From a plasmid: a stretch of DNA of 64,000 nt. The notes below the pieces were generated by a model that searched no databases, had not been told where the DNA came from, and saw only the letters and a list, made by a program, of their open reading frames with translations. A program made the position numbers and the translations under genes. Positions 1 through 64,000 of the stretch are shown here, one piece after another. The stretch is taken from the sequence record CP121101.1, one strand, 5' to 3'. Positions within the stretch are counted from its first letter, which is position 1; the number at the start of each line of letters is the position of its first letter.

Positions 1-448
1 CATTGCGCTGGCGTAGGCCTGCATAACCCCAAGGCGGATTGGGTTTTGATAGCCGTCGGCACTTGAATGCGGACCAAGCAAAGCATGCCGCGTTGTCATA
101 TCATATTGTTTTTTAACGTTTTGACTGTTTATTGCCCTTAGGGGAGATCTACCTTTCCAGCAGCCCAGCGGGCAGTAATATGTCAAAAATTGGCTCCGTA
201 TGGGTGTGTGCGTGTTGCTTAGCTCAATCCGTGTAGACCCAATGGGCTCCGCTAGGTTGATCCAACACGTGCCTGAGGAGGAGTGCCGCCCCGTTCTTCA
301 TGGGCACTTCGGTGCAATTGGTCGCTTGTATTGTGGGAATTCTCCCCAACGGCTGGGATGGTGAGTGCAATGAATGTGATCTGAGTCACGTTTTGTTTTA
401 GGTGCATGCCACCACAAGTGGCGTGGGCGGCGTGCCGTTACTGTGCCG

Positions 449-481
449 CCTATAAAAAACGACCCGCAATAATCGCGGGTC
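449..481 (-). terminator. Rho-independent terminator (hairpin GACCCGC-AATAAT-GCGGGTC plus T-run on the minus strand) downstream of the 486..800 gene
   Basis: Stem-loop and poly-T read directly in the sequence. Confidence 0.5.
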
Positions 482-485
482 TTTC

Positions 486-800
486 CTATCTTCTCGTTCG
501 CTTGGCGAACAGGCCGAGTTGAGAGTTTATATAGTCGAGCTGAGTTTGGGTTTTTATGGCCAGAGAGCTCTCTGTTTCATCTAGCTGGAGACCAAAACCA
601 CTGTAATTCGATATCCTTCTGTTACTACCATCGACAATCTTCCATCTGAGGTAAATCCTATTGTAACTCCGATGTGGGATTATTATTAATGGAAGAGCAT
701 CGCGAATCTTCAAATTAAGCTCATGGACAATATTTGAAATCTCGGCCTCTATATAGTCATCGCTCATCTGTTTCAGAGAGTTTAGACAGAGGCCATCCAT
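486..800 (-). CDS. Hypothetical protein (104 aa)
   Basis: ORF followed by a terminator; no recognisable motif. Confidence 0.35.
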   Translation of the reverse strand: MDGLCLNSLKQMSDDYIEAEISNIVHELNLKIRDALPLIIIPHRSYNRIYLRWKIVDGSNRRISNYSGFGLQLDETESSLAIKTQTQLDYINSQLGLFAKRTRR

Positions 801-809
801 CTCTCTTCA

Positions 810-1652
810 TCATGCCTCTTCGGCTGTCGTTTCCTTAACGATTTCAGGTTCGATGTAAGCGTCCGCTGGGTTGCTCTTTCTTTCCGCTACGTTATGAATT
901 TCAGGTGCGAATTCATGCCGAGTTTCACCGCGCATGTGGCCAATCGATGGCAAGATCCCAATCGACTCATAACGCTCTGCAGCGATGCGAGCTTTCTCGT
1001 TATTGGCTAACACGTCATCTCGAGTGACAGGAGTATGTCGATAAGACGCTGCGCGTGAAATGAGTGCTCGGCAGCCCCGCATAACATCGCGAATGTAAGT
1101 GGTTCTTGCACTCGGGCTAAGCAGAGCTACATGGCTTGCAAGCATGACAAGGCGAATGAAGGAGTCAATTTCCAGGACTGTATACAGGAACTGATAGTAG
1201 AGCTGGCTACCACTACGAACCTGATAGACGATGGGTTTCACGGAGAAAGATTCAGAGGATGTGAAATTCTCTGGAACCCGGTCTTCCATGTAGCTAATCA
1301 GTGCCTGCTTTTTGGTTTTCAACTCTTCTCTGAACTCTGTAATTGCTGTCCAGATTGAATCAAACCAGAAGTCTGCATAGGGGTTGTCGAGTCGGATATC
1401 CCCTTCCAGGATCATCATGGATTGCGCCAACATGGTCAGATTGTGTGGGGTGAATTTTTTCTTCTGACCATTGTCATCAGTACCGTCCTGATCCGATTCA
1501 CGCTTGACGCCGGAAAACAGTGCGGCTCCTTCATAGGTATGGATCTCAATTTTGATGTGTGACCTGAGTCTGCCCAGTTCGGTTACTCGATTGCTCGGTG
1601 TGCTCGAGGTCTCTTCATTGCTGAGGGCTCCAAGAATCAGTTTGCTGCTCAT
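810..1652 (-). CDS. Hypothetical protein (280 aa), part of the ICE-like gene block
   Basis: Long ORF co-directional with the neighbouring ICE-like genes. Confidence 0.45.
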   Translation of the reverse strand: MSSKLILGALSNEETSSTPSNRVTELGRLRSHIKIEIHTYEGAALFSGVKRESDQDGTDDNGQKKKFTPHNLTMLAQSMMILEGDIRLDNPYADFWFDSIWTAITEFREELKTKKQALISYMEDRVPENFTSSESFSVKPIVYQVRSGSQLYYQFLYTVLEIDSFIRLVMLASHVALLSPSARTTYIRDVMRGCRALISRAASYRHTPVTRDDVLANNEKARIAAERYESIGILPSIGHMRGETRHEFAPEIHNVAERKSNPADAYIEPEIVKETTAEEA

Positions 1653-1761
1653 TTTTCCTTTTTCTCCGTTTGTTGATCAAATGATGATGTCGACAGCGTG
1701 GTATACCTGTGTTGCCATTTTTTTTATGCTGGGTGTGATAGTGATGTTGAGACCCATGCCA

Positions 1762-2660
1762 CTACATGCATTCGTACATCTCCTGACATCGGCCTGATTC
1801 CACTTTGAAAATCCTCCCCATAAGTACGCCAAGATGCTGGCCTGCATGCTTCAGTGAAATTTCCTCCCGCTCATCGCCTTGGTAAAATTCGACTATGAAT
1901 CTGACGATCTGCGTGTAGAGATCCAGAGGGTCCATTACATCAAAACTTGGTTGGAAGAGATTCAGCGTGTGAATCACAAGCCCCTCCAGACGGGGGTCGA
2001 TTTTCGACGTTGGTCGGCCGGGAGTATTTTGCGTCCCCATCCACTGGATGGCTGAAATTGGCGAGCCCGTGATGATACCGATTTTCTTCCTGTGAATTTT
2101 CAGCATGGACAGAAGCTGTTGAGTTCGTATCACTTCGTTAAGCTGTTCAGAGGTCTCCCCAATGATCATGGCGATGTCTGGCGATAACCTTATGTGCTCC
2201 GGTAGTATCAATGTAGCAAGAGAACCGAGCCTACTTGGATTCATCCTGCAGTATTGGACTACTGACATAAGTTCATCCCTTTTCAGTAGACATACATCTG
2301 CTAGGAATCACAATTTGTGAAGCTACTACTGATCAAATGCAGTAGAAGTGCCCGAGGGAATTGAGCATCTGCGTCCTCGTCCCTTGCAGGCATACCGTTG
2401 GCGATGGCATTGAATACTGGTCGAAGATCGATAGTTCCAAAGCACCCGCTAGGGTCATCATGAATGTCATCCATCACTCGGCGTTTGAACTGAAGCGTCT
2501 TTATCCAAAATTCATTCTGGCAAAATTGCTCAAGCCCATACCCTGTTAGATTGTGAGAAAAGGGGGCCGCATATGAACGATGTAGGATGGCGTGCCTGAT
2601 TATCTCTGCCAGGAGTGAGCCACAGCATGCGATCAATTTGTCCCGTTTATTCGACATCAC
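1762..2660 (-). pseudogene. Probable C-terminal continuation of the ParB-like protein, split into two ORFs (1762..2268 and 2301..2660)
   Basis: ORF 2301..2660 overlaps the end of 2647..3486 in another frame; consistent with a ~560-aa ICE ParB-family protein broken by indels. Confidence 0.3.
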
Positions 2661-3486
2661 ACTCTCCGCTGTTTAGTGCCACGCTGATCGACATGCGTCG
2701 TATCAATCGCATTAGTCTGCCACAAGCTGGGTGAATTGTGTTGTCGTTTGATTCGTCGATCATGGAGATGATTGTTGCGTTGGCCCAGGACGAACGAGAT
2801 AGGTTGAATCGCAGATGAATTGACTCTGCCATCTCGTTTTCATCGCGATATCCATTTCTGAGAGCCAACTTATCGAGGCCGGCCGCCAGTGACTCGCTTC
2901 GTGATGATTGTGCGCCGAGCAGAAGTAAAGGGATTGCTCTGACCATTTGTACTCTGCTGGAGACGCTGCGCAGATCAACACAGAAACCGCCATGTATAAG
3001 CGTTGATAGTTTTATGCCATATGTTGAGGCAATAGATTCGGCGGTGAGATAGATTGCGTGATCAAGAAATGAGAGGTCTTGTTGTGCTTCAGAGATCTGC
3101 TCTGGTGCTGTGGAGATCTCGATGTCTGGTTTTGTGGCGACCAGAAATGAAATGGCATGGCCAACAGTGTAACCCTCGATGGGGCTTGTTGGATTGTTGT
3201 CCCACTTATCCTGACCGTCGCAAATCTGCGAGAGAAGGGCGGCCACGTTTTTGATTTCCATGGCCGACGCCGACCGGAGCTTCTCAGCACCAAATGTTAC
3301 GATGCTGTTCCAGCTTGCTCGGTAGTCGCGAATAAACCGCTTCGATGAGGCCATCACCTCTTCGTAACTACTAGGTGTATCAATTGGAATTTCAAGCTGC
3401 TCGTTGCCGTAGAGTGCTGCAATTGCTAACAGTCTCTCCCCGCCATCAAGCTTCCTAAGATCCAAATCTTCTTCTAGCCCGTTCAC
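2647..3486 (-). CDS. ParB-like nuclease-domain protein, N-terminal part of a PFGI-1/ICEclc-class ICE ParB family protein
   Basis: Motif LDGGERLLAIAALYG fits the ParB/Srx 'DGxhRxxAxxxLG' signature; next to a MobH relaxase. Confidence 0.45.
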   Translation of the reverse strand: MNGLEEDLDLRKLDGGERLLAIAALYGNEQLEIPIDTPSSYEEVMASSKRFIRDYRASWNSIVTFGAEKLRSASAMEIKNVAALLSQICDGQDKWDNNPTSPIEGYTVGHAISFLVATKPDIEISTAPEQISEAQQDLSFLDHAIYLTAESIASTYGIKLSTLIHGGFCVDLRSVSSRVQMVRAIPLLLLGAQSSRSESLAAGLDKLALRNGYRDENEMAESIHLRFNLSRSSWANATIISMIDESNDNTIHPACGRLMRLIRRMSISVALNSGECDVE

Positions 3487-3539
3487 TATTTATCCTCCCG
3501 CAATCACCACAAAATTTGTGTCTTTTTTTTTTGCGATAT

Positions 3540-5598
3540 CTATCTGATATCGCCGAGTGTTATGAATCTATTTGCATTGTTGAAATCGAGGTCAAGCATC
3601 AGCTCTTCGGTACCCTGTGCTGTCAGCACCATCACGTGCAAGTCAGCTCGTTTTCGCATGCCAACAATTTCAGCTGTGATCATTGTGCCACCCAGGATAG
3701 AACGCTCAAACGTCAATACCGATGCAATGGCGTGCTGAATTTTGGACACTGCATCGCGTCTCGCTTTGGGATCCATGTTCTTGTTCGCGCCATTTTGATC
3801 TAGAAGGTGTAGAAAAGCCCCGGGCTGACAAAACAGAGCCTGCGTTCTGAAACGATATGTACTGCGCCAGCTCTTGCATTGACCTGGATGGTCCCGGTCA
3901 TGATCTGTGCACGTAGCCACTCAATAAATTGGTGTGCTGTATCAGAACGGCCAGAATTTTTTTTTTTGATGGAGTGTGGCGCGGACTGTCGAGTCTCCTG
4001 ACGTGTACTCGGCGCCTCATTTCCTTGAATGAAGTTTTTGAAGTCGTCGCTTGTAGTCTTCACCGTCAAAGGGTATTCAACGTTGCTCGCTACCACTTCG
4101 GCAGTAAGTTCAGTGAAGCTCTGATTATCGGTGCAGGTTGGTGGGACTTGCTCATTACGCTGTTGAGGTTGTGACTCCATGCTCTGATCGGGTGGGACCA
4201 TTTTGGCTTCAGGAGCGGCGGTGTTTTTCGGTATCGTCTGAGTAGAGATAGCCTTCTGATCTGAATGAACTTGTGATTGAGCGGGCTTAGCAACCTGCTT
4301 CACATCGCTTGTTGATGAGCCTGCCTTGGCCGGCTGAGCTTCACCGGGGATCTGATGATGATATTGTTCATCTACAGATGGGCATAGAAGCCTGCCGGTG
4401 TAGACTGGAAGCTTTGCATCTGGGTCTAGGACCTGGCGTTTGATCAGCACCACTGCAAGTGGCTTTTGATTTGGAGTGAACATGAGCGAGTGCATCGCCT
4501 TCCCATTCATGTTCAGTATCAACATGCCGTTGTCACCCATTGTGTCGTAAATCAAGCTGGTGTTATCCGGCAGGAACTGGTTTTCGGAGCCGAGGGCAGA
4601 TCGGATGCATTCGACGAAACGCGGGGCGACACAAGCAATGAAGTGTTGGGATACCCAATAGGGTGAATTTTTCTTGTTAGGCTCAAAGTCACGCAGTGAC
4701 AGCGTAATTCCCTTGATGGCCAGGGCATGAATTTGCGGCCTTTTTGCAAGAGAGCTATTCACAGTGGCTTGTGCAGCTATTGCTACAGGGGCATCTGCCA
4801 TGGGTCGCCTGTTGATTGAGAGTCGCACTCAATCACGCACCGACCGATATTCCCCCCTAGCTCCATTGCTTTTCCACCAATCGTGGCAAGCCATTCATCG
4901 CGGATGATTGATTTTTTCCAGATCCAACTGAGTGCAGCCCTTGGCATGATTTGGAATATCAGTGGAAGACTCGCAACTTCGTGTACGCCGTGCTGGCGGC
5001 GGTCATTGTATCGATAGATGTACTTGGTACCCGGCGCCATGGGGCCAAGGTGTGGCAACCAGGGTGTCATGTTTGACCCCTTCACAACCACCACATCAAC
5101 ATCAGTGAGGAGCTTGCCAATATCGTGCAGTGCCCCCGCTGAAGTCATCGCGAAGATATATAAGGCCTGCCATTGAGAGATCTGTTCCTCTCCATCGGCT
5201 ATGTATAAGAATCGACCTGCGATTCGGGCTGAGTACACCGCAACTTCGATACTGTGCTCTAACAGACCACCAAGGTGAGCGTGGTGATGTCGTTCACTCG
5301 CGGGCAGGTGCTGGCACCAAGCTGCAAGATTTCGAAAGAGCTCCATGTAAATTTGATTGAATCGGGTCTCATCGAGTTGCGTGAACGCACTCAAGTTCTG
5401 CAGCAGGGGTATATGGCGTTTTAACAAGGCATCAGGGCTCTCTGCGACGAGGGCACCACCGCTTAATGCATTTGCTTGTTGTGCTGGATCAGCGTGTGAT
5501 TTGTTATCGATTTGTCCGACTTGTTGCCTTGTTGACCGCTTGAACCACCAATTACGCACGCCTGCTTCTCCTTCACTTCTTGTAGTATTTTCTTCCAA
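3540..5598 (-). CDS. traI: MobH-family (TraI_2, HD-domain) conjugative relaxase, read across three overlapping ORFs (4783..5598, 3800..4828, 3540..3920) with two apparent frameshifts
   Basis: HD-hydrolase motif HHAHLGGLLEHSIEVA...ALHDIGK typical of ICE TraI_2 relaxases; combined length ~690 aa. Confidence 0.55.
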
Positions 5599-6089
5599 AC
5601 ACTGATCACTCTGGGGTCAGCCTCTGGCATCACTTTTCTCTGAACTTGTGTTGGGTACATTCGACCGATGAAAGAGTGAAGGGCTTCATCTTCAGGGTTC
5701 CAGCTTTCCCCCTGGCAGTAGAAGTGCAGCCTCCCTAATGAACAGCTTGCTATCGCCATATGGGCGGCGGCTTCCGGAGTTTTCTCGGTTTGTGGCAATG
5801 GCTTGCCACAAGCAGCAACGGAAGTTCATTTTTGGGGGCCATTGAGCTGGGTGTTGCTGAGTCAAAAATTGCACAGTGGGCGGAAAAATCTCTGATCGCT
5901 GTATAAAGGACTCTCATCTCTGGCTCAAGAGCAAAGTTGAGCTTGTCCTTCCCGGTCAGAAATTCGTATAACTCACCCCAAGGGTTCACCGCTTTCTCTT
6001 TAACCAACACAACACCCCCCTTTAAGTTTTGTGGCATTATCTAGCAACTGAGGACTAATAAACGGCTGTCAATTTAGAGGGGGGTTTTT

Positions 6090-7658
6090 ATGGCGGGTGT
6101 TTGGGTTGTAAAGGGGGGGACGCTTCAACCGATTAGGCGTCTCGAGAAGTCTATAATCCTGCATCCAGACAACCGCGATAGCCTTGAGACGCAGGAGCTT
6201 CTTGCAACGTTGCACCACAATAAGTATTGGCTACTCTGTGGGTGTAAGAAGCCGGACGCGAGGATGTTTGTGCGCCAGGTTGCGGAAGATAGGTACCTGA
6301 TAGTCAATCACCATGAGCATGGTCACCACGACCCACATTGCCCTCTGCGCACGTCTCTTGGGTTGGGAGGCGCATCGGAGGACTCTGGCCCTGATGCTGG
6401 CGACAACACTACCGCGATGAAGCAGCCAGAGTATCGCCTGATCTCTCCATACCGCAAGATAGACCTGCTTTCGTTGGATGGTGATGTCATTGATGATGCG
6501 GAAGCACAACGGAGTGCTGCTCTTGATGAATTGGGCATATCACCTGTTGATAATTCGGATAAACCGAAACGAACTCAGGCTGAGAACCCCGCTCAGAAGG
6601 TAGATGTTCTCTACAAACTCCTCTGGCAACTGATGGACGATTCGTTCTGCACTTATCGTCACCACCGGCAGAAGATCTCGATGAACTCTTTGCAGATGAA
6701 GATACGGGCGGCAGCGTATCCGCTCAATCTCAAAGGGTTTGGGTGCTTGCAGCAATTCACATTTGTTGGGGAACAGGGATTGGACATGCTGCTTGGCCAA
6801 CTAAATCGTGCCCATAAACGCGACCCTAAGACCCGGCACCAATTCCTTTTTTTGTGTGTGATCGCCGACTACACCCTGTTTAATGGTGCGGCTTCTTGCG
6901 TCTTGCTCAATGGTTCTGCACTAATGTTGGGGCAGGCTAAACGACCACCACTGTTGCTAAATGGGATGCAGTCAGGTGATGGTCCGTTCATGCTGGCTGT
7001 AACCTTTGCCTACGATAAGCCAACCGATGAGGGACCCTCAATCCTCCGTTGGGCGTTGCAACCGCTTGCCAGTGCAGAGACCCCGTTACCAGTTGCCAGT
7101 TGGCCAGAGCGCCTTATTGTGATTGAGATGGCCCGTTGCCTGGACAACATTGATCCCAACATCAGCACACGTTACCAGCTCTGGTTGCATAAGCCTGTTT
7201 TGCCAATGGTCGACCGAATGACTGGAGTCTGGATCCAGCCGGCGATCACGTTGATGGCCAAGGACTCTCGCGGTGAACGTTGCCGCGTTGCCTTCAGGCT
7301 CCAGGGGGAGGGTGACAATATCGAGGCCTACAAACGTACTTTTGAGCATGTCCATACCCTGGATCTGGATAGCCCCAGTACGTTGGCTAAGTCATGCCAA
7401 GAGATGTTTGTCATTGGGAAGGGGGTGATTGACGATCACTATCGGGCGCTTGACAAAGAGCGTGCTGAACTGGAAGCAATGGAAGAACAGAAAAAAATCG
7501 AGTATCGAATGCAGAATAGAGAGCTTGAAATCCGTGGAGAGCTATCCCTAGCTTCAGCTGGCCACCCAGATATTCCCCCGATGCCGATGGACACTCCAGA
7601 GTATGAGATCCCTTACGATGAAGAGTGGGATCGCATGATAGAGGACCCGGACGACTGA
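6090..7658 (+). CDS. Hypothetical protein (522 aa), His-rich N-region, conserved-hypothetical type
   Basis: Long ORF followed by a strong terminator. Confidence 0.55.
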   Translation: MAGVWVVKGGTLQPIRRLEKSIILHPDNRDSLETQELLATLHHNKYWLLCGCKKPDARMFVRQVAEDRYLIVNHHEHGHHDPHCPLRTSLGLGGASEDSGPDAGDNTTAMKQPEYRLISPYRKIDLLSLDGDVIDDAEAQRSAALDELGISPVDNSDKPKRTQAENPAQKVDVLYKLLWQLMDDSFCTYRHHRQKISMNSLQMKIRAAAYPLNLKGFGCLQQFTFVGEQGLDMLLGQLNRAHKRDPKTRHQFLFLCVIADYTLFNGAASCVLLNGSALMLGQAKRPPLLLNGMQSGDGPFMLAVTFAYDKPTDEGPSILRWALQPLASAETPLPVASWPERLIVIEMARCLDNIDPNISTRYQLWLHKPVLPMVDRMTGVWIQPAITLMAKDSRGERCRVAFRLQGEGDNIEAYKRTFEHVHTLDLDSPSTLAKSCQEMFVIGKGVIDDHYRALDKERAELEAMEEQKKIEYRMQNRELEIRGELSLASAGHPDIPPMPMDTPEYEIPYDEEWDRMIEDPDD

Positions 7659-7667
7659 ATTTCGGGC

Positions 7668-7703
7668 AAAAAAAAACCACGCCAATAGGCGTGGTTTTTT
7701 GTT
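7668..7703 (+). terminator. Rho-independent terminator (CCACGCC-AATAG-GCGTGG plus T-run)
   Basis: aaaaaaaaccacgccaataggcgtggttttttgtttttt. Confidence 0.7.
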
Positions 7704-8153
7704 TTTTAACTTCGGGCCTTAATTCGCAGGAGGCGTGAACGTTCAAATGCGGCCGCATCCTCCCGGCACATAAACCAGAAACGAATCGCAAAGGCTAAGC
7801 CGACGACTTCAAGTGCTAAAACAATGTTGATCCACATAATGAGATCCTTGGCCAGAAAGGCCTGGTTGAGGTGGCCCAGATGGGCGGGTTGGAGGTTGGC
7901 AGCCGCGGTTAGCGGTACAGGCTGGTTATGCCATCGCCTGTCAGCACACTCTCGGGAGAGAGTGGTTTGGGCTGTGCGCATATGAGGGCGCTCAGGCCAA
8001 ACATGACAGTCTGAGAACGACAAAACGCAGCCAGGGCTGCGTTTTGTGATTGGGGTGACTCCGATGCATTTCTGCGTGTGCTATGCGGGTAAACCGAAGG
8101 AGAATGAGCACTTCGGTAAAATTATCCTATAAGCGGCCGTCATGCAACGGCTG

Positions 8154-8867
8154 TTATTTATTGCCCATGATGTTCGTGACCAATTTCTTGAGCATCCCGG
8201 GTTCGTGTTGCCCTTCCTGGGAAATGGGATGGCCCTGTTCACTGTTTGGTGAGTGACGGCGGGAGCGTTCTTGCCTATCACGCTCTGCCCGCTCTAGCGC
8301 GACGCGATAAGTGATACTGCCGCGCATAAAACCAATCAAGGCGCTGAAGCTGAGGCAAAATGCCTGGCACAGTCTGCGGCTGGTTTCATGCTTGTCTTTG
8401 GGTGAGCGATTGTGGGTCAGCAGCTCCATAAACTGCAGATCACGGTCGCTGGGCCCATCTGGAATGACGATGCCTGTTGGAGGGGTGATGTCGAAAACCT
8501 CCAGGATCGCTTTCTCTGGTGAGTAACCCATATCGAAGACAAGCTGGCGTAGCCTTGTGATGTGCTGCCGTGCTCGTTCTGCTCTCCGGTCGGCCTCGAT
8601 CATCTCCAATTTAGTGGCACTCATACCCGGGGTGCATAAGGTGGAGGCATTTATTGGTTTGATGTTGACTGCCAGAAAACCTTTTTGTACGGCGCGAGCG
8701 TTGAATTCTACAATCATGCCGACTTCAGGAGGAGCCTCACCTAGCCAGTTTTGAGGGGTGATGAAGTAATCGACGCCGGAGATGTCTGCGATAGTGCCGA
8801 TGGGGCCCGTATCATTGATCACTGTACCGACGACAAAGCCGCGTAGAGGGCCAAATGCGATGCTCAT
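8154..8867 (-). CDS. Hypothetical protein (237 aa)
   Basis: ORF in a co-directional block. Confidence 0.45.
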   Translation of the reverse strand: MSIAFGPLRGFVVGTVINDTGPIGTIADISGVDYFITPQNWLGEAPPEVGMIVEFNARAVQKGFLAVNIKPINASTLCTPGMSATKLEMIEADRRAERARQHITRLRQLVFDMGYSPEKAILEVFDITPPTGIVIPDGPSDRDLQFMELLTHNRSPKDKHETSRRLCQAFCLSFSALIGFMRGSITYRVALERAERDRQERSRRHSPNSEQGHPISQEGQHEPGMLKKLVTNIMGNK

Positions 8868-8873
8868 GATTTA

Positions 8874-9248
8874 CTACTGCTCCTGGTAAAGCCAGAGGCG
8901 CGAGATAAGCGGCTCATTGGCGGTTTTTTTTGTTTGCCGCGGTGGGCGTTTTTGGGTGACGTCGTAGTTCTTTAGAAGACCGATCTTCACCTTCTGAGCT
9001 CCGAGAATGAGAACCGGGGTCGATGCTACTTGCATACGACGGCTATCTCCTTCCACCAGCCAGGCTTGCGGATGGACTGGATTGGGGCGCCGGATGACAA
9101 GACGAGCATCATCGGAGAGTGCGGATAGCAGCACAATTTCATCCTCTAGCTGTGCGACCCAACCAGTTGGATCGATTACATGGCGAGGGGGGGAGTCCTG
9201 TGATGCTCTAAGCGTACCGATGATCTGTTGTTTGGTCATTCTCTGCAT
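8874..9248 (-). CDS. Hypothetical protein (124 aa)
   Basis: ORF. Confidence 0.4.
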   Translation of the reverse strand: MQRMTKQQIIGTLRASQDSPPRHVIDPTGWVAQLEDEIVLLSALSDDARLVIRRPNPVHPQAWLVEGDSRRMQVASTPVLILGAQKVKIGLLKNYDVTQKRPPRQTKKTANEPLISRLWLYQEQ

Positions 9249-9853
9249 AGTGTTTTTATGAGCCCAACAGAACGAAATTGATCGGGCTGTGTGTCGCAGG
9301 CGACGGTGATTTGTCGGTAAAACTGCAAAGTGATCAGCCCCTCGAACATGCCTTTGCTATGCAGAAACTCCCACCGAGTATTGGGTCCCCCAATTATTGT
9401 GCCTGAGTTTGTTACTAGGTCTCGGAAGGTTTTTCGGTCTGCATTAATGGCATCGATTATACCGGCGAGCTCCTCGTTGTGCCTGGAGTGAATCTGAATC
9501 GCTCCCGGCAAGCGGTACACCAGGCGAGTGTTTTCACCAGCGTCCGCGTACAGATGGCCCCAAGCATGGTGAGCAGCATACAGAGCTTCGAGTCCGTGAG
9601 CCGGAGTCACCGTTATAGAGGGAGTGTCGTGGCGGGTATCCTGCTTCGGGTCATGCGGGGGGAGGGCAAAGGTGCTTCCTTGGATGAACTCGCTGTCGTC
9701 AATGAAGTCGCGCAGCATGGCCAACAGCTGGTGTTGACGCTGCTCCAGAGTGCGGAGCTGTGCAGCTAGTTCGTACTTATTCATGGGGCACTCCATCGAG
9801 GGGCTCAAACTGGTGCTATTATGACCAGTGGAGAGTGATTTCTCAACCAACAT
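9236..9853 (-). CDS. Hypothetical protein (~185-205 aa), ICE-associated conserved hypothetical
   Basis: ORF; the likely start is the internal Met MNKYELAAQL. Confidence 0.45.
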   Translation of the reverse strand: MLVEKSLSTGHNSTSLSPSMECPMNKYELAAQLRTLEQRQHQLLAMLRDFIDDSEFIQGSTFALPPHDPKQDTRHDTPSITVTPAHGLEALYAAHHAWGHLYADAGENTRLVYRLPGAIQIHSRHNEELAGIIDAINADRKTFRDLVTNSGTIIGGPNTRWEFLHSKGMFEGLITLQFYRQITVACDTQPDQFRSVGLIKTLCRE

Positions 9854-10204
9854 TCCTATAGGATGATCTTCAATCAGAACACAGCCCTTCGGGCTGTGCT
9901 CAACTCCTGGGCTACTTTGCTCTAACGACGCCCCGAGTGCTCGGCTAGACCCGGTTCCGCTACTTCTGCGAGACCGCGCTCGCGCGAAGAGAAAGGGTGA
10001 GAGAGTGAAGAGAAAGAGAGAAAATAGAGATCATTACTTAGGCTTCGGAGTTTATGAGGATCGTATCGGTTCAGCAGCTAGGCGTCTTGTATCAGTTATC
10101 GAAATAGGAATGTTGGTTGAGATTTTAAATGTGACCACCTATCACAATAAGCTCTCCCCCGGAGATACCTCACACCTATGGCGCGATGGCCACAAAGCAG
10201 GGCA

Positions 10205-10232
10205 TAAAAAAGCCCCGCTGTGCGGGGCTATT
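10205..10232 (-). terminator. Rho-independent terminator (GCCCCGC-TGT-GCGGGGC) downstream of the 10267..10647 gene
   Basis: Hairpin plus T-run on the minus strand. Confidence 0.6.
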
Positions 10233-10266
10233 TCTTGAATGTCAGTCTATGTGCTGCATTCACTGT

Positions 10267-10647
10267 TCAACAGACCTCATCTAGTGAGAGGTAACCTTGC
10301 GCACTGAGCCAGTTCAGTACCGCTTCGTGAAGAAGCTGGTCCGACTCCATTTTCAGTACAGACTCGAGAATCACTCGAGCCAGGCAATCCCCATCTTTCT
10401 TGTCAGCATGATCGTAGTCGAAGATGCATGCAAGCCGGGAGTAATCAACTAGCTCAGCAATCCAGGCAGAGGTTTTGCCACAGGCGGTAACCAGAGCATC
10501 CATTACCCCATCGTGTTCGTCCGGAGAGGCCTTACGATCACGTAAGTGCATTTGCCAGGTGTTTGCCAGCAGATAACCCATGGTGCTATCGAACATCGGT
10601 TTAGTAGCTACGGTGGTAGTAGCGGTATCTTGCAATGAGTTGTGCAT
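10267..10647 (-). CDS. Hypothetical protein (126 aa)
   Basis: ORF followed by a terminator. Confidence 0.45.
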   Translation of the reverse strand: MHNSLQDTATTTVATKPMFDSTMGYLLANTWQMHLRDRKASPDEHDGVMDALVTACGKTSAWIAELVDYSRLACIFDYDHADKKDGDCLARVILESVLKMESDQLLHEAVLNWLSAQGYLSLDEVC

Positions 10648-10765
10648 TTGTATTCCAAAAGCCCAGAGGGCTGGTTAAACCTTCAACACGAATGTTGAGG
10701 CGAAAGGCCGTTGGCCTGGTTGAAGTGAATAGGGGTATAGCAGTCCAAAAAATCAGATTGACGAC

Positions 10766-11148
10766 CTATTCGTTATGGAAAAGAACATATCCAGCTCCGA
10801 TTTTGCTGGCATCTCTGAACACCGGCCACAATCGTTCTGGGATTGCTCCTTCATCGAGGGCGTCGTAGTTCGCCATATTAAAAAGAAACTCATAAGTTGG
10901 GTTGTCATGGTGATGGTTGCCCTTATGAGAGAAGGAGGCGTGCTCACGCACCCATTCCCACTCCGGGACGTCATATGCGCAGTCATAATCTCCGACGGTT
11001 TCAGGCATGCTGATTTCCAGCACATGACAGACAGGGCCGGCAGTCACTGCCGGTATCTGAGACTTTCCGACTCTTAGATCAATGACCTCGATTACTGCGC
11101 CCCGCATGGACGATGCGATACTCTCAACGACCCTTAGAAGCTCTGGAA
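10766..11148 (-). pseudogene. 3' portion of a chromosomal or island gene interrupted by the Tn21-like insertion; the 5' portion is at 37498..37690
   Basis: The reading frame runs continuously from 37690 across the TGGAA duplication into 11148..10766 once the transposon is removed in silico. Confidence 0.6.
11144..11148. repeat. 5-bp target-site duplication TGGAA, left copy
   Basis: The identical pentamer directly flanks IRmer at 37493..37497. Confidence 0.7.
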
Positions 11149-11186
11149 GGGGTCGTCTCAGAAAACGGAAAATAAAGCACGCTAAG
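11149..11186. repeat. Tn21 IRtnp, 38-bp terminal inverted repeat
   Basis: GGGGTCGTCTCAGAAAACGGAAAATAAAGCACGCTAAG. Confidence 0.9.
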
Positions 11187-14153
11187 CCGGTTGCAGAGGC
11201 CGTAGCGGCCTGAACTTCCCCGCGCCGATCTTGGCGCTGCTGCGCCATAGGTAATCACCGGTCAGGTTGATGTGCTCCCAGCCGAGAGTGGCGACAGGTA
11301 CTGCAATAGCGAGTCATCGACGGCATGACCATTGCCGCGCAACGCATGCGCCGCACGCTCCAGGTAGACCGTGTTCCACAGCACGATGGCCGCCGTCACC
11401 AGGTTGAGGCCGCTGGCCCGGTAGCGCTGCTGCTCGAAACTGCGGTCACGGATTTCACCAAGGCGGTTGAAGAACACGGCACGGGCCAGCGCATTGCGCG
11501 CCTCGCCCTTGTTCAGCCCGGCATGCACGCGGCGGCGTAGCTCGACGCTTTGCAGCCAGTCGAGGATGAACAGCGTGCGCTCGATGCGGCCCAACTCGCG
11601 CAGCGCGACGGCCAAGCCGTTCTGGCGCGGGTAGCTGCCGAGTTTCCTGAGCATCAGCGAGGCCGTCACCGTGCCCTGCTTGATCGAGGTGGCCAGCCGC
11701 AGGATTTCGTCCCAATGGGCGCGGACGTGCTTGATGTTGAGCGTGCCGCCGATCATCGGCTTGAGCGCGTCATAGGCGGCATCGCCCTTCGGGATGTAGA
11801 GCTTGGTGTCGCCCAGGTCGCGGATGCGCGGCGCGAAGCGGAAGCCCAAGAGGTGCATCAGGGCGAAGACGTGATCGGTGAAGCCCGCCGTGTCGGTGTA
11901 GTGCTCCTCGATCCGCAGGTCGGATTCGTGGTACAGCAGGCCGTCGAGCACGTAGGTTGAGTCGCGCAGGCCGACATTGACCACCTTGGTGTGGAATGGC
12001 GCGTATTGGTCGGAGATGTGGGTGTAGAAAGTCCGTCCTGGGCTGCTGCCATATTTTGGGTTGATGTGCCCCGTGCTCTTTGCCTTGCTAGCGGTTCGGA
12101 AATTCTGTCCGTCCGATGATGATGTGGTGCCATCGCCCCAGTGCCCGGCAAAGGGATGCCGAAACTGAGCGTTGACCAGTTCAGCCAACGCTGTCGAGTA
12201 CGTTTCGTCGCGGGTATGCCAGGCTTGCAGCCAAGCGAGCTTCGCGTAGGTCGTGCCGGGGCAGGACTCGGCCATCTTGGTCAGGCCCAGGTTGATGATC
12301 GCGTCGGCCAGGATCGTGGTCAACAACAGGTTCTTGTCCTTGGCCAGATCGCCCGATTTCAAGTGCGTGAAGTGCCGGGTGAAGCCCGTCCACTCATCGA
12401 CTTCGAGCAGCAGTTCGGTGATCTTGACGTGCGGCAGGACCATGGCTGTCTGGTCTATCAGCGCCTGCGCGGTGTCGGGCACCGCCGCATCCAGCGGCGT
12501 GATCTTCAAGCCCGACTCGGTGATGATGGCATCCGGCAGGTCGTTGGCTGCCGCCATGCGGTTGACGGTGGCAAGTTGTGCTTCCAGCAGCGTCAGCCGC
12601 TCATGCAGATATTGTTCGCAGTCGGTGGCCACGGCCAGCGGCAATTCGCTGGACTGCTTGAGGCTGGTGAACTTCTCGGGCGGTACCAGGTAGTCCTCGA
12701 AGTCCTTGAACTGGCGTGAACCCTGCACCCAGATGTCGCCCGAGCGCAGGGAGTTCTTCAACTCGGACAGCGCGCACAGTTCGTAGTAGCGCCGGTCGAT
12801 GCCGGCGTCGGTCATCACCAGTTTCTGCCAGCGCGGCTTGATGAAGCCGGTCGGTGCATCGGCTGGCAGCTTGCGGGCGTTGTCGGTGTTCATGCCGCGC
12901 AGCACCTCAATGGCATCAAGCACGTTTTTGGCGGCGGGCGCGGCCCGCAGCTTGAGCACGGCAAGGAATTCCGGTGCATAGCGGCGCAGGGTGGCGTAGC
13001 TCTCGCCGATGCGATGCAGGAAATCGAAGTCATCGGGTTGCGCGAGCTTCTGCGCCTCGGTGACGCTCTCGGCAAAGGAATCCCAGGACATGACGGCCTC
13101 GATGGCGGCAAACGCATCGCGGCCTGATTGCTTGGCGTCGATCAGCGCCTGACCGATGCGCCCGTACAGACGTACCTTGGCGTTGATGGCCTTGCCTGAC
13201 GCCTGGAACTGCTGCTGATGCTTATTCTTGGCAGCGTTAAACAGCTTACCCAGGATGCGGTCGTGCAGGTCGATGATTTCGTCGGTGACGGTGGCCATGC
13301 CCTCGGTGGCCAGCGCCACGAGAGTGGCGTAGCGCCGTTGCGGCTCGAATTTGGCCAGGTCGGCGGGTGTCATCTGGCCGCCCTCGCGGGCAATCTTGAG
13401 CAGGCGGTTCTGGTGAACCAGCCGCTCGATGCCGGTAGGCAGATCGAGTGCCTGCCATGCCTTGAGGCGTTCGATGTGTTCCAGCATATGCCGCGAATTT
13501 GGCTTGGCCGGAGACTGGCGCAACCAAGCCAACCAGGTCGTCTTGCCGTTGTCCCGGCGCTTGAGCAGATCGTCGAGGCGGCGGCGATGCGCGTCCGCCA
13601 GTGGTTCGGCCAAGGCGTCGTAGATGCGCCGGTTAGCACGGGTGATCGCCTCTGCACTCGCCCGCTCGACGGCGTTGAGGGCGGGCAGAATGACCGACTG
13701 CCGCCGCAGGTGCCCGATCAAGGCGCTGGCCAGCACGATGCCTTTGTCGGTTTGCATCGCCAGCTCGGTCAGCATCTGGACGGCCTGCCGGTAATGGCTC
13801 ATGGTGAAGGGCCGGAAACCGAACACGGTTTGCAGCTCGCTCAGGTGCTCGCGCCGGGTCTGCTCCCGCTGGCCGTACTCGTTCCAGCTTTCGACGCCGA
13901 CCTTGAGCTGGTCGGCGACCAGCTTCAACAAGGGCGGGAACGGTAGTTCATCGACGCCCAGGATGACGCCGGGAAAGCGCAGGTAACAGAGCTGCACCGC
14001 GAAGCCCAGCCGATTGGCTGGCCCGCGCCGCTGTCGGATGATCGAGAGGTCGGTATCGTTGAATGTGTAATGTCGGATCAGGTCGTCCTTGGAGTCCGGC
14101 AACGCCAGCAGGCTTTCCCGCTCGGCGGCGGACAGGATAGAACGACGTGGCAT
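11183..14153 (-). CDS. tnpA: Tn21-type TnpA transposase with an apparent 2-nt insertion near the 3' end
   Basis: 963-aa ORF matches Tn21 TnpA; the canonical C-terminus [27 protein letters not shown] is present in another frame from ~11290. Confidence 0.85.
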
Positions 14154-14169
14154 ATTTACTGATCCGTTC

Positions 14170-14715
14170 TCAAGTATTGATACAGGGTTTCGCGACTGAT
14201 TCCGAATTCACGAGCAAGCTTGGTCTTTTGCTCGCCAGCCTCGACACGTTGGCGCAGTTCGGCAATACGCTCAGACGACAGGGATTTCTTCCGCCACGGT
14301 AAGCCCCGCGTTGCTTGGCGAGCGCAATACCCTCGCGCTGACGCTCGCGGATCAGGGCGCGCTCGAACTCGGCGAACGCGCCCATCACCGAGAGCATCAG
14401 GTTCGCCATCGGAGAGTCTTCGCCAGTAAAACTGAGGTGTTCCTTGACGAATTCGATATGCACGCCGCGTTGTGTCAGCGTTTGCACGATCCGGCGCAAA
14501 TCATCGAGATTGCGCGCCAGGCGATCCATGCTATGCACCACCACGGTGTCGCCGGTGCGGGCGAAGCTTATCAGCGCTTCCAGTTGCGGACGCTTGACAT
14601 CCTTGCCGGATGCCTTGTCGCTAAAAGCGCGATCAACCTTGACGCCTTCCAGTTGCCGTTCCGGGTTCTGGTCGAAGGTGCTGACCCTGATATACCCAAT
14701 GCGCTGTCCAGTCAT
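14170..14715 (-). CDS. tnpR: Tn21-type resolvase TnpR with an apparent 1-nt deletion that puts the C-terminal HTH out of frame
   Basis: First 152 aa match Tn21 TnpR; tail diverges after AYRGG where ggcggaag replaces the expected ggccggaag. Confidence 0.85.
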
Positions 14716-14840
14716 GGAATTCCCTGCAAAATGTCAGGGAAGACTCTATGACCTTCAACGAGATATGTCAATAAATTCAAAATTCAATCCTATCCTGACG
14801 CAATTTACACATGGCATCTGACATCAGGTTAGGGTATGCC
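14716..14840. promoter_or_regulatory. Tn21 res site between tnpR and tnpM
   Basis: Position in the Tn21 layout. Confidence 0.6.
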
Positions 14841-15191
14841 TCAACCTGACGGCGGCGAATCACAAGCGTCCGGTTTGACGCTGGTTTCGGTCGCAGTGCT
14901 GGCCCGCGCCTGGAAGCGCTGATAGCACTCCAGCCCGCAGAAATGCTCCACGTACTCGGCCCCTTCCGGCGTGAAGGCGGCATCGAGCGGGATTTCCTTG
15001 CAGCACACGCAGCAACTGGTGCTCGGTTCATTGGCGTTCATGGTGGTGTTCCTCCATTGGTTGACGAAGCCGACGAAGGCCGCCGCCGGCATCGGCCTGG
15101 CGAACAGGAAACCCTGCACCGTGTCGCAACCCGCCTGCCGCAACCACGCAAGGCAGTCGGGTGTTTCCACACCCTCGGCTACCACCTCCAT
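14841..15191 (-). CDS. tnpM: TnpM, the urf2M remnant separated by integron insertion
   Basis: [34 protein letters not shown]... matches Tn21 TnpM and abuts IRi. Confidence 0.85.
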
Positions 15192-15216
15192 TGTCGTTTT
15201 CAGAAGACGGCTGCAC
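15192..15216. repeat. Class 1 integron IRi
   Basis: TGTCGTTTTCAGAAGACGGCTGCAC. Confidence 0.95.
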
Positions 15217-15392
15217 TGAACGTCAGAAGCCGACTGCACTATAGCAGCGGAGGGGTTGGATCCATCAGGCAACGACGGGCTGCTGCCGGCATCAGCGGAC
15301 GCAGGGAGGACTTTCCGCAACCGGCCGTTCGATGCGGCACCGATGGCCTTCGCGCAGGGGTAGTGAATCCGCCAGGATTGACTTGCGCTGCC

Positions 15393-16406
15393 CTACCTCT
15401 CACTAGTGAGGGGCGGCAGCGCATCAAGCGGTGAGCGCACTCCGGCACCGCCAACTTTCAGCACATGCGTGTAAATCATCGTCGTAGAGACGTCGGAATG
15501 GCCGAGCAGATCCTGCACGGTTCGAATGTCGTAACCGCTGCGGAGCAAGGCCGTCGCGAACGAGTGGCGGAGGGTGTGCGGTGTGGCGGGCTTCGTGATG
15601 CCTGCTTGTTCTACGGCACGTTTGAAGGCGCGCTGAAAGGTCTGGTCATACATGTGATGGCGACGCACGACACCGCTCCGTGGATCGGTCGAATGCGTGT
15701 GCTGCGCAAAAACCCAGAACCACGGCCAGGAATGCCCGGCGCGCGGATACTTCCGCTCAAGGGCGTCGGGAAGCGCAACGCCGCTGCGGCCCTCGGCCTG
15801 GTCCTTCAGCCACCATGCCCGTGCACGCGACAGCTGCTCGCGCAGGCTGGGTGCCAAGCTCTCGGGTAACATCAAGGCCCGATCCTTGGAGCCCTTGCCC
15901 TCCCGCACGATGATCGTGCCGTGATCGAAATCCAGATCCTTGACCCGCAGTTGCAAACCCTCACTGATCCGCATGCCCGTTCCATACAGAAGCTGGGCGA
16001 ACAAACGATGCTCGCCTTCCAGAAAACCGAGGATGCGAACCACTTCATCCGGGGTCAGCACCACCGGCAAGCGCCGCGACGGCCGAGGTCTTCCGATCTC
16101 CTGAAGCCAGGGCAGATCCGTGCACAGCACCTTGCCGTAGAAGAACAGCAAGGCCGCCAATGCCTGACGATGCGTGGAGACCGAAACCTTGCGCTCGTTC
16201 GCCAGCCAGGACAGAAATGCCTCGACTTCGCTGCTGCCCAAGGTTGCCGGGTGACGCACACCGTGGAAACGGATGAAGGCACGAACCCAGTGGACATAAG
16301 CCTGTTCGGTTGGTAAGCTGTAATGCAAGTAGCGTATGCGCTCACGCAACTGGTCCAGAACCTTGACCGAACGCAGCGGTGGTAACGGCGCAGTGGCGGT
16401 TTTCAT
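15393..16406 (-). CDS. intI1: Class 1 integron integrase IntI1 (337 aa, intact)
   Basis: Full-length match to IntI1. Confidence 0.97.
16291..16319 (+). promoter_or_regulatory. Cassette promoter Pc, weak variant with TGN-extended -10: TGGACA, 17-bp spacer, TGg-TAAGCT; P2 inactive (14-bp spacer)
   Basis: tggacataagcctgttcggttggtaagct; ttgtta-N14-tacagt further downstream. Confidence 0.75.
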
Positions 16407-16481
16407 GGCTTGTTATGACTGTTTTTTTGTACAGTCTATGCCTCGGGCATCCAAGCAGCAAGCGCGTTACGCCGTGGGTCG

Positions 16482-16546
16482 ATGTTTGATGTTATGGAGC
16501 AGCAACGATGTTACGCAGCAGGGCAGTCGCCCTAAAACAAAGTTAT
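16482..16546 (+). other. attI1 recombination site, crossover after G at 16542
   Basis: ...ccctaaaacaaag|ttatgtg. Confidence 0.7.
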
Positions 16547-16757
16547 GTGTTTTTCTTGCAAGCGCCATGATTAATCAAAACTTTTTTCTAGCCATGCGGC
16601 ATGGGTGAATTAAAAAACAGTGCCTTAGAGCGTCAATTTGGTACCTTATTTTTGCGATTTTAAGTGGTTGTAAGTTGCTGTTTTTAAGGTGTTTATTTTT
16701 CTTGAGAACTGGTTGGTAAATGTTAGTCTTCGACTCAAATAGAAAGAGGGCTAGAAA

Positions 16758-17413
16758 ATGGATAAAACAGACCAGTTATATGTACAAGCAGACTTTTCAC
16801 ATCAAGACATGAGTGGTCAGTATTTTAAAAATTGCAAATTTTTCTGCTGTTCCTTTAAACGAGCGAACCTCCGCGATACACAATTTGTAGATTGTTCTTT
16901 CATTGAACGAGGTGAATTAGAGGGGTGTGATTTTTCTTACTCGGATCTTAGAGATGCATCTTTTAAAAACTGCAGTCTTTCAATGTCGTATTTCAAAGGT
17001 GCAAATTGTTTTGGTATCGAGTTCAGAGAATGCGATTTAAAGGGTGCCAATTTTGCTCAAGCTAGCTTCATGAATCAGGTATCGAACAGAATGTATTTTT
17101 GTTCAGCTTATATAACAGGTTGTAATCTTTCATACGCCAACTTTGAAAGGCAGTGTATCGAAAAGTGTGATTTGTTTGAGAATAGATGGATTGGCGCAAA
17201 TCTGAGTGGTGCATCATTTAAAGAGTCTGATTTAAGTCGGGGAGTATTTTCTGAAGGGTGTTGGAGCCAGTGTAGGTTGCAAGGTTGTGTTTGAGCCACT
17301 CGGAGTTGTATGGTTTAGACCCTCGGAAAGTTGACCTTACAGGTGTAAAAATCTGTTCGTGGCAGCAAGAACAACTTTTAGAGCAATTAGGTTTAATAGT
17401 AGTTCCTGACTAA
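16758..17413 (+). CDS. qnrVC: qnrVC4-like pentapeptide-repeat quinolone-resistance gene; 1-nt deletion near 17286 truncates the ORF at 17294
   Basis: MDKTDQLYVQADFSHQDMSGQYF...; the canonical C-terminus DLSHSELYGLDPRKVDLTGVKICSWQQEQLLEQLGLIVVPD continues in the +1 frame to 17413. Confidence 0.85.
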
Positions 17414-17435
17414 ATTTGATGGTTTGAACACACAC

Positions 17436-17551
17436 ATAACAAACGCCTCAAGAGGGACTGTCAACGCGTGGCGTTTCCAGTCCCAATGAGCTGTGGTGGT
17501 TACGGCTGTTGTGTTTGGGTTTAGTGTCATGCGTTGCCAGCCCCTTAGGCG
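17436..17551 (+). other. VCR-type (Vibrio cholerae repeat) attC of the qnrVC cassette
   Basis: ataacaaacgcctcaagagggactgtcaacgcgtggcgtttccag...cccttaggcgggcgttagat. Confidence 0.75.
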
Positions 17552-17669
17552 GGCGTTAGATGCCAGATTTGGCGTTGCGTATGCTCACAGAAAATCGACA
17601 GCCGCAAGACTGTTTTTGGCAACTCATAGCCACCACTATTTATCCTTCATACCGTAGAGGAGATTGCAC

Positions 17670-18000
17670 GTGAAGAACTGGCTCTTTCTGGCTATTGCAA
17701 TATTTGGTGAGGTCGTCGCAACTTCCGCACTGAAGTCCAGCCATGGATTCACCAAGTTAGTTCCTTCTGTTGTAGTTGTGGCTGGCTAGGCTTGCGTTCT
17801 ATTTCCTCTCTCTCGCAATCAAGTCCATCCCGGTCGGCATTGCTTATGCTGTTTGGGCTGGCCTCGGCATCGTACTTGTGGCAGCTATCGCTTGGATCTT
17901 CCATGGCCAGAAACTAGACTTGTGGGCGTTCGTTGGCATGGGACTTATCGTTAGTGGCGTCGCCGTTCTAAATCTGCTATCCAAGGTCAGCGCACATTGA
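17670..18000 (+). CDS. qacH: qacF/qacH-family SMR efflux cassette gene; 2-nt deletion splits it into a GTG-start 39-aa N-part and the 17776..18000 C-part
   Basis: [39 protein letters not shown] followed in another frame by ...[67 protein letters not shown]. Confidence 0.8.
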
Positions 18001-18088
18001 TCGGGCTGGCATCTAACAATTCATTCAAGCCGACGCCGCTTCGCGGCGCGGCTTAATTCAGGTGTTAGGCATCACAAAGTACAGCATC

Positions 18089-18643
18089 GTGACCAACAGC
18101 AACGATTCCGTCACACTGCGCCTCATGACTGAGCATGACCTTGCGATGCTCTATGAGTGGCTAAATCGATCTCATATCGTCGAGTGGTGGGGCGGAGAAG
18201 AAGCACGCCCGACACTTGCTGACGTACAGGAACAGTACTTGCCAAGCGTTTTAGCGCAAGAGTCCGTCACTCCATACATTGCAATGCTGAATGGAGAGCC
18301 GATTGGGTATGCCCAGTCGTACGTTGCTCTTGGAAGCGGGGACGGATGGTGGGAAGAAGAAACCGATCCAGGAGTACGCGGAATAGACCAGTCACTGGCG
18401 AATGCATCACAACTGGGCAAAGGCTTGGGAACCAAGCTGGTTCGAGCTCTGGTTGAGTTGCTGTTCAATGATCCCGAGGTCACCAAGATCCAAACGGACC
18501 CGTCGCCGAGCAACTTGCGAGCGATCCGATGCTACGAGAAAGCGGGGTTTGAGAAGCAAGGTACCGTAACCACCCCAGATGGTCCAGCCGTGTACATGGT
18601 TCAAACACGCCAGGCATTCGAGCGAACACGCAGTGATGCCTAA
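18089..18643 (+). CDS. aac(6')-Ib: Aminoglycoside 6'-N-acetyltransferase AAC(6')-Ib (aacA4), non-cr allele with W102 and D179
   Basis: [26 protein letters not shown]...GDGWWEEE...[12 protein letters not shown]. Confidence 0.9.
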
Positions 18644-18729
18644 GTCAAACGTTGGGCGCACAATAAGGCTCCTCGCAGAGTTGCTTGAAAGTTGTTACGA
18701 TTCAAATTCAATCATGAGATAGTCAGCAG

Positions 18730-18759
18730 ATGAGCACTTCCAAGAACGCAGACAAGTAA
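18730..18759 (+). promoter_or_regulatory. cmlA translational-attenuation leader peptide MSTSKNADK
   Basis: atgagcacttccaagaacgcagacaagtaa upstream of cmlA. Confidence 0.8.
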
Positions 18760-18856
18760 GCCGCAGCAACCTTCATTTTTCGGTTTTGCGGCGTTCTCAT
18801 GAATCCTTTTGCTCTACGGGAGCGCCGCCAAATCCTTTGTTCAAGGAGATGGTTTC

Positions 18857-20116
18857 GTGCGCTCAAAAAACTTTAGTTGGCGGTACTCCCTTGCCGCCAC
18901 GGTGTTGTTGTTATCACCGTTCGATTTATTGGCATCACTCGGCATGGACATGTACTTGCCAGCAGTGCCGTTTATGCCAAACGCGCTTGGTACGACAGCG
19001 AGCACAATTCAGCTTACGCTGACAACGTACTTGGTCATGATTGGTGCCGGTCAGCTCTTGTTTGGACCGCTATCGGACCGACTGGGGCGCCGCCCCGTTC
19101 TACTGGGAGGTGGCCTCGCCTACGTTGTGGCGTCAATGGGCCTCGCTCTTACGTCATCGGCTGAAGTCTTTCTGGGGCTTCGGATTCTTCAGGCTTGTGG
19201 TGCCTCGGCGTGCCTTGTTTCCACATTTGCAACAGTACGTGACATTTACGCAGGTCGCGAGGAAAGTAATGTCATTTACGGCATACTCGGATCCATGCTG
19301 GCCATGGTCCCGGCGGTAGGCCCATTGCTCGGAGCGCTCGTCGACATGTGGCTTGGGTGGCGGGCTATCTTTGCGTTTCTAGGTTTGGGCATGATCGCTG
19401 CATCTGCAGCAGCGTGGCGATTCTGGCCTGAAACCCGGGTGCAACGAGTTGCGGGCTTGCAATGGTCGCAGCTGCTACTCCCCGTTAAGTGCCTGAACTT
19501 CTGGTTGTACACGTTGTGTTACGCCGCTGGAATGGGTAGCTTCTTCGTCTTTTTCTCCATTGCGCCCGGACTAATGATGGGCAGGCAAGGTGTGTCTCAG
19601 CTTGGCTTCAGCCTGCTGTTCGCCACAGTGGCAATTGCCATGGTGTTTACGGCTCGTTTTATGGGGCGTGTGATACCCAAGTGGGGCAGCCCAAGTGTCT
19701 TGCGAATGGGAATGGGATGCCTGATAGCTGGAGCAGTATTGCTTGCCATCACCGAAATATGGGCTTCGCAGTCCGTGTTAGGCTTTATTGCTCCAATGTG
19801 GCTAGTGGGTATTGGTGTCGCCACAGCGGTATCTGTGTCGCCCAATGGCGCTCTTCGAGGATTCGACCATGTTGCTGGAACGGTCACGGCAGTCTACTTC
19901 TGCTTGGGCGGTGTACTGCTAGGAAGCATCGGAACGTTGATCATTTCGCTGTTGCCGCGCAACACGGCTTGGCCGGTTGTCGTGTACTGTTTGACCCTTG
20001 CAACAGTCGTGCTCGGTCTGTCTTGTGTTTCCCGAGTGAAGGGCTCTCGCGGCCAGGGGGAGCATGATGTGGTCGCGCTACAAAGTGCGGAAAGTACATC
20101 AAATCCCAATCGTTGA
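18857..20116 (+). CDS. cmlA1: Chloramphenicol efflux MFS transporter CmlA1 (419 aa)
   Basis: GTG start VRSKNFSWRYSLAATVLLLSPFDLLASLGMDMYLPAV...; full-length. Confidence 0.92.
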   Translation: MRSKNFSWRYSLAATVLLLSPFDLLASLGMDMYLPAVPFMPNALGTTASTIQLTLTTYLVMIGAGQLLFGPLSDRLGRRPVLLGGGLAYVVASMGLALTSSAEVFLGLRILQACGASACLVSTFATVRDIYAGREESNVIYGILGSMLAMVPAVGPLLGALVDMWLGWRAIFAFLGLGMIAASAAAWRFWPETRVQRVAGLQWSQLLLPVKCLNFWLYTLCYAAGMGSFFVFFSIAPGLMMGRQGVSQLGFSLLFATVAIAMVFTARFMGRVIPKWGSPSVLRMGMGCLIAGAVLLAITEIWASQSVLGFIAPMWLVGIGVATAVSVSPNGALRGFDHVAGTVTAVYFCLGGVLLGSIGTLIISLLPRNTAWPVVVYCLTLATVVLGLSCVSRVKGSRGQGEHDVVALQSAESTSNPNR

Positions 20117-20380
20117 GAGAATGTGGCAAGCTATCGCCCAACAAATCGCTGCAGCCGACCCAAAACCGCTACGCGGTTTCGGTCGGCTGAGCTCAGGCGT
20201 TAGGCCTCGCCGAAGCGAAAGATCGCTACTTGAAGTGTTGACGCCTTTGTTTTAAAGTTTCGCGTCTATCTTTCTGATTTTGTTAAAAAATCAGACTTTG
20301 ATTAATCATGTTAGACGTCAGAGGTATTTTGACTTAAACGCCTCTGAGGTCGAATTAACGTTAGCCACCAAGAAGGTGCC

Positions 20381-21181
20381 ATGAAAACATTTGCCGCATA
20401 TGTAATTATCGCGTGTCTTTCGAGTACGGCATTAGCTGGTTCAATTACAGAAAATACGTCTTGGAACAAAGAGTTCTCTGCCGAAGCCGTCAATGGTGTC
20501 TTCGTGCTTTGTAAAAGTAGCAGTAAATCCTGCGCTACCAATGACTTAGCTCGTGCATCAAAGGAATATCTTCCAGCATCAACATTTAAGATCCCCAACG
20601 CAATTATCGGCCTAGAAACTGGTGTCATAAAGAATGAGCATCAGGTTTTCAAATGGGACGGAAAGCCAAGAGCCATGAAGCAATGGGAAAGAGACTTGAC
20701 CTTAAGAGGGGCAATACAAGTTTCAGCTGTTCCCGTATTTCAACAAATCGCCAGAGAAGTTGGCGAAGTAAGAATGCAGAAATACCTTAAAAAATTTTCC
20801 TATGGCAACCAGAATATCAGTGGTGGCATTGACAAATTCTGGTTGGAAGGCCAGCTTAGAATTTCCGCAGTTAATCAAGTGGAGTTTCTAGAGTCTCTAT
20901 ATTTAAATAAATTGTCAGCATCTAAAGAAAACCAGCTAATAGTAAAAGAGGCTTTGGTAACGGAGGCGGCACCTGAATATCTAGTGCATTCAAAAACTGG
21001 TTTTTCTGGTGTGGGAACTGAGTCAAATCCTGGTGTCGCATGGTGGGTTGGGTGGGTTGAGAAGGAGACAGAGGTTTACTTTTTCGCCTTTAACATGGAT
21101 ATAGACAACGAAAGTAAGTTGCCGCTAAGAAAATCCATTCCCACCAAAATCATGGAAAGTGAGGGCATCATTGGTGGCTAA
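20381..21181 (+). CDS. blaOXA-10: Class D beta-lactamase OXA-10 (266 aa)
   Basis: [32 protein letters not shown]...[11 protein letters not shown]. Confidence 0.95.
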
Positions 21182-21197
21182 AACAAAGTTAAACATC

Positions 21198-21989
21198 ATG
21201 AGGGAAGTGGTGATCGCCGAAGTATCGACTCAACTATCAGAGGTAGTTGGCGTCATCGAGCGCCATCTCGAACCGACGTTGCTGGCCGTACATTTGTACG
21301 GCTCCGCAGTGGATGGCGGCCTGAAGCCACACAGTGATATTGATTTGCTGGTTACGGTGACCGTAAGGCTTGATGAAACAACGCGGCGAGCTTTGATCAA
21401 CGACCTTTTGGAAACTTCGGCTTCCCCTGGAGAGAGCGAGATTCTCCGCGCTGTAGAAGTCACCATTGTTGTGCACGACGACATCATTCCGTGGCGTTAT
21501 CCAGCTAAGCGCGAACTGCAATTTGGAGAATGGCAGCGCAATGACATTCTTGCAGGTATCTTCGAGCCAGCCACGATCGACATTGATCTGGCTATCTTGC
21601 TGACAAAAGCAAGAGAACATAGCGTTGCCTTGGTAGGTCCAGCGGCGGAGGAACTCTTTGATCCGGTTCCTGAACAGGATCTATTTGAGGCGCTAAATGA
21701 AACCTTAACGCTATGGAACTCGCCGCCCGACTGGGCTGGCGATGAGCGAAATGTAGTGCTTACGTTGTCCCGCATTTGGTACAGCGCAGTAACCGGCAAA
21801 ATCGCGCCGAAGGATGTCGCTGCCGACTGGGCAATGGAGCGCCTGCCGGCCCAGTATCAGCCCGTCATACTTGAAGCTAGACAGGCTTATCTTGGACAAG
21901 AAGAAGATCGCTTGGCCTCGCGCGCAGATCAGTTGGAAGAATTTGTTCACTACGTGAAAGGCGAGATCACCAAGGTAGTCGGCAAATAA
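21198..21989 (+). CDS. aadA1: Aminoglycoside 3''-adenylyltransferase AadA1 (263 aa), fused to blaOXA-10 with no attC between them
   Basis: MREVVIAEVSTQLSEVVGVIERHLEPTLLAVHLYGSAVDGGLKP...; only 16 bp separate the blaOXA-10 stop from the aadA1 start. Confidence 0.92.
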   Translation: MREVVIAEVSTQLSEVVGVIERHLEPTLLAVHLYGSAVDGGLKPHSDIDLLVTVTVRLDETTRRALINDLLETSASPGESEILRAVEVTIVVHDDIIPWRYPAKRELQFGEWQRNDILAGIFEPATIDIDLAILLTKAREHSVALVGPAAEELFDPVPEQDLFEALNETLTLWNSPPDWAGDERNVVLTLSRIWYSAVTGKIAPKDVAADWAMERLPAQYQPVILEARQAYLGQEEDRLASRADQLEEFVHYVKGEITKVVGK

Positions 21990-22014
21990 TGTCTAACTCA
22001 AGCGTTAACCCAGG

Positions 22015-22497
22015 ATGAGAACCTTGAAAGTATCATTGATGGCTGCGAAAGCGAAAAACGGCGTGATTGGTTGCGGTCCAGACATACCCTGGTCCGCGAA
22101 AGGGGAGCAGCTACTTTTTAAAGCATTGACCTACAATCAGTGGCTTCTGGTGGGTCGCAAGACGTTTGAATCTATGGGCGCACTCCCCAATAGGAAATAC
22201 GCGGTCGTTACCCGCTCAGGTTGGACATCAAATGATGACAATGTAGTTGTATTTCAGTCAATCGAAGAGGCCATGGACAGGCTAGCTGAATTCACCGGTC
22301 ACGTTATAGTGTCTGGTGGCGGAGAAATTTACCGAGAAACATTACCCATGGCCTCTACGCTCCACTTATCGACGATCGACATCGAGCCAGAGGGGGATGT
22401 TTTCTTCCCGAGTATTCCAAATACCTTCGAAGTTGTTTTTGAGCAACACTTTACTTCAAACATTAACTATTGCTATCAAATTTGGAAAAAGGGTTAA
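22015..22497 (+). CDS. dfrA14: Trimethoprim-resistant dihydrofolate reductase, dfrA5/dfrA14 group; true start probably TTG at 22024
   Basis: ...[63 protein letters not shown]... Confidence 0.85.
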
Positions 22498-22708
22498 CAA
22501 AGCTATGCAATCGACGGCAAAAAGCTTCGTTCGCTTCGCGCACTACGCCTTTTCCGCGATTGATAGCGACGTTATGTGAATATTGAAATGAGCATTCCAA
22601 AGAAAGGAAGTAGAAAAATTATCGTGGGCGAAAATGAGTTTTTGTGGCTCATTAGGTCAAAACTCACATATTCGCAGGACTGTTTAGGTACAGAAATGAC
22701 TGCGGTCG

Positions 22709-22946
22709 TTGAACCGGATGCCGGTCCTCACTGATGAAGAAGTGAACACCGTACGGGAATCGTGCCGGCAGCTTGGAGCTATCGGCCGGAACCTCAACCA
22801 GGTGGCCAGGGCCTTGAACATCGAGTTCAGGGAAAGTGACAAGCTCAAGCAAGAGGCCATCGAAAAACTGGCCGAACGGATCGACCAGCATTTGGACCAT
22901 GTGTCTGAGCTGTTCGATAAGACCTGGAGCCGGTGGCACGATTGTC
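22709..22946 (+). pseudogene. mobC: Truncated mobC-family mobilization accessory gene, 3' end cut by IRt
   Basis: GRNLNQVARALN motif; the ORF runs into IRt at 22947. Confidence 0.6.
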
Positions 22947-23065
22947 ATTTTCAGAAGACGACTGCACCAGTTGATTGGGCGTAATGGCTGTTGTGCAGCC
23001 AGCTCCTGACAGTTCAATATCAGAAGTGATCTGCACCAATCTCGACTATGCTCAATACTCGTGTG
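22947..23065. repeat. Inner inverted copy of the integron IRt end: 25-bp IRt plus 94 bp of tni end, abutting IS6100
   Basis: tgtcattttcagaagacgactgcac...; same 119 bp repeated in inverted orientation at 32740..32861. Confidence 0.85.
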
Positions 23066-23947
23066 GGCTCTGTTGCAAAAATCGTGAAGCTTGAGCATGC
23101 TTGGCGGAGATTGGACGGACGGAACGATGACGGATTTCAAGTGGCGCCATTTCCAGGGTGATGTGATCCTGTGGGCGGTGCGCTGGTATTGTCGCTATCC
23201 GATCAGCTATCGCGACCTTGAGGAAATGCTGGCGGAACGCGGCATTTCGGTCGACCATACGACGATCTATCGCTGGGTCCAGTGCTACGCCCCGGAGATG
23301 GAGAAGCGGCTGCGCTGGTTCTGGCGGCGTGGCTTTGATCCGAGCTGGCGCCTGGATGAAACCTACGTCAAGGTGCGGGGCAAGTGGACCTACCTGTACC
23401 GGGCAGTCGACAAGCGGGGCGACACGATCGATTTCTACCTGTCGCCGACCCGCAGCGCCAAGGCAGCGAAGCGGTTCCTGGGCAAGGCCCTGCGAGGCCT
23501 GAAGCACTGGGAAAAGCCTGCCACGCTCAATACCGACAAAGCGCCGAGCTATGGTGCAGCGATCACCGAATTGAAGCGCGAAGGAAAGCTGGACCGGGAG
23601 ACGGCCCACCGGCAGGTGAAGTATCTCAATAACGTGATCGAGGCCGATCACGGAAAGCTCAAGATACTGATCAAGCCGGTGCGCGGTTTCAAATCGATCC
23701 CCACGGCCTATGCCACGATCAAGGGATTCGAAGTCATGCGAGCCCTGCGCAAAGGACAGGCTCGCCCCTGGTGCCTGCAGCCCCCGGCATCAGGGGCGAG
23801 GTGCGCCTTGTGGAGAGAGCTTTTGGCATTGGGCCCTCGGCGCTGACGGAGGCCATGGGCATGCTCAACCACCATTTCGCAGCAGCCGCCTGATCGGCGC
23901 AGAGCGACAGCCTACCTCTGACTGCCGCCAATCTTTGCAACAGAGCC
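23066..23947 (+). mobile_element. IS6100 (IS6 family); transposase 23127..23846 with a possible C-terminal frameshift in the run cagcccccggc
   Basis: Terminal IRs GGCTCTGTTGCAAA; Tnp MTDFKWRHFQGDVILWAVRWYCRYPISYRDLEEMLAERGISVDHTTIYRW... Confidence 0.9.
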
Positions 23948-24204
23948 CGCCGTGCTAGTCTGCTCGGTGATGGTGGAGTGAAGCCAACCCGCAATCGGGT
24001 TATGAATCTGCATCGCGATTCGCAATCAGCTGTCTCTTGAGCATGTCGAACTCCTGCGATGTTATCTCGCCGTGCTCGTGCTGCTACACCAACTTGTCCA
24101 ACTCATCCGCCACACCGCTCCCCACCACCTGCGATGGCCAGGTTGTTTGCTGGGCGCATTGGCGGAGTATCGTCTCGACCCGGGACACCCACACCGGCAC
24201 AACC

Positions 24205-24209
24205 TTACG
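24205..24209. repeat. 5-bp target duplication TTACG of the Tn3-family element, left copy; right copy 27452..27456
   Basis: Identical pentamers directly outside both IRs. Confidence 0.65.
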
Positions 24210-27200
24210 GGGGTTCTAGGGATTTTCCGTCCAAAAACGACAAAGTGCTCTGGAGGCCGCGCCGTCCGTGGCCTCCAGAGGGGTATTACTTTTCGCTGAC
24301 GGGTAAATATCCCTCGATTGAGCGCATAAGCTCCTCCAGATCTGGCAATTTTTCGCTCAATTCGAAGTGGTAAGTCCCCTTGAGGTTAATGTTGTGCCAG
24401 GCCACAGGGGATGCCTGTTTGACGATATCTATTCTCTTGGTATCTCCTTGGTATTCGAAGCTGGTCAACAGCTGGCTGAGTATCCTGGAGTTGAAGTAAA
24501 CGATGGCATTGGTGACCAGGCGAGCGCACTCATTCCATAGCTGGATTTCTTCGTCTGAACTGCCCCGGAACTGATCCCCATTGACGCTGCTCACGGCCCG
24601 ACGCAGTTGGTGATAGGCCTCTCCCCGGTTCAGCGCGCGCTGAACATAGTTTCTTAAACTGGCATCATCGATGTAGCACAGTAGATAATTCGCTTTCACC
24701 AGGCGATTGTATTCCGTCAGGGCTTCCAGCAGCGGGTGATTGCGCTTGTACTCCGAGAGCTTTCTCACCAAGGTGGCTTGCGTTGCGTTGTTTTCCGCTG
24801 CTTAAGTGATACTGCAATCCGTTGGATGGTATCCCAGTGCTGCGCAATACGATGGGTATTGATTGGCTTTTTTAAGCACAGCTGAATTCGGTGTTCTTTG
24901 TCTTCCTTGACATCAAACATGTCATTGATCACTTTGCCAACCTGGGCATAGCGTGGGGCAAACTGGTATCCGAACAGATCCAGTAACGCGAAGTTCACAT
25001 GGTTCACCCCATGGGTATCGGTTGAGAGCACATCCGGAATGATGTCTGACGTATTGCTCATCAACAAATCAAAGATGTAGTGCGATTCATGTTCGTTGGC
25101 GCCGATCACTCTGGCGTTGATCGCAGCGTGATTGGCGATCAAGGTCATGGCAGAAACACCTTTTTGAGTGCCAAAGTACTTCGACGAATAACGGGTTTTG
25201 AAGGTCTCGCGCCGGGCTTCGAACTTTTGACCATCGGCACTGGCGTGGATCACATCTTCCTGGATGTTGTAGTACCGGAAGATGGGTAGCTTGGCTGTCG
25301 CGTTATTGATGTTGTCGTTAGCAGCATTCAATGTTTCCAGGCGAAGATAGTTCGCCTGGATAGTGCTGAGCTGATCATAGGTACGATCAGAGATCTGTGC
25401 CATGCCGTAAATGCCTTGATTGGTTGCATTGCCGACCAGAATTGCCAACAGGTCATATTCATGGGAACGGCTTCTGGATTGGGAACCCAGCACATGAGCG
25501 AAGCAGTCAATGAAACCGGTGTCACGATCAACCATGCGCAGTACATCCGCAATCCCCGTTGTGGGAATTTGCTGGAAGAAGGGATTGTTGACCAGATGAT
25601 GTTTGCTGGCCGAAGGCAGGCGCCAGAAGCGTTTACCCTGCGGATTACGCAAGATGATATTCCGGTTGTCTTCCTGTTCAAGATATTCGCCGACTTCGTA
25701 CAAACGGGTATCCAATTCCATGGCCATCTGTTTGATCAGCTTTTCAGGCTCCTCCGCTAATTTTGTAAAATGGCTCTGTTGAAGCAGCGTATATTTGTGT
25801 TTTTTCGCCAATGTTCCCCGTCGATCAGGTCGGCGTCGAGTGCCCGGTATTTAGTGATATCAGGCAGCGTCAGCTGGCCATTCAGGCGATCAGGAATCTG
25901 TTGATAGAGGAACCACTCATAACGATCGATCAGGATATTCCCTTCACCATCCAGCAGGAATTCACGTGATTTTTTGGAAAGGAGTCTGGTGTCGGCAGTT
26001 TGCAACTGAGCGTCCTGGCCGTTGAGTTCGTTTTGTGTTTTCGCCAAGGCGGCCGCTAAGTGCTGGGTGCCGTCGCAGCCTTCGAAGCGCAGACATAGGA
26101 ACAACTCTCGCAGCAAACCTTTCCGCAGACTTTCTTTCTCGTCGCAGTACTGCCACATGGCTTCATCGACCGATCGTCGCTGCTCGTTCAGGAAGAGACA
26201 TACAGATTCCAGATCCCTTTTGGTCAGCAGGCTCAGTGCTTGCTGTCTTACTGTTGCAAACGGTAGTTGCAGATCAATGCTGTCATCAATGAACAGGTGC
26301 AGTACTTCAGCTGCCTTGCTGACATTTTTAGCTGCTTTTTGCCAATCCTTAAACACCGCTTCCTGCGCATAATCCTTTGCCTTCTGTTTGGTCTGTCTGA
26401 CATGATGCACAAAGCCATCGGCAATACGTTCCAGCGCTTGCTGCCATCGCGTTTGAAGATAGCACAATAAATACAGCCATTGGCTGCCTACGGTTTGACG
26501 TTTCAGTTTGGCACCGTAGTAGTCGACTTTCTCTGCCAGGTGTTGCAGATTTTTCTGCGACAGTGATAGCGTGCTCAACAGCAGATCCACTTCCGGCATC
26601 CAATGCTGGATATGGCGATAGACAATCAGTTCTTTCTCCAACTCGGTTCCGGTGAAGTTACGAGCCGATTGTCGCAACTGTCGGAACGGCAGTGGACCTG
26701 TGCCGTTCACGAGCTCCGCCAGTGCTTGCTTAAGACCGCGTGACATTGCACGCTCAAGGTGCGCGGCCATGTGTTCCTGTTCGTCTCCCACCACCTGACT
26801 GATGATCTTTTGCAGCGTGCTGTAGGCAGGGATTGCGATCTTCTGCCCCGAACAATATTCAATGGCCGCATCGAAGAGGTGCCTAGGCGCTGTCCAGGCT
26901 CTGGCTTGCTGGGATAAGTAATCTCTCAACGCCGCTCCATGGTCTTTGACATTCCAGCGCTGGTAGTTGCAGAGCTGGAAAACACGTTGGTAAATCCGTT
27001 CGTTCTCTTTTGGCGTGAGATTAAAGGGTCTACAGCCTGGGCCTGGTAGAACGGTTTGATAAACGTATTTGAGGTCCTGCTTGATCTGATGAAAGCCGGG
27101 ATTCAGCACCACCGGCTTGGCTTTGAAATAGCCCAGCAGTACCACCAGCATGTAACGCTGGCCCCGATGACGGAGGCTTTTAGCGATCGCCAGTTCCTTA

Positions 27201-27451
27201 TCGTTCAGCGAGAAAAAGAAGCGTTGGTCGGCGGAGGTGAAAGCGGGGGGTCCATATAACTCATCTTGTTCTGCCTCGGACAAGATTTGACACGTTCTTC
27301 GAATGCCATGGATTTAGCCCAAAAAGACTAAATCTTACTCAAACAGAGCCCAAATAGGGATCTCGAAAAAAGTAATACCCCTCTGGAGGCCACAGACGGC
27401 GGGGCCTCCAGAGCACTTTGTCGTTTTTGGACGGAAAATCCCTAGAACCCC
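24210..27451. mobile_element. Tn3-family transposase-only element (IS1071-like architecture), 3,242 bp, with long (~80 bp) terminal inverted repeats starting GGGGTTCTAGGG and containing an internal palindrome
   Basis: Near-identical inverted ends 24210..~24290 and ~27370..27451; one ~1000-aa Tn3-family TnpA; no resolvase. Confidence 0.75.
24286..27283 (-). CDS. tnpA: Tn3-family transposase read across three ORFs (25757..27283, 24765..25811, 24286..24771) with two apparent frameshifts
   Basis: Combined ~1015 aa; C-terminal parts resemble the Tn3-family DDE region. Confidence 0.7.
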
Positions 27452-27632
27452 TTACGGGAGTGATTCACTGTCAAAGAATCGGCCCGGTGCTCTGACGCAA
27501 GTATCGGGATGGTCACCATTTGTAAGCCGTAGACCTGAGTGGTGATCAAGACTTCGATACCACCGACCGTACCGGTACTAATCGACGACGGTCGTGTTCG
27601 TCGCCTGCCGCAGGGACTCTGCACACCTCCGT

Positions 27633-28217
27633 TTACGCATGTGCCTGGAGGAGTTGGAAATCGTCGTGTTCGGGAAACATTAAACACAGGATGGCAGCGA
27701 TCTGAGCCAGCACATGATCAGCTAGCTCACCATCCGGATCGACGGCCCACTGCATCGTCGCGCCAGCGATGACCGAGTGCAGGAGCAAATCAGCTGCCGC
27801 AGGAGCACCTGGGGGCAGTCGCTTGCGGATCCCCTCCACCACCGCGCGGTTCCGCTGGATCGCAAGCGTGCGTAGCTCCGGCACCTGGAGCTCGTACCAG
27901 GAGATGAGATAGTTCACCGAGAAGTCGTTGCGAGTGTTCATGCTCCGAACGAGCACCTGCAAAAATTCCCAGAGCCCTTGCGGCCCTGCGCCTATCGGTA
28001 TCGCATTCAGGTAATGCCGCACCTGCTCGACGCCGCGCTCCATCATCCTCACCAGCAGCGTATCGCGGTTGGTGAAGCGCTGGATTAACGCTGCGCGGGA
28101 GAGCCCCACCTCCTTTGCTACTCCGCTGAGCGTGAACTCTATGGGACCGCAACGCTTCAGCACTACGGTGGCGGCCTCGAGTACCTCGTCATCGGACTTG
28201 AGCTTGGGGCGGGGCAT
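27633..28217 (-). CDS. mphR(A): TetR-family repressor MphR(A) (194 aa)
   Basis: MPRPKLKSDDEVLEAATVVLKRCGPIEFTLSGVAKEVGLSRAALIQRF... Confidence 0.92.
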   Translation of the reverse strand: MPRPKLKSDDEVLEAATVVLKRCGPIEFTLSGVAKEVGLSRAALIQRFTNRDTLLVRMMERGVEQVRHYLNAIPIGAGPQGLWEFLQVLVRSMNTRNDFSVNYLISWYELQVPELRTLAIQRNRAVVEGIRKRLPPGAPAAADLLLHSVIAGATMQWAVDPDGELADHVLAQIAAILCLMFPEHDDFQLLQAHA

Positions 28218-29457
28218 CAGTGTTCACCTTCTGTATGGGTTGGGGCGGAGGCTGTGGCTGCCGCCGCCATTGTAGCAAATTGAAGACGGAGCGAGAGTAG
28301 AGCCACGAGCCCCGCAAACACGGCCGATACAACGAGGCCAGGGAGCGGACCAGCAAGGTCGACAAACGCGCCGGCCGCAAGCATAACCATGGGCGAGGCT
28401 GACAGCATCACCGCCGAGACCGTGCCGAGTACCCGGCCGAGAAGTTCTGGCGGCGTGCGGTTGTAGATGGCAGCGTTGAGAATGGGAGAGACTGAGCCGG
28501 TCAGCAGTCCCACGAGCGCGCCCAACAACATCAGCACCGGCACGCCTGGCAACTGTGAAAGCAGAAGCGAGCCCACCGCAGAGCCACAAAATGCCACCGC
28601 CAGCCAGTTCTGCGCTGATATCCGGGCGCCGACCGACGCATGAATGGCAATGCCAAGGAGACCACCAGCCCCCATCATTGAGGAGAACAGCCCGAGCTCT
28701 GCTACTTGGCGTCCTGCATCTACAAACAGCGCAGGCATGATGACGCTGCCGTTGGCGCCAACGATGCCCACGAAGATCATCACTATACCAAAGAGAGGGC
28801 GCAGCAGGGGTTCGCTCCAGAGAAAAGCGACGCCGGCGCGCATGGAGAGAGTCGCCGTCGTGGTCATCGTCCGAGCGGCACGCGCGGGAAGCACCCACGC
28901 GCCGAGCAGACCTGCAAGGACGGAGCAGAACGCCGTCAGCCCGAGCGTTGGCGCAGCGCCAAGCAGGCCGATTGCGGCCCCCCCAAGGGCCGGGCCACCT
29001 AGAATCGCGACGTTCCCGATCACCGCTTTCAGTGACGAGACGCGCTCAACGGAGAGCCCGGCGACGTGGCCGAGTTTGGGCAGCTCACTGTCCTGCGCGG
29101 CCATACCGGGTGCGTCGAACGCGGCACCGAGCACCACGCAAGCGATCAGCCCAGTGTTCGAGAGGGCGCCAACGGCATCGAGCAGTGGGATGCTCGCCAT
29201 GGCCACGCCGCCCACCACACCCGAGATCAATGCGACGGGCGCGCGCCCGAACCGATCGACGAGGCCACCACCAACCCACGCGCCGATGATGGTCGCGCGA
29301 TGACGCTGCTAGCGGCCGTGGCGCCCGCCCAGGCCGCGCTCTTTGTATGAGACAGGACGAACCATGGAAGCGCGAGGGCCGCCACCGCGTTGCCGATCCG
29401 GAAGAGAAAGGTCGCCGCGAACAGCGTCGCGAGCGGGCTATATCGACGTTCGCTCAT
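28217..29457 (-). CDS. mrx: MFS protein Mrx(A), split into 29227..29457 (N-terminal 76 aa) and 28217..29230 by an apparent frameshift
   Basis: MSERRYSPLATLFAATFLFRIGNAVAALALPWFVLSHTKSAAWAG... followed in another frame by the rest of Mrx. Confidence 0.85.
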
Positions 29458-30290
29458 TCCGCTGCGGCGAGCTGCGCCTTCGCCGCAGCGAGGTACTCTT
29501 CGTTACCCGAGTCGAGGGCGAAGAGTGCGTAGGTGACCGCCCCGAACGCAAGGCGCTCCGCGATGTGGTGGGCGAGCCGCGGCCACACCCGGCCACCGGC
29601 CGCTTCATACGTGAGGAGGAGCTTCGCGAGCCCCTCTTCACCAAAGACCATAAGGTGCGCGGCCATGTCGATGGCAGGGTCATCAACGCGGGCCTCGCTC
29701 CAGTCGATCATCCCGCTGACGCGCTCCGTGTTGTCGATGAGCACATGGCCCACGTAGAGATCGCCATGCACCACCACGGAGAAATCTGGCCACGACGAAT
29801 CGTCGTCGAGCCAGCGCTGCCACCGGTGGAGGCGCTTGTCGTTCACCACGAACTCGCGTCGGACGCGGTCAACGTCGTCGGCCACCTTCTGACGGGCCTG
29901 CGTCGGTGTACGGATGAGCATCCCCGCATCCACGGCGGCGGAAATGGGGACGGCATGCAGGGCGGCGAGCGCGGTCGCGAAGCTCTCCGCGAAGACCTCC
30001 GAGTCCTGCGGCACGACCCAGTCGGGCGTGGACGAACCAGGCTGGATGACCATCGCAGTCGAGTCTTCGAGCATGGGATAGGCAACGAGCTCGGCGTTGG
30101 CCACGCGCCAGTCCGGCACCGCGAACGGCAGGCGATTCTTGAGCATTGCCAGCACCCGCGCCTCTGGTTCGACCTTCGCGCTTACCTCGGCTCGGCGCGG
30201 GATGCGCAGCACCCACCGACGTCCATCGTCGACGGTGGCGATCACGATCCTATAGTCGAGCCCAAGCTCATTGACAGTCAGCGGGCTCAT
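29454..30290 (-). CDS. mph(A): Macrolide 2'-phosphotransferase Mph(A); N-terminus as read is 278 aa from ATG 30290
   Basis: ...PLTVNELGLDYRIVIATVDDGRRWVLRIPRRAEVSAKVEPEARVLAML... Confidence 0.9.
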   Translation of the reverse strand: MSPLTVNELGLDYRIVIATVDDGRRWVLRIPRRAEVSAKVEPEARVLAMLKNRLPFAVPDWRVANAELVAYPMLEDSTAMVIQPGSSTPDWVVPQDSEVFAESFATALAALHAVPISAAVDAGMLIRTPTQARQKVADDVDRVRREFVVNDKRLHRWQRWLDDDSSWPDFSVVVHGDLYVGHVLIDNTERVSGMIDWSEARVDDPAIDMAAHLMVFGEEGLAKLLLTYEAAGGRVWPRLAHHIAERLAFGAVTYALFALDSGNEEYLAAAKAQLAAAE

Positions 30291-30359
30291 GATTCACTCC
30301 TGAGGGCTTGACGGGTTTAGCCACCTAAATGTAACAGTCACGTCGGTTATATTCAATCC

Positions 30360-31179
30360 GGCACTGTTGCAAAGTTAGCGATGAGGCAGCCTTTTGTCTT
30401 ATTCAAAGGCCTTACATTTCAAAAACTCTGCTTACCAGGCGCATTTCGCCCAGGGGATCACCATAATAAAATGCTGAGGCCTGGCCTTTGCGTAGTGCAC
30501 GCATCACCTCAATACCTTTGATGGTGGCGTAAGCCGTCTTCATGGATTTAAATCCCAGCGTGGCGCCGATTATCCGTTTCAGTTTGCCATGATCGCATTC
30601 AATCACGTTGTTCCGGTACTTAATCTGTCGGTGTTCAACGTCAGACGGGCACCGGCCTTCGCGTTTGAGCAGAGCAAGCGCGCGACCATAGGCGGGCGCT
30701 TTATCCGTGTTGATGAATCGCGGGATCTGCCACTTCTTCACGTTGTTGAGGATTTTACCCAGAAACCGGTATGCAGCTTTGCTGTTACGACGGGAGGAGA
30801 GATAAAAATCGACAGTGCGGCCCCGGCTGTCGACGGCCGGTACAGATACGCCCAGCGGCCATTGACCTTCACGTAGGTTTCATCCATGTGCCACGGGCAA
30901 AGATCGGAAGGGTTACGCCAGTACCAGCGCAGCCGTTTTTCCATTTCAGGCGCATAACGCTGAACCCAGCGGTAAATCGTGGAGTGATCGACATTCACTC
31001 CGCGTTCAGCCAGCATCTCCTGCAGCTCACGGTAACTGATGCCGTATTTGCAGTACCAGCGTACGGCCCACAGAATGATGTCACGCTGAAAATGCCGGCC
31101 TTTGAATGGGTTCATGTGCAGCTCCATCAGCAAAAGGGGATGATAAGTTTATCACCACCGACTATTTGCAACAGTGCCC
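30360..31179 (-). mobile_element. IS26 copy 1 (820 bp); tnp26 30412..31115 carries a 1-nt deletion relative to copy 2 (gacggccggtac versus gacggcccggtac)
   Basis: 14-bp IRs GGCACTGTTGCAAA at both ends; Tnp26 MNPFKGRHFQRDIILWAVRWYCKYGISYRELQEM... Confidence 0.9.
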
Positions 31180-31997
31180 TTGCAAAGTTGCAAATTATGA
31201 GGCAGCCTTTTTTATTCAAAGGCCTTACATTTCAAAAACTCTGCTTACCAGGCGCATTTCGCCCAGGGGATCACCATAATAAAATGCTGAGGCCTGGCCT
31301 TTGCGTAGTGCACGCATCACCTCAATACCTTACCTTTGATGGTGGCGTAAGCCGTCTTCATGGATTTAAATCCCAGCGTGGCGCCGATTATCCGTTTCAG
31401 TTTGCCATGATCGCATTCAATCACGTTGTTCCGGTACTTAATCTGTCGGTGTTCAACGTCAGACGGGCACCGGCCTTCGCGTTTGAGCAGAGCAAGCGCG
31501 CGACCATAGGCGGGCGCTTTATCCGTGTTGATGAATCGCGGGATCTGCCACTTCTTCACGTTGTTGAGGATTTTACCCAGAAACCGGTATGCAGCTTTGC
31601 TGTTACGACGGGAGGAGAGATAAAAATCGACAGTGCGGCCCCGGCTGTCGACGGCCCGGTACAGATACGCCCAGCGGCCATTGACCTTCACGTAGGTTTC
31701 ATCCATGTGCCACGGGCAAAGATCGGAAGGGTTACGCCAGTACCAGCGCAGCCGTTTTTCCATTTCAGGCGCATAACGCTGAACCCAGCGGTAAATCGTG
31801 GAGTGATCGACATTCACTCCGCGTTCAGCCAGCATCTCCTGCAGCTCACGGTAACTGATGCCGTATTTGCAGTACCAGCGTACGGCCCACAGAATGATGT
31901 CACGCTGAAAATGCCGGCCTTTGAATGGGTTCATGTGCAGCTCCATCAGCAAAAGGGGATGATAAGTTTATCACCACCGACTATTTGCAACAGTGCC
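31180..31997 (-). mobile_element. IS26 copy 2, tandem and directly abutting copy 1; degenerate left end and a 5-bp duplication near the 3' end of tnp that changes the Tnp C-terminus to ...IKGKVLR
   Basis: Left end reads cccttgcaaagttgcaaattatgagg instead of ggcactgttgcaaagttagcgatgagg; extra acctt at ~31320; canonical right IR at 31984..31997. Confidence 0.8.
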
Positions 31998-32754
31998 GGC
32001 AGGCGACATGCACGAGGCACAGGCCAACCGAAACGGCAGACGGCGCTTCCAGCGTGACGACCATGCCGAGCACGCAGCGGGTGAACACGTCGATGGCGAG
32101 GGTCAGGTACGGGCGGCCAATAGGTTGCCGGTCGCGGTCATCGACCACGATCAGGTCGATGACCGTATGGTCTATCTGCACCTGCTCCAGCGGCGCGGTC
32201 ACGGCAGGAGGCTCGCCGCCCACACCTTGTAGGTCACGAGCGGCATCCTGGCCTTCCCGCCGGCGGATGACCTTGCGCGGGTCAAGGCTAGCGATCCGTA
32301 AGGCCACGGTATTGCGCGCCGGCACTCGCAGTTTTTGAGCCTTGCACACCTGAGTGACTTCGCGGTGAAAGGCCGCTAGGCTGCGCTTCTGCTTGGTCAG
32401 GAACCGCTTTTGCAGTAGCTCGTGGATGACGCGCTCGACCGGTTCCGGCAAGCGCCCCTTACCTTTACCTCCACCGGACTGGCCGGGCACCAGATCCGTC
32501 ACGAGGCCGCTGCCTTGCCGGGCACGCCGGATCAGAACGTATACCTGGCGCCGAGACAAGCCCAGCGCCTGAGCCGCCATATCGGCCGCTTCGTGCCCGA
32601 CCGTCTCCGACTGCGCCAACGGACTGATGATCTCCGCACGACGGCGCGCACGCTCCCAAGCCTCATCAGGCAGAGTGGCCACGCCTTGTTCTGGAATCCG
32701 TGGGGTGTCCGTCGCCATGCTCACCTCGCTTTGGTGCACACGAGTATTGAGCAT
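31998..32754 (-). pseudogene. tniA: Truncated tniA (Tn402-type transposition gene), 3' end cut by IS26 copy 2
   Basis: MATDTPRIPEQGVATLPDEAWERARRRAEIISPLAQSETVGHEAADMAAQALGLSRRQVYVLIRRA...; fusion tail LVHVACRHCCK comes from the IS26 IR. Confidence 0.8.
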
Positions 32755-32792
32755 AGTCGAGATTGGTGCAGATCACTTCTGATATTGAACTG

Positions 32793-33500
32793 TCAGGAGC
32801 TGGCTGCACAACAGCCATTACGCCCAATCAACTGGTGCAGTCGTCTTCTGAAAATGACATCCATGCCCAGCCCGTGCGCGAGCTGGATCACCGCCCGCAC
32901 GATAGTTTGGTCACGGGCATCATCCGGGAGCCTGGCGACAAAGGATTGGTCGATTTTCAATGTGGTGATGGGGCAGCATTTCAGATGTTGCAGGCAGGAA
33001 TAGCCGGTGCCGAAGTCGTCGGCGGCGAAGCGCACGCCGATGGCGCGCAAGGCGTCGAAACTGGCGAACAGGGCTGGATTGCCGAATGCGACCGATTCGG
33101 TCAGTTCGATCTCCAGAAGCTCGGCGGGCAGGGCCATATCGGCCAGCACCCGCTTTACCTCGTCGTCGAACGTTGGCCCAACCTGGCTGGCGGACACATT
33201 GATGGCAAGACGGAACGGTTGCCATGCCGGTCCTTGCCACTTGTGCATCTGGCGACAGGCCTCGCCCAGCACCCACGCGCCTATTTCCGGCATCAGGCCG
33301 AACGACTCGGCCAGCGGCAGGAACTGGCCGGGCGGCAACAGGCCAAGCCTCGGATGCCGCCAGCGCATCAACGCTTCCGCGCCAGCGATCCGGTGATCGC
33401 GCAGATCGACCAGCGGCTGGTAATGCAGGTCAAGCTGTCCGCGCGCCGCCGCCTGCGCCAACTCGGCCGCCGTCCATCCGGCGGGCTGCGAACTCGTCAT
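32793..33500 (-). CDS. urf2: urf2, EAL-domain protein truncated by integron insertion; the ORF reads through IRt below 32862
   Basis: [35 protein letters not shown]...; ATGA overlap with merE. Confidence 0.85.
   Translation of the reverse strand: MTSSQPAGWTAAELAQAAARGQLDLHYQPLVDLRDHRIAGAEALMRWRHPRLGLLPPGQFLPLAESFGLMPEIGAWVLGEACRQMHKWQGPAWQPFRLAINVSASQVGPTFDDEVKRVLADMALPAELLEIELTESVAFGNPALFASFDALRAIGVRFAADDFGTGYSCLQHLKCCPITTLKIDQSFVARLPDDARDQTIVRAVIQLAHGLGMDVIFRRRLHQLIGRNGCCAASS
32837..32861. repeat. Outer IRt of the class 1 integron
   Basis: Reverse complement of TGTCATTTTCAGAAGACGACTGCAC. Confidence 0.9.
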
Positions 33501-33733
33501 GATCCGCCCCGGAAGGCGCGCAGCAGCCGCGTTACGGCCAGAACGAACAAGCCGGTCAGCGCGAGCGCGGCAACACCCCAATGCTCGCCAAGGAAGGCAC
33601 CGGCGGTCGTCCCGGCCAGCACGGCGGCGAGAATCGGCAGATGGCAGGGGCAGGTCAACACGGCCAGCGCACCCCACAGGTAGCCGGAAACGGGTTGGCG
33701 CGTCTCGGGCGGCAGTTTGTCAGGGGCGTTCAC
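33497..33733 (-). CDS. merE: MerE (78 aa)
   Basis: [41 protein letters not shown]... Confidence 0.95.
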
Positions 33734-34092
33734 GGCAATGCCTCCTCGTGCGCCCGCTCGGCTGGCATGGAGGCCAGTTGCGCGTCCAGATGGGCCAACG
33801 CCGCGCGCCGCCGCTCGACCAACTGGCGCAGCACGGCAAGCTGCGCTGCGGCTTGTGCGCCGTCCGCTGCGTCGAGCGCACGGCACAGCCGCGCCAGGGC
33901 ATCCAGGCCGATACCCGCCTCGAAGGCCGCGCGCACGAAGCACAGCCGTTGCAAGGCCGCATCGTCGAACACGCCGTAGCCGCCCGTGGTGCAGGCCACC
34001 GGCCGTAACAAGCCGCGCACCAGGTAGTCGCGCACGATATGTACGCTCACCCCAGCGTTATGGGCCAGTTGCGATACCGTGTAGGCGCTCAT
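33730..34092 (-). CDS. merD: MerD co-regulator (121 aa)
   Basis: [40 protein letters not shown]... Confidence 0.95.
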
Positions 34093-34109
34093 CGCACACC
34101 TCCTTGTCC

Positions 34110-35855
<1,746 letters not shown>

Positions 35856-36278
35856 TCACAAGCGCTTGGCGGGGAGTTCGCAGCCGTCCGGTCCGCAACG
35901 GCGATGCGCCGGCGACACGAAGTCCCAGATCGACACCCCAATCATCAAGGCCAGGCCGACGTACATCAGGTTCGCCGTCCACCAGTTGCCGAGCAGCCAG
36001 ACCGTGGCCGCAAACACGATGGCCGGGCCGATCATGCCGAGCAGACTGCGCAGCCATTGCCGATGACTGAACCAACCCAGCGCGTTCGCCAGGAAGGCCA
36101 GCGCGGCAAACAGCGGCAGCAGGCGGCTGATGAACAGTCCCTCGTACTGGCTCAAGAAGCCCAGCCCGATGGCCGCGCCGAAGCTGGCGAGGGCTGGAAA
36201 GCAGGCGGCGCAGCCCATCGCGGAAACGACGCTGCCGAGCGCGCCGGTTTTATCGGCAATGCGTGTCATCAGTCCCAT
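35856..36278 (-). CDS. merC: MerC inner-membrane mercury transporter (140 aa)
   Basis: MGLMTRIADKTGALGSVVSAMGCAACFPALASFGAAIGLGFLSQYEG... Confidence 0.95.
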   Translation of the reverse strand: MGLMTRIADKTGALGSVVSAMGCAACFPALASFGAAIGLGFLSQYEGLFISRLLPLFAALAFLANALGWFSHRQWLRSLLGMIGPAIVFAATVWLLGNWWTANLMYVGLALMIGVSIWDFVSPAHRRCGPDGCELPAKRL

Positions 36279-36313
36279 GAAGCGGCTCTCGCTGTTGTCG
36301 TTGGCTTGCTGGC

Positions 36314-36589
36314 TCACTGCTTGACGCTGGACGGATAGCCGGCGTCTGCGGTGGCCTTGGTCAGCTTCTGTACGCTGGCCTTGGTGTCGTCAAAAGTGAC
36401 GACGGCCTCGCGCTTCTCGAAGCCCACATCGACCTTGCTCACGCCTTCGACCTTGGAGAGCGCTTTCTTGACTGTGATCGGGCAGGCGGCGCAAGTCATG
36501 CCGGGAACCGCTAGCGTGACGGTCTGGGTAGCGGCCCACACCGGGGCAACAGCGGCGGCGAGGGCAAGGGAGGCAAACAGTTTCTTCAT
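36314..36589 (-). CDS. merP: MerP periplasmic mercury-binding protein (91 aa)
   Basis: MKKLFASLALAAAVAPVWAATQTVTLAVPGMTCAACPITVKKA... Confidence 0.95.
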   Translation of the reverse strand: MKKLFASLALAAAVAPVWAATQTVTLAVPGMTCAACPITVKKALSKVEGVSKVDVGFEKREAVVTFDDTKASVQKLTKATADAGYPSSVKQ

Positions 36590-36602
36590 GATGAACTCCT
36601 GG

Positions 36603-36953
36603 TTAATAGAAAAATGGAACGACATAGGGAAATCCAAGCGCGACCAGGACCAGCACGGCCACGATCCAGAAAATCAGCTTGTAGGTGGCGCGCACCTGCG
36701 GAATCGCGCAGACCTCACCTGGCTTGCATGCCTGCACGGGCCGGTAAATCCGCTTCCAGGCGAAGAACAGCGCCACTAGCGCCGCGCCGATGAACAACGG
36801 TCGATAGGGTTCCAGCACCGTCAGGTTGCCGATCCAAGCACCGGAGAAGCCCAGGGCGACCAGTACTAGCGGCCCCAGGCAGCAGGTCGATGCAAGAATG
36901 GCGGCCAGCCCGCCGGCGAAGAGCGCACCGCGCCCGTTTTGTGGTTCAGACAT
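36603..36953 (-). CDS. merT: MerT mercury transport protein (116 aa)
   Basis: [40 protein letters not shown]... Confidence 0.95.
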
Positions 36954-36984
36954 ACGTTGGCCCTTTTGAATTTGGATTGGATAG

Positions 36985-37020
36985 CGTAACCTTACTTCCG
37001 TACTCATGTACGGAGTCAAG
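36985..37020 (-). promoter_or_regulatory. mer operator/promoter: PmerT -35 TTGACT, 19-bp spacer holding the MerR dyad TCCGTAC-N4-GTACGGA, -10 TAAGGT
   Basis: cttgactccgtacatgagtacggaagtaaggt on the minus strand. Confidence 0.85.
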
Positions 37021-37024
37021 CGAT

Positions 37025-37459
37025 ATGGAAAATAATTTGGAAAACCTGACCATTGGCGTTTTTGCCAAGGCGGCCGGGGTCAACGTGGAGACAATCCGCT
37101 TCTATCAGCGCAAGGGCCTGTTGCGGGAACCGGACAAGCCTTACGGCAGCATCCGCCGCTATGGGGAGGCGGACGTGGTTCGGGTGAAATTCGTGAAATC
37201 GGCACAGCGGCTGGGGTTCAGTCTGGACGAGATTGCCGAGCTGTTGCGGCTCGACGATGGCACCCACTGCGAGGAGGCCAGCAGCCTGGCCGAACACAAG
37301 CTCAAGGACGTGCGCGAGAAGATGGCCGACTTGGCGCGCATGGAAACCGTGCTGTCTGAACTCGTGTGCGCCTGCCATGCACGAAAGGGGAATGTTTCCT
37401 GCCCGTTGATCGCGTCACTACAGGGCGAAGCAGGCCTGGCAAGGTCAGCTATGCCTTAG
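37025..37459 (+). CDS. merR: MerR Hg(II)-responsive regulator (144 aa)
   Basis: [51 protein letters not shown]... Confidence 0.97.
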
Positions 37460-37492
37460 CGTGCTTTATTTTCCGTTTTCTGAGGTGCCCCC
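37455..37492. repeat. Tn21 IRmer, 38-bp terminal inverted repeat
   Basis: Reverse complement of GGGGGCACCTCAGAAAACGGAAAATAAAGCACGCTAAG; followed by the TGGAA duplication at 37493..37497. Confidence 0.9.
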
Positions 37493-37497
37493 TGGAA

Positions 37498-37690
37498 GAG
37501 CGAGGTTTTCATAGGTTTCGCTGGGCACATAGCTACATAGGGAATCGCCTGATTTGACAGAATTCAGAAGATCCTGGTACGCAGATAGCCACTGTTGTTT
37601 ATCAATATGTGGGAATACTTGAGCCATCGCATGAGCGAGTAGCACATCATCGATTGCTTGGTTCATGAATTGGACCTCGTTGCATCTGGG
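37498..37690 (-). pseudogene. 5' portion of the gene interrupted by Tn21-like insertion (MNQAIDDVLLAHAMAQVFPHIDKQQWLSAYQDLLNSVKSGDSLCSYVPSETYENL...)
   Basis: The ORF runs into IRmer; the frame resumes at 11148 after the transposon. Confidence 0.55.
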
Positions 37691-38070
37691 CTTTACGCCC
37701 GGGTTGGTGTTGGTCACGAGTGGCACATTGCGGACCGAGTGCCATAAGACAGCCTTGGGCTGTTTCTGCATGTGCGCTGACGCCGGAGAAATACCGGTGA
37801 ACGGACATGCAGAATCAGCCAACGAGGGCTTGGGTGATAGATCACAGGTGGGGGTACCTGCAGAGTGCAGGGAGAGTTGAAGTTGGTGCCTGGCCGGACG
37901 GCCTGTCCCCACGTGGGCACCGAGGACAACCGCAGGATACCGAATATCATGAATGGGAGCAACAGCATCAACTCAGGTTGCGGCTGGCGACCTGATTACC
38001 TAAGCAAGGCAAAGCAGCAATGTATGGGGGGCACTGACCCCCTACAAATGTGCAGAGTTCCCTGATCGAA

Positions 38071-38964
38071 TTAGCCACCCCTCAAGGTTGCCATCCACCG
38101 CTGTGCCTGCGCCACCAGTATCCCTCCGCCGGCGCTCTCCAGGATCGTCCGCACACTGCCGACCACGGCGCCAATCACTGACCATTTTGGGTTAGGGGAG
38201 GCGGCCTGGGCCTTGAGGGTATCCAGATCGGCCTGCAGCTCTGCACACGCCTCTCCCTGCAGTTGCCCTTGCGCGACCACCTGCTGCAGCCACGGCAACA
38301 AAGCCGCCAGCGCCTCGGACTTCTGCTCGCCTGTCACCGTCTGCTGTTGTTGGCCGCCGGGCGAGCCCAACATCATTTGACCTCCGATGACATCCCCCCC
38401 AATGAAAATATTGGTCACCGATTCCGCCTGCTTCTGCTCCTGGGTGGTAAAGCTCATCCCTTCACCTTGGATCCCCAACTCATCCAGATCGAGTGCCCAT
38501 TCAAGGACCTTAGTACGCACCGCACCGATCAAACGCTGGACCTGATTTGCTCCAAATCGAACTTGTGGTGCGATTGGCATTTTATAGAGAGCCGCTACCA
38601 TCTTCGATTGAGACGGGTCCATGGGCAACACTACATATTCTGTCCCTGAAGCCAATGGTTCCACTCCATCAATGGGATAATAGAAGGGACATGTTGTCAT
38701 CACCTCGTGAAGCTCTGCATTCAGGACCGGTAGCAGCACAAGACCTTTCCCCGGGTTAATGGCGTACAGTTGCCCCGTCAAAATCCGGTACTGAGGGATA
38801 ACAGCCGACTCTGGGTAGCCATCAAGTTCGTTTTTGATCCAGCTAACCCAGTCAGGCTGCTTGAGCTTACGTGCGGCCACCAGTGCGTTTCGCAGTAGAT
38901 CGGTTGTCTTGACTTCGGGATTACTGGCTATGGTGATGAGCTGAGGGATAAGGGCGGGCATCAA
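38071..38964 (-). CDS. Array paralog U8: AbiTii-like N-terminal domain protein with conserved Gln-rich/glycine-zipper C-terminus (297 aa, intact)
   Basis: N-terminus MPALIPQLITIASNPEVKTTDLLRNALVAARKLKQPDWVSWIKNELDGYP; C-terminus ...GQQQQTVTGEQKSEALAALLPWLQQVVAQGQLQGEACAEL...KWSVIGAVVGSVRTILESAGGGILVAQA. Confidence 0.7.
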   Translation of the reverse strand: MMPALIPQLITIASNPEVKTTDLLRNALVAARKLKQPDWVSWIKNELDGYPESAVIPQYRILTGQLYAINPGKGLVLLPVLNAELHEVMTTCPFYYPIDGVEPLASGTEYVVLPMDPSQSKMVAALYKMPIAPQVRFGANQVQRLIGAVRTKVLEWALDLDELGIQGEGMSFTTQEQKQAESVTNIFIGGDVIGGQMMLGSPGGQQQQTVTGEQKSEALAALLPWLQQVVAQGQLQGEACAELQADLDTLKAQAASPNPKWSVIGAVVGSVRTILESAGGGILVAQAQRWMATLRGG

Positions 38965-39203
38965 TGCGCTCCTGGGCGATATTGGGCCCTATTGTACCCG
39001 GGTTCGGTGGTTTGGATTGCAGGATTGCAAGCGGCAGGATCCCGGCCGCCCTCATGGCCAGCGGTTGGCTCACGTTGACCGGTCACCCAGCCGGCAAACG
39101 CGGCAGTTTACCCGTTCCGCAGGTGCTGCTAGAACCAACGCAAAACGACAAAAAATGCGGAGCTAAATGCTAAACGGTGATCCTCACTGGGTTGGTTGGT
39201 ATA

Positions 39204-39219
39204 CTGTGTTTTTATACAG
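39204..39219 (+). promoter_or_regulatory. LexA (SOS) box CTGTgtttttatACAG upstream of umuD
   Basis: Match to the gamma-proteobacterial CTGT-N8-ACAG consensus 10 bp upstream of the umuD start. Confidence 0.75.
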
Positions 39220-39228
39220 CAACCAGAG

Positions 39229-39660
39229 ATGACCAGCATGTTTGCTCAACCCGCCCCTAATGCTCCCTTGCTGGAGATCCCCCTGTTTCTCTCCCCTGTA
39301 GCCTGCGGCTTTCCGTCCCCGGCGCAGGATTACACCGAGCAAACCATAGACCTTAATCTGCTGTGCGTGGCGCACCCGGCGGCCACCTACTTTGTGCGGG
39401 CGGCCGGTGACAGTATGGTCGACCACGGGATCCGCGATGGCGACCTGCTGGTCGTGGACCGCAGTCGCAAGGCGCGCCACGGTAGCGTGGTGGTCGCCGC
39501 GGTCGATGGTGAGTTCACCGTGAAGCAGCTGCAGCTTGATCCCACTGTGGCCTTGCTCCCTGGCAACCCGGCCTATCGGCCTATCCATTTCAGTGAGGGG
39601 CAGGAGCTGGAAATCTTCGGGGTGGTGTCCTTTATCGTGCATCAGGTGGATGCCCCATGA
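39229..39660 (+). CDS. umuD: UmuD, LexA-like self-cleaving subunit of DNA polymerase V (143 aa)
   Basis: [10 protein letters not shown]...[25 protein letters not shown]...; ATGA overlap with umuC. Confidence 0.85.
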
Positions 39661-40936
39661 ACAAGTGCTGCACCGTCGCCCTGGTGGACGTGAACAACTT
39701 CTACGCTAGCTGCGAGCGGCTGTTTCGGCCCGACCTTAAGGGGCGGCCAATAGTCGTGCTCTCGAACAACGATGGCTGCGTGGTAGCCCGTTCGGCAGAG
39801 GCCAAAGCGCTCGGCATCAAGATGGGAGTGCCGTACTTTCAGATCCGTCAATTCTTCGAGGCTATGGGCGGGGTCTGGTTTTCCAGCAATTATGCCCTTT
39901 ATGGCGACATGTCGAACCGGGTGATGACCATTTTGGAGGGGATGGCCCCGGCGGTGGAGGTCTACAGCGTTGACGAGGCCTTTATCGAGTGAGCGAACGC
40001 TGGGCGGGCGACTTGGTGGCCTATGGCCACCAAGTCCGCGAGCGGGTGCAGCAGTGGACCGGGCTGACCGTGGGGGTCGGCATCGGCCCCACCAAGACGC
40101 TCGCCAAGCTCGCCAACTACGCCGCCAAGAAGTGGCCCGCCACGGGCGGTGTGGTCGATCTGCGGGATGAAGGACGCCGCGTCAGGCTGATGGCGATCAC
40201 CCCGGTAGACGAGGTATGGGGTATTGGTCGGCGGCTCACCGCCAAGCTGGAGACCCAGGGCATCAAGACCGTGGCGGAACTGGTCGCCGCCGACCCCAAG
40301 AGCCTGCGCCGCCGCTATGGCGTGGTGGTCGAGCGCACGGTGCAGGAACTGCGGGGGATACCCTGCGCTGAGCTGGTGCAAGTGGCCCAGGCCAAACAGC
40401 AGATTATCTGCTCGCGTTCGTTTGGGGAGCGCATCACCCAGATCGGCCCCATGCATCAGGCTCTGGCGGGTTACATGGAGCGGGCCGCCGAGAAATTGCG
40501 AGGGGAGGGGATGTGCTGCCGCCATGTCACCCTGTTCATTCGCACCAGCCCATTCAGCGACCGGGAGCCCTATTACGGCAACCAGGTGAGCAGCAGGCTG
40601 GTCATGCCCACCCATGACACCCGGGCGCTGCTGGCTCTTATCCCCGAGCTACTCCCCCGCATCTGGCGTGACGAGCAGCGTTATCAGAAGGGAGGCGTGA
40701 TGCTGGCCGACTTCACCCCCGCCAACATGCAACAGGGCGACCTGTTCGCAGCTGAGCTGCAATCTCCGCGCAGTGAGGCGCTGATGCAGGTCATCGACAA
40801 GATCAATCAGGGGAGGCTTGGTAAAGTCTTCTTCGCGGCCCGAGGCCAAGAGAACAGAGAATGGATGATGAAGCGAGAGCAGTTGAGCCCTCGTTATACC
40901 ACTGCCCTACATGAATTGCCGATCGCAATGACATAA
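39657..40936 (+). CDS. umuC: UmuC, Y-family DNA polymerase V catalytic subunit; apparent frameshift near 39990 (ORFs 39657..39992 and 39989..40936)
   Basis: [46 protein letters not shown]...; combined ~425 aa. Confidence 0.85.
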
Positions 40937-41058
40937 CCATGATTTTGAGTGATGAGGGGAAAAACCATTCCACTAAAGATGAGTTATTTCCTCCTTCTTC
41001 GGCTGTTTTCCCAAAATGCAAAGCGGACTGTCGCCCCGCCCATGAATCCGGCTATCAA

Positions 41059-41936
41059 TCAGCTACCGGTCAAGATAGCCAGCCACCCCAGCGCTTGTGC
41101 CGAAAGCACTCCTCCGGCGCCTTCCAGGATCGCCCGCACACTGTTGGCCAAGGTTCCAATCAACGGCCAGCTCGGCGTGGGGGCGTCGGCCTGCGCCTGC
41201 AGGGCTGCATGCTTGGCCTGCAAATCGGCGTGTGCCGATACCGATAGCGTTCCCTCGGCGTTCACCTGCTGGAGCCAGGCCAGCAAGAAGACAGAGCATC
41301 GGTCTTTTGCTCGCCGGACACTGTCTGCTGTTGATGGCCCCCGGGCGAGTTCAGCTGAATTTGAACACCAGTCGCATTCCCTCCGATGTGTATGCTCACC
41401 GGCGCCACCTGCCGTTCTTGCGGAGTGACGCTCATGCTGTCCCCCTGAACACCGGAAGCGGCCAAAGCGAGTGCCCAGTCTAGCACCCGCTCCTGCACCG
41501 CCGCGATGAGGGCCCGCATCTGGACCGTCGGCATACAAATCTCCACCTCCCGTTCGGTACCGATTTCGGCCATCAGCAAGCTCATGAGCTCAGGGGGGAA
41601 TCGGACCCTCAGTGCTTTGCCGGTTGCGGCCAGCTCAGCCAGCTCGCTTGCGGGCAGCGAGAGCGGGCAAGTTTGCCACTGTACCGCCCGCTCGGTGTTG
41701 GCAACTGACAGCAAGTGGTGGGACCCTGCCTGCCAGTACGCCAGATTCCCGCGCCGCTGGCGATAACGGGGCACACCGCAGCCGTCAGGATAGCCCTGTA
41801 GCTCATGGTCAAGCCAGATGATTGCCTCGGGCTGTTGGAGCAGACGTGCCACCACCTTTGCCATGCGCAGCAACTTAGTGATTTCAACGTTCGGATCGCT
41901 GGCCAGGGTGATGAGTTCGGGAACATGGGCAGGCAT
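41059..41936 (-). CDS. Array paralog U7, AbiTii-like; apparent frameshift near 41280 (ORFs 41262..41936 and 41059..41538)
   Basis: MPAHVPELITLASDPNVEITKLLRMAKVVARLLQQPEAIIWLDHELQGYPDG...; conserved C-terminus in the second frame. Confidence 0.6.
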
Positions 41937-42029
41937 GGGGTGCTCCTGGGCAATAGTGGGGGCCTATTGTACCCGGTTTCGGTCGTGCGGGTTGTAGTGC
42001 TACAAGCGGAGAGGATCCGCTCCGGGTCA

Positions 42030-42058
42030 AAAAAAAGGGAGGCCGAAGCCTCCCTCCA
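42030..42058 (-). terminator. Rho-independent terminator (GGGAGGC-TTCG-GCCTCCC plus T8 on the minus strand)
   Basis: aaaaaaaagggaggccgaagcctccc read on the plus strand. Confidence 0.6.
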
Positions 42059-42498
42059 AAAAGTCACTTTTTGAACCAGTTTCACTGGCCTACGTGTAGG
42101 TGAAAGTGAAGAGAAATCTTCACTTGATACACGCAGATCAGCATCAAACCGCTAGCGATAATCATGCTTGATAGCATATCGATCTCCATATCAAATCAGG
42201 TGAATCCGTTCACCTGAGGGTTATTGGCCTCCTGGCTAGCCATAAGACTCGCTCTTGTGCCCGTGTTGACATTATACACCCTGCCCCCCAACATTTTTCA
42301 TAAATTCATGATAAATCATGTAGATAATATATAATTCTCACGCTGGTATCACTCGCCCCCAATACTTGACCAGCCCTGTTTATCTACGAAGTATTCCCCG
42401 CGTCCACAATATGGGCTGCACCAGTTGATCTGGCTTGTATCTCGCAACGCCACCCGCCGCACGAAGAAAACGTGGCCTGCTGCCTCTGCCGGACTAGC

Positions 42499-43356
42499 TC
42501 AGTGGCCGTTAAGGGTTGCCAGCCACTTCAGCACCAGTTCGCTCAGAACCCCGCCGCCGGCTCCTTCCAGAATCGCCGCAACAGTGCTGGCCACCGCAGC
42601 GATCACCGGCCATTTCCACTTGGGGGCGGCGGTCTGGGCCTTGATAGTATCCAGCTCGCTCTGAAGCACATTGCCGTTTGCCAGCTGCAGTGGCTTCTCC
42701 TGCGCCACCCCAGGCTGGTCCGTAGCCTTCTGCCCGCCGGTGATGGTTTGCTGTTGCTGGCCCCCGGGCGAGCTCACCATCAGTTGACCACCGTTGAACC
42801 CGCCCTCGATGCGAATGGTAACCGGCGCCAGCGGCTGGGGCGAGGAGGGCATTTCGTCCCCCTCGATCCCGGCCTCAACCAAGTCGAGCACCCAGGTCAA
42901 CAGTTGGTCCCGGACCGCATCAACAAGTGCGCGGATCTGATTGCCGCCAACCACCCGTACCGGCTCCATTGAGATATTCAGGTCTTGCATCAGCATGGCC
43001 ATCATCTCCGGCGGGAGAACCATGCTCACATTTTTCCCGGGAATAGCCACGTCTTCCAACCCGCTGATGGGCTGACCAATGCTGCATGTCGAGACAGCTT
43101 CTGCGAATTCAGGGTGGTCGATGATGATGGGGATCAGCCCTCGAAAGGGATTCCGAGCTTTCAATTCACAGCGTATGACACGATAGGAGGGCAGCTTGGC
43201 ATCATCCGGATAGCCCCGCAGCTCATGGTCGATCCAGGTAGCCCACTCAGCCTGTTTTAGCATACGGGCGACCACCTTGGCCTTGCGGAGCAGATCGGTG
43301 GTCTTAACTGCCGGATCACCGGCCAGGGCAATCAGGTCAGATAGCGAGGTGGACAT
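42499..43356 (-). CDS. Array paralog U6, AbiTii-like (intact, ~285 aa)
   Basis: MSTSLSDLIALAGDPAVKTTDLLRKAKVVARMLKQAEWATWIDHELRGYPDD...KWKWPVIAAVASTVAAILEGAGGGVLSELVLKWLATLNGH. Confidence 0.7.
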   Translation of the reverse strand: MSTSLSDLIALAGDPAVKTTDLLRKAKVVARMLKQAEWATWIDHELRGYPDDAKLPSYRVIRCELKARNPFRGLIPIIIDHPEFAEAVSTCSIGQPISGLEDVAIPGKNVSMVLPPEMMAMLMQDLNISMEPVRVVGGNQIRALVDAVRDQLLTWVLDLVEAGIEGDEMPSSPQPLAPVTIRIEGGFNGGQLMVSSPGGQQQQTITGGQKATDQPGVAQEKPLQLANGNVLQSELDTIKAQTAAPKWKWPVIAAVASTVAAILEGAGGGVLSELVLKWLATLNGH

Positions 43357-43535
43357 CGAGGTGCTCCTGGGCGACAAGGGAGGTCCAGTGTACCCGATCT
43401 GGCCCGGTCAGTTGCAACGCTGCAAGCGGGTCGGATACAGCCGGTCCGCTCTGGCTGGATTTGAGCTTGGCTTTGTCCGTTGGCCCCAGTATGCAAAGCG
43501 GGGCCGCAGCCCCGCTCATACCCCGACGATAGCGA

Positions 43536-44410
43536 TCAGCCGCCGCTCAAGCTGGCCAGCCACTTCAGCACCAGCTCGCTCAGCACCCCGCCGCCGGCGC
43601 CTTGCAGCACGGCCAGCACGCTACTACCGGCCAGCACGACGATCAGCGGCCATTTCCGCTTGGCGGTGGCGGCCTGGGGCTTGAGGGTGTTCTGCTCGCT
43701 CTGCCGCGTGTCGCGGTCTGCCGGCTGCCGTGGTGCATCCGCGCTCCCCTGCGCCAACCCGGACGGGCCCGCGGCCTTCTGCTCGCCGGTGACGGTTTGC
43801 TGTTGCTGGCCTCCCGGCGAGCTCACCATGACTTGGCCACCGTGGAACCCGCCCTCGATGTGAACGGTCACCGGCGCCAACGGCTGGGGTGGGGAGGGCA
43901 TCCCGTCCCCCTCGATCCCGGCCTTGGCCAGCTCGAGTGCCCAGTCCAACACCTTGTCACGGACTTGAGCTACGACGGCCTCAGTTGGGATGCGTCCAGT
44001 TGATGCACGACCTGGTACTGATCGCGGGCTTTCGCTGACAAGCCATCGTAAACGCGATGCCCAGAGGGGAGTTGCACATAGAGGGTGCCTTGTGACCCCA
44101 GCGCCTCCAACTTGCTGATCGAATCAAAACAGAGGTGAGCCTGAGCGGGAATCTCACCGTCAGTTTGGAACGTAAACAGATCAGTCAATTCGCCTGTCTG
44201 GACATCCCGCAGGTACACCGGGGCACGGATAAAACGGTATAGAGGAAGAGGATCTGACTCACGGTAGCCCCGCAGCTCCAGGTCGATCCAGGCTAACTGG
44301 TCGGATAGCTGGCACCGGTGGGCGATCACCTTGGCCTTGCGCAGCAGATCGGCTGTCTTGACGGCCGGATCGCTGGCCTGGGCGATGAGTTCAGGGAGTG
44401 GGGCGGGCAT
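43536..44410 (-). CDS. Array paralog U5, AbiTii-like; apparent frameshift near 43952..43970
   Basis: MPAPLPELIAQASDPAVKTADLLRKAKVIAHRCQLSDQLAWIDLELRGY...; conserved C-terminus in the 43536..43952 frame. Confidence 0.6.
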
Positions 44411-44587
44411 CCAGGCGCTCCTAGGCGACAAAAGAGCCCCAGTGTACCCGATTTGGCCTGCGCGATTGCAGCGCTGCAAGCGCGGGGCGGACCCCGCTCG
44501 CCCTCGCTGACCCGATTGGGGGTGGGCTTTGGCCGCTGACCAAGAAAGCAAAGCGGGGCCGCAGCCCCGCCCATGCCCCGATACCGC

Positions 44588-45489
44588 TCAGCTACCGGTC
44601 AAGGTTGCTAGCCACCCCATCGCCTGCGCCGCCAGCACTCCGCCGCCAGCGCCTTCCAGAATTGCCCGCACACTCCCGGCCACGGCACCGATCACCGGCC
44701 ATTTGGGGTTGTGGGAGGCAGCCTGGGCCTTGAGCGTATCCATCTCGACCTGCAGCTCCGCGCACATCTCCCGCTGCAGTTGCCCTTGTGCGATCACCTG
44801 CGCCAGCCACGGCAACAATGCCGCCAGGGCGGCCTCTTTCTGCGCACTTGTCACCGTCTGCTGTTGTTGGCCACCGGGCGAGTCCTGCATAAACTGAAAA
44901 CCGGTCGCATTCCCCCCGATGTGAATGTTCACCGGCGCTAGCTGCTTGGCCTGCTGCTGTTCCTGTGGGGTGAAACTCATGCTTCCCCCTGGATCCCTGC
45001 ATCAGCCAGGTCAAGCGCCCAGCCAAGCACCTTGTCTCTGATCAGTTCAAGGAGTCCGCGCAGTTGGCTGGTTGCCAGTACGACCTCCGGTGTCATTGGC
45101 ATATCCCCCTGCATTGCCATAATTTCCGCAGCAACGTTTGGAGGAAACAAGTACCTGACAATCCCATGCTCAGCGGTCGCCAACACTTCCAGCTCGCCGA
45201 CCGGTTTGACAAACCGACAGGTTGATAATGATTCGATCAGCCCCGGAGAGTCGGACATAAGCGGGATCAGTCCCCGAATGGGATTTCTTACCTTCAATTC
45301 TCCCCGTAGCAACCGGTAGGGCGGTAACTCAACACCATCGGGATAGCCCTGCAGCTCATAGTTGATCCAGGCAGCCCATTCCGGCTGCTTTAGCTGACGT
45401 GCGGCCACCCATGCCTTGCGTAGCAGGTCGGCGGTCTTGATGGTCGGATCGCTGGCCATGGCGATGAGTTCAGGGATAAGGGCGGGCAT
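44588..45489 (-). CDS. Array paralog U4, AbiTii-like; apparent 1-nt homopolymer deletion at ~44978 (QGEA* then MSFTPQ)
   Basis: MPALIPELIAMASDPTIKTADLLRKAWVAARQLKQPEWAAWINYELQGYPDG...; C-terminus in ORF 44588..44980. Confidence 0.65.
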
Positions 45490-45665
45490 TGATGCGTTCC
45501 TGGGCAAAATGGGAGCCCCCATTGTACCCGTTTTCGGTCGTGCGGATTGCAGTGCTGCAAACGGCAGGATCCCGGCTCCTCGCTGGCCCGATTTTGGGCG
45601 GGCTTGAGCCGCTGACCAAGAAAGCAAACGCCCCGCATAAGCAGGGCGTGATCTGGGCACCATCG

Positions 45666-45944
45666 TTACAGGCCGTACTGGCCCACCTCGTGGATCCATT
45701 TTGTATCGTCATTGCCTGGCCGAGCCGCGGTATACCCTGCCCAACAGAAGAACAGCAGGGCGCCTATCACCAGCAACACCTGCACAACCGTGAACCCCGC
45801 TCTGGCGCCATAACGATTTTTTTTCAACGCATCCAGTATCCAGATCCCAGCGGCAACAAACAGCAGGATCAGCAGCGCTGTCATGCCCTCCTGTCTGATC
45901 CCCGCGATCAGCATCTTCAACGCATCCCAAACCCAAACCATCAT
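45666..45944 (-). CDS. Small two-helix membrane protein (~92 aa), paralog of 47193..47471
   Basis: MMVWVWDALKMLIAGIRQEGMTALLILLFVAAGIWILD...VQVLLVIGALLFFCWAGYTA; followed by a hairpin terminator. Confidence 0.55.
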   Translation of the reverse strand: MMVWVWDALKMLIAGIRQEGMTALLILLFVAAGIWILDALKKNRYGARAGFTVVQVLLVIGALLFFCWAGYTAARPGNDDTKWIHEVGQYGL

Positions 45945-46111
45945 GTCACCCTCCAGAACTACCAAGCCACGCCGTTTAGCGCAAAATATACTGTATCCAT
46001 ATACAGTCTCGCAAGCGTACCATGCCGCCCCGCTCGAGCGCACCACCGACCATCCTCCCTTGTCGAGTGAGCGGCGGGATCAGCGCAGCGCGGCAGCCGT
46101 CCCCCGCGCTA

Positions 46112-47013
46112 TCAGCTGCCGCTCAAGGTGGCCAGCCAGCCCAGCGCCTGCGCCGCCAACACTCCACCGCCGGCGCCTTCCAGCACCACCCGCACACTGC
46201 CGGCCACGGCGCCGATCACCGGCCATTTTGGGTTAGGGGAGGCGGCCTGGGCCTTGAGGGTGTCCAGTTCGGCCTGCAACTCAGCACACGCCTCTCCCTG
46301 CAACTGCCCTTGCGCGATCACCTGCTGCAGCCACGGCAACAAGGCAGCCAGCGCCTCGGCCTTCTGCTCGCCTGTCGCTGTCTGCTGTTGCTGGCCGCCG
46401 GGCGAGCTCTGCATGAACTGAAAACCGGTCGCATTCCCCCCGATGTGAATGTTCACCGGCGCCAGCTGCTGGGCTTGCTGCTGCTGCTCCTGGGGGGTAA
46501 AGCTCATCCCGTCCCCCTGGATCCCTGCATCAGCCAAGTCAAGCGCCCAAGTCAGCAGCTTGTCTCGGACCGCCTCAATAAGCCCACGAACTTGGTTTGA
46601 CCCCAAGGCGAGTTCTGGCACCCCTGGCAGTGAAAGCTCTTGTATCAGAAATTGGCTCTGTTCGGGGGTGAAGAACGAACGAACAACTTCACCAGGTACA
46701 GCCAGGTCCTCCAAGGCCCCCATCGGATGACCAAACCGGGATTCCGTTATTAACCTGTTCATCTCGGCATTCCTAATTGGCAATGGAAGCCTCCCATGAC
46801 CAGGCACATCGACTTTGAGCTCACCTTGCAGCACACGGTAGGGCGGTAAATCCCCGGACTGCGGATAGCCTTGCAGTTCATGGTCTATCCAGGTGGCCCA
46901 CTCGGGCTGCTTGAGCAAGCGGGCGGCCACCATAGCCTTGCGCAGCAGGTCGGTAGTTTTGACGGTCGGATCGCTGGCCATGGCGCGATCAGCTCGGGGA
47001 TAAGGGCGGGCAT
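46112..47013 (-). CDS. Array paralog U3, AbiTii-like; 2-nt insertion near 46985 disrupts the first 10 codons; alternative start at MASDPTVKT
   Basis: ...ELIA|MASDPTVKTTDLLRKAMVAARLLKQPEWATWIDHELQGYPQSGDLPPYRVLQGELKV...; conserved C-terminus. Confidence 0.65.
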
Positions 47014-47192
47014 CGGGTGCTCCTAGGGGTCGACAAGGGGGGCCCATTGTACCCGGTTTGGCCCTGTCGATTGCAGCGCTGCGAGCGGGGCGGACCCCGC
47101 TCGCCCTCGCTGACCCGATTGGGGGCGGGCTTTGGCCGCTTACCAAGAAAGCAAACGCCCTGCATAAGCAGGGCGTGATCTGGGCACCATCG

Positions 47193-47471
47193 TTACAGGC
47201 CGTACTGGCCCACCTCGTGGATCCATTTTGTATCGTCATCGCTTGGCCGAGTCGCTGTATACCCTGCCCAACAGAAGAACAGCAGGGCGCCTATCACCAG
47301 CAACACCTGCACAACCATGAACCCCGCGCCGGCGCCATAACGATTATTTTTCAACTTCTCCAGTATCCCGATCCCAGCGGCAACTAACAGCACGATCAAC
47401 AGCGCTGTCATACCCTCCTGTCTGATCCCCGCTATCAGCATCCTCAACGCATCCCAAACCCAATCCATCAT
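47193..47471 (-). CDS. Small two-helix membrane protein (~92 aa), paralog of 45666..45944
   Basis: MMDWVWDALRMLIAGIRQEGMTALLIVLLVAAGIGILEKLKNNRYGAGAGFMVVQVLLVIGALLFFCWAGYTA. Confidence 0.55.
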   Translation of the reverse strand: MMDWVWDALRMLIAGIRQEGMTALLIVLLVAAGIGILEKLKNNRYGAGAGFMVVQVLLVIGALLFFCWAGYTATRPSDDDTKWIHEVGQYGL

Positions 47472-47762
47472 GTCACCCTCCAGAACAACAACCAGGCCGC
47501 ACCGTTGTGCGCAAAGCACTGTATCCATATACAGTCTCTTTAGCGTACCATGCCGCCACGCACGAGCGCACCACCGACCATCACTCCTTCGTCGAGTGAG
47601 CGGCGGGATCAGCGCTGGGCGGTAAGGGATGGCATCGGTTCGCCATCGCGCACCCACCAGCCGGCAAGCACAGCGCGGCAGTGTCCTTTTGCCCTTGGCT
47701 TTGGCCGTTGGCCCGGAAAACAAAGCGGGGCCGCAGCCCCGCTCATACCACGACGATAGCGA

Positions 47763-48643
47763 TCAGCCGCCGCTCAAGCTGGCCAGCCACTTCAGCACCA
47801 GCTCGCTCAGCACCCCGCCGCCGGCGCCTTGCAGCACGGCCAGCAGGCTACTACCGGCCAGCACGACGATCAGCGGCCATTTCCGCTTGGCGGTGGCGAC
47901 CTGGGGCTTGAGGCTGTCCTGCTCGCGCTGCCGCGTGTCGAGGTCTGCCGGCTGCCGTGGTGCATCCGTGCTCCCCTGCGCCAACCCGGACCCGGACGGG
48001 CCCGCGGCCTTCTGCTCGCCGGTAACTGTTTGCTGTTGCTGACCTCCCGGCGAGCTCACCATGACTTGGCCACCGTGGAACCCGCCCTCGATGTGAAAGG
48101 TCACCGGCGCCAACGGCTGAGGTGGGGAGGGCATCTTGTCCTCCTCGATCCCGGCCTCGGCCAGGTCGAGTGCCCTGCTCAGCAGCTTGTCCCGCACGGC
48201 ATCGATAAGGCCTCGTACCTGGTTAACCCCCAGCACCCGCTCCGGCACCCTCGAGATCCGCAGTGCCTGCATCATCTCGACGGCCACATCTGCAGCAAAG
48301 CAAAAACTCAGGGGTTTCCCTGGTATCACCGCCTCTTCCAGCGGGCCAACAGGCTGGCCACACCGGCACCAGGTATAAAGGTAGGCCACCTGGGGATCAT
48401 CAAACTGGATCGGGATCAGCCTACGCGCGGAGTCTCTGGCCATCAGCTCACACCGCATCTGGCGGTAGGGTGGCAACTCTACCTCGGATAGCCCTGCAGC
48501 TCATACCCGATCCAGGTAGCCCACTCGGGTTGCTTGAGCCGGCGGGCGACCACCAGGGCCTTGCGCAGCAGATCGGCGGTCTTGACGGTCGGATCGCTGG
48601 CCAGGGCGATCAGGTCAGATAGCGGGGTGGGCATCGAGGTGCT
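47763..48643 (-). pseudogene. Array paralog U2, AbiTii-like; frame broken after ...ELQGYPR* near 48480 and resuming at ORF 47763..48476
   Basis: MPTPLSDLIALASDPTVKTADLLRKALVVARRLKQPEWATWIGYELQGYP then a stop; the rest is in another frame. Confidence 0.5.
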
Positions 48644-48837
48644 CCAGGGCGACAAGGGAGGCCCAGTGTACCCGATTTGTCACGGTTGATTGCAGCGCTG
48701 CAAGCGGCAGGATCCCGGTCCCTCGCGGTGTCGGATTTGGGGCGGGCTTTTGCCGCTGACCAAGAAAGTAAAAGCCCCGCAGGGCGGGGCAATGTGTGAC
48801 GGCAAGGCCGGTGATCACGGTCGGGGCGGGGGGGCAG

Positions 48838-49122
48838 TCACCTGACCTTGTGGAAGATGATGAGGATCAGGGGGACGCAGATCAGGAAGCCCAGGGAGGC
48901 CGCGTCAAACACCACGCCGGTGGCTTGCATCACCGCGTCCATCATGGCGCGGTGATACTCCAACGAGACGGGGCCAGTCCCGATCACGCTCTCCTTCTCA
49001 GCAATGTGCCCGAAGCTGGTAGAAGCCACCCCCAGCCAGAGGTAATAGCCCAGGGAAACCAGCGCAATGCCGGCCCAACGTAACACGGTTTTACTCTTAC
49101 TTGCTGATATGACTTTATCCAT
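48838..49122 (-). CDS. Small membrane protein (94 aa)
   Basis: Two hydrophobic helices: GIALVSLGYYLWLGVAS and GFLICVPLILIIF. Confidence 0.45.
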   Translation of the reverse strand: MDKVISASKSKTVLRWAGIALVSLGYYLWLGVASTSFGHIAEKESVIGTGPVSLEYHRAMMDAVMQATGVVFDAASLGFLICVPLILIIFHKVR

Positions 49123-49225
49123 CTAGTCGTCCATCCACCGCGCCACCGGAATACGGTTTCCGCCATCCACACGACACCTTTCAGAATAATCACAGCGAAA
49201 AATAGTACCGCTATATATTATGTCA

Positions 49226-49516
49226 TCACTTATTGCCGCCCATGTTACTATATTTAGTTTTTCTATTTTCGACCCACCTCACAACTAATAAATATGAAAA
49301 GTAAAGCGCGGCGAATGAAATCACTGAGCCAAAATAAAGAAAATAAATCATGTCGTACACGCCATTGACTAGGCGGCTATACTCAGTGCCAATTAAATCA
49401 AACTCTAATCCATATTTTATATTGACCAATACGAGAACCAATATTGCGCTCATGATTATAAAATGAATCACAAAGGGCATTGCCACCCCTGTTATTTTAA
49501 GGATTTTCTTAATCAT
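49226..49516 (-). CDS. Small polytopic membrane protein (96 aa) in a low-GC island; candidate immunity protein
   Basis: AT-rich; starts immediately downstream of the toxin-like gene. Confidence 0.45.
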   Translation of the reverse strand: MIKKILKITGVAMPFVIHFIIMSAILVLVLVNIKYGLEFDLIGTEYSRLVNGVYDMIYFLYFGSVISFAALYFSYLLVVRWVENRKTKYSNMGGNK

Positions 49517-50429
49517 TGCTGCTACCTAATGAACCACCAAATGTCCCTGGGGAAACGCCACTTGAGCTGCCACCTGCAGCACCGGAACTATTGCCGGAGG
49601 AACCAAGGGTTTCTCCAATAGGTCCTGCACTCTTCATTGGCGATAAGCCCTCACCGTTCGGGATGGCTGTCTTCATAGCCGAAGTCACCTCAACTACAAG
49701 CATGTCAGAGCTTGAGGCTAGCTGTGACAGGTGGCGTTCGAGTGATGACGGTATGACGAAGTCCTCTGTGTACGTGTTCCCTATCGGCCCGTTGACAGTG
49801 AAGACGCTTGTCCCTGCCAGCTTCAACGCATCAACGGAAGTCGTTGTGCAGTTACTACCAGTTAGATCGTATTTATTTATCACTCTGCCAGTTTCTTTTA
49901 TTTTATCTTTTTCTGGTTGAGTGGAACTGGAAAGCCATTTTCTTTGGAATATTGCCAACGTCAAATTTTTCTCATCTACATCCATGATTTTAAATGCTCT
50001 CGCATTCATGCTATATAGTTCGTGTTGATAATACTCCCGAGCTTTTGCAAAGCCATATTGAATAAGTACGCCGTCACCGACAGGGGATACAGGATTACCA
50101 TCAAATCGACCGTATGTGTATACGTGCATACTCCACTCTTTGTGGACTGAAATAAAGGCGTGCCCGGTTCCCTTTGTTTCAGTCCACAGAAATACACCGT
50201 TTGCTAAAATATCTCGTGGATTTTCGCAAATTTCATTTGCTATCCAATGCCCTTTGTTCGTTTCAATTAAGGTGACGCTGCCACGATCATCAGATCGAAA
50301 GCTTGAGGTTTTCTCGCCTTCCCATTCGCTTTTACCCCAGCGCTGCCATCCACCATTCCACCACTGCCCACTTCTGCTCGGATCCACATTTCCTCCACAG
50401 CCTTGCTTCCCAAAAAACCATTGTGCCAT
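49509..50429 (-). CDS. Putative secreted or cytotoxic hydrolase-like protein (~306 aa) in a low-GC island, with a Gly/Ser-rich C-terminal tail
   Basis: Trp/Gly-rich N-region, TGHAFISVH and LTGSNCTTTSVDALK motifs weakly resembling papain-fold hydrolases, GSSGNSSGAAGGSSSG tail; GC far below the flanks. Confidence 0.4.
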   Translation of the reverse strand: MAQWFFGKQGCGGNVDPSRSGQWWNGGWQRWGKSEWEGEKTSSFRSDDRGSVTLIETNKGHWIANEICENPRDILANGVFLWTETKGTGHAFISVHKEWSMHVYTYGRFDGNPVSPVGDGVLIQYGFAKAREYYQHELYSMNARAFKIMDVDEKNLTLAIFQRKWLSSSTQPEKDKIKETGRVINKYDLTGSNCTTTSVDALKLAGTSVFTVNGPIGNTYTEDFVIPSSLERHLSQLASSSDMLVVEVTSAMKTAIPNGEGLSPMKSAGPIGETLGSSGNSSGAAGGSSSGVSPGTFGGSLGSSND

Positions 50430-50591
50430 GTATGGGTAATCCGACCAACCGAGCGGATACCCAGACAAGTCACCGTCTGTCCGTTGCCGTACTGCAACTG
50501 GGAGCAGCGCTAGGCGGTAAGCGAGGACATCGGTTCGCCATCGCACACCCGCCAGCAGGTAAGCGCAGAGCGGTAGCCCTCCCCCGCGCCA

Positions 50592-51488
50592 TCAGCTGCC
50601 GCTCAAGGTGGCCAGCCTGCCCAACACTGCTTCCGTCAGTACCCCGCTGCCGGCCCCTTCCAGGATCGCCCGCACACTGTTGGCCACGGCGCCGATCACC
50701 GGCCACTTGGGCTTAGGGGAGGCGGCCTGGGCCTTGAGGGTATCCAGCTCGGCCTGCAGCTCCGCACACGCTTCTCCCTGCAGTTGCCCTTGCGCGATCA
50801 CCTGTTGTAGCCACGGCAACAAGGCCGCCAGGGCAACTTCCTTCTGTTCAATCGTCACAGTCTGCTGTTGCTGACCGCCGGGCGAGTTTTGCATCAACTG
50901 AAGACCATGAGCATCTCCATTGATGTGAATGTGGGTTACCGGCGCCACCTGCTGGGCTTGCTGCCGCTCTTGAGAAGTGAAGCTCATGCCTTCCCCCAAG
51001 ATCCCCTCCTTTTCAAGCTGCAGTGCCCAATTCAAAACCTGATTTCTGACCGCCCCCAAGATCCGGTTCATGCTGGCCAACGTGAACCGACGAAGAGGGG
51101 TACAGTTCGTATCACATGCCGCCCGCAAGGCATCAGCTTCGCGCGGGGAAAATTGCATATGAATATCGTCAGATTCAGCACACCACCCCTCAATCTCGTC
51201 AACAGGCGTGTCAAAGTGGCAGAGTTGCCATCGAAATGCGGCCTCTGCAGACGGAAAGACCACCCCCTTCAGTCCATGGTGCCCATCGATCAGGACTTCT
51301 CCTTGTACATGCCGATAGACTGGGATGGCATCATCCGGCCCGTATCCATTGAGCTCGTGTCCAAGCCAGGTAACCCACTCGGGCAACTGCAGGCGGTGGG
51401 CCGCCACTAGGGCGCGGCGTAGCAGATCAGCGGTTTTAACGGCCGGATCGTTGGCCAGGGCAATCAGTTCGGGGATGAGTGCGGGCAT
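50592..51488 (-). CDS. Array paralog U1, AbiTii-like (298 aa, intact)
   Basis: MPALIPELIALANDPAVKTADLLRRALVAAHRLQLPEWVTWLGHELNGYGPDD...GGQQQQTVTIEQKEVALAALLPWLQQVIAQGQLQGEACAELQAELDTLKAQAASPKPKWPVIGAVANSVRAILEGAGSG. Confidence 0.7.
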   Translation of the reverse strand: MPALIPELIALANDPAVKTADLLRRALVAAHRLQLPEWVTWLGHELNGYGPDDAIPVYRHVQGEVLIDGHHGLKGVVFPSAEAAFRWQLCHFDTPVDEIEGWCAESDDIHMQFSPREADALRAACDTNCTPLRRFTLASMNRILGAVRNQVLNWALQLEKEGILGEGMSFTSQERQQAQQVAPVTHIHINGDAHGLQLMQNSPGGQQQQTVTIEQKEVALAALLPWLQQVIAQGQLQGEACAELQAELDTLKAQAASPKPKWPVIGAVANSVRAILEGAGSGVLTEAVLGRLATLSGS

Positions 51489-51985
51489 GGACGTGCTCCT
51501 AAGCGATATTAGGCCCCCATTGTACTCGGTTTCGGTAGTTTGGATTGCAGGGCTGCAAACGGCAGGATCCCGCTCGTCCTCAATGGCCGGTTTTTCAAAT
51601 CCCTCTTACTGCTATTAGCGTCTGGTGTACCATTCACGGGAGCAAACACCGCCATCCGGTTCGAACACCCCCATATGGCCAGATAGCCACGCACGGTGAA
51701 GCTCTGTGCCAACAATCAGCCTCCTCAACCAACGTGGCCATAGATGTTGCTGATATCCCTCAAGATATGCCCACAGAAGAATCCGCTTACTCATTTTTTC
51801 CTTTCTCAACGAGGTTGAGTGCATGGTAGGAGATACCTGCTAACTCCCGCCACACACATCACAATCAGGTTCGCCCGGTAGTACGTCGCCGGCCGGGGTC
51901 TTGTGCGGGGCGTCTTGTTCGGCGGCATGGCTGCCGAACAACCGACCCAGGCGGTTAACAAGGGTCATCGGGTGCGTCGTCACCG

Positions 51986-52318
51986 TCATTGTCGCAAGAT
52001 CAGATGCCGATACAGGGCATCCTCGATGCTCTGGCGCTGGTGCAGCACCAGCAGGATATAGGCCGCATCGGGCAGCACACTGTAGAGCACCCGGTAGCCC
52101 TTCTGATCGATACGCTCGCGCACATCGAGGCCATAGTCAGCGGTCGCCGGGCACTGGCGATAGAGCAGGGGATTGGCACTGATCGCCGCCACGGCCTCGG
52201 TCAGCAACGTCTCCACCAGGACGGCGGCCTGCTCGGGCCCGCAGTGCACCGCATTGAAGGCTTCGATGTCCTGCAGGCAGGTCAGCGCGGTCGCGGTCAC
52301 GCGCACCGACAGCGTCAT
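51986..52318 (-). CDS. parE: Type II toxin, ParE/RelE family (110 aa)
   Basis: Size, position downstream of the antitoxin with overlap, and ParE-like sequence character. Confidence 0.5.
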   Translation of the reverse strand: MTLSVRVTATALTCLQDIEAFNAVHCGPEQAAVLVETLLTEAVAAISANPLLYRQCPATADYGLDVRERIDQKGYRVLYSVLPDAAYILLVLHQRQSIEDALYRHLILRQ

Positions 52319-52596
52319 GTGCGGGCCGCCCGCAGCAGGGCCAGGGCTTCATCCTCGCTGTAGCTGCGACCTGGCCGGCCAATGTCCTGGGTGGCCAGGG
52401 CGACCAGCTTGACCAGCGCCTTATCTTCCCGCGCCTGGTGCAGATCGGCCAGCTCTTGGGAGCGGTCGGCGGCGGTGGTGATAAACAACTCGGGGGTGCC
52501 GTTCTTTGTGACGTAGACCCCGCCGCTGAAATTCTCTGGAGTGCCCAACGCCTCGCGCGCGGCGCGCTGGGACATGGCTTTGACGACTTCTCTCAT
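52315..52596 (-). CDS. Type II antitoxin, Phd/YefM-ParD-like (~93 aa)
   Basis: MREVVKAMSQRAAREALGTPENFSGGVYVTKNGTPELFITT...; overlaps the toxin gene by 4 nt. Confidence 0.5.
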   Translation of the reverse strand: MREVVKAMSQRAAREALGTPENFSGGVYVTKNGTPELFITTAADRSQELADLHQAREDKALVKLVALATQDIGRPGRSYSEDEALALLRAART

Positions 52597-53371
52597 GGCG
52601 TTATCTCTTACTGGTGTCCGTGATGGGATCAGTATACCCCTGCCCGGAACGCAGCGGTACAAAATTGATTACCAATATTACCCACTAACCCGCCGTGCCG
52701 GTTGTAGGGCTGCAAGTGGCAGGATCCCGGCCCCTCGCTGGCCAGATTTGGGGCGGGCTTTGGCCGCTGACCAAGACTCCCAAATCCCCTTAGCCATCCC
52801 CTCACCACAACATATGGTGCCTTTGCAGCTGGCCGGGGACACTATATCTAGTGGATCTGGCGAGGATCTGCCCCGCGCCGCGCCCTTCCTGGCTCCCCCC
52901 GCGCTTTTGACTTTTCGCACTATCCGGTAAAACTCCCAAACCGGCGCCGGGCCGGCGCGGATTTATTGGCCCTGACAGCGGCCCCCGGATCTGGCATCCT
53001 GCCGATCACCGACTTCCCCCCCGCGACGAGGATCCCGATGCAGATCACCCCGCTTGGCCATGGCCACCCCCTGGCCACCCTGCACCAGGGCGGCCCCCTG
53101 GTGCGCCCCGTTATCCCTTGGCCCATAAAGTGCGGGTGGTGCTGGCCGATGGAACTGGCTGAAAGAGACAGAGGGGGAGGGATATAACATTGGTGGTGCT
53201 GACGCCGCGGTGCTGCTACAGGAAAACCCGCAATTTACGGGAAGGTGGAGTTGACGCTGGCCGGCACAGCCCACAGGATAGGGGACGCAAACAGCCCTCG
53301 CGTCAACGGCGCTCGGGGTTATCAAAATCACTTTTGAACAATCAATATCAACATTCGATGGAGTCCTTGCC

Positions 53372-54286
53372 ATGTTTGCCACCACTGTGCGCTTTATGAA
53401 GCATCAGCTGGGCCACCCCGCCCGCCTGAATGCCCTGCTGGCCACCGATCCCGCCCTGGGCTATGCCCTCGAGCTGCCCCCCTCTGTCAGTACCGACAGC
53501 ATCACTCGCTGGCACGAATGGCGACCAGCAGGCTGGAACGCCCAACCCGGCGAGCTGCGCGGCTGGGCACGGATCAATGGCCAATACCAGGGTCATGCCA
53601 TCCTGAACGGTGCGCTGGCCACCCTCTGCGAACAGGCACAATTTGAAGACTGGACGTGTGATATTCGCCAAGTGCAGGTGCTCTCTGCCTCCAAGAGCCC
53701 CCTCGAAGCCTTTGCCGATCTGGATGCCTTTGCCGAGGCCCGTTGCCGGGGCTACCTCGATGACGCCAGCTCCGACAACATCGCCCGCAACCTGGTCCAT
53801 GGCGAGGTCAGGATCATGCAACCGGGTCGCGGCGACTATTTTCTCTACCACGGCTGGGATGGCCGGCTCTGCCTCATCAACAGCGGCGGCAGTCACCACT
53901 TTGCCACCGCCCGTTACCTGGCCGGCGTCGCCCGCCAACCGGTCGAGCTCAAAGGGATGCTCAAGGGCTACCTGCTCAACCCTGCCGCCGTCACCGGCCT
54001 GACAGACGAATATGAGCTGTTCGCCATCACCCGGGATCCGCTGCTCTGGGATGAGTTGTTTGAGTCGATGCGTGCATTGCAGGCCACCTGGTTTGCCGGC
54101 GACTTACCCCGCCCTCACCGCGAGGGGCGGGCACTGCTGCTGCCCAGGGACGACCGCAATTCGATGAAGGTGGCCAGCGCCCTGCGCAAGGCCGGAGTGA
54201 CCGATCTAGGGAGTTACCTGCAGCGGCAAGTCCATCGCCAACATGACTATCCGGTCGGGGCGATCATGGCCGGTTGTCACGGGTAA
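53372..54286 (+). CDS. Hypothetical protein (304 aa)
   Basis: Long ORF with typical GC. Confidence 0.45.
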   Translation: MFATTVRFMKHQLGHPARLNALLATDPALGYALELPPSVSTDSITRWHEWRPAGWNAQPGELRGWARINGQYQGHAILNGALATLCEQAQFEDWTCDIRQVQVLSASKSPLEAFADLDAFAEARCRGYLDDASSDNIARNLVHGEVRIMQPGRGDYFLYHGWDGRLCLINSGGSHHFATARYLAGVARQPVELKGMLKGYLLNPAAVTGLTDEYELFAITRDPLLWDELFESMRALQATWFAGDLPRPHREGRALLLPRDDRNSMKVASALRKAGVTDLGSYLQRQVHRQHDYPVGAIMAGCHG

Positions 54287-55120
54287 CCCCGCACCGTGGA
54301 CAACAGCCCAGTCCACAGAGGACAAGCCCCTGCTGGACGGCCTGCGGTATGGCACTTGTCCATCGCGTTAAGAACCTCTTAATTCTAATGACTGACTGCA
54401 GTGGCGTGTGCCATAGAGGATGTCGAAGGTGAATCTGTGTGTGAGCTGATGCCATAGACATATCGGTGAACGGACATGAAGGATTCAACAAGCGAGGGGC
54501 TAATTGATACACCACAGAACGATATGGTTAGCAGGGGGGTGTAGATGGACTATGAGTAGGGGCCAAGTCGATTAGCTGGTTCCCTCATATCCTCCGGAGA
54601 CAATGGCCAGATTAGCCCGTTACAGAACAGAATTAATAGATGGTTAGGAGAGCATAGTCAGCAAACCATTCTTCAAACACCACGAATGCGGATTTTAGCT
54701 GCCATTCATGACCCCTGGATCAAATCCCAACGATCATTCTACCGATTCGAGTCGTGTTGCTTCAGCATGGTTCAGCCACATCATTATAGCCTCAGTATGA
54801 TTTGACGATAAGTTTATGCCCTGATCACTGCAATGCTGAAGCCATGTCAATACAGAAGAGGATGTTGAGTCAACAATGATCTCTGTGAGCTCTAAATGGA
54901 TGTGGCAACCAGGTGGAAGAATGCTCGCGTACATGATCATAATTTCGCCCAATGAAGGTGCTATTTGTGTATCTGTGGCCATAGTATCTGTCTATCAATT
55001 TATCCCTCGGCAGCATAGCTCAAAGCTCTCTTGATAATCGGGTACGAATTGATAGGGGGGTTTTTGCATGCCGGTAGATAGCATGTAGAATACCAAAAAA
55101 CATCGAAAAATGAGTGGGTT

Positions 55121-55573
55121 ATGACACAAGAATACGGCAAGGCGTTCAAAGTGTACCGGCAGGATCTATCAATGGCCGCCACCTTCCAGGCAGTGAAGGC
55201 CTCCGCCGGATATCCGACTGTGAGACTGGAGTTGGCACCAATGTCCGGAAGCAATGCGAACTGGGAAAATAAGTGGGGGATTAATATCTCATTCAAGGAG
55301 CTGCATGCAGTTGCGTCTGTCCTGACGGGCCTTAAGAAGACTTGCTCTGGCTCTTTCCATGGCGAAGAGAAAAACCATAGCTATGAATTTTTAAACACTG
55401 GAGTAGGGGTCAAGCTGGTGATACATTTCGCAGGCCATGGGCGTTCGATAACTCTCAATGGCAATGATTCTTTCTGGTTGTCGACCCTGGTCATTGATGC
55501 CATATCGCAAAATGCTCCCCCGGGATTTGCAAACAACCTCATTATGCCGCTCATTCAAAGAACACAATTCTGA
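55121..55573 (+). CDS. Hypothetical protein (150 aa), lower GC
   Basis: ORF followed by the hairpin GCGCCGAT...ATCGGCGC at ~55587..55615. Confidence 0.4.
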   Translation: MTQEYGKAFKVYRQDLSMAATFQAVKASAGYPTVRLELAPMSGSNANWENKWGINISFKELHAVASVLTGLKKTCSGSFHGEEKNHSYEFLNTGVGVKLVIHFAGHGRSITLNGNDSFWLSTLVIDAISQNAPPGFANNLIMPLIQRTQF

Positions 55574-55641
55574 ACTGAATTGTTGAGCGCCGATCAGTAC
55601 CAATCGGCGCAAATAACGCTGCAATATACAGATGCGATTGG

Positions 55642-56760
55642 CTAATCTTCAGTACCTTCAGAATATCTGCTAAATATATCCTCGCCTGCGATGACGGCGC
55701 GCATTTCATCTCTGCTAGTTTCAGTGTAGATCGAGGTAGTTGATATATTTGAATGACCCATCAAGTCTGACACTGTTTGTATATCGCTGCGTTTGAGGTT
55801 CTTTTGTGCAAAGGTATACCTTAGGTCATGTGGTGTTGCATGCTCGATGCCAGCCAAGATCAGCCTTTGCTCCATCATACGGTTCACGCTAGAGCGGTCG
55901 AGTGGCCTCAGTTGACCGACCATGCTCGGTGGAATCCGCTTCTTAACGGCATCGTTGTCTGTGTATCTTACAGTTTTCCCCCCTGTTGATTGAGCAGAAT
56001 AATGGACCGAGGTCATCCCCCCGGACCTCGGTCCAGTTCCCAAATATTTCTCGTAACCCTCGTGGCATAGGCAATGTTCTTGGTTTATTTCCCTTTCCTT
56101 TGTAAACCAGTAATTCTCCATCAATCGCACCCGCCCATCTGATATGCTCAATCCGTAGGCCAACCACTTCCATTCGACGTAACCCACACCCCCTCATAAC
56201 GGACAAGATAGCCATATCACGAAGCCCTTTAGGACTTTTGTCAGCTCCCAGCATACTAAAGAGGCAAGAAATCTCGTCGTCAGTTAGGCTTCTGTGGGGG
56301 CGGATTTCGCCACGCCCTTGTGAGCCCTTGATGTTCTTTGACGCCATAATCGCATCATATTCACCATGATTGTCATCCGGGATCATCCGTAACAACTTTG
56401 CCATTTTTAATACAGAACGAATCATGCTCATATGACGATGTATTGTTTTTGGTGCCAACCCTTGTTGTTCGAGATAACGCATGGTTATCTCTGGTAGTGA
56501 TTTGATGTCATTAGATGCCAGGGGGCCACTTCAGGTTCAGAGCCATATAATAGCTGACTGATTTTCGTCAATGTCGATTTTGCCGTGGACCTGCTACCGG
56601 CAGAAAGTGAAGCTAAGTATCCGGTGTATGGCGATTCTGGAATTAGATCTATTCTGCCCGCAAGGGTGTTTTCACCATACGGCACTAGTGTTGTTGACGG
56701 CTCCTTCAAATACCCCTTATTTACACCATCAATTATCAATTCACCCTTGACCTTTCTCAA
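55642..56760 (-). CDS. int: Tyrosine recombinase/integrase (XerC/D-phage integrase family), read across three ORFs (56485..56760, 55943..56482, 55642..56187) with apparent frameshifts
   Basis: C-terminal catalytic region ...HDLRYTFAQKNL...LMGHSNISTTSIYTE; SAM-like N-domain in the upstream ORFs. Confidence 0.6.
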
Positions 56761-57872
56761 TTATCCTTCCCCCCTAGCATACTCAGCATTTCATTCATAG
56801 TCTGCAACTTAGCCTCTTGCTGAATAATAACGATCTTTGCCGCCTTCAGTTCATCTTGAGCATATGAATATTGTTGTTTGGATGAATCATTTTGCTCTGT
56901 CAGTTCCAGTAAATCACGTTCGAGGTTATTAACTTTATTCGCCATCTGTTGCTCTGTAACTGCAGCAGTTTGAAGCTGTTGACGCAAGGTATTGCATTCG
57001 ATTTTTACTTCATTCATTCCATCTAATTGGTTTTGAAGCATGAGGATCTTGTGCTCAAGCTCGATGCAGTTCCGTTGGCATGAACGTAATGCTTCCTGAG
57101 TGGCATCAAGCTGATTTTCCTGCGCTGTGGAATGATCTTTGACCTTGAGCAATTCAGACTTCGACGAGGCAACTTCTGATTGAAGTTGACCAATGGTAGC
57201 GTTTGACTCAGCAAGTTGTCTCTGTAATTCGACACGCTGCTCTGTCGACATATTCAGGCCTGATTGCAGACGAGTGGCTTCTAGCTTGAGTGCTTTCGCT
57301 TCATCATTTGCAGCCCGAGCTATCGCTTGTGCTTCATCGACCTGAGTCCTTGCCTCCAGAAGATTTTCTGATGCAATTGCGAGAGCGGAAGTAAGACGGG
57401 CCACCTCTAACTTGGTCGAATTGTGAGTATCTGAAAGTTCGGTAAGCCGATTTTGAAGCTCGTGATTCTGCGCATTCACCTGATCATTAAGTGCTTGCTG
57501 CCGGTCGAGCTGTTCCACCAATAAGGCATTCTCAGCCTCAATTGCCTCAATGGCAGACTCACTCATCTTAGCTTGCTCATCCATGCGCCGGCGTTCGGCA
57601 ACCAGGTCCATTTGTTGGCAATCTGCTGAAATCCGCCACATCTGCTCAATGAACTCCATGCCGGCGGCCGACACCGACGAAGGTACATTAGCGGAGCTCG
57701 GTGCAGGGCGATTTGCGCTCTGCCACTCCCTCAATACCGGGCCGATTTGGGAGTTAGAGCCGCGGCCCAGTCGCTGAATAATGAGCTTGTATGTTGGAGC
57801 ATGGCCAGTAGCGGCAACCTCCTCAATGGCCCTCCAGATATCTTCTCGTTGCAAAGCTACCTTTGTTTTCAT
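56757..57872 (-). CDS. kfrA: KfrA-like DNA-binding coiled-coil protein
   Basis: N-terminus MKTKVALQREDIWRAIEEVAATGHAPTYKLIIQRLGRGSNSQIGPVLREWQ resembles KfrA_N, followed by a long coiled-coil. Confidence 0.55.
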   Translation of the reverse strand: MKTKVALQREDIWRAIEEVAATGHAPTYKLIIQRLGRGSNSQIGPVLREWQSANRPAPSSANVPSSVSAAGMEFIEQMWRISADCQQMDLVAERRRMDEQAKMSESAIEAIEAENALLVEQLDRQQALNDQVNAQNHELQNRLTELSDTHNSTKLEVARLTSALAIASENLLEARTQVDEAQAIARAANDEAKALKLEATRLQSGLNMSTEQRVELQRQLAESNATIGQLQSEVASSKSELLKVKDHSTAQENQLDATQEALRSCQRNCIELEHKILMLQNQLDGMNEVKIECNTLRQQLQTAAVTEQQMANKVNNLERDLLELTEQNDSSKQQYSYAQDELKAAKIVIIQQEAKLQTMNEMLSMLGGKDN

Positions 57873-58165
57873 AACTGTCCCCAATAGTGACCACATTTAG
57901 CCAATCGCGTATCGCGTAGCATCTCATTACACGCGACACGACACAACCCCAAGTCACCAGCACAGCGATAAATACAGCCGAAACCAAACCATAAAAGGAC
58001 TGGAGCGTCAAGATACCCCATCAAAAATACATAGCGCAATGAAATGTATATTCTATTGCGTTAAATCCCCAGTGGGGGTAGGATTCATTTTGTCGGTGTA
58101 ACCATCACTACACGACGACACTACCAAGCAAATGAGTGGGCTCATGACCATCAACCACGATATGG

Positions 58166-58636
58166 TTGGTGCTAGAGTTGGAAGCAACGAAAGGAGGAAG
58201 TGTGAGAGGCTTGTTTTTAGGGGTTGACCACCGATTCGTCACGCAGGCCTTTCTTGGGGCCACGGTGGCGACCGGCTGCGCACTACGGTTTGGATCTGGA
58301 GCGGACTTCGCTGCTGGTTACTACGCGCTCACGGCACTGGTCATGGCCATAGGCCTAGGGTGTCTGTACTTCGGGTTATCAGCGAACTACCTGGGCTTAA
58401 GTTGGCAGTTGTTCCAGTACCCATATGACATAGGCACCCGCACTCGCCTGGCATCACTCTTGGTGATGCGCCGTCGAGCTGCGATAGGACTCGGCATTTC
58501 AATGGCGATGACCAACAATTTGATTATGTTGGCGGCTTTTGGGGGGGGTGTGTTTTCTGTCACCTCACTCGGGGTGTTGGCGGGGTTCTTTTTCGTGTTG
58601 GCGTATCAGTGGCACTTCAAAAGGAAAGTGGCTTAA
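58166..58636 (+). CDS. Hypothetical integral membrane protein (156 aa)
   Basis: Four hydrophobic segments. Confidence 0.4.
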   Translation: MVLELEATKGGSVRGLFLGVDHRFVTQAFLGATVATGCALRFGSGADFAAGYYALTALVMAIGLGCLYFGLSANYLGLSWQLFQYPYDIGTRTRLASLLVMRRRAAIGLGISMAMTNNLIMLAAFGGGVFSVTSLGVLAGFFFVLAYQWHFKRKVA

Positions 58637-58761
58637 TACAGACTAGGGTGCGATTAAAAAAGCTCCGAAAAAGCCGACTCTCATTGAATTCTAGCGCCCT
58701 GAGCTACCTCCCCCCAAAAACTTCAGCGGCCGTCATCTCTCACGATTATTGACTTGGATTC

Positions 58762-59583
58762 TCAGGAGCAAATGGTACCGAAATCTCCCGCGCTTTCAGG
58801 AAGCGTCATCTCCCATGGACGAGGTGTTGGTTCGTAGTAGCGGATCCCTACACCTCTTGCTACGTTCTGCAGCTCGTTCAATATCATTTTTGCAGAGTTA
58901 GCGACAGCGAAACGGTGGGATGGGAGAACGGAATTAATTCCTTTCTGTAGGAGGGATGGATAGAAATGATTGGATTGAATATCTCCGATACCAACTTGAA
59001 TGCCGACAGCATCATATATTTCGGCGAGTCCTTTGGTATCTAAACGCTCAGGAAACATCCCTAATGAATCAGGCGTTCCCATTAAAATAAAATGTTTATT
59101 GTGAGCCAGCAGTGCGACATGTCTTGTCACGGTTTCAACGAAACGATAATCAGCCAATATTTGCATGCTAATTGGGATGAACATTTTCGGAGCTTCACCA
59201 ATAGCATCGCGAGGTATGCTTTTCCAGACATCTAGTGCTTTACCAAGAAGGTACGAACCAAGCAAAAACTCTACATCGTAGGTGTAGGTTGCAAAGCGCA
59301 TAGATAGCGGAAGGCGAAGCACAAGAGCATTCGTAGTATCCCCATCAGCAGGGAACACTGGGTCTAGGGTCAGCTTGATGCTATCAGCAGCAATTGCTTG
59401 GCGTGCCAATTGAGCCGCCGTGAGTTTATCTGGTTTCATGTGGTTATGTTTTTTTCTCCGCTTGTCTTTAGGCATTGTGACACACCTCCCTCCGTAAGCG
59501 AAATTAATAGTCAGCTGAGGTGATGGTTTTTCACGGCAGCAATCACAGCATGGCAGTTTGGGACTCAAATTACAACAGACCAA
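58762..59583 (-). CDS. Hypothetical protein (273 aa), basic N-terminus; possible replication or partition factor
   Basis: ORF next to a tandem repeat array and a primase-like gene. Confidence 0.4.
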   Translation of the reverse strand: MVCCNLSPKLPCCDCCREKPSPQLTINFAYGGRCVTMPKDKRRKKHNHMKPDKLTAAQLARQAIAADSIKLTLDPVFPADGDTTNALVLRLPLSMRFATYTYDVEFLLGSYLLGKALDVWKSIPRDAIGEAPKMFIPISMQILADYRFVETVTRHVALLAHNKHFILMGTPDSLGMFPERLDTKGLAEIYDAVGIQVGIGDIQSNHFYPSLLQKGINSVLPSHRFAVANSAKMILNELQNVARGVGIRYYEPTPRPWEMTLPESAGDFGTICS

Positions 59584-59789
59584 ATGTATAGTTTGCCTAC
59601 ACTACAATGTCATACCACACAAAAATGTTAACACACTATTACGCGCTTCATTTCATTTGGCAAGGTAAACCCCCTACTTCGTTCAGCGTTTCGCAAGGTA
59701 ATCTAACATCCCGGTTGTTCTTTCATATGCAGACCCCTTCATTTGGCTCTGGGCCTCCTCCCTTCGCTCACCGCAGGCCGCCCCGGGCG

Positions 59790-60760
59790 CCGAGACCGCG
59801 GCGGGTCGGTGCCACCAGCTACACCGACCCGCCGGACGCAGTACCGGATCCACCCCGCCGGCGGAGGCCACCCTGGGCCCGAGCTCGTCGGCGGCCCGGG
59901 GCCACCTGCTACACCGGCCCGCCGGACGCAGCACCGGATCACCCCCGCCGGCGGAGGCCACCCTGGGCCCGAGCTCGTCGGCGGCCCGGGGCCACCTGCT
60001 ACACCGGCCCGCCGGACGCAGTACCGGATCCACCCCGCCGGCGGAGGCCACCCTGGGCCCGAGCTCGTCGGCGGCCAGGGGCCACCTGCTACACCGGCCC
60101 GCCGGACGCAGCACCGGATCACCCCCGCCGGCAGTGGCCACCCTGGGCGCCGAGCTCGTCGGCGGCCCGGGGCCACCGGCAGTACCGACCCGCCGGACGT
60201 CGCACCGGATCACCCCCGCCGGCAGTGGCCACCCTGGGCACCGAGCTCGTCGGCGGCCCGGGGCCACCTGCTACACCGGCCCGCCGGACGTCGCACCGGA
60301 TCACCCCCGCCGGCAGTGGCCACCCTGGGCGCCGAGCTCGTCGGCGGCCCGGGGCCACCTGCTACACCGGCCCGCCGGACGTCGCACCGGATCACCCCCG
60401 CCGGCAGTGGCCACCCTGGGCGCCGAGCTCGTCGGCGGCCCGGGGCCACCTGCAGCACCGGCCCGCCGGACGCAGCACCGGATCACCCCCGCCGGCAGTG
60501 GCCACCCTGGGCGCCGAGCTCGTCGGCGGCCCGGGGCCACCTGCTACACCGGCCCGCCGGACGCAGTACCGGATCCACCCCGCCGGCGGAGGCCACCCTG
60601 GGCCCGAGCTCGTCGGCGGCCCGGGGCCACCTGCTACACCGGCCCGCCGGACGCAGCACCGGATCACCCCCGCCGGCAGTGGCCACCCTGGGCGCCGAGC
60701 TCGTCGGCGGCCCGGGGCCACCAGCTACACCGGCCGCGGTGAGCGCCACCGGAGCCTAGG
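59790..60760. repeat. GC-rich tandem repeat array, ~10.5 copies of alternating 90-bp and 91-bp units
   Basis: The motif gagctcgtcggcgg recurs at 59881, 59971, 60061, 60152, 60243, 60334, 60425, 60516, 60606, 60697. Confidence 0.85.
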
Positions 60761-60962
60761 ATCACAAATCGGCATGTACACCGACAAAAACCGTCACCAC
60801 TCACCCTGGGTCCACTGGAACCTCCCTACCAGGGCGCACCAGAATAATTGCCACCCCCCCTGGAATGAGGTCTTAGCTTCCTGGCATCGGCGTGCAGCGC
60901 CCCTTTTCTAGGCAATAAAAAAGCCATCACCCCTGAAGGGTGATGGCTTTTGGCTTCTATCA

Positions 60963-61253
60963 TCACGAAGCTAGTTGCGTCTGTGTCTTAAGTATCGTCA
61001 TTACTCTCGCACTAGGGCGGTCGCAGTGTCGTAAGACATCAAGTAAGGTCACATTGATACTTTCAGCTCCCGGATAGCGGTAATGCTCACCCGCTTCACT
61101 CGATAGCCACTGATGCAATGATTCCAAGTTTTCGAATTTTGCTGGCCAATACCCTAGTTCAGGGGACAGGCGGACGTTGGAAACGGATAACCGAACAATG
61201 GGATGAATGCCATTGATCAGACTTTTTAGGTCCATAAGCTCTCCCTTGTTCAA
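60963..61253 (-). CDS. Hypothetical protein (96 aa)
   Basis: ORF overlapping the start of the primase-like gene. Confidence 0.35.
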   Translation of the reverse strand: MNKGELMDLKSLINGIHPIVRLSVSNVRLSPELGYWPAKFENLESLHQWLSSEAGEHYRYPGAESINVTLLDVLRHCDRPSARVMTILKTQTQLAS

Positions 61254-62692
61254 ACGTGCTGCAGCCAGTCCCTATGGGGGAACACATCTGGTCCGAAATT
61301 CACCAGAATATCGTTCCAATCCATATCACTTTCAGGCCTGATTAGCTTCGGGTTGCATCTAGTTACCTTGATGCCTGCAGATAGCAGATTTTTCTCCAGC
61401 TTAGCTGCATTCACTTCTCCGGCTGCGTCAGCATCTTCCCATATGTAGACGTGTTTGACTCCCATGCAAACTATCCAGTTTCCCATCAGTGTTGCATTGA
61501 GCAGCCCCCAACCCTGCATACCTGTGGCTGATTCGACACTTAGAAGTGTCTCTAGGCCTTCGGCTACAGCAAGAACAGGAGTCGGTGGGCAAAGTTGCAC
61601 GGCACCACCCGATATTGGGGCTGTAGACACTGACGGCCTCAACTTCTTCACCTTTGGCACAAGAGCTTTCTGCCCATCGCTAGTGATGAATGTTTGATGG
61701 AGACTGACTGGCTTACCTGAAGGGTCTCGGATCCGGCAAAGGATGCAAGGATGCTTCCCAAGATCAAGTTTAAACGCCACTCCTTTGTGAAAAACTGCCT
61801 TATGAGATGCTATTGCCTCCTTGATGTGATCGGGCATTTGCGATATTGCCAATCGAGCCAGTTTCGCAGATGGATGAGTCAAGTCGACAGCCTCTTTAAT
61901 CAGTTCCTTCTGAGTAGATTGGAACACGCCATCGGGCTGAGTTGTTTTATGGCCGTTTTTATCAAGCCACCAGTAACGCATTCCGTGTGGCTCTAGCGTG
62001 ATTATGCACTGGCCATAATTCATGTCGATGTACCGCACACCAGGGTGGAGTCTTACTTCCCCACCAAGGGATGCCACCTTCGACAATATTTGCCGGTTCC
62101 TGAGATACCGAATGGCCGGTTCAGCTTGCGGCTTGGTCAAAGGCCAGGCCTCATCCCAAAGCTGAGCATTCTTTTTCGCAACTGCTTGATCCCTCCGGGC
62201 ATCTTCCTCCGCTCTTTCCTTCTCCCACGCAAGCTGCGTAGGCGATTTCGGAGGGGGGGAAAACACACCTGACGTAATCCCATCCATGTAGCCACTGGCG
62301 ATCGCCAGCTGCTCGAGGACTTTAGGGAAGGGCCAGTTTGTTTCCTCCATTACAATGGTGAAACCAGACATAACCCCACAAGAGTTGCATACTCCAACAC
62401 CGGTAGCTTCAGAGTCGAGCTTGCCCCTGTGGATTAAGCCAAAGGCTTCTCCACTACGGCCACCGTGTTTTGGGCAACTGGTTTTAGGTGCCTTCTTCCC
62501 AGGAATAAAACCTCTGGTGGCATCACCGAATAGGCCTAGGTGTTTGTACGCTTCGACCCATAAACGGTTGTCATTGAGATATGCGGCCAAATCATCCGCA
62601 ACGATTTCATAGTGCATGTCATTACTCCATGTGGTTGGCGTTCCCCATTTAGCCCGATTACAGGGGTACGGGCTGGCGCTTGCACATTGCAA
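61250..62692 (-). CDS. Putative DNA primase (zinc-ribbon plus TOPRIM-like domain), 480 aa
   Basis: CPKHGG...CNSCG zinc-ribbon and acidic IWEDADAAGE TOPRIM-like motif. Confidence 0.45.
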   Translation of the reverse strand: MQCASASPYPCNRAKWGTPTTWSNDMHYEIVADDLAAYLNDNRLWVEAYKHLGLFGDATRGFIPGKKAPKTSCPKHGGRSGEAFGLIHRGKLDSEATGVGVCNSCGVMSGFTIVMEETNWPFPKVLEQLAIASGYMDGITSGVFSPPPKSPTQLAWEKERAEEDARRDQAVAKKNAQLWDEAWPLTKPQAEPAIRYLRNRQILSKVASLGGEVRLHPGVRYIDMNYGQCIITLEPHGMRYWWLDKNGHKTTQPDGVFQSTQKELIKEAVDLTHPSAKLARLAISQMPDHIKEAIASHKAVFHKGVAFKLDLGKHPCILCRIRDPSGKPVSLHQTFITSDGQKALVPKVKKLRPSVSTAPISGGAVQLCPPTPVLAVAEGLETLLSVESATGMQGWGLLNATLMGNWIVCMGVKHVYIWEDADAAGEVNAAKLEKNLLSAGIKVTRCNPKLIRPESDMDWNDILVNFGPDVFPHRDWLQHV

Positions 62693-62760
62693 ACACTGAG
62701 CAATGGCTGGTCATTGCTCAGTGTTCAAAAGTCCCCCCCTCCAACGTGGAGGGGGGTATA

Positions 62761-63417
62761 TCAGGCAGCCAAGATAGTGCCCTTGGCTAGTTTGAATAGC
62801 TCACGTTTAAGGCCAAGGATATTGTCTACAGCAATCCAGTTCCCTGGTTTGAAGTAGTAGTCCATAGCAGCTTTCCCGCTTGCATACTGGCCAATAAAGA
62901 TGCCAAAGACATCAATGCCATATTGTCGAACCATATTGAAGGTATCAACGCAATCAACGTCTGGTTCACCATCTGTGATGACAATCAGACTCTTGCGTTC
63001 AGCTTGTTCTGGCATCAGGGCCAAAAATGCGTTGCTGAGACCTTCCCTCATAGGTGTTCCCCCGCCGGCACAAGTCAGATCGAGACGAGTGCTTGTAGTA
63101 GCTGGGTCCTCACCAAAGCGCAGTAGGTCCACGTTCCGATCCCCGAAGGACTGAATTCCAATTACGGCTCCATCGATTTGTTGAACCGCAAGAGCCAAAG
63201 CCAGACAGGCATTTTTTGCTACCTCCTGTTGGCAATTCATCGACCCAGACAAATCGAGCATCACCATGATGGCGCTATCAATGCCAAGGTTTTTGGCTTT
63301 GCTGCGGTAAACACGCAAATCACCTTGCTTGAACCGGTTGAACCGGGAGGTGACAAAGCGTTTACCGCGTCGACTCAATCCAGGAGCACAGTTGGTTTCG
63401 GTCTCTACGAGCTCCAT
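62761..63417 (-). CDS. VWA-domain protein, C-terminal part of a CobT-like protein whose N-terminus and acidic repeats lie upstream at 63465 to beyond 64000
   Basis: MIDAS motif DLSGSM plus TDGEPD; upstream in-frame acidic 16-aa repeats. Confidence 0.55.
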   Translation of the reverse strand: MELVETETNCAPGLSRRGKRFVTSRFNRFKQGDLRVYRSKAKNLGIDSAIMVMLDLSGSMNCQQEVAKNACLALALAVQQIDGAVIGIQSFGDRNVDLLRFGEDPATTSTRLDLTCAGGGTPMREGLSNAFLALMPEQAERKSLIVITDGEPDVDCVDTFNMVRQYGIDVFGIFIGQYASGKAAMDYYFKPGNWIAVDNILGLKRELFKLAKGTILAA

Positions 63418-63669
63418 GAGGGCTTGTGTGATTGGTCTAGATGCAGTGAGGACTTTAGGGAGTGTTACACTCCGGCCAATCGTCGTGTGTTGATCGCATC
63501 CAAACGTGGCCTTAATGGCGTGTCGAGTTCAAAGCGTGAATCGGCTTCGATCAATGAGGCCAGCATTTTACCTTTGTCACGGACCTCGACATCTGTGGAT
63601 CCAGATCCGGTAGCTTCAAGACAGGCTTCTAACTCCTGAATTTGCTTAGACCTCACAACGTTATCAGCA

Positions 63670-64000
63670 CTCGGCCTGCCAGCAGCATCAGATTGACCGG
63701 CAGCATCAGCACCAGGTTGATCATCAGCATCAACATCAGATTGACCGGCAGCACCAGGTTGGCCATCAGCATCAGCGTCAGATTGACCGGCAGCATCAGC
63801 ACCAGGTTGATCATCAGCATCAGCGTCAGATTGACCGGCAGCATCAGCACCAGGTTGGCCATCAGCATCAGCGTCAGATTGACCGGCAGCATCAGCACCA
63901 GGTTGATCATCAGCATCAGCGTCAGATTGACCGGCAGCATCAGCACCAGGTTGGCCATCAGCATCAGCGTCAGATTGACCGGCAGCATCAGCACCAGGTT
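63670..64000 (-). repeat. 48-bp tandem repeats (at least 7 copies, continuing past the window end) encoding acidic 16-aa repeats ADADGQPGADAAGQSD / ADADDQPGADAAGQSD
   Basis: gtcagattgaccggcagcatcagcaccaggttg[gcc/atc]atcagcatcagc repeated; the open minus-strand frame has no start inside the window. Confidence 0.8.

Follow-up and report, generated by a model that had tools for sequence, protein, structure and literature searches.

A large resistance plasmid of the Aeromonas type carries, at 38071-51488 of the 64,000-nt stretch of record CP121101.1 analysed here (the window), a run of related genes that an initial annotation took for a candidate undescribed defence or polymorphic-effector system. 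Does the locus represent a new system, or a known kind of gene in an odd arrangement? The latter is the case. The proteins fuse both known components of AbiT, and they fall in a widespread family already named "AbiTii domain-containing protein", while literature searches found no description of an array of such genes.

Layout and integrity of the array

The proposed co-oriented paralogs are indeed present, all on the minus strand, and constitute one repeat family of eight genes for proteins of approximately 290-300 aa. Nine copies had been claimed; the ninth is seen in near-identical plasmids only, such that sister plasmids carry nine copies versus eight here. The fused AbiT paralogs are listed below. 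umuDC stands between U8 and the other copies.

38071..38961, minus strand: U8, intact, 296 aa, tail type A (ORF; Pfam AbiTii E 2.8e-33 over aa 4-183; PADLOC AbiTii 1.4e-33)
41059..41936, minus strand: U7, tail type A, frameshift near codon 215 (~41290) (three-frame translation; stitched alignment)
42499..43356, minus strand: U6, intact, 285 aa, tail type B (Pfam AbiTii 2.1e-33; PADLOC 1.2e-35; alignment)
43536..44410, minus strand: U5, tail type B, frame broken
44588..45489, minus strand: U4, tail type A, frame broken
46112..47013, minus strand: U3, tail type A, frame shifted early (Pfam AbiTii 2.5e-29)
47763..48643, minus strand: U2, tail type B, frame broken
50592..51488, minus strand: U1, intact, 298 aa, tail type A (Pfam AbiTii 5.1e-32)

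In the window, an unbroken ORF exists for U8, U6, and U1 only. The other five of the eight copies are frameshifted (U7, U5, U4, and U2 internally, U3 at codon ~10), and the initial reading had stitched frames. U5 has lost 1 nt at 43982 compared with plasmid pAER-f909, and U4 1 nt at 44982 (the pAER-f909 ortholog is intact, 300 aa); in U3, GC inserted at 46983 shifts the frame after codon ~10 (with an alternative in-frame start at 46981); U2 has lost 4 nt at 48486. All four are intact in pAER-f909. In pAER-f909 and pIncA_P7536, too, U7 carries a frameshift, and a 675-nt truncated CDS is annotated there (L001, L002). Small indels also disrupt other genes of the window, namely mrx(A), mph(A), umuC, traI, and a recombinase gene; since the first four of these are hit as well, the frameshifts of the five copies may be sequence errors.

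pAER-f909 and pIncA_P7536, two plasmids of 99.3% identity, carry the ninth copy, U0. It maps to 19140-20036 of the 99.3%-identical plasmid L001, whose segment 18085-20577 is missing from the window, a 2.5-kb deletion that took U0 and a 270-aa ORF. The following element had been listed as an orphan leader:

52693..52776, minus strand: 5' ~85 nt of the leader module (nhmmer, hmm 4-89, E 5e-16)

Rather than a ninth paralog, it marks the site where U0 was lost. It precedes a toxin-antitoxin operon and is also the junction of the 2.5-kb deletion, which lies in the leader repeat.

Domain architecture

The AbiTii domain proposed in the initial annotation was recovered with both Pfam PF18864 and PADLOC AbiTii (E 1e-29 to 1e-35), in scans that covered the four copies U8, U6, U3, and U1 and gave matches over the full profile. 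The Pfam domain comprises residues 2-183, so that the match runs through the divergent core, and the supposedly unrelated core is the divergent middle of the domain. E45 is invariant in 62 family members; a conserved glutamate of AbiTii-domain proteins, here E45, has been noted before (PMC3710099). A defence protein with N-terminal sensor and C-terminal effector, as initially envisaged, fits published views of the AbiTii domain (PMC3710099).

The shared C-terminal ~110 aa have their homolog in AbiTi, the product of the second lactococcal AbiT gene. The classical AbiT abortive-infection system consists of two genes, AbiTi being the partner of AbiTii. Whereas lactococcal AbiT has AbiTi and AbiTii on two genes, the array proteins have both in one; an AbiTii head and an AbiTi-homologous tail in a single chain indicate an AbiTii::AbiTi fusion, and each array protein is thus a single-chain AbiT in the order AbiTii, AbiTi.

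The tails encoded in the window match AbiTi weakly: The C-terminal 133 aa of U1 reach E 6e-4 against PADLOC AbiTi (profile positions 4-111 of 114), and U8 and U6 stay below threshold. The homology is convincing family-wide only, not from the window copies alone. Among 22 family members, C-terminal segments of 13 match PADLOC AbiTi over nearly all 114 positions (best E 2e-9; relatives down to E 1.6e-11), and 16 match the C-terminus of PDC-M14B, as does U8. The family profile also retrieved Lachnospiraceae and planctomycete loci that are split as in classical AbiT: AbiTi (E 1e-46 to 1e-48) forms the C-terminal module of the upstream gene, and AbiTii (E 8e-51) is encoded downstream by a gene of ~203 aa. 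Aligning the tail profile with the AbiTi proteins of these split loci by hhalign gave E 1.7e-5 and 1e-4. Corresponding motifs occur in the same order in tail and AbiTi, namely NFYGxVxGxQIQQ and IHIxGxxxGxQxM, ENPSKIK and SPKPKW, and GVAGSxI and GAVAGSV.

In the AF2 model of U1 (mean pLDDT 82.7), an alpha+beta domain (1-178) is followed by a disordered stretch (185-209) and helices at 213-232, 239-256, 262-278, and 286-296. The chain divides into the AbiTii alpha+beta domain (residues 1-183), a disordered linker rich in Gln (~185-209), and the AbiTi homolog, a predicted four-helix bundle (~210-298). The postulated membrane-disrupting glycine-zipper helix is not borne out by the model, which places this segment in the final two helices of the bundle. 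Kyte-Doolittle maxima of the tails over 19 residues are 1.0-1.56, under the usual transmembrane cut-off of 1.6. With this hydropathy and a bundle modelled as soluble, a membrane-disruptor role of the array tails is speculative. The tail is clearly amphipathic in Burkholderiales relatives, and the AbiTi tails of Lachnospiraceae lie above the cut-off (maxima 1.66-2.08).

Variation of cores and tails

Most of the difference between paralogs lies in one part of AbiTii, its middle sub-domain (aa ~52-140). Mean pairwise identity between copies is 20-30% in the core (aa ~60-140), against 60-70% on either side of it (aa 1-50 and aa ~150-300). The strong divergence of the core reported initially is therefore real, but the cores are not unrelated: They align in register and almost gapless, over about 90 rather than 120 residues, and are thus largely alignable with ordinary divergence. 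The common C-terminus exists as described, in two types instead of one: type A in U8, U7, U4, U3, and U1, type B in U6, U5, and U2.

U5 and U2 share 96% identity over their 3' 280 nt (repeat family D12); the tails of these two copies have a pS of 0.00, and their cores are unrelated (pS 0.72). Conversely, the core of U2 is related to that of U0 (pS 0.23), and the tail types differ. These comparisons argue that recombination has reassorted cores and the two tail types, resulting in mosaic paralogs. Synonymous sites are saturated between paralogs, which indicates an old divergence. Orthologs of the same core type from different plasmids and species show a pN/pS of 0.21-0.36 over all regions, with the lowest value, 0.21, in the core. 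Each core type is held by purifying selection across plasmids, and ongoing diversifying selection, as assumed initially, is consequently unsupported.

Leaders and cassette structure

A conserved leader of ~130 nt lies 5' of every copy (nhmmer E 1e-24 to 1e-34), and most units are bracketed by terminator-like hairpins. Every unit is a self-contained cassette of terminator hairpin, leader, and one ORF of ~290-300 aa. The leader contains the palindrome TTGCAGnnCTGCAA, a TACAAT -10-like hexamer, and AGGAG; it has no canonical -35, and a simple sigma-70 scan made no call despite the good -10-like hexamer.

38963..39090, minus strand: U8 leader (nhmmer E 3.7e-28; leader alignment), with degenerate TTGCAGnnCTGCAA palindrome, TACAAT -10-like hexamer, and AGGAG ribosome-binding site
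41938..42062, minus strand: U7 leader (nhmmer E 8e-26), terminator-like hairpin before it at 42057-42034
43358..43488, minus strand: U6 leader (nhmmer 1.5e-28)
44413..44547, minus strand: U5 leader, perfect TTGCAGCGCTGCAA palindrome 44466-44479, terminator hairpin 44572-44551
45491..45623, minus strand: U4 leader (nhmmer), terminator hairpin 45649-45628
47016..47150, minus strand: U3 leader (nhmmer), terminator hairpin 47176-47155
48644..48767, minus strand: U2 leader, perfect palindrome 48690-48703, terminator hairpin 48790-48774
51490..51615, minus strand: U1 leader (nhmmer 3.9e-31)

The 14-nt palindrome has eight matches at up to 2 mismatches, seven of them in leaders, versus 0.75 expected, which rules out chance for the array repeat. 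The 5' module of the leader also fronts the toxin-antitoxin operon and a kfrA-like gene, and the palindrome recurs near repA. Given the palindrome they share, all units may be controlled by a single regulator, together with the adjoining cargo genes. Sharing of the leader with plasmid-maintenance genes would also fit a plasmid-housekeeping role.

Neighbouring cargo and hotspot flanks

The hotspot is bordered by umuDC on one side and by DUF6685, a tyrosine recombinase, and the KfrA-like gene on the other.

39238..40936, plus strand: umuD-umuC, error-prone polymerase V genes, conserved hotspot flank (L001/L002 annotation, ORFs)
45666..45944, minus strand: small gene (92 aa, two hydrophobic segments) downstream of U3
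47193..47471, minus strand: duplicate of this 2-TM gene (92 aa), downstream of U2
48838..50546, minus strand: low-GC (~50%) cargo insert, three ORFs, outside the AbiT family
51986-52318, minus strand: ParE-family toxin (Pfam ParE_toxin 3.1e-8)
52315-52596, minus strand: antitoxin of the ParE-family toxin (PHROG antitoxin 4.3e-5)
53372..54286, plus strand: DUF6685 protein, conserved outer hotspot flank (Pfam 1.6e-54)

umuC is split in the window by a 1-nt deletion at 39990, and the DUF6685 flank recurs in three plasmid backbones (L001, L067, L068, L069). The supposed copy-specific partner genes are independent cargo. ParE and its antitoxin form a separate cassette with its own leader 5' module; homologs of the 92-aa gene, whose two copies here are duplicates (repeat family D10), follow varied AbiT types and occur in pO23AP4 without any AbiT copy; and the U1 ortholog in pAsa8 has another downstream gene than here. 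The low-GC insert codes for a protein of at most 345 aa, Gly/Ser-rich at its C-terminus, and for two hydrophobic ones of 96 and 94 aa, none of which has a match in Pfam, PADLOC, NCBIfam, or PHROG; relatives of the insert are located at a similar position in A. rivuli.

Proposed function and alternatives

On balance, the locus is probably a tandem, recombining family of single-chain AbiT proteins with an anti-phage role, residing in an accessory-gene hotspot of an Aeromonas-type MOBH plasmid. The anti-phage function we infer from homology to lactococcal AbiT. The array proteins would act as abortive-infection sensor and effector against phage, and the divergent middle sub-domain would determine which phage component is recognised. 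Escape mutations from lactococcal AbiT affect the major capsid protein and early genes. Upon recognition, the AbiTi module would be released or oligomerised and the cell arrested or killed, most likely, though we say so with low confidence, by membrane action of small-residue-rich amphipathic helices. If this is true, 8-12 types on one plasmid would provide wider phage coverage.

The leaders allow another reading, which we regard as unlikely: The AbiT-like proteins might be host-toxic "kil"-type functions under a putative common palindrome-binding plasmid repressor, serving maintenance, exclusion of rival elements, or early post-conjugation establishment. The 5' ~100 nt of the leader with the palindrome also precede the ParE operon, the KfrA-like gene, and other cargo, the palindrome is found near repA and radC-region genes of pO23AP4, pAsa8 has five copies at ~200-nt spacing, all units are co-oriented, and umuDC, toxin-antitoxin pairs, and kfrA are typical of plasmid leading or maintenance regions. 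However, an abortive-infection system defines the families of both domains, in other genera members are mostly single-copy chromosomal genes without plasmid context, and the leader lacks a conserved single-strand hairpin as in leading-region promoters. Improbable to a greater degree is that neutral or decaying duplicates, many of them pseudogenes without selected function now, accumulated in a recombination-prone hotspot. The five frameshifted copies, U7 being broken in all three near-identical plasmids, the copy lost by deletion between leader repeats, and the widely differing array content among plasmids would agree with decay; the purifying selection within core types throughout does not, and four of the five frameshifts are absent in pAER-f909, while the similar indels in the five other genes named above make them look like a property of this sequence and not of the array genes.

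An integron-like array, with the leaders as attC-type sites for the nearby tyrosine recombinase, is very improbable, even though co-oriented cassettes are separated by a conserved repeat, the recombinase is found at the array boundary in several plasmids, and the deletion junction lies inside the repeat. Homologous recombination explains this deletion equally well; the leaders lack inverted R''/R' core sites and a common single-strand hairpin (z-scores +0.3 to -3.9, differing structures), and the repeat is 5' of each gene, with promoter-like and ribosome-binding features. Moreover, the recombinase is co-oriented with the array, with DUF6685 between them, rather than divergent with an attI site, and the sole Rfam match is a class 1 attI at 16496-16562. 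Hardly any credence is left for polymorphic toxins or secreted effectors with cognate immunity genes, the initial alternative. Variable tandem paralogs with small membrane proteins between them, and DUF2235 and DUF2931 genes in the same hotspot of other plasmids, recall such systems. The domain architecture largely refutes this reading, as the variability is central and not at a C-terminal toxin tip, and both termini are conserved; besides, the proteins have no signal peptide, secretion-system trafficking domain, or Pfam toxin domain, and no immunity-like gene consistently follows the copies.

Distribution of the fused family

The ~300-aa architecture occurs in Aeromonas, Burkholderiales, Pseudomonas, and Vibrio, among others, and in none of 50,697 phage records. 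Outside the Aeromonas-type plasmids it is a single-copy gene without conserved neighbours. Arrays, with 2-12 places per record, occur only on large Aeromonas-type plasmids, in the cargo hotspot beside umuDC.

Array Layout and Related Plasmids

The region 38071–51488 contains eight paralogs (U1 to U8) of ~290–300 codons each, all co-oriented on the minus strand according to ORF calls and three-frame translation. The uninterrupted ORFs and the interposed umuDC genes are located as follows:

38071–38961, minus strand, U8, uninterrupted ORF
39238–40936, plus strand, umuDC, between U8 and the other seven copies
42499–43356, minus strand, U6, uninterrupted ORF
50592–51488, minus strand, U1, uninterrupted ORF

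A single frame change is needed to read through each of U7, U5, U4, and U2, and U3 carries a frame change at about codon 10. In all plasmid records examined, the array genes carry only the label "hypothetical protein".

Over 14.1 kb, the region reveals 99.3% identity to two sister plasmids, pAER-f909 of Aeromonas sp. (NZ_CP026221.1) and pIncA_P7536 of Enterobacter cloacae (CP071789.1), both with a MOBH relaxase and the replicon rep_cluster_1332. The initial annotation had counted nine paralogs in the window; the number is corrected to eight, the ninth copy, U0, being found only in the two sister plasmids, where it lies with a 270-aa ORF in a 2.5-kb segment absent from the window. The "orphan leader" noted earlier is a leader-type repeat at 52693–52776, and it is at the same time the junction of the missing 2.5-kb segment.

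Domain Composition of the Paralogs

Membership in AbiTii was assigned on a match along the full ~185–189-position profile above the curated cut-off. All four paralogs scanned (U8, U6, U3, and U1) match Pfam AbiTii (PF18864) with residues ~2–183 at E-values of 2.5e-29 to 2.1e-33, covering profile positions 2–188 with 103–117 bits (cut-off 27.6 bits), and the PADLOC model AbiTii (PDLC02334) agrees (3e-30 to 1e-35). The initial AbiTii assignment is confirmed by both profile searches; no match was obtained for the paralogs in NCBIfam and PHROGs. Because the match spans residues ~2–183, the conserved N-terminus and the "hypervariable core" (residues ~52–140) both fall within a single AbiTii domain. 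For this domain, a globular alpha+beta fold and a highly conserved glutamate have been described (Anantharaman et al. 2013, PMC3710099); the AlphaFold2 model is likewise alpha+beta, and the glutamate is kept, E45 being invariant in 62 of 62 family sequences.

The C-terminal part, here called the tail, is related to the second AbiT component. Scanned alone, the last ~130 residues of U1 match PADLOC AbiTi (E 6e-4, profile positions 4–111 of 114), while the tails of U8 and U6 remain below significance. Among 22 diverse family tails, 13 match the AbiTi profile essentially over its full length (best E 2e-9), more distant relatives reach 1.6e-11, and 16 of the 22 match the C-terminal ~100 positions of PADLOC PDC-M14B (best E 1e-12). 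A search with the family profile further revealed split loci in Lachnospiraceae and a planctomycete, in which an AbiTii-only gene of ~203–231 aa (E 8e-51 for the one Lachnospiraceae example scanned) lies directly 3' of another gene. In Lachnospiraceae, the C-terminus of this upstream gene matches AbiTi strongly (E 1e-46 to 1e-48, two scanned), by which these loci are recognized as the classical two-gene AbiT arrangement. Aligned by hhalign, the tail profile matches the Lachnospiraceae AbiTi proteins with E-values of 1.7e-5 and 1e-4, and the motifs follow in the same order: NFYGxVxGxQIQQ corresponds to IHIxGxxxGxQxM, ENPSKIK to SPKPKW, and GVAGSxI to GAVAGSV. Taken together, AbiTi profile matches, split loci and hhalign motifs identify the window proteins, on the level of sequence homology, as AbiTii::AbiTi fusions, i.e., as single-chain AbiT.

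The AbiTi component is present as a fused domain. Canonical AbiT has abiTi upstream of abiTii, both being required; the window proteins are encoded by one ORF with AbiTii followed by AbiTi, and no AbiTi-like gene was found upstream of any array unit among the window ORFs or in the PADLOC scan. Because of the single ORF and the reverse order, we file the family as a fused variant without the status of a canonical AbiT operon.

In the Lachnospiraceae loci L050 (9343–10609), L054 (7066–8326), L057, and L064, one short motif occurs in both components: the split AbiTii has NNYTNNFYxEVSDIDVxQG at its end, and the AbiTi module has NNTNNFYGxVxGVQIQQG at its start. The fused proteobacterial proteins have a single copy, IHIxGxxxGxQxM, inside the segment that AlphaFold2 leaves disordered. 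This common motif may be an interface that joins the two components, or the fused monomers.

Predicted Structure and Tail Hydropathy

The AlphaFold2 model, built from a 62-sequence alignment, has a mean pLDDT of 82.7. In the alpha+beta part (residues 1–178), three conserved helices at the N-terminus are followed by a middle of mixed sheets and helices and by a long conserved helix (137–160). A disordered Gln-rich linker (185–209) leads to four helices (213–232, 239–256, 262–278, and 286–296) arranged in a four-helix bundle, whose last two helices are what had been described as a glycine-zipper hydrophobic helix.

A transmembrane segment was defined by a Kyte-Doolittle mean of ≥1.6 over ~19 residues. 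Maxima over 19 residues are 1.02–1.56 in the window tails and 0.7–1.2 in Burkholderiales relatives, compared to 1.66–2.08 in the Lachnospiraceae AbiTi tails. Of the proposed membrane-disrupting tail, the amphipathic character stands for helix 262–278 (hydrophobic moment 0.46), and the model packs the helix into the bundle. A membrane action of the tail is possible, but no canonical transmembrane segment in the window tails supports it.

Variation, Mosaicism, and Selection

The nine paralogs U0–U8 can be aligned end to end, gaps being almost absent. The initial view of polymorphic copies with conserved ends holds for the divergent middle as such, but this middle aligns nearly without gaps and belongs to the AbiTii domain.

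Mean pairwise pS and pN among the eight intact paralogs (U7 left out)
aa 1–50: pS 0.47, pN 0.19
Core: pS 0.71 (saturated), pN 0.51
Last ~75 codons: pS 0.35, pN 0.22

The array copies are mosaics. U2 and U5 have in common a 280-nt 3' tract (DNA 96% identical, pS 0.00), whereas their cores are unrelated (pS 0.72); U2 and U0, in turn, have a common core (pS 0.23) and differ in tail type. Single-linkage clustering of the cores from 88 Aeromonas-type cluster representatives yields 12 groups at 50% identity, 21 at 60%, and 25 at 70%, whereas the N-termini form one group and so do the C-termini. By inspection, the N-terminus is ~65% identical to that of Burkholderiales homologs, and since its conservation is family-wide, it reflects functional constraint as well as any homogenization.

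Positive selection in the core was considered and rejected. Between paralogs, synonymous sites are saturated and thus uninformative; orthologs, i.e., the same core type compared across plasmids and species, are under purifying selection, with a pN/pS of 0.21 in the core as the most constrained region, 0.26 in the N-terminus, 0.28 in the middle, and 0.36 in the tail. Ongoing diversifying selection, as originally proposed, is hence not demonstrable. The picture that emerges is one of old core types, stably maintained and reshuffled via recombination.

Frameshifts and Small Indels

In pAER-f909, U5, U4, U3, and U2 are all intact, while the frame of U7 is broken alike in the window, pAER-f909, and pIncA_P7536. 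Small indels, often tandem duplications of 2–15 nt or 1-nt deletions, also break well-conserved genes across the window:

43982, U5, 1-nt deletion relative to pAER-f909
44982, U4, 1-nt deletion relative to pAER-f909
46983, U3, GC insertion relative to pAER-f909
48486, U2, 4-nt deletion relative to pAER-f909
39990, umuC, split by a 1-nt deletion
29294–29295, mrx(A), CG duplication
30287, mph(A), 1-nt insertion
3800–5598, TraI_2 relaxase, appears split into at least two ORFs
55642–56482, tyrosine recombinase, appears split into two overlapping ORFs

The mrx(A) and mph(A) indels refer to otherwise near-identical copies with 1 substitution in 2.8 kb. By contrast, the mer operon reveals 100% identity to an E. 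coli plasmid over 5.5 kb. Because small indels occur throughout the window, the AbiT frameshifts are not to be taken as AbiT-specific decay; the indels are either assembly errors or the mark of an unusually mutated plasmid.

Leaders and a Common Palindrome

Each unit is preceded by a conserved leader of ~130 nt (nhmmer profile, E 1e-24 to 1e-34), which comprises a -10-like hexamer (TACAAT or TACACT), followed by AGGAG and the ATG start; most leaders have a terminator-like hairpin immediately upstream. Leaders and hairpins therefore make the units look like independent transcription cassettes. When up to 2 mismatches are allowed, the palindrome TTGCAGnnCTGCAA occurs 8 times in the window (0.75 expected), 7 of these in leaders.

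The 5' ~100 nt of the leader, through the palindrome, also precede non-AbiT genes, namely a toxin-antitoxin operon, a 347-aa ORF with an N-terminus that looks KfrA-like, a 242-aa ORF, and a 109-aa ORF of plasmid pO23AP4. Plasmid pAsa8 has five copies of TTGCAGnnCTGCAA at 21–993 with ~200-nt spacing, and pO23AP4 has copies at 453, 2584, 7140, 8371, and 18083, near repA, the radC region, and small cargo genes. The 42 kb tra backbone is free of it, save for a single copy in the U0 leader, where the array begins to adjoin the backbone. We infer from this distribution a putative operator common to units and cargo, which would be bound by a plasmid-wide regulator.

Further features encoded in the window are:

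810–1652, minus strand, AcaB-family regulator (Pfam 4.8e-38)
9236–9853, minus strand, Ter/Tus replication-terminus protein
15393–16562, class 1 integron
15393–16406, 337-aa ORF at the position expected for intI1
16496–16562, attI/AAC_AAD_leader (Rfam match)

Other readings of the leader are not supported. An integron array would have attC hairpin sites 3' of the cassettes and an adjacent, divergent intI/attI. The leaders lack inverted core sites and a common single-strand hairpin, Rfam detects only the attI of the unrelated class 1 integron, and the recombinase near the array is neither divergent nor adjacent. Missing a common hairpin, the leaders also do not fit a single-strand promoter of the leading region (Frpo-like). 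Published AcaCD boxes are similar to the leader motif GCCCnAAAnCnGGnCAG, and the window contains a gene for an AcaB regulator; an AcaCD/SetCD box nevertheless counts at most as a possible lead, as its spacing is different, its distance to the -10-like hexamer is ~56 nt, and no enrichment upstream of tra genes was seen for the motif in the 42 kb backbone. A simple sigma-70 scan did not call the leader promoters, and on inspection the sigma-54 consensus does not fit the leader.

Distribution and Cargo Hotspot

A word-indexed search for the ~300-aa architecture gave 286 matches, and the tail profile retrieved 1839 representatives at 50% clustering, in nearly all of which the tail occupies ~166–295 of a ~300-aa protein. 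With one genome per species, the family is single-copy within ±10 kb except in Aeromonas, and no conserved neighbor gene was found around the single-copy homologs. In PLSDB, 69 plasmids carry the family, with 2–12 places per record on large Aeromonas-type plasmids and one on all others; the phage records searched contain none. The array is thus a lineage-specific amplification on plasmids.

On rep_cluster_1332/MOBH plasmids, the array always lies between umuDC and an outer-edge block, while its content varies. In the window, this block consists of:

53372–54286, plus strand, DUF6685 protein
~55642–56760, minus strand, tyrosine recombinase
56757–57896, minus strand, KfrA_N-domain protein

In pAsa8 (MOBF) the array adjoins umuD, and pO23AP4 (MPF_F), with an unrelated backbone, has the umuDC, recombinase, and DUF6685 flanks and zero AbiT copies. 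The flanks are common while array content varies or AbiT is absent; therefore, we regard the region as a cargo hotspot.

The neighboring genes, initially taken for copy-specific partners, turn out to be independent cargo. The ParE/antitoxin pair has a separate leader module of its own, a 92-aa gene with two predicted membrane segments is found behind various AbiT types and also where no AbiT copy is present, and the U1 ortholog of pAsa8 is followed by a DUF2235 gene, in place of the 345-aa ORF of the window.

Comparison with Known Systems

The closest known system is the abortive-infection system AbiT of Lactococcus lactis, which Bouchard and colleagues reportedly described in 2002 as a two-gene system (AbiTi + AbiTii); a review is available (PMC13064643). 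Both modules are present here, AbiTii (E ~1e-33) and an AbiTi-like one, and both systems are plasmid-borne. In contrast to L. lactis, the two modules of the window system form one polypeptide with reversed order (AbiTii before AbiTi), amplification of the gene has produced a polymorphic array, and the system is known from sequence alone; its tail is also less hydrophobic than the Firmicute AbiTi proteins examined. Mutations that allow escape from AbiT lie in the major capsid protein and in early genes (PMC13064643). AbiTii domains have also been found fused to HEPN nucleases in the c2405 and Ymh families (Anantharaman et al. 2013, PMC3710099). These fusions resemble the window proteins in the N-terminal ~180-aa alpha+beta AbiTii with conserved glutamate and in the logic of a fused C-terminal effector; they differ at the C-terminus, where a small AbiTi-like bundle of helices takes the place of the HEPN RNase, and neither HEPN nor other nuclease motifs were detected in the window proteins.

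For PDC-M14, whose prefix we take to mean "phage defence candidate", no paper was found in the literature. A member would possess component A and full-length component B. The C-terminal ~100 residues of component B match the tail module, whereas its profile positions ~1–145 are unmatched in every hit and no PDC-M14A partner occurs among the 10 proteins scanned; membership in PDC-M14 is thus not supported.

Plant NLR/R-gene clusters and bacterial Avs/STAND systems consist of paralogous receptors with conserved signaling ends and variable recognition domains. The array resembles them in its tandem paralogs, a variable, presumed recognition part, a conserved, presumed effector, and inter-copy recombination. 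However, the proteins are far smaller and lack an NTPase domain, and no positive selection was detected. As for regulation, in the kil-kor regulons of IncP-1/IncU plasmids the palindromic operator of one repressor lies in front of many operons. Similarly, the 14-nt palindrome precedes many cargo and maintenance genes, including a kfrA-like one, and lies near repA and beside a toxin-antitoxin operon. Comparison with the RA3 operators gave no match, and the operator sequence was not found in the RA3 paper (PMC7414963).

A polymorphic toxin system, the alternative initially offered, would combine a conserved N-terminal trafficking region, a hypervariable C-terminal toxin, and an immunity gene after each copy. 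Domain layout and neighbors speak against it: the C-terminus is conserved, the variable part is internal, no consistent gene follows, and Pfam reveals neither toxin nor trafficking domains.

Proposed Function

The array consists of mosaic cassettes under purifying selection. By homology with AbiT, the fused proteins would act as an anti-phage abortive-infection system, in which the divergent middle sub-domain of AbiTii may perform recognition, the AbiTi module may serve as effector, and the palindrome may co-regulate the units. With low confidence, we rank membrane or oligomerization-based toxicity above a nuclease role. It is conceivable, albeit doubtful, that the arrays on Aeromonas plasmids are the bacterial equivalent of an immune-receptor cluster: a set of as many as twelve single-chain AbiT sensors under common regulation, in which homologous recombination in conserved leader/N-terminal and tail sequences reassorts recognition parts and two types of effector tail, such that repertoires of phage specificity are generated and exchanged between plasmids.

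To our knowledge, AbiT has been known for more than 20 years without a mechanism. If the proposal is true, the natural core/tail chimeras offer a direct handle on AbiT sensing and killing, unexplained since 2002. The proteobacterial fusion speaks for AbiTi and AbiTii acting together as a single physical unit, with the AbiTi module at the effector end, and the arrays are natural experiments, with the same tail on different cores and the same core on different tails, which could separate recognition from killing. Should the system be functional, a phage-defence battery of multiple specificities would reside on multidrug-resistance plasmids that move between Aeromonas and Enterobacteriaceae (an example being pIncA_P7536 in Enterobacter cloacae), which would be relevant to phage therapy and aquaculture.

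The initial claim of an undescribed system is overstated. The family already carries the annotation of AbiTii-domain proteins and is recognized by the PADLOC AbiTii model. Apparently undescribed, as far as we found, are the AbiTii::AbiTi fusion nature and the recombining multi-copy arrays on Aeromonas plasmids, for which our literature search retrieved no account.

Additional Genes in the Hotspot

The 92-aa gene with two hydrophobic segments is present twice on the minus strand, at 45666–45944 after U3 and at 47193–47471 after U2. The two proteins are ~85% identical (86% and 85%), the DNA 93% over 300 nt. Because no terminator was called between either copy and the preceding AbiT gene, each copy may be transcribed together with that gene. 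In A. rivuli and pAsa8, homologs are located behind other AbiT types, and one homolog stands alone in pO23AP4.

Downstream of U1, a three-gene insert (48838–50546, minus strand) has a GC content of ~50% compared to ~60% around it. Its genes code for a protein of up to 345 aa, whose C-terminus is rich in Gly and Ser, and for two small hydrophobic proteins of 96 aa and 94 aa, none of which matches Pfam, NCBIfam, PADLOC, or PHROGs. A relative with 38% identity adjoins AbiT copies in the A. rivuli array, and DUF2235 and DUF2931 genes occupy the hotspot on other plasmids, a hint at effector/immunity-type cargo.

The AT-rich spacer of ~560 nt between U7 and U6 (41937–42498) contains a 35-codon ORF (42082–42189, minus strand) for the hydrophobic peptide MEIDMLSSMIIASGLMLICVYQVKISLHFHLHVGQ, followed by a strong terminator hairpin (42057–42034); the ORF is reminiscent of a type I toxin. 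Beside U8, a TnAs1/mph(A)/mer resistance region is inserted, and the same TnAs1 insertion truncates U8 in pAER-f909.

Follow-up and report, generated by a model that had tools for sequence, protein, structure and literature searches.

The AbiTii array and its dyads

The window analyzed here, a 64,000-nucleotide stretch of an Aeromonas-type conjugative plasmid (CP121101.1) whose backbone is MPF_G/ICEclc-like and not IncA/C, carries a tandem array of paralogous AbiTii genes, that is, abortive-infection (phage-defence) genes (Pfam PF18864, E=2.8e-33; PADLOC AbiTii). Paralogs of the window that look "frameshifted" owe this to artefactual indels spaced at 500-bp intervals. No Rfam families were detected within the array. 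Before the promoter of each array copy lies a near-invariant 14-bp palindrome with the consensus TTGCAG-NN-CTGCAA, hereafter the dyad.

38071..38961, minus strand: AbiTii-domain paralog, 296 aa (PF18864, PADLOC)
41936, 43356, 44410, 45489, 47013, 48634, 51488: starts of the other AbiTii paralogs
39017..39030: dyad TTGCAGGATTGCAA (position 9 C>T on the plus strand), unit of the 296-aa paralog (38961-38071, minus)
41992..42005: dyad TTGTAGTGCTACAA, unit U7, the sole copy altered in both arms
43412..43425: dyad TTGCAACGCTGCAA
44466..44479: perfect dyad TTGCAGCGCTGCAA
45547..45560: perfect-arm dyad TTGCAGTGCTGCAA
47071..47084: dyad TTGCAGCGCTGCGA, single arm change
48690..48703: second perfect dyad TTGCAGCGCTGCAA
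50484..50497: tenth, degenerate dyad TTGCCGTACTGCAA, ~55 nt 5' of the annotated start of a ~305-aa non-AbiTii gene
51545..51558: perfect-arm dyad TTGCAGGGCTGCAA, unit of a 298-aa AbiTii paralog (51488-50592)
52702..52715: "orphan" dyad TTGTAGGGCTGCAA, followed 21 nt on by TAATAT (52680-52675, minus) and then an antitoxin/ParE toxin operon

Nine of these had been reported in an earlier, sequence-only reading, and all nine are present, seven exactly where it placed them and two shifted by one nucleotide (44466-44479 rather than 44467-44480, and 51545-51558 rather than 51544-51557). The degenerate tenth copy has perfect counterparts in relatives (L014:4067, L017:6569). A 2-bp artefactual insertion is found at 44483-44484, 4 nt upstream of the dyad at 44466. 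At up to three mismatches the window contains 19 matches to the dyad against 6.2 +/- 2.7 expected (100 shuffles, maximum 13), and TTGCA-N4-TGCAA at up to one mismatch yields 17 against 3.6 +/- 2.0, with only ~0.0035 perfect TTGCAG-NN-CTGCAA sites anticipated by chance in 64 kb. The earlier assertion that the dyad does not correspond to a LexA box holds, bona fide CTGT-N8-ACAG boxes being located elsewhere in the array (39204, 45991, 47519).

Promoter anatomy

38991..38996, minus strand: -10 hexamer TACAAT of the unit with the dyad at 39017
41966-41971, 43387-43392, 44441-44446, 45521-45526, 47046-47051, 48665-48670, 51519-51524: -10 hexamers of the other units
44551..44572, minus strand: intrinsic terminator of a preceding unit
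42034-42057, 45628-45649, 47155-47176, 47723-47744, 48774-48790: other intrinsic terminators
44480..44550, minus strand: ~65-nt conserved block from terminator to dyad (ggtcaRCGGCCAAAGcc ... CCAAATCCGG ... CGAGGG ... cGGGATCCt)

The conserved leader proposed to follow each dyad is borne out by the sequence of the units, with a -10 hexamer (TACAAT or TACACT in the array), then an AGGAG-type Shine-Dalgarno sequence and an ATG ~55 nt past the dyad. The distance from dyad to hexamer, previously put at ~19–27 bp, is more tightly constrained: four units have 19 nt, another four have 20 nt, and the orphan has 21 nt. Across 29 clusters of relatives the hexamer is TACAAT (17), TACACT (8), TATAAT (2) or TAGAAT (2); T1, A2 and T6 are retained and positions 3-5 vary, and this variation solely as TAnnnT argues for a genuine sigma-70 -10 element. 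A scanner for -35/-10 pairs recovered no canonical promoter at any unit, and no -35 is present. Conserved sequence reaches ~65 nt upstream of the dyad, as far as the intrinsic terminator, and this block is a component of a portable promoter module. The terminators ahead of the units show that each AbiTii paralog is its own transcription unit, with the order intrinsic terminator, ~65-nt block, dyad, 19-20 bp, a sigma-70 -10 (TAnnnT) lacking a -35, a ~30-nt leader with the Shine-Dalgarno sequence, and ATG. If transcription began ~7 nt past the -10, as we infer, the dyad would span about -46 to -33.

The fixed distance between dyad and hexamer, together with the missing -35, suits class II activation better than repression. 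It is conceivable, albeit unlikely, that the dyad is a class II activator site of the CRP/FNR type or a site of another host factor, with a chromosomal Aeromonas dimer recruiting RNA polymerase from TTGCA-N4-TGCAA. The constant 19-20 bp spacer is in line with this, as is the resemblance to class II FNR/CRP sites (TTGAT-N4-ATCAA at -41.5), which share with the dyad a 14-bp 5-4-5 layout, the TTG...CAA termini and a location over the absent -35 hexamer. However, the center of the dyad would fall at about -38.5 to -39.5, ~2 bp nearer the -10, its inner bases differ, and some copies occupy non-activator positions; the inner half-site bases are unlike those of any FNR/CRP box known to us. A further precedent for class II activation is the box of AcaCD/SetCD, a master-regulator site before many operons of IncA/C plasmids and SXT elements, from which the AcaCD-dependent start lies 63-65 nt past the start of the motif (PMC4207636). 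The upstream block of the module is loosely similar (GCCCGCCCCAAATCGGGCC versus TGCCCAAAAAGGGCA), but neither the spacing within the box nor the distance to the start agrees, the dyad bears no relation to the AcaCD box, and the window-type backbone is not of the IncA/C kind.

Conservation and symmetry of the dyad

We compared ~29 diverged copies or clusters (<90% identity) from Aeromonas plasmids, with 25-29 entering some comparisons. The 12 arm bases are 0.90-1.00 conserved across the 29 clusters and the central bases are free, whereas the flanks are typically 0.45-0.8 conserved, with a few isolated positions higher. From the compensatory change in U7 the sequence-only reading had argued for selected symmetry, and hence for either a dimeric regulator or an RNA hairpin. 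The first argument does not survive the comparison: RNAalifold found no covariation in the diverged copies (covariation term -0.04 kcal/mol, consensus fold only -4.6 kcal/mol), ~9 arm variants are one-sided against a single two-sided one, and the pAeme6 orthologue of U7 has the first change alone (TTGTAG..CTGCAA). As T at position 4 alone or A at position 11 alone recurs in other copies too, position 4/11 is simply the most tolerant of the half-site rather than a proof of selected symmetry. Taken together, the invariant arms, the varying flanks and the lack of covariation favor sequence-specific recognition by a protein; a hairpin and selected symmetry are the less favored readings. The dyad occupies an operator-like position, and we retain a site for a dimeric DNA-binding protein as the best reading.

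That the dyad folds into a hairpin, whether in RNA or in single-stranded DNA, to serve as a leader structure, as part of a terminator, or as a single-strand promoter or priming signal of the leading region, is accordingly very improbable. The arms are fully self-complementary, the array is located in the leading region of F-like relatives, whole-module single-strand DNA folds give z-scores of -0.9 to -3.1, and a 26-bp extended palindrome at 11721 of pO23AP4 directly abuts a stop codon; but the fold is weak, the arms are invariant and do not covary, one-sided changes produce C-A mismatches on the sense strand, and the dyad precedes both the -10 and the inferred start, with no T-run after it. 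Moreover, known Frpo-type elements are far larger than its five- to six-pair stem. We strongly disfavor the notion that the dyad is a functionless passenger of a duplicated promoter unit and is homogenized by gene conversion. The units are paralogous and clearly swap segments; yet within the same units the dyad is conserved far above both flanks, and it recurs in unrelated settings (repA leaders, an exonuclease gene, traH and contig L034).

Distribution across plasmids

The promoter module is present in 30 PLSDB plasmids, 29 of them from Aeromonas, with several backbones. Searching for the dyad elsewhere, as the earlier reading had suggested, uncovered it in several unrelated gene contexts on Aeromonas plasmids, including two unrelated repA genes, leading-region genes of F-like plasmids, a ParE toxin-antitoxin operon and a KfrA-like gene. 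The site is therefore not "dedicated" to the array, and the dedicated regulator that had been supposed is not supported; rather, the shared site suggests that the array is part of a plasmid-wide regulon. The F-like pO23AP4 (60 kb) has seven perfect dyads against 0.0036 (~0.004) expected, dispersed as 16-bp palindromes (ATTGCAGNNCTGCAAT), of which one lies 52 nt 5' of repA, one 18 nt ahead of an exonuclease ORF, one within traH and one just past the parA-parB operon. One dyad of pAsa5 lies at repA, in L017 an unrelated IncFII-type repA carries one and the 3' end of parB another, and among metagenome contigs L067 repeats the exonuclease context and L034 (44% GC) offers another unrelated one. Some of these backbone copies are 17-52 nt away from a start codon, some follow a stop codon and others are intragenic, which is not activator geometry. 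Perfect copies account for 8 of 17 dyads in MOBH-type plasmids versus 15 of 17 in F-like ones (Fisher p=0.026, with copies that are phylogenetically non-independent), a pattern consistent with a cognate factor that is linked to F-like backbones, and the dyads in the window and its 171-kb relative pAER-f909 appear to be decaying. This apparent decay in MOBH plasmids of the same genus speaks against a host factor, although the confinement of the module to Aeromonas plasmids of several backbones is in its favor.

The dispersed palindromes of pO23AP4, including those in traH and past parA-parB, and the copy inside the 3' end of parB in L017 raise a special case of an operator, namely a parS/OB-type site of a ParB/KorB-family protein acting as a clamp that silences nearby promoters and perhaps as a centromere. 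A center near -39.5, where class I OB sites of RK2 are also placed, is compatible with this, as is a Vibrio cholerae plasmid with an analogous 14-bp palindrome, TTTCGC(TT/AA)GCGAAA, in eight copies clustered round an orphan parB; RK2 itself carries 12 OB sites. We nevertheless view it as improbable, for ParB of the pO23AP4 type is found in only seven Aeromonas plasmids and is missing from pAsa5, pAER-f909 and the window, all of which have dyads, and the dyad matches neither the RK2 OB sequence (TTTAGCSGCTAAA) nor the SnaBI-containing inverted repeat (IR-SnaBI) described as the RA3 KorB site.

In pO23AP4, pAsa5, L017, L018 and L019 the array has a divergent tyrosine recombinase as its neighbor; the MOBH plasmids, whose dyads seem to decay too, retain it in degraded form. 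Some left/right flank junctions fall exactly at the dyad (e.g. L012:7379 versus L014:4067, L014:1056), and the dyad might thus be the recombination site of this ~252-aa enzyme, exchanging units like cassettes in the style of integrons, pdif or shufflons. This is very unlikely, as 6-bp arms with a variable 2-bp center are unlike tyrosine-recombinase cores (6-8 bp overlap), in other units homology breaks off 17-35 nt before the dyad and not at it, the differing flanks resemble diverged forms of one promoter, and copies at repA and within traH are no cassette borders.

Candidate regulators and comparable systems

A search for a cognate regulator, also suggested earlier, found no such gene in the window or the complete 171-kb pAER-f909, and the sites there may be unoccupied or served in trans. 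The plasmid-encoded candidates tested, namely a TrfB/KorA-like protein, ParB, a PhD/YefM-like 73-aa protein, KfrA-like proteins and RepA, all fail to co-occur with the dyad. Since pAsa5 has retained perfect dyads although it encodes neither the ParB nor the 73-aa protein, a chromosomal Aeromonas factor is equally possible, and the persistence of dyads in plasmids devoid of any plasmid-borne candidate likewise accords with a host activator.

The closest parallel is the kil-kor system of RK2 (IncP-1), where the KorB (OB) and KorA operators are likewise short perfect palindromes, many per plasmid, in replication, maintenance and accessory promoters as well as non-promoter or intragenic places. 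The dyad center is similar to that of class I OB (centered at -39/-40), and pO23AP4 has TelA-like (klaA/B-type) genes and a TrfB/KorA-related gene. Unlike OB, the dyad has a different sequence and length (14-16 bp, free 2-bp center) and its promoters lack a -35; unlike in kil-kor, its distribution does not match that of the KorA-like and ParB proteins. In the ArdK, StbA and KorA networks of IncW R388 and IncN pKM101, and in that of omega (inc18), a small repressor acts at iterated sites in dispersed leading or stability operons, and genes are switched on at entry to a new host and later shut off. The dyad differs in architecture, no homologous regulator was found, and the genes controlled here would be Abi-type defence paralogs. 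As with the CopB operator at IncFII repA, pO23AP4 and L017 have a small PhD/YefM-like gene (67-73 aa) in the place of copB, with the dyad between it and repA; however, the dyad is 21-52 nt from the repA start and not beside the small gene, the small protein is unrelated to CopB and replaced by a different one in pAsa5, and dyads also occur far from any replicon.

In light of these observations, we propose that the dyad is, on balance, probably the operator of a trans-acting dimeric regulator, putatively of the helix-turn-helix type, governing a plasmid-wide regulon. This factor is most likely, by a slight preference over an activator, a Kor-type global repressor that would block binding of RNA polymerase at the promoter, a choice based on the varied distances of backbone sites from start codons, some even within genes, and on the known plasmid global regulators being repressors. 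F-like (IncFII-type) Aeromonas plasmids have the same site in their repA leader/promoter, and the array may have been imported into the MOBH/ICE-like plasmid along with its promoter modules. The AbiTii defence array would probably, then, be wired into this regulon.

Promoter anatomy of the AbiTii units

All nine copies of the 14-bp palindrome TTGCAG-NN-CTGCAA (the dyad) that the sequence-only reading had listed are present in the window, although two of its coordinates were one base off and are corrected here to 44466-44479 and 51545-51558. Only 0.0035 perfect copies are expected per 64 kb from base composition; TTGCAGCGCTGCAA at up to three mismatches gives 19 matches in the window versus 6.2 +/- 2.7 in shuffled sequences, and the looser TTGCA-N4-TGCAA at up to one mismatch gives 17 versus 3.6 expected. 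The dyad was rightly held not to be a LexA box, as it displays CAG-N2-CTG while LexA needs CTGT-N8-ACAG. A perfect TTGCA-N4-TGCAA at 31180-31193 (TTGCAAAGTTGCAA) lies inside IS26-like terminal sequence and is a chance match outside the dyad family; two abutting, 98% identical IS26/IS6-like direct repeats of ~0.81 kb occupy 30367-31997.

The minus-strand copies all precede the same elements, from hexamer to ATG, confirming the conserved leader that had been described. In the window the module comprises:

Upstream of the dyad: a conserved ~65-nt block, preceded by a strong minus-strand intrinsic terminator
Dyad-to-hexamer spacer: 19 or 20 nt (21 nt in the orphan copy, 52702-52715)
-10 hexamer of the AbiTii units: TACAAT or TACACT
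Leader: G-rich, ~20 nt, then an AGGAG-type Shine-Dalgarno sequence, with the ATG ~55 nt after the dyad

Six intrinsic terminators were found by a scanner. As it has a terminator, a block and a promoter of its own, each AbiTii paralog constitutes a self-contained transcription unit, and is to be annotated as autonomous and terminated.

A profile built from eight window units and run with nhmmer on related loci recovered 57 distinct copies on Aeromonas plasmids, and conservation was assessed on 29 clusters (<90% identity) comprising only copies with the AbiTii-type leader. Across these clusters the twelve arm positions are conserved at 0.90-1.00 with the two central positions free, and most flanking positions are only 0.45-0.8 conserved; it would be extremely improbable for the dyad to be a neutral passenger of the duplicated units. 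The hexamer is TACAAT in 17 clusters, TACACT in 8, TATAAT in 2 and TAGAAT in 2 (non-AbiTii modules have TAATAT or TATTAT), and T1, A2 and T6 are invariant while positions 3-5 vary, a pattern diagnostic of a working sigma-70 -10 element. Thirteen clusters have a 19-nt spacer, 15 a 20-nt spacer and one a 21-nt spacer. A consensus scan found no TTGACA-like -35 element 16-18 bp from the -10 in any unit, and by eye the hexamers at that spacing match the -35 consensus at no more than 2 of 6 positions. With a transcription start assumed ~7 nt after the -10, the dyad would extend from about -46 to -33.

A further word, GGCCAAA or GACCGAAA followed by (T/C)C(C/G)GG, occurs thrice per module: two copies lie in the upstream block, near -100 and -85, and one lies in the promoter spacer, near -25 (minus strand, for instance within 44480-44550 and 44447-44465). 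Conservation of the spacer copy (CC 0.93, GG 0.90-0.97) suggests that these repeats are a putative second recognition element.

Gene content of the array and apparent pseudogenes

The downstream ORFs code for AbiTii-domain proteins with conserved N- and C-termini and a variable middle; six window paralogs match Pfam PF18864 (E=1.8e-17 to 2.1e-33), and PADLOC assigns array paralogs to AbiTii with E-values down to 1e-35. The array is flanked on one side by genes for a DUF6685 protein, a degraded tyrosine recombinase and a KfrA_N protein and on the other by a mer transposon, and a umuDC operon is inserted within it on the opposite strand. Two plasmids match the region at 97% identity: the IncA hybrid pIncA_P7536 of Enterobacter cloacae, and pAER-f909 of Aeromonas sp., a full-length 171-kb relative with a MOBH relaxase and ICE-type transfer genes (PFL_4669/4695, TIGR0375x). 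The 296-aa paralog recurs unchanged on at least 13 public contigs.

Comparison of window positions 37000-49000 with the related record L001 revealed one mismatch and 12 small indels (1-6 bp) in otherwise 99.8% identical sequence, with every indel at positions 481-497 modulo 500:

38990, 39989, 40991, 43981, 44484, 44982
45990, 46488, 46987, 47492, 47997, 48485

This ~500-bp periodicity points to an artefact of assembly, polishing or construction. The indels account for every "frameshifted" AbiTii paralog and for the split umuC, and the paralogs are intact (289, 298, 300, 291, 285, 224 and 296 aa) in the related records L001-L007 and L010; the apparent pseudogenes of the window should hence be annotated as sequence artefacts. 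None of the indels lies inside a dyad.

Perfect LexA boxes (CTGT-N8-ACAG) number five in the window versus 0.8 expected, three of them at the array:

39204-39219, in the umuD promoter
45991-46006, upstream of a ~92-aa ORF
47519-47534, upstream of a ~92-aa ORF

The latter two are identical (CTGTATCCATATACAG) and overlap promoter-like hexamers; the small ORFs, which lie between AbiTii paralogs, have membrane-protein-like sequences. Based on these boxes, the array is predicted to mix dyad-controlled with SOS-controlled genes. Two tandem repeat arrays lie within or close to ORFs located upstream of the KfrA-like gene region: a GC-rich 91-bp unit repeated 10.6 times (93% matches) at 59776-60735, and a 24/48-bp repeat at 63683-64000 that reaches the window end. 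An Rfam AAC_AAD_leader/attI match (16496-16562, 69 bits) marks a class 1 integron in the resistance region dividing the array side from the traI side of the plasmid.

Sequence constraint versus base pairing

The two-armed change in unit U7 (41992-42005) had been read as compensatory, with selection for symmetry, but the wider set does not support this. RNAalifold on 25 diverged modules returned a total of -4.6 kcal/mol with a covariation term of just -0.04 kcal/mol; in 22-25 of the 25 sequences the five dyad pairs show no change, and the changes in this alignment amount to four one-sided or broken events versus the single two-sided one of U7. Over all copies we count about nine one-sided variants, including TCGCAG.., ..CGCGGCAA, ..GCCCGCAA, TTACAG.., ..CTGTAA, TTGTAG..CTGCAA (twice), ..CTACAA and position 6/9 variants. 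The U7 orthologue on pAeme6 (L009:7055) carries the first U7 change only; the symmetric U7 thus reflects a second change, confined to one lineage, at the half-site position that tolerates most variation, and gives no evidence of selection for symmetry.

A structured RNA or intrinsic terminator was rejected given the lack of compensatory changes, of a T-run 3' of the dyad and of any Rfam match in the array. Long single-strand hairpins across the module were likewise discarded, as they reach z-scores of only -0.9 to -3.1, largely contributed by the terminator, and form no consensus structure. Thus, a role of the dyad as a hairpin appears highly improbable. Instead, strong conservation of sequence, and not of pairing, upstream of the -10 points to the dyad being a putative site for a dimeric protein on double-stranded DNA.

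The dyad beyond the array

The regulator had been thought to be dedicated to the array; however, the dyad also precedes toxin-antitoxin, repA, leading-region and KfrA_N genes. Sites outside the AbiTii units include:

52702-52715 (the orphan): full module before an antitoxin/ParE operon
50484: degenerate dyad, in a module before a ~305-aa gene
pO23AP4: module before a 109-aa gene
pAsa5: module before a KfrA_N gene
pO23AP4: dyads within traH, behind a TrfB/KorA-like gene, 52 nt ahead of repA and 18 nt ahead of a 295-aa exonuclease ORF, among other places

The complete F-like Aeromonas plasmid pO23AP4 (60 kb) has seven perfect dyads versus 0.0036 expected, flanked as ATTGCAG-NN-CTGCAAT. The same repA-proximal dyad occurs in pAsa5, another F-like Aeromonas plasmid, and the IncU-typed pAh2111-2-KPC (L017) carries one dyad 21 nt ahead of an unrelated repA of the IncFII family and another within the 3' end of parB. 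These three plasmids share homologous repA leaders, but their RepA proteins are not homologous. The exonuclease context is repeated in a metagenome contig (L067). A one-mismatch dyad, TTGCTGGCCTGCAA, is seen just downstream of repA, in the likely origin region, with the same mismatch kept in several F-like Aeromonas plasmids (pO23AP4 21247; pAsa5 1295 and 17252; L019:14663).

The promoter module was found in 30 PLSDB records, 29 of them Aeromonas, and the AbiTii subfamily at only four loci in GTDB genomes, all Aeromonas. In the F-like relatives the array is part of the leading region, with oriT/traM to one side and repA to the other; its neighbours there, oriented alike, are anti-restriction, methylase, RadC and umuDC genes. 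In pAER-f909, all ten copies at up to one mismatch, and the two-mismatch U7 copy, are confined to the array region. Module dyads are perfect in 8 of 17 cases in MOBH plasmids (pAER-f909, pAeme6) versus 15 of 17 in F-like ones (Fisher p=0.026, the copies being non-independent), or 24 of 26 if unclassified A. rivuli and A. sobria contigs are taken as F-like (p=0.003, with the same non-independence). These proportions suggest that the dyad is under weaker constraint in plasmids without the F-like backbone, which perhaps also lack the regulator; pAsa5 weakens this reading.

A metagenome scan with the 16-mer yielded mostly chance matches, with more than one copy on two contigs only. The 7.7-kb metagenome contig LLEN01000289.1 (44% GC) has perfect TTGCAGTACTGCAA dyads at 4222, 4814 and 7588 adjoining integrase fragments and Abi-like ORFs, suggesting that the operator exists outside the modules of high-GC Aeromonas plasmids.

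Comparison with known systems and candidate regulators

As the nearest record is an IncA hybrid, we considered the AcaCD/SetCD box (PMC4207636, Table 1, Table S3), whose TGCCCAAAAAGGGCA-type motif begins 63-65 nt ahead of the transcription start. It was rejected on motif geometry and on the MPF_G/ICEclc-like backbone; a loose likeness is confined to the upstream block, and the dyad is unlike it. A sigma-54 promoter (GG-N10-GC ending in TTGCA) was dismissed by eye for its wrong spacing and the unconserved upstream part.

The missing -35 together with the constant dyad-to-hexamer spacing keeps class II activation as an alternative, but a host activator site seems unlikely to us: CRP and FNR class II sites have half-sites TGTGA/TCACA or TTGAT/ATCAA at -41.5, whereas the dyad half-site is TTGCA(G) and its centre, with a 19-20 nt spacer, falls at about -38.5 to -39.5. 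A clamp site of the ParB/KorB kind is given similarly little credence. The dyad resembles such operators in being a multi-copy palindrome (13-16 bp in those systems) at both promoter and non-promoter sites (traH of pO23AP4, parB of L017); nevertheless, no homologue of the pO23AP4 ParB was found in the window, pAER-f909 or pAsa5, and the KorB site of RA3 (IncU) is described as an inverted repeat with a SnaBI site and so differs from the dyad. As for a recombinase site, some flank junctions lie at the dyad, others 17-35 nt away, and a recombinase gene is adjacent in the F-like relatives; yet tyrosine-recombinase/attC cores have arms around 6-8 bp of overlap as opposed to the 2-bp centre of the dyad, and we regard this option as very unlikely. 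The closest analogues are the IncP-1 KorA/KorB operator network, ArdK-type leading-region control and CopB at IncFII repA promoters, although the dyad sequence matches no KorA/KorB, ArdK-type, CopB, LexA, FNR/CRP or AcaCD site. A literature search for the sequence found no publication, and the pRAS4 paper held nothing relevant.

In the search for a cognate regulator every candidate failed at least one test. The TrfB/KorA-like protein of pO23AP4, its ParB and a PhD/YefM-like 73-aa protein in a copB-like position are present in just 6, 7 and 10 Aeromonas plasmids, respectively, and none of them in pAsa5, pAER-f909 or the window. Among the proteins in or beside the array, small ORFs included, only KfrA_N has a recognisable DNA-binding domain, and the window and pAsa5 versions are mutually unrelated. 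RepA was set aside because it differs among the plasmids. None of these plasmid-encoded candidates follows the distribution of the dyad. The DUF6685 protein adjoins the array in nearly all array-bearing Aeromonas plasmids and co-occurs with the module in at least 22 of 30:

53372-54286, plus strand: DUF6685 protein, 304 aa, divergent from the array and adjoining it

It was rejected as being syntenic with the array, having homologues in 777 PLSDB plasmids of many genera (E. coli, Acinetobacter, Pseudomonas and others) and being frameshifted or split in pAsa5; no NCBIfam model, solved relative or DNA-binding domain was detectable for it. A chromosomal Aeromonas factor is a possible dyad binder.

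The Vibrio cholerae plasmid NZ_CP043555.1 shares the PhD/YefM-like protein with pO23AP4 and lacks the TTGCAG dyad. A 14-bp palindrome of its own, TTTCGC(TT/AA)GCGAAA, is present in eight perfect copies at 19928-25868 and 47545, clustered around and inside an orphan parB, topA and the coupling-protein gene. Multi-copy 6-2-6 palindromes thus seem recurrent in such plasmids and may be ParB-linked.

A proposed plasmid-wide operator

We propose that the dyad would act as the operator of a dimeric DNA-binding regulator, bound near -40 in a weak sigma-70 promoter that lacks a -35, and that the predicted regulon would be plasmid-wide, taking in repA, leading-region genes, the toxin-antitoxin operon and the AbiTii array. 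We lean towards a Kor-like repressor because backbone dyads occur at varied positions, including beside a ribosome-binding site and inside genes, and because the plasmid global regulators known to us are repressors. More tentatively, a global regulator not described so far, encoded either on the conjugative plasmids of Aeromonas or on the chromosome, might couple the replication initiator and leading-region genes with the AbiTii battery, such that the array is turned on as a block, for instance by zygotic induction in a regulator-free cell, and later silenced; MOBH arrays such as that of the window would have escaped this control.

The main value of these observations lies in the correction of the covariation and dedicated-regulator ideas and in a handle on the regulator, as the 14-bp dyad could serve as a probe to fish out a regulator of Aeromonas plasmids, among them several that confer multidrug resistance and the virulence plasmid pAsa5. 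Operators iterated across plasmid regulons are already known, the twist here being the predicted control of a diversified Abi array. If the proposal is true, seven or eight diversified Abi defence genes would be under one operator sequence that also governs the replication initiator and the early-entry genes of the leading region, an actual example of defence genes wired into the core regulatory circuit of a plasmid.
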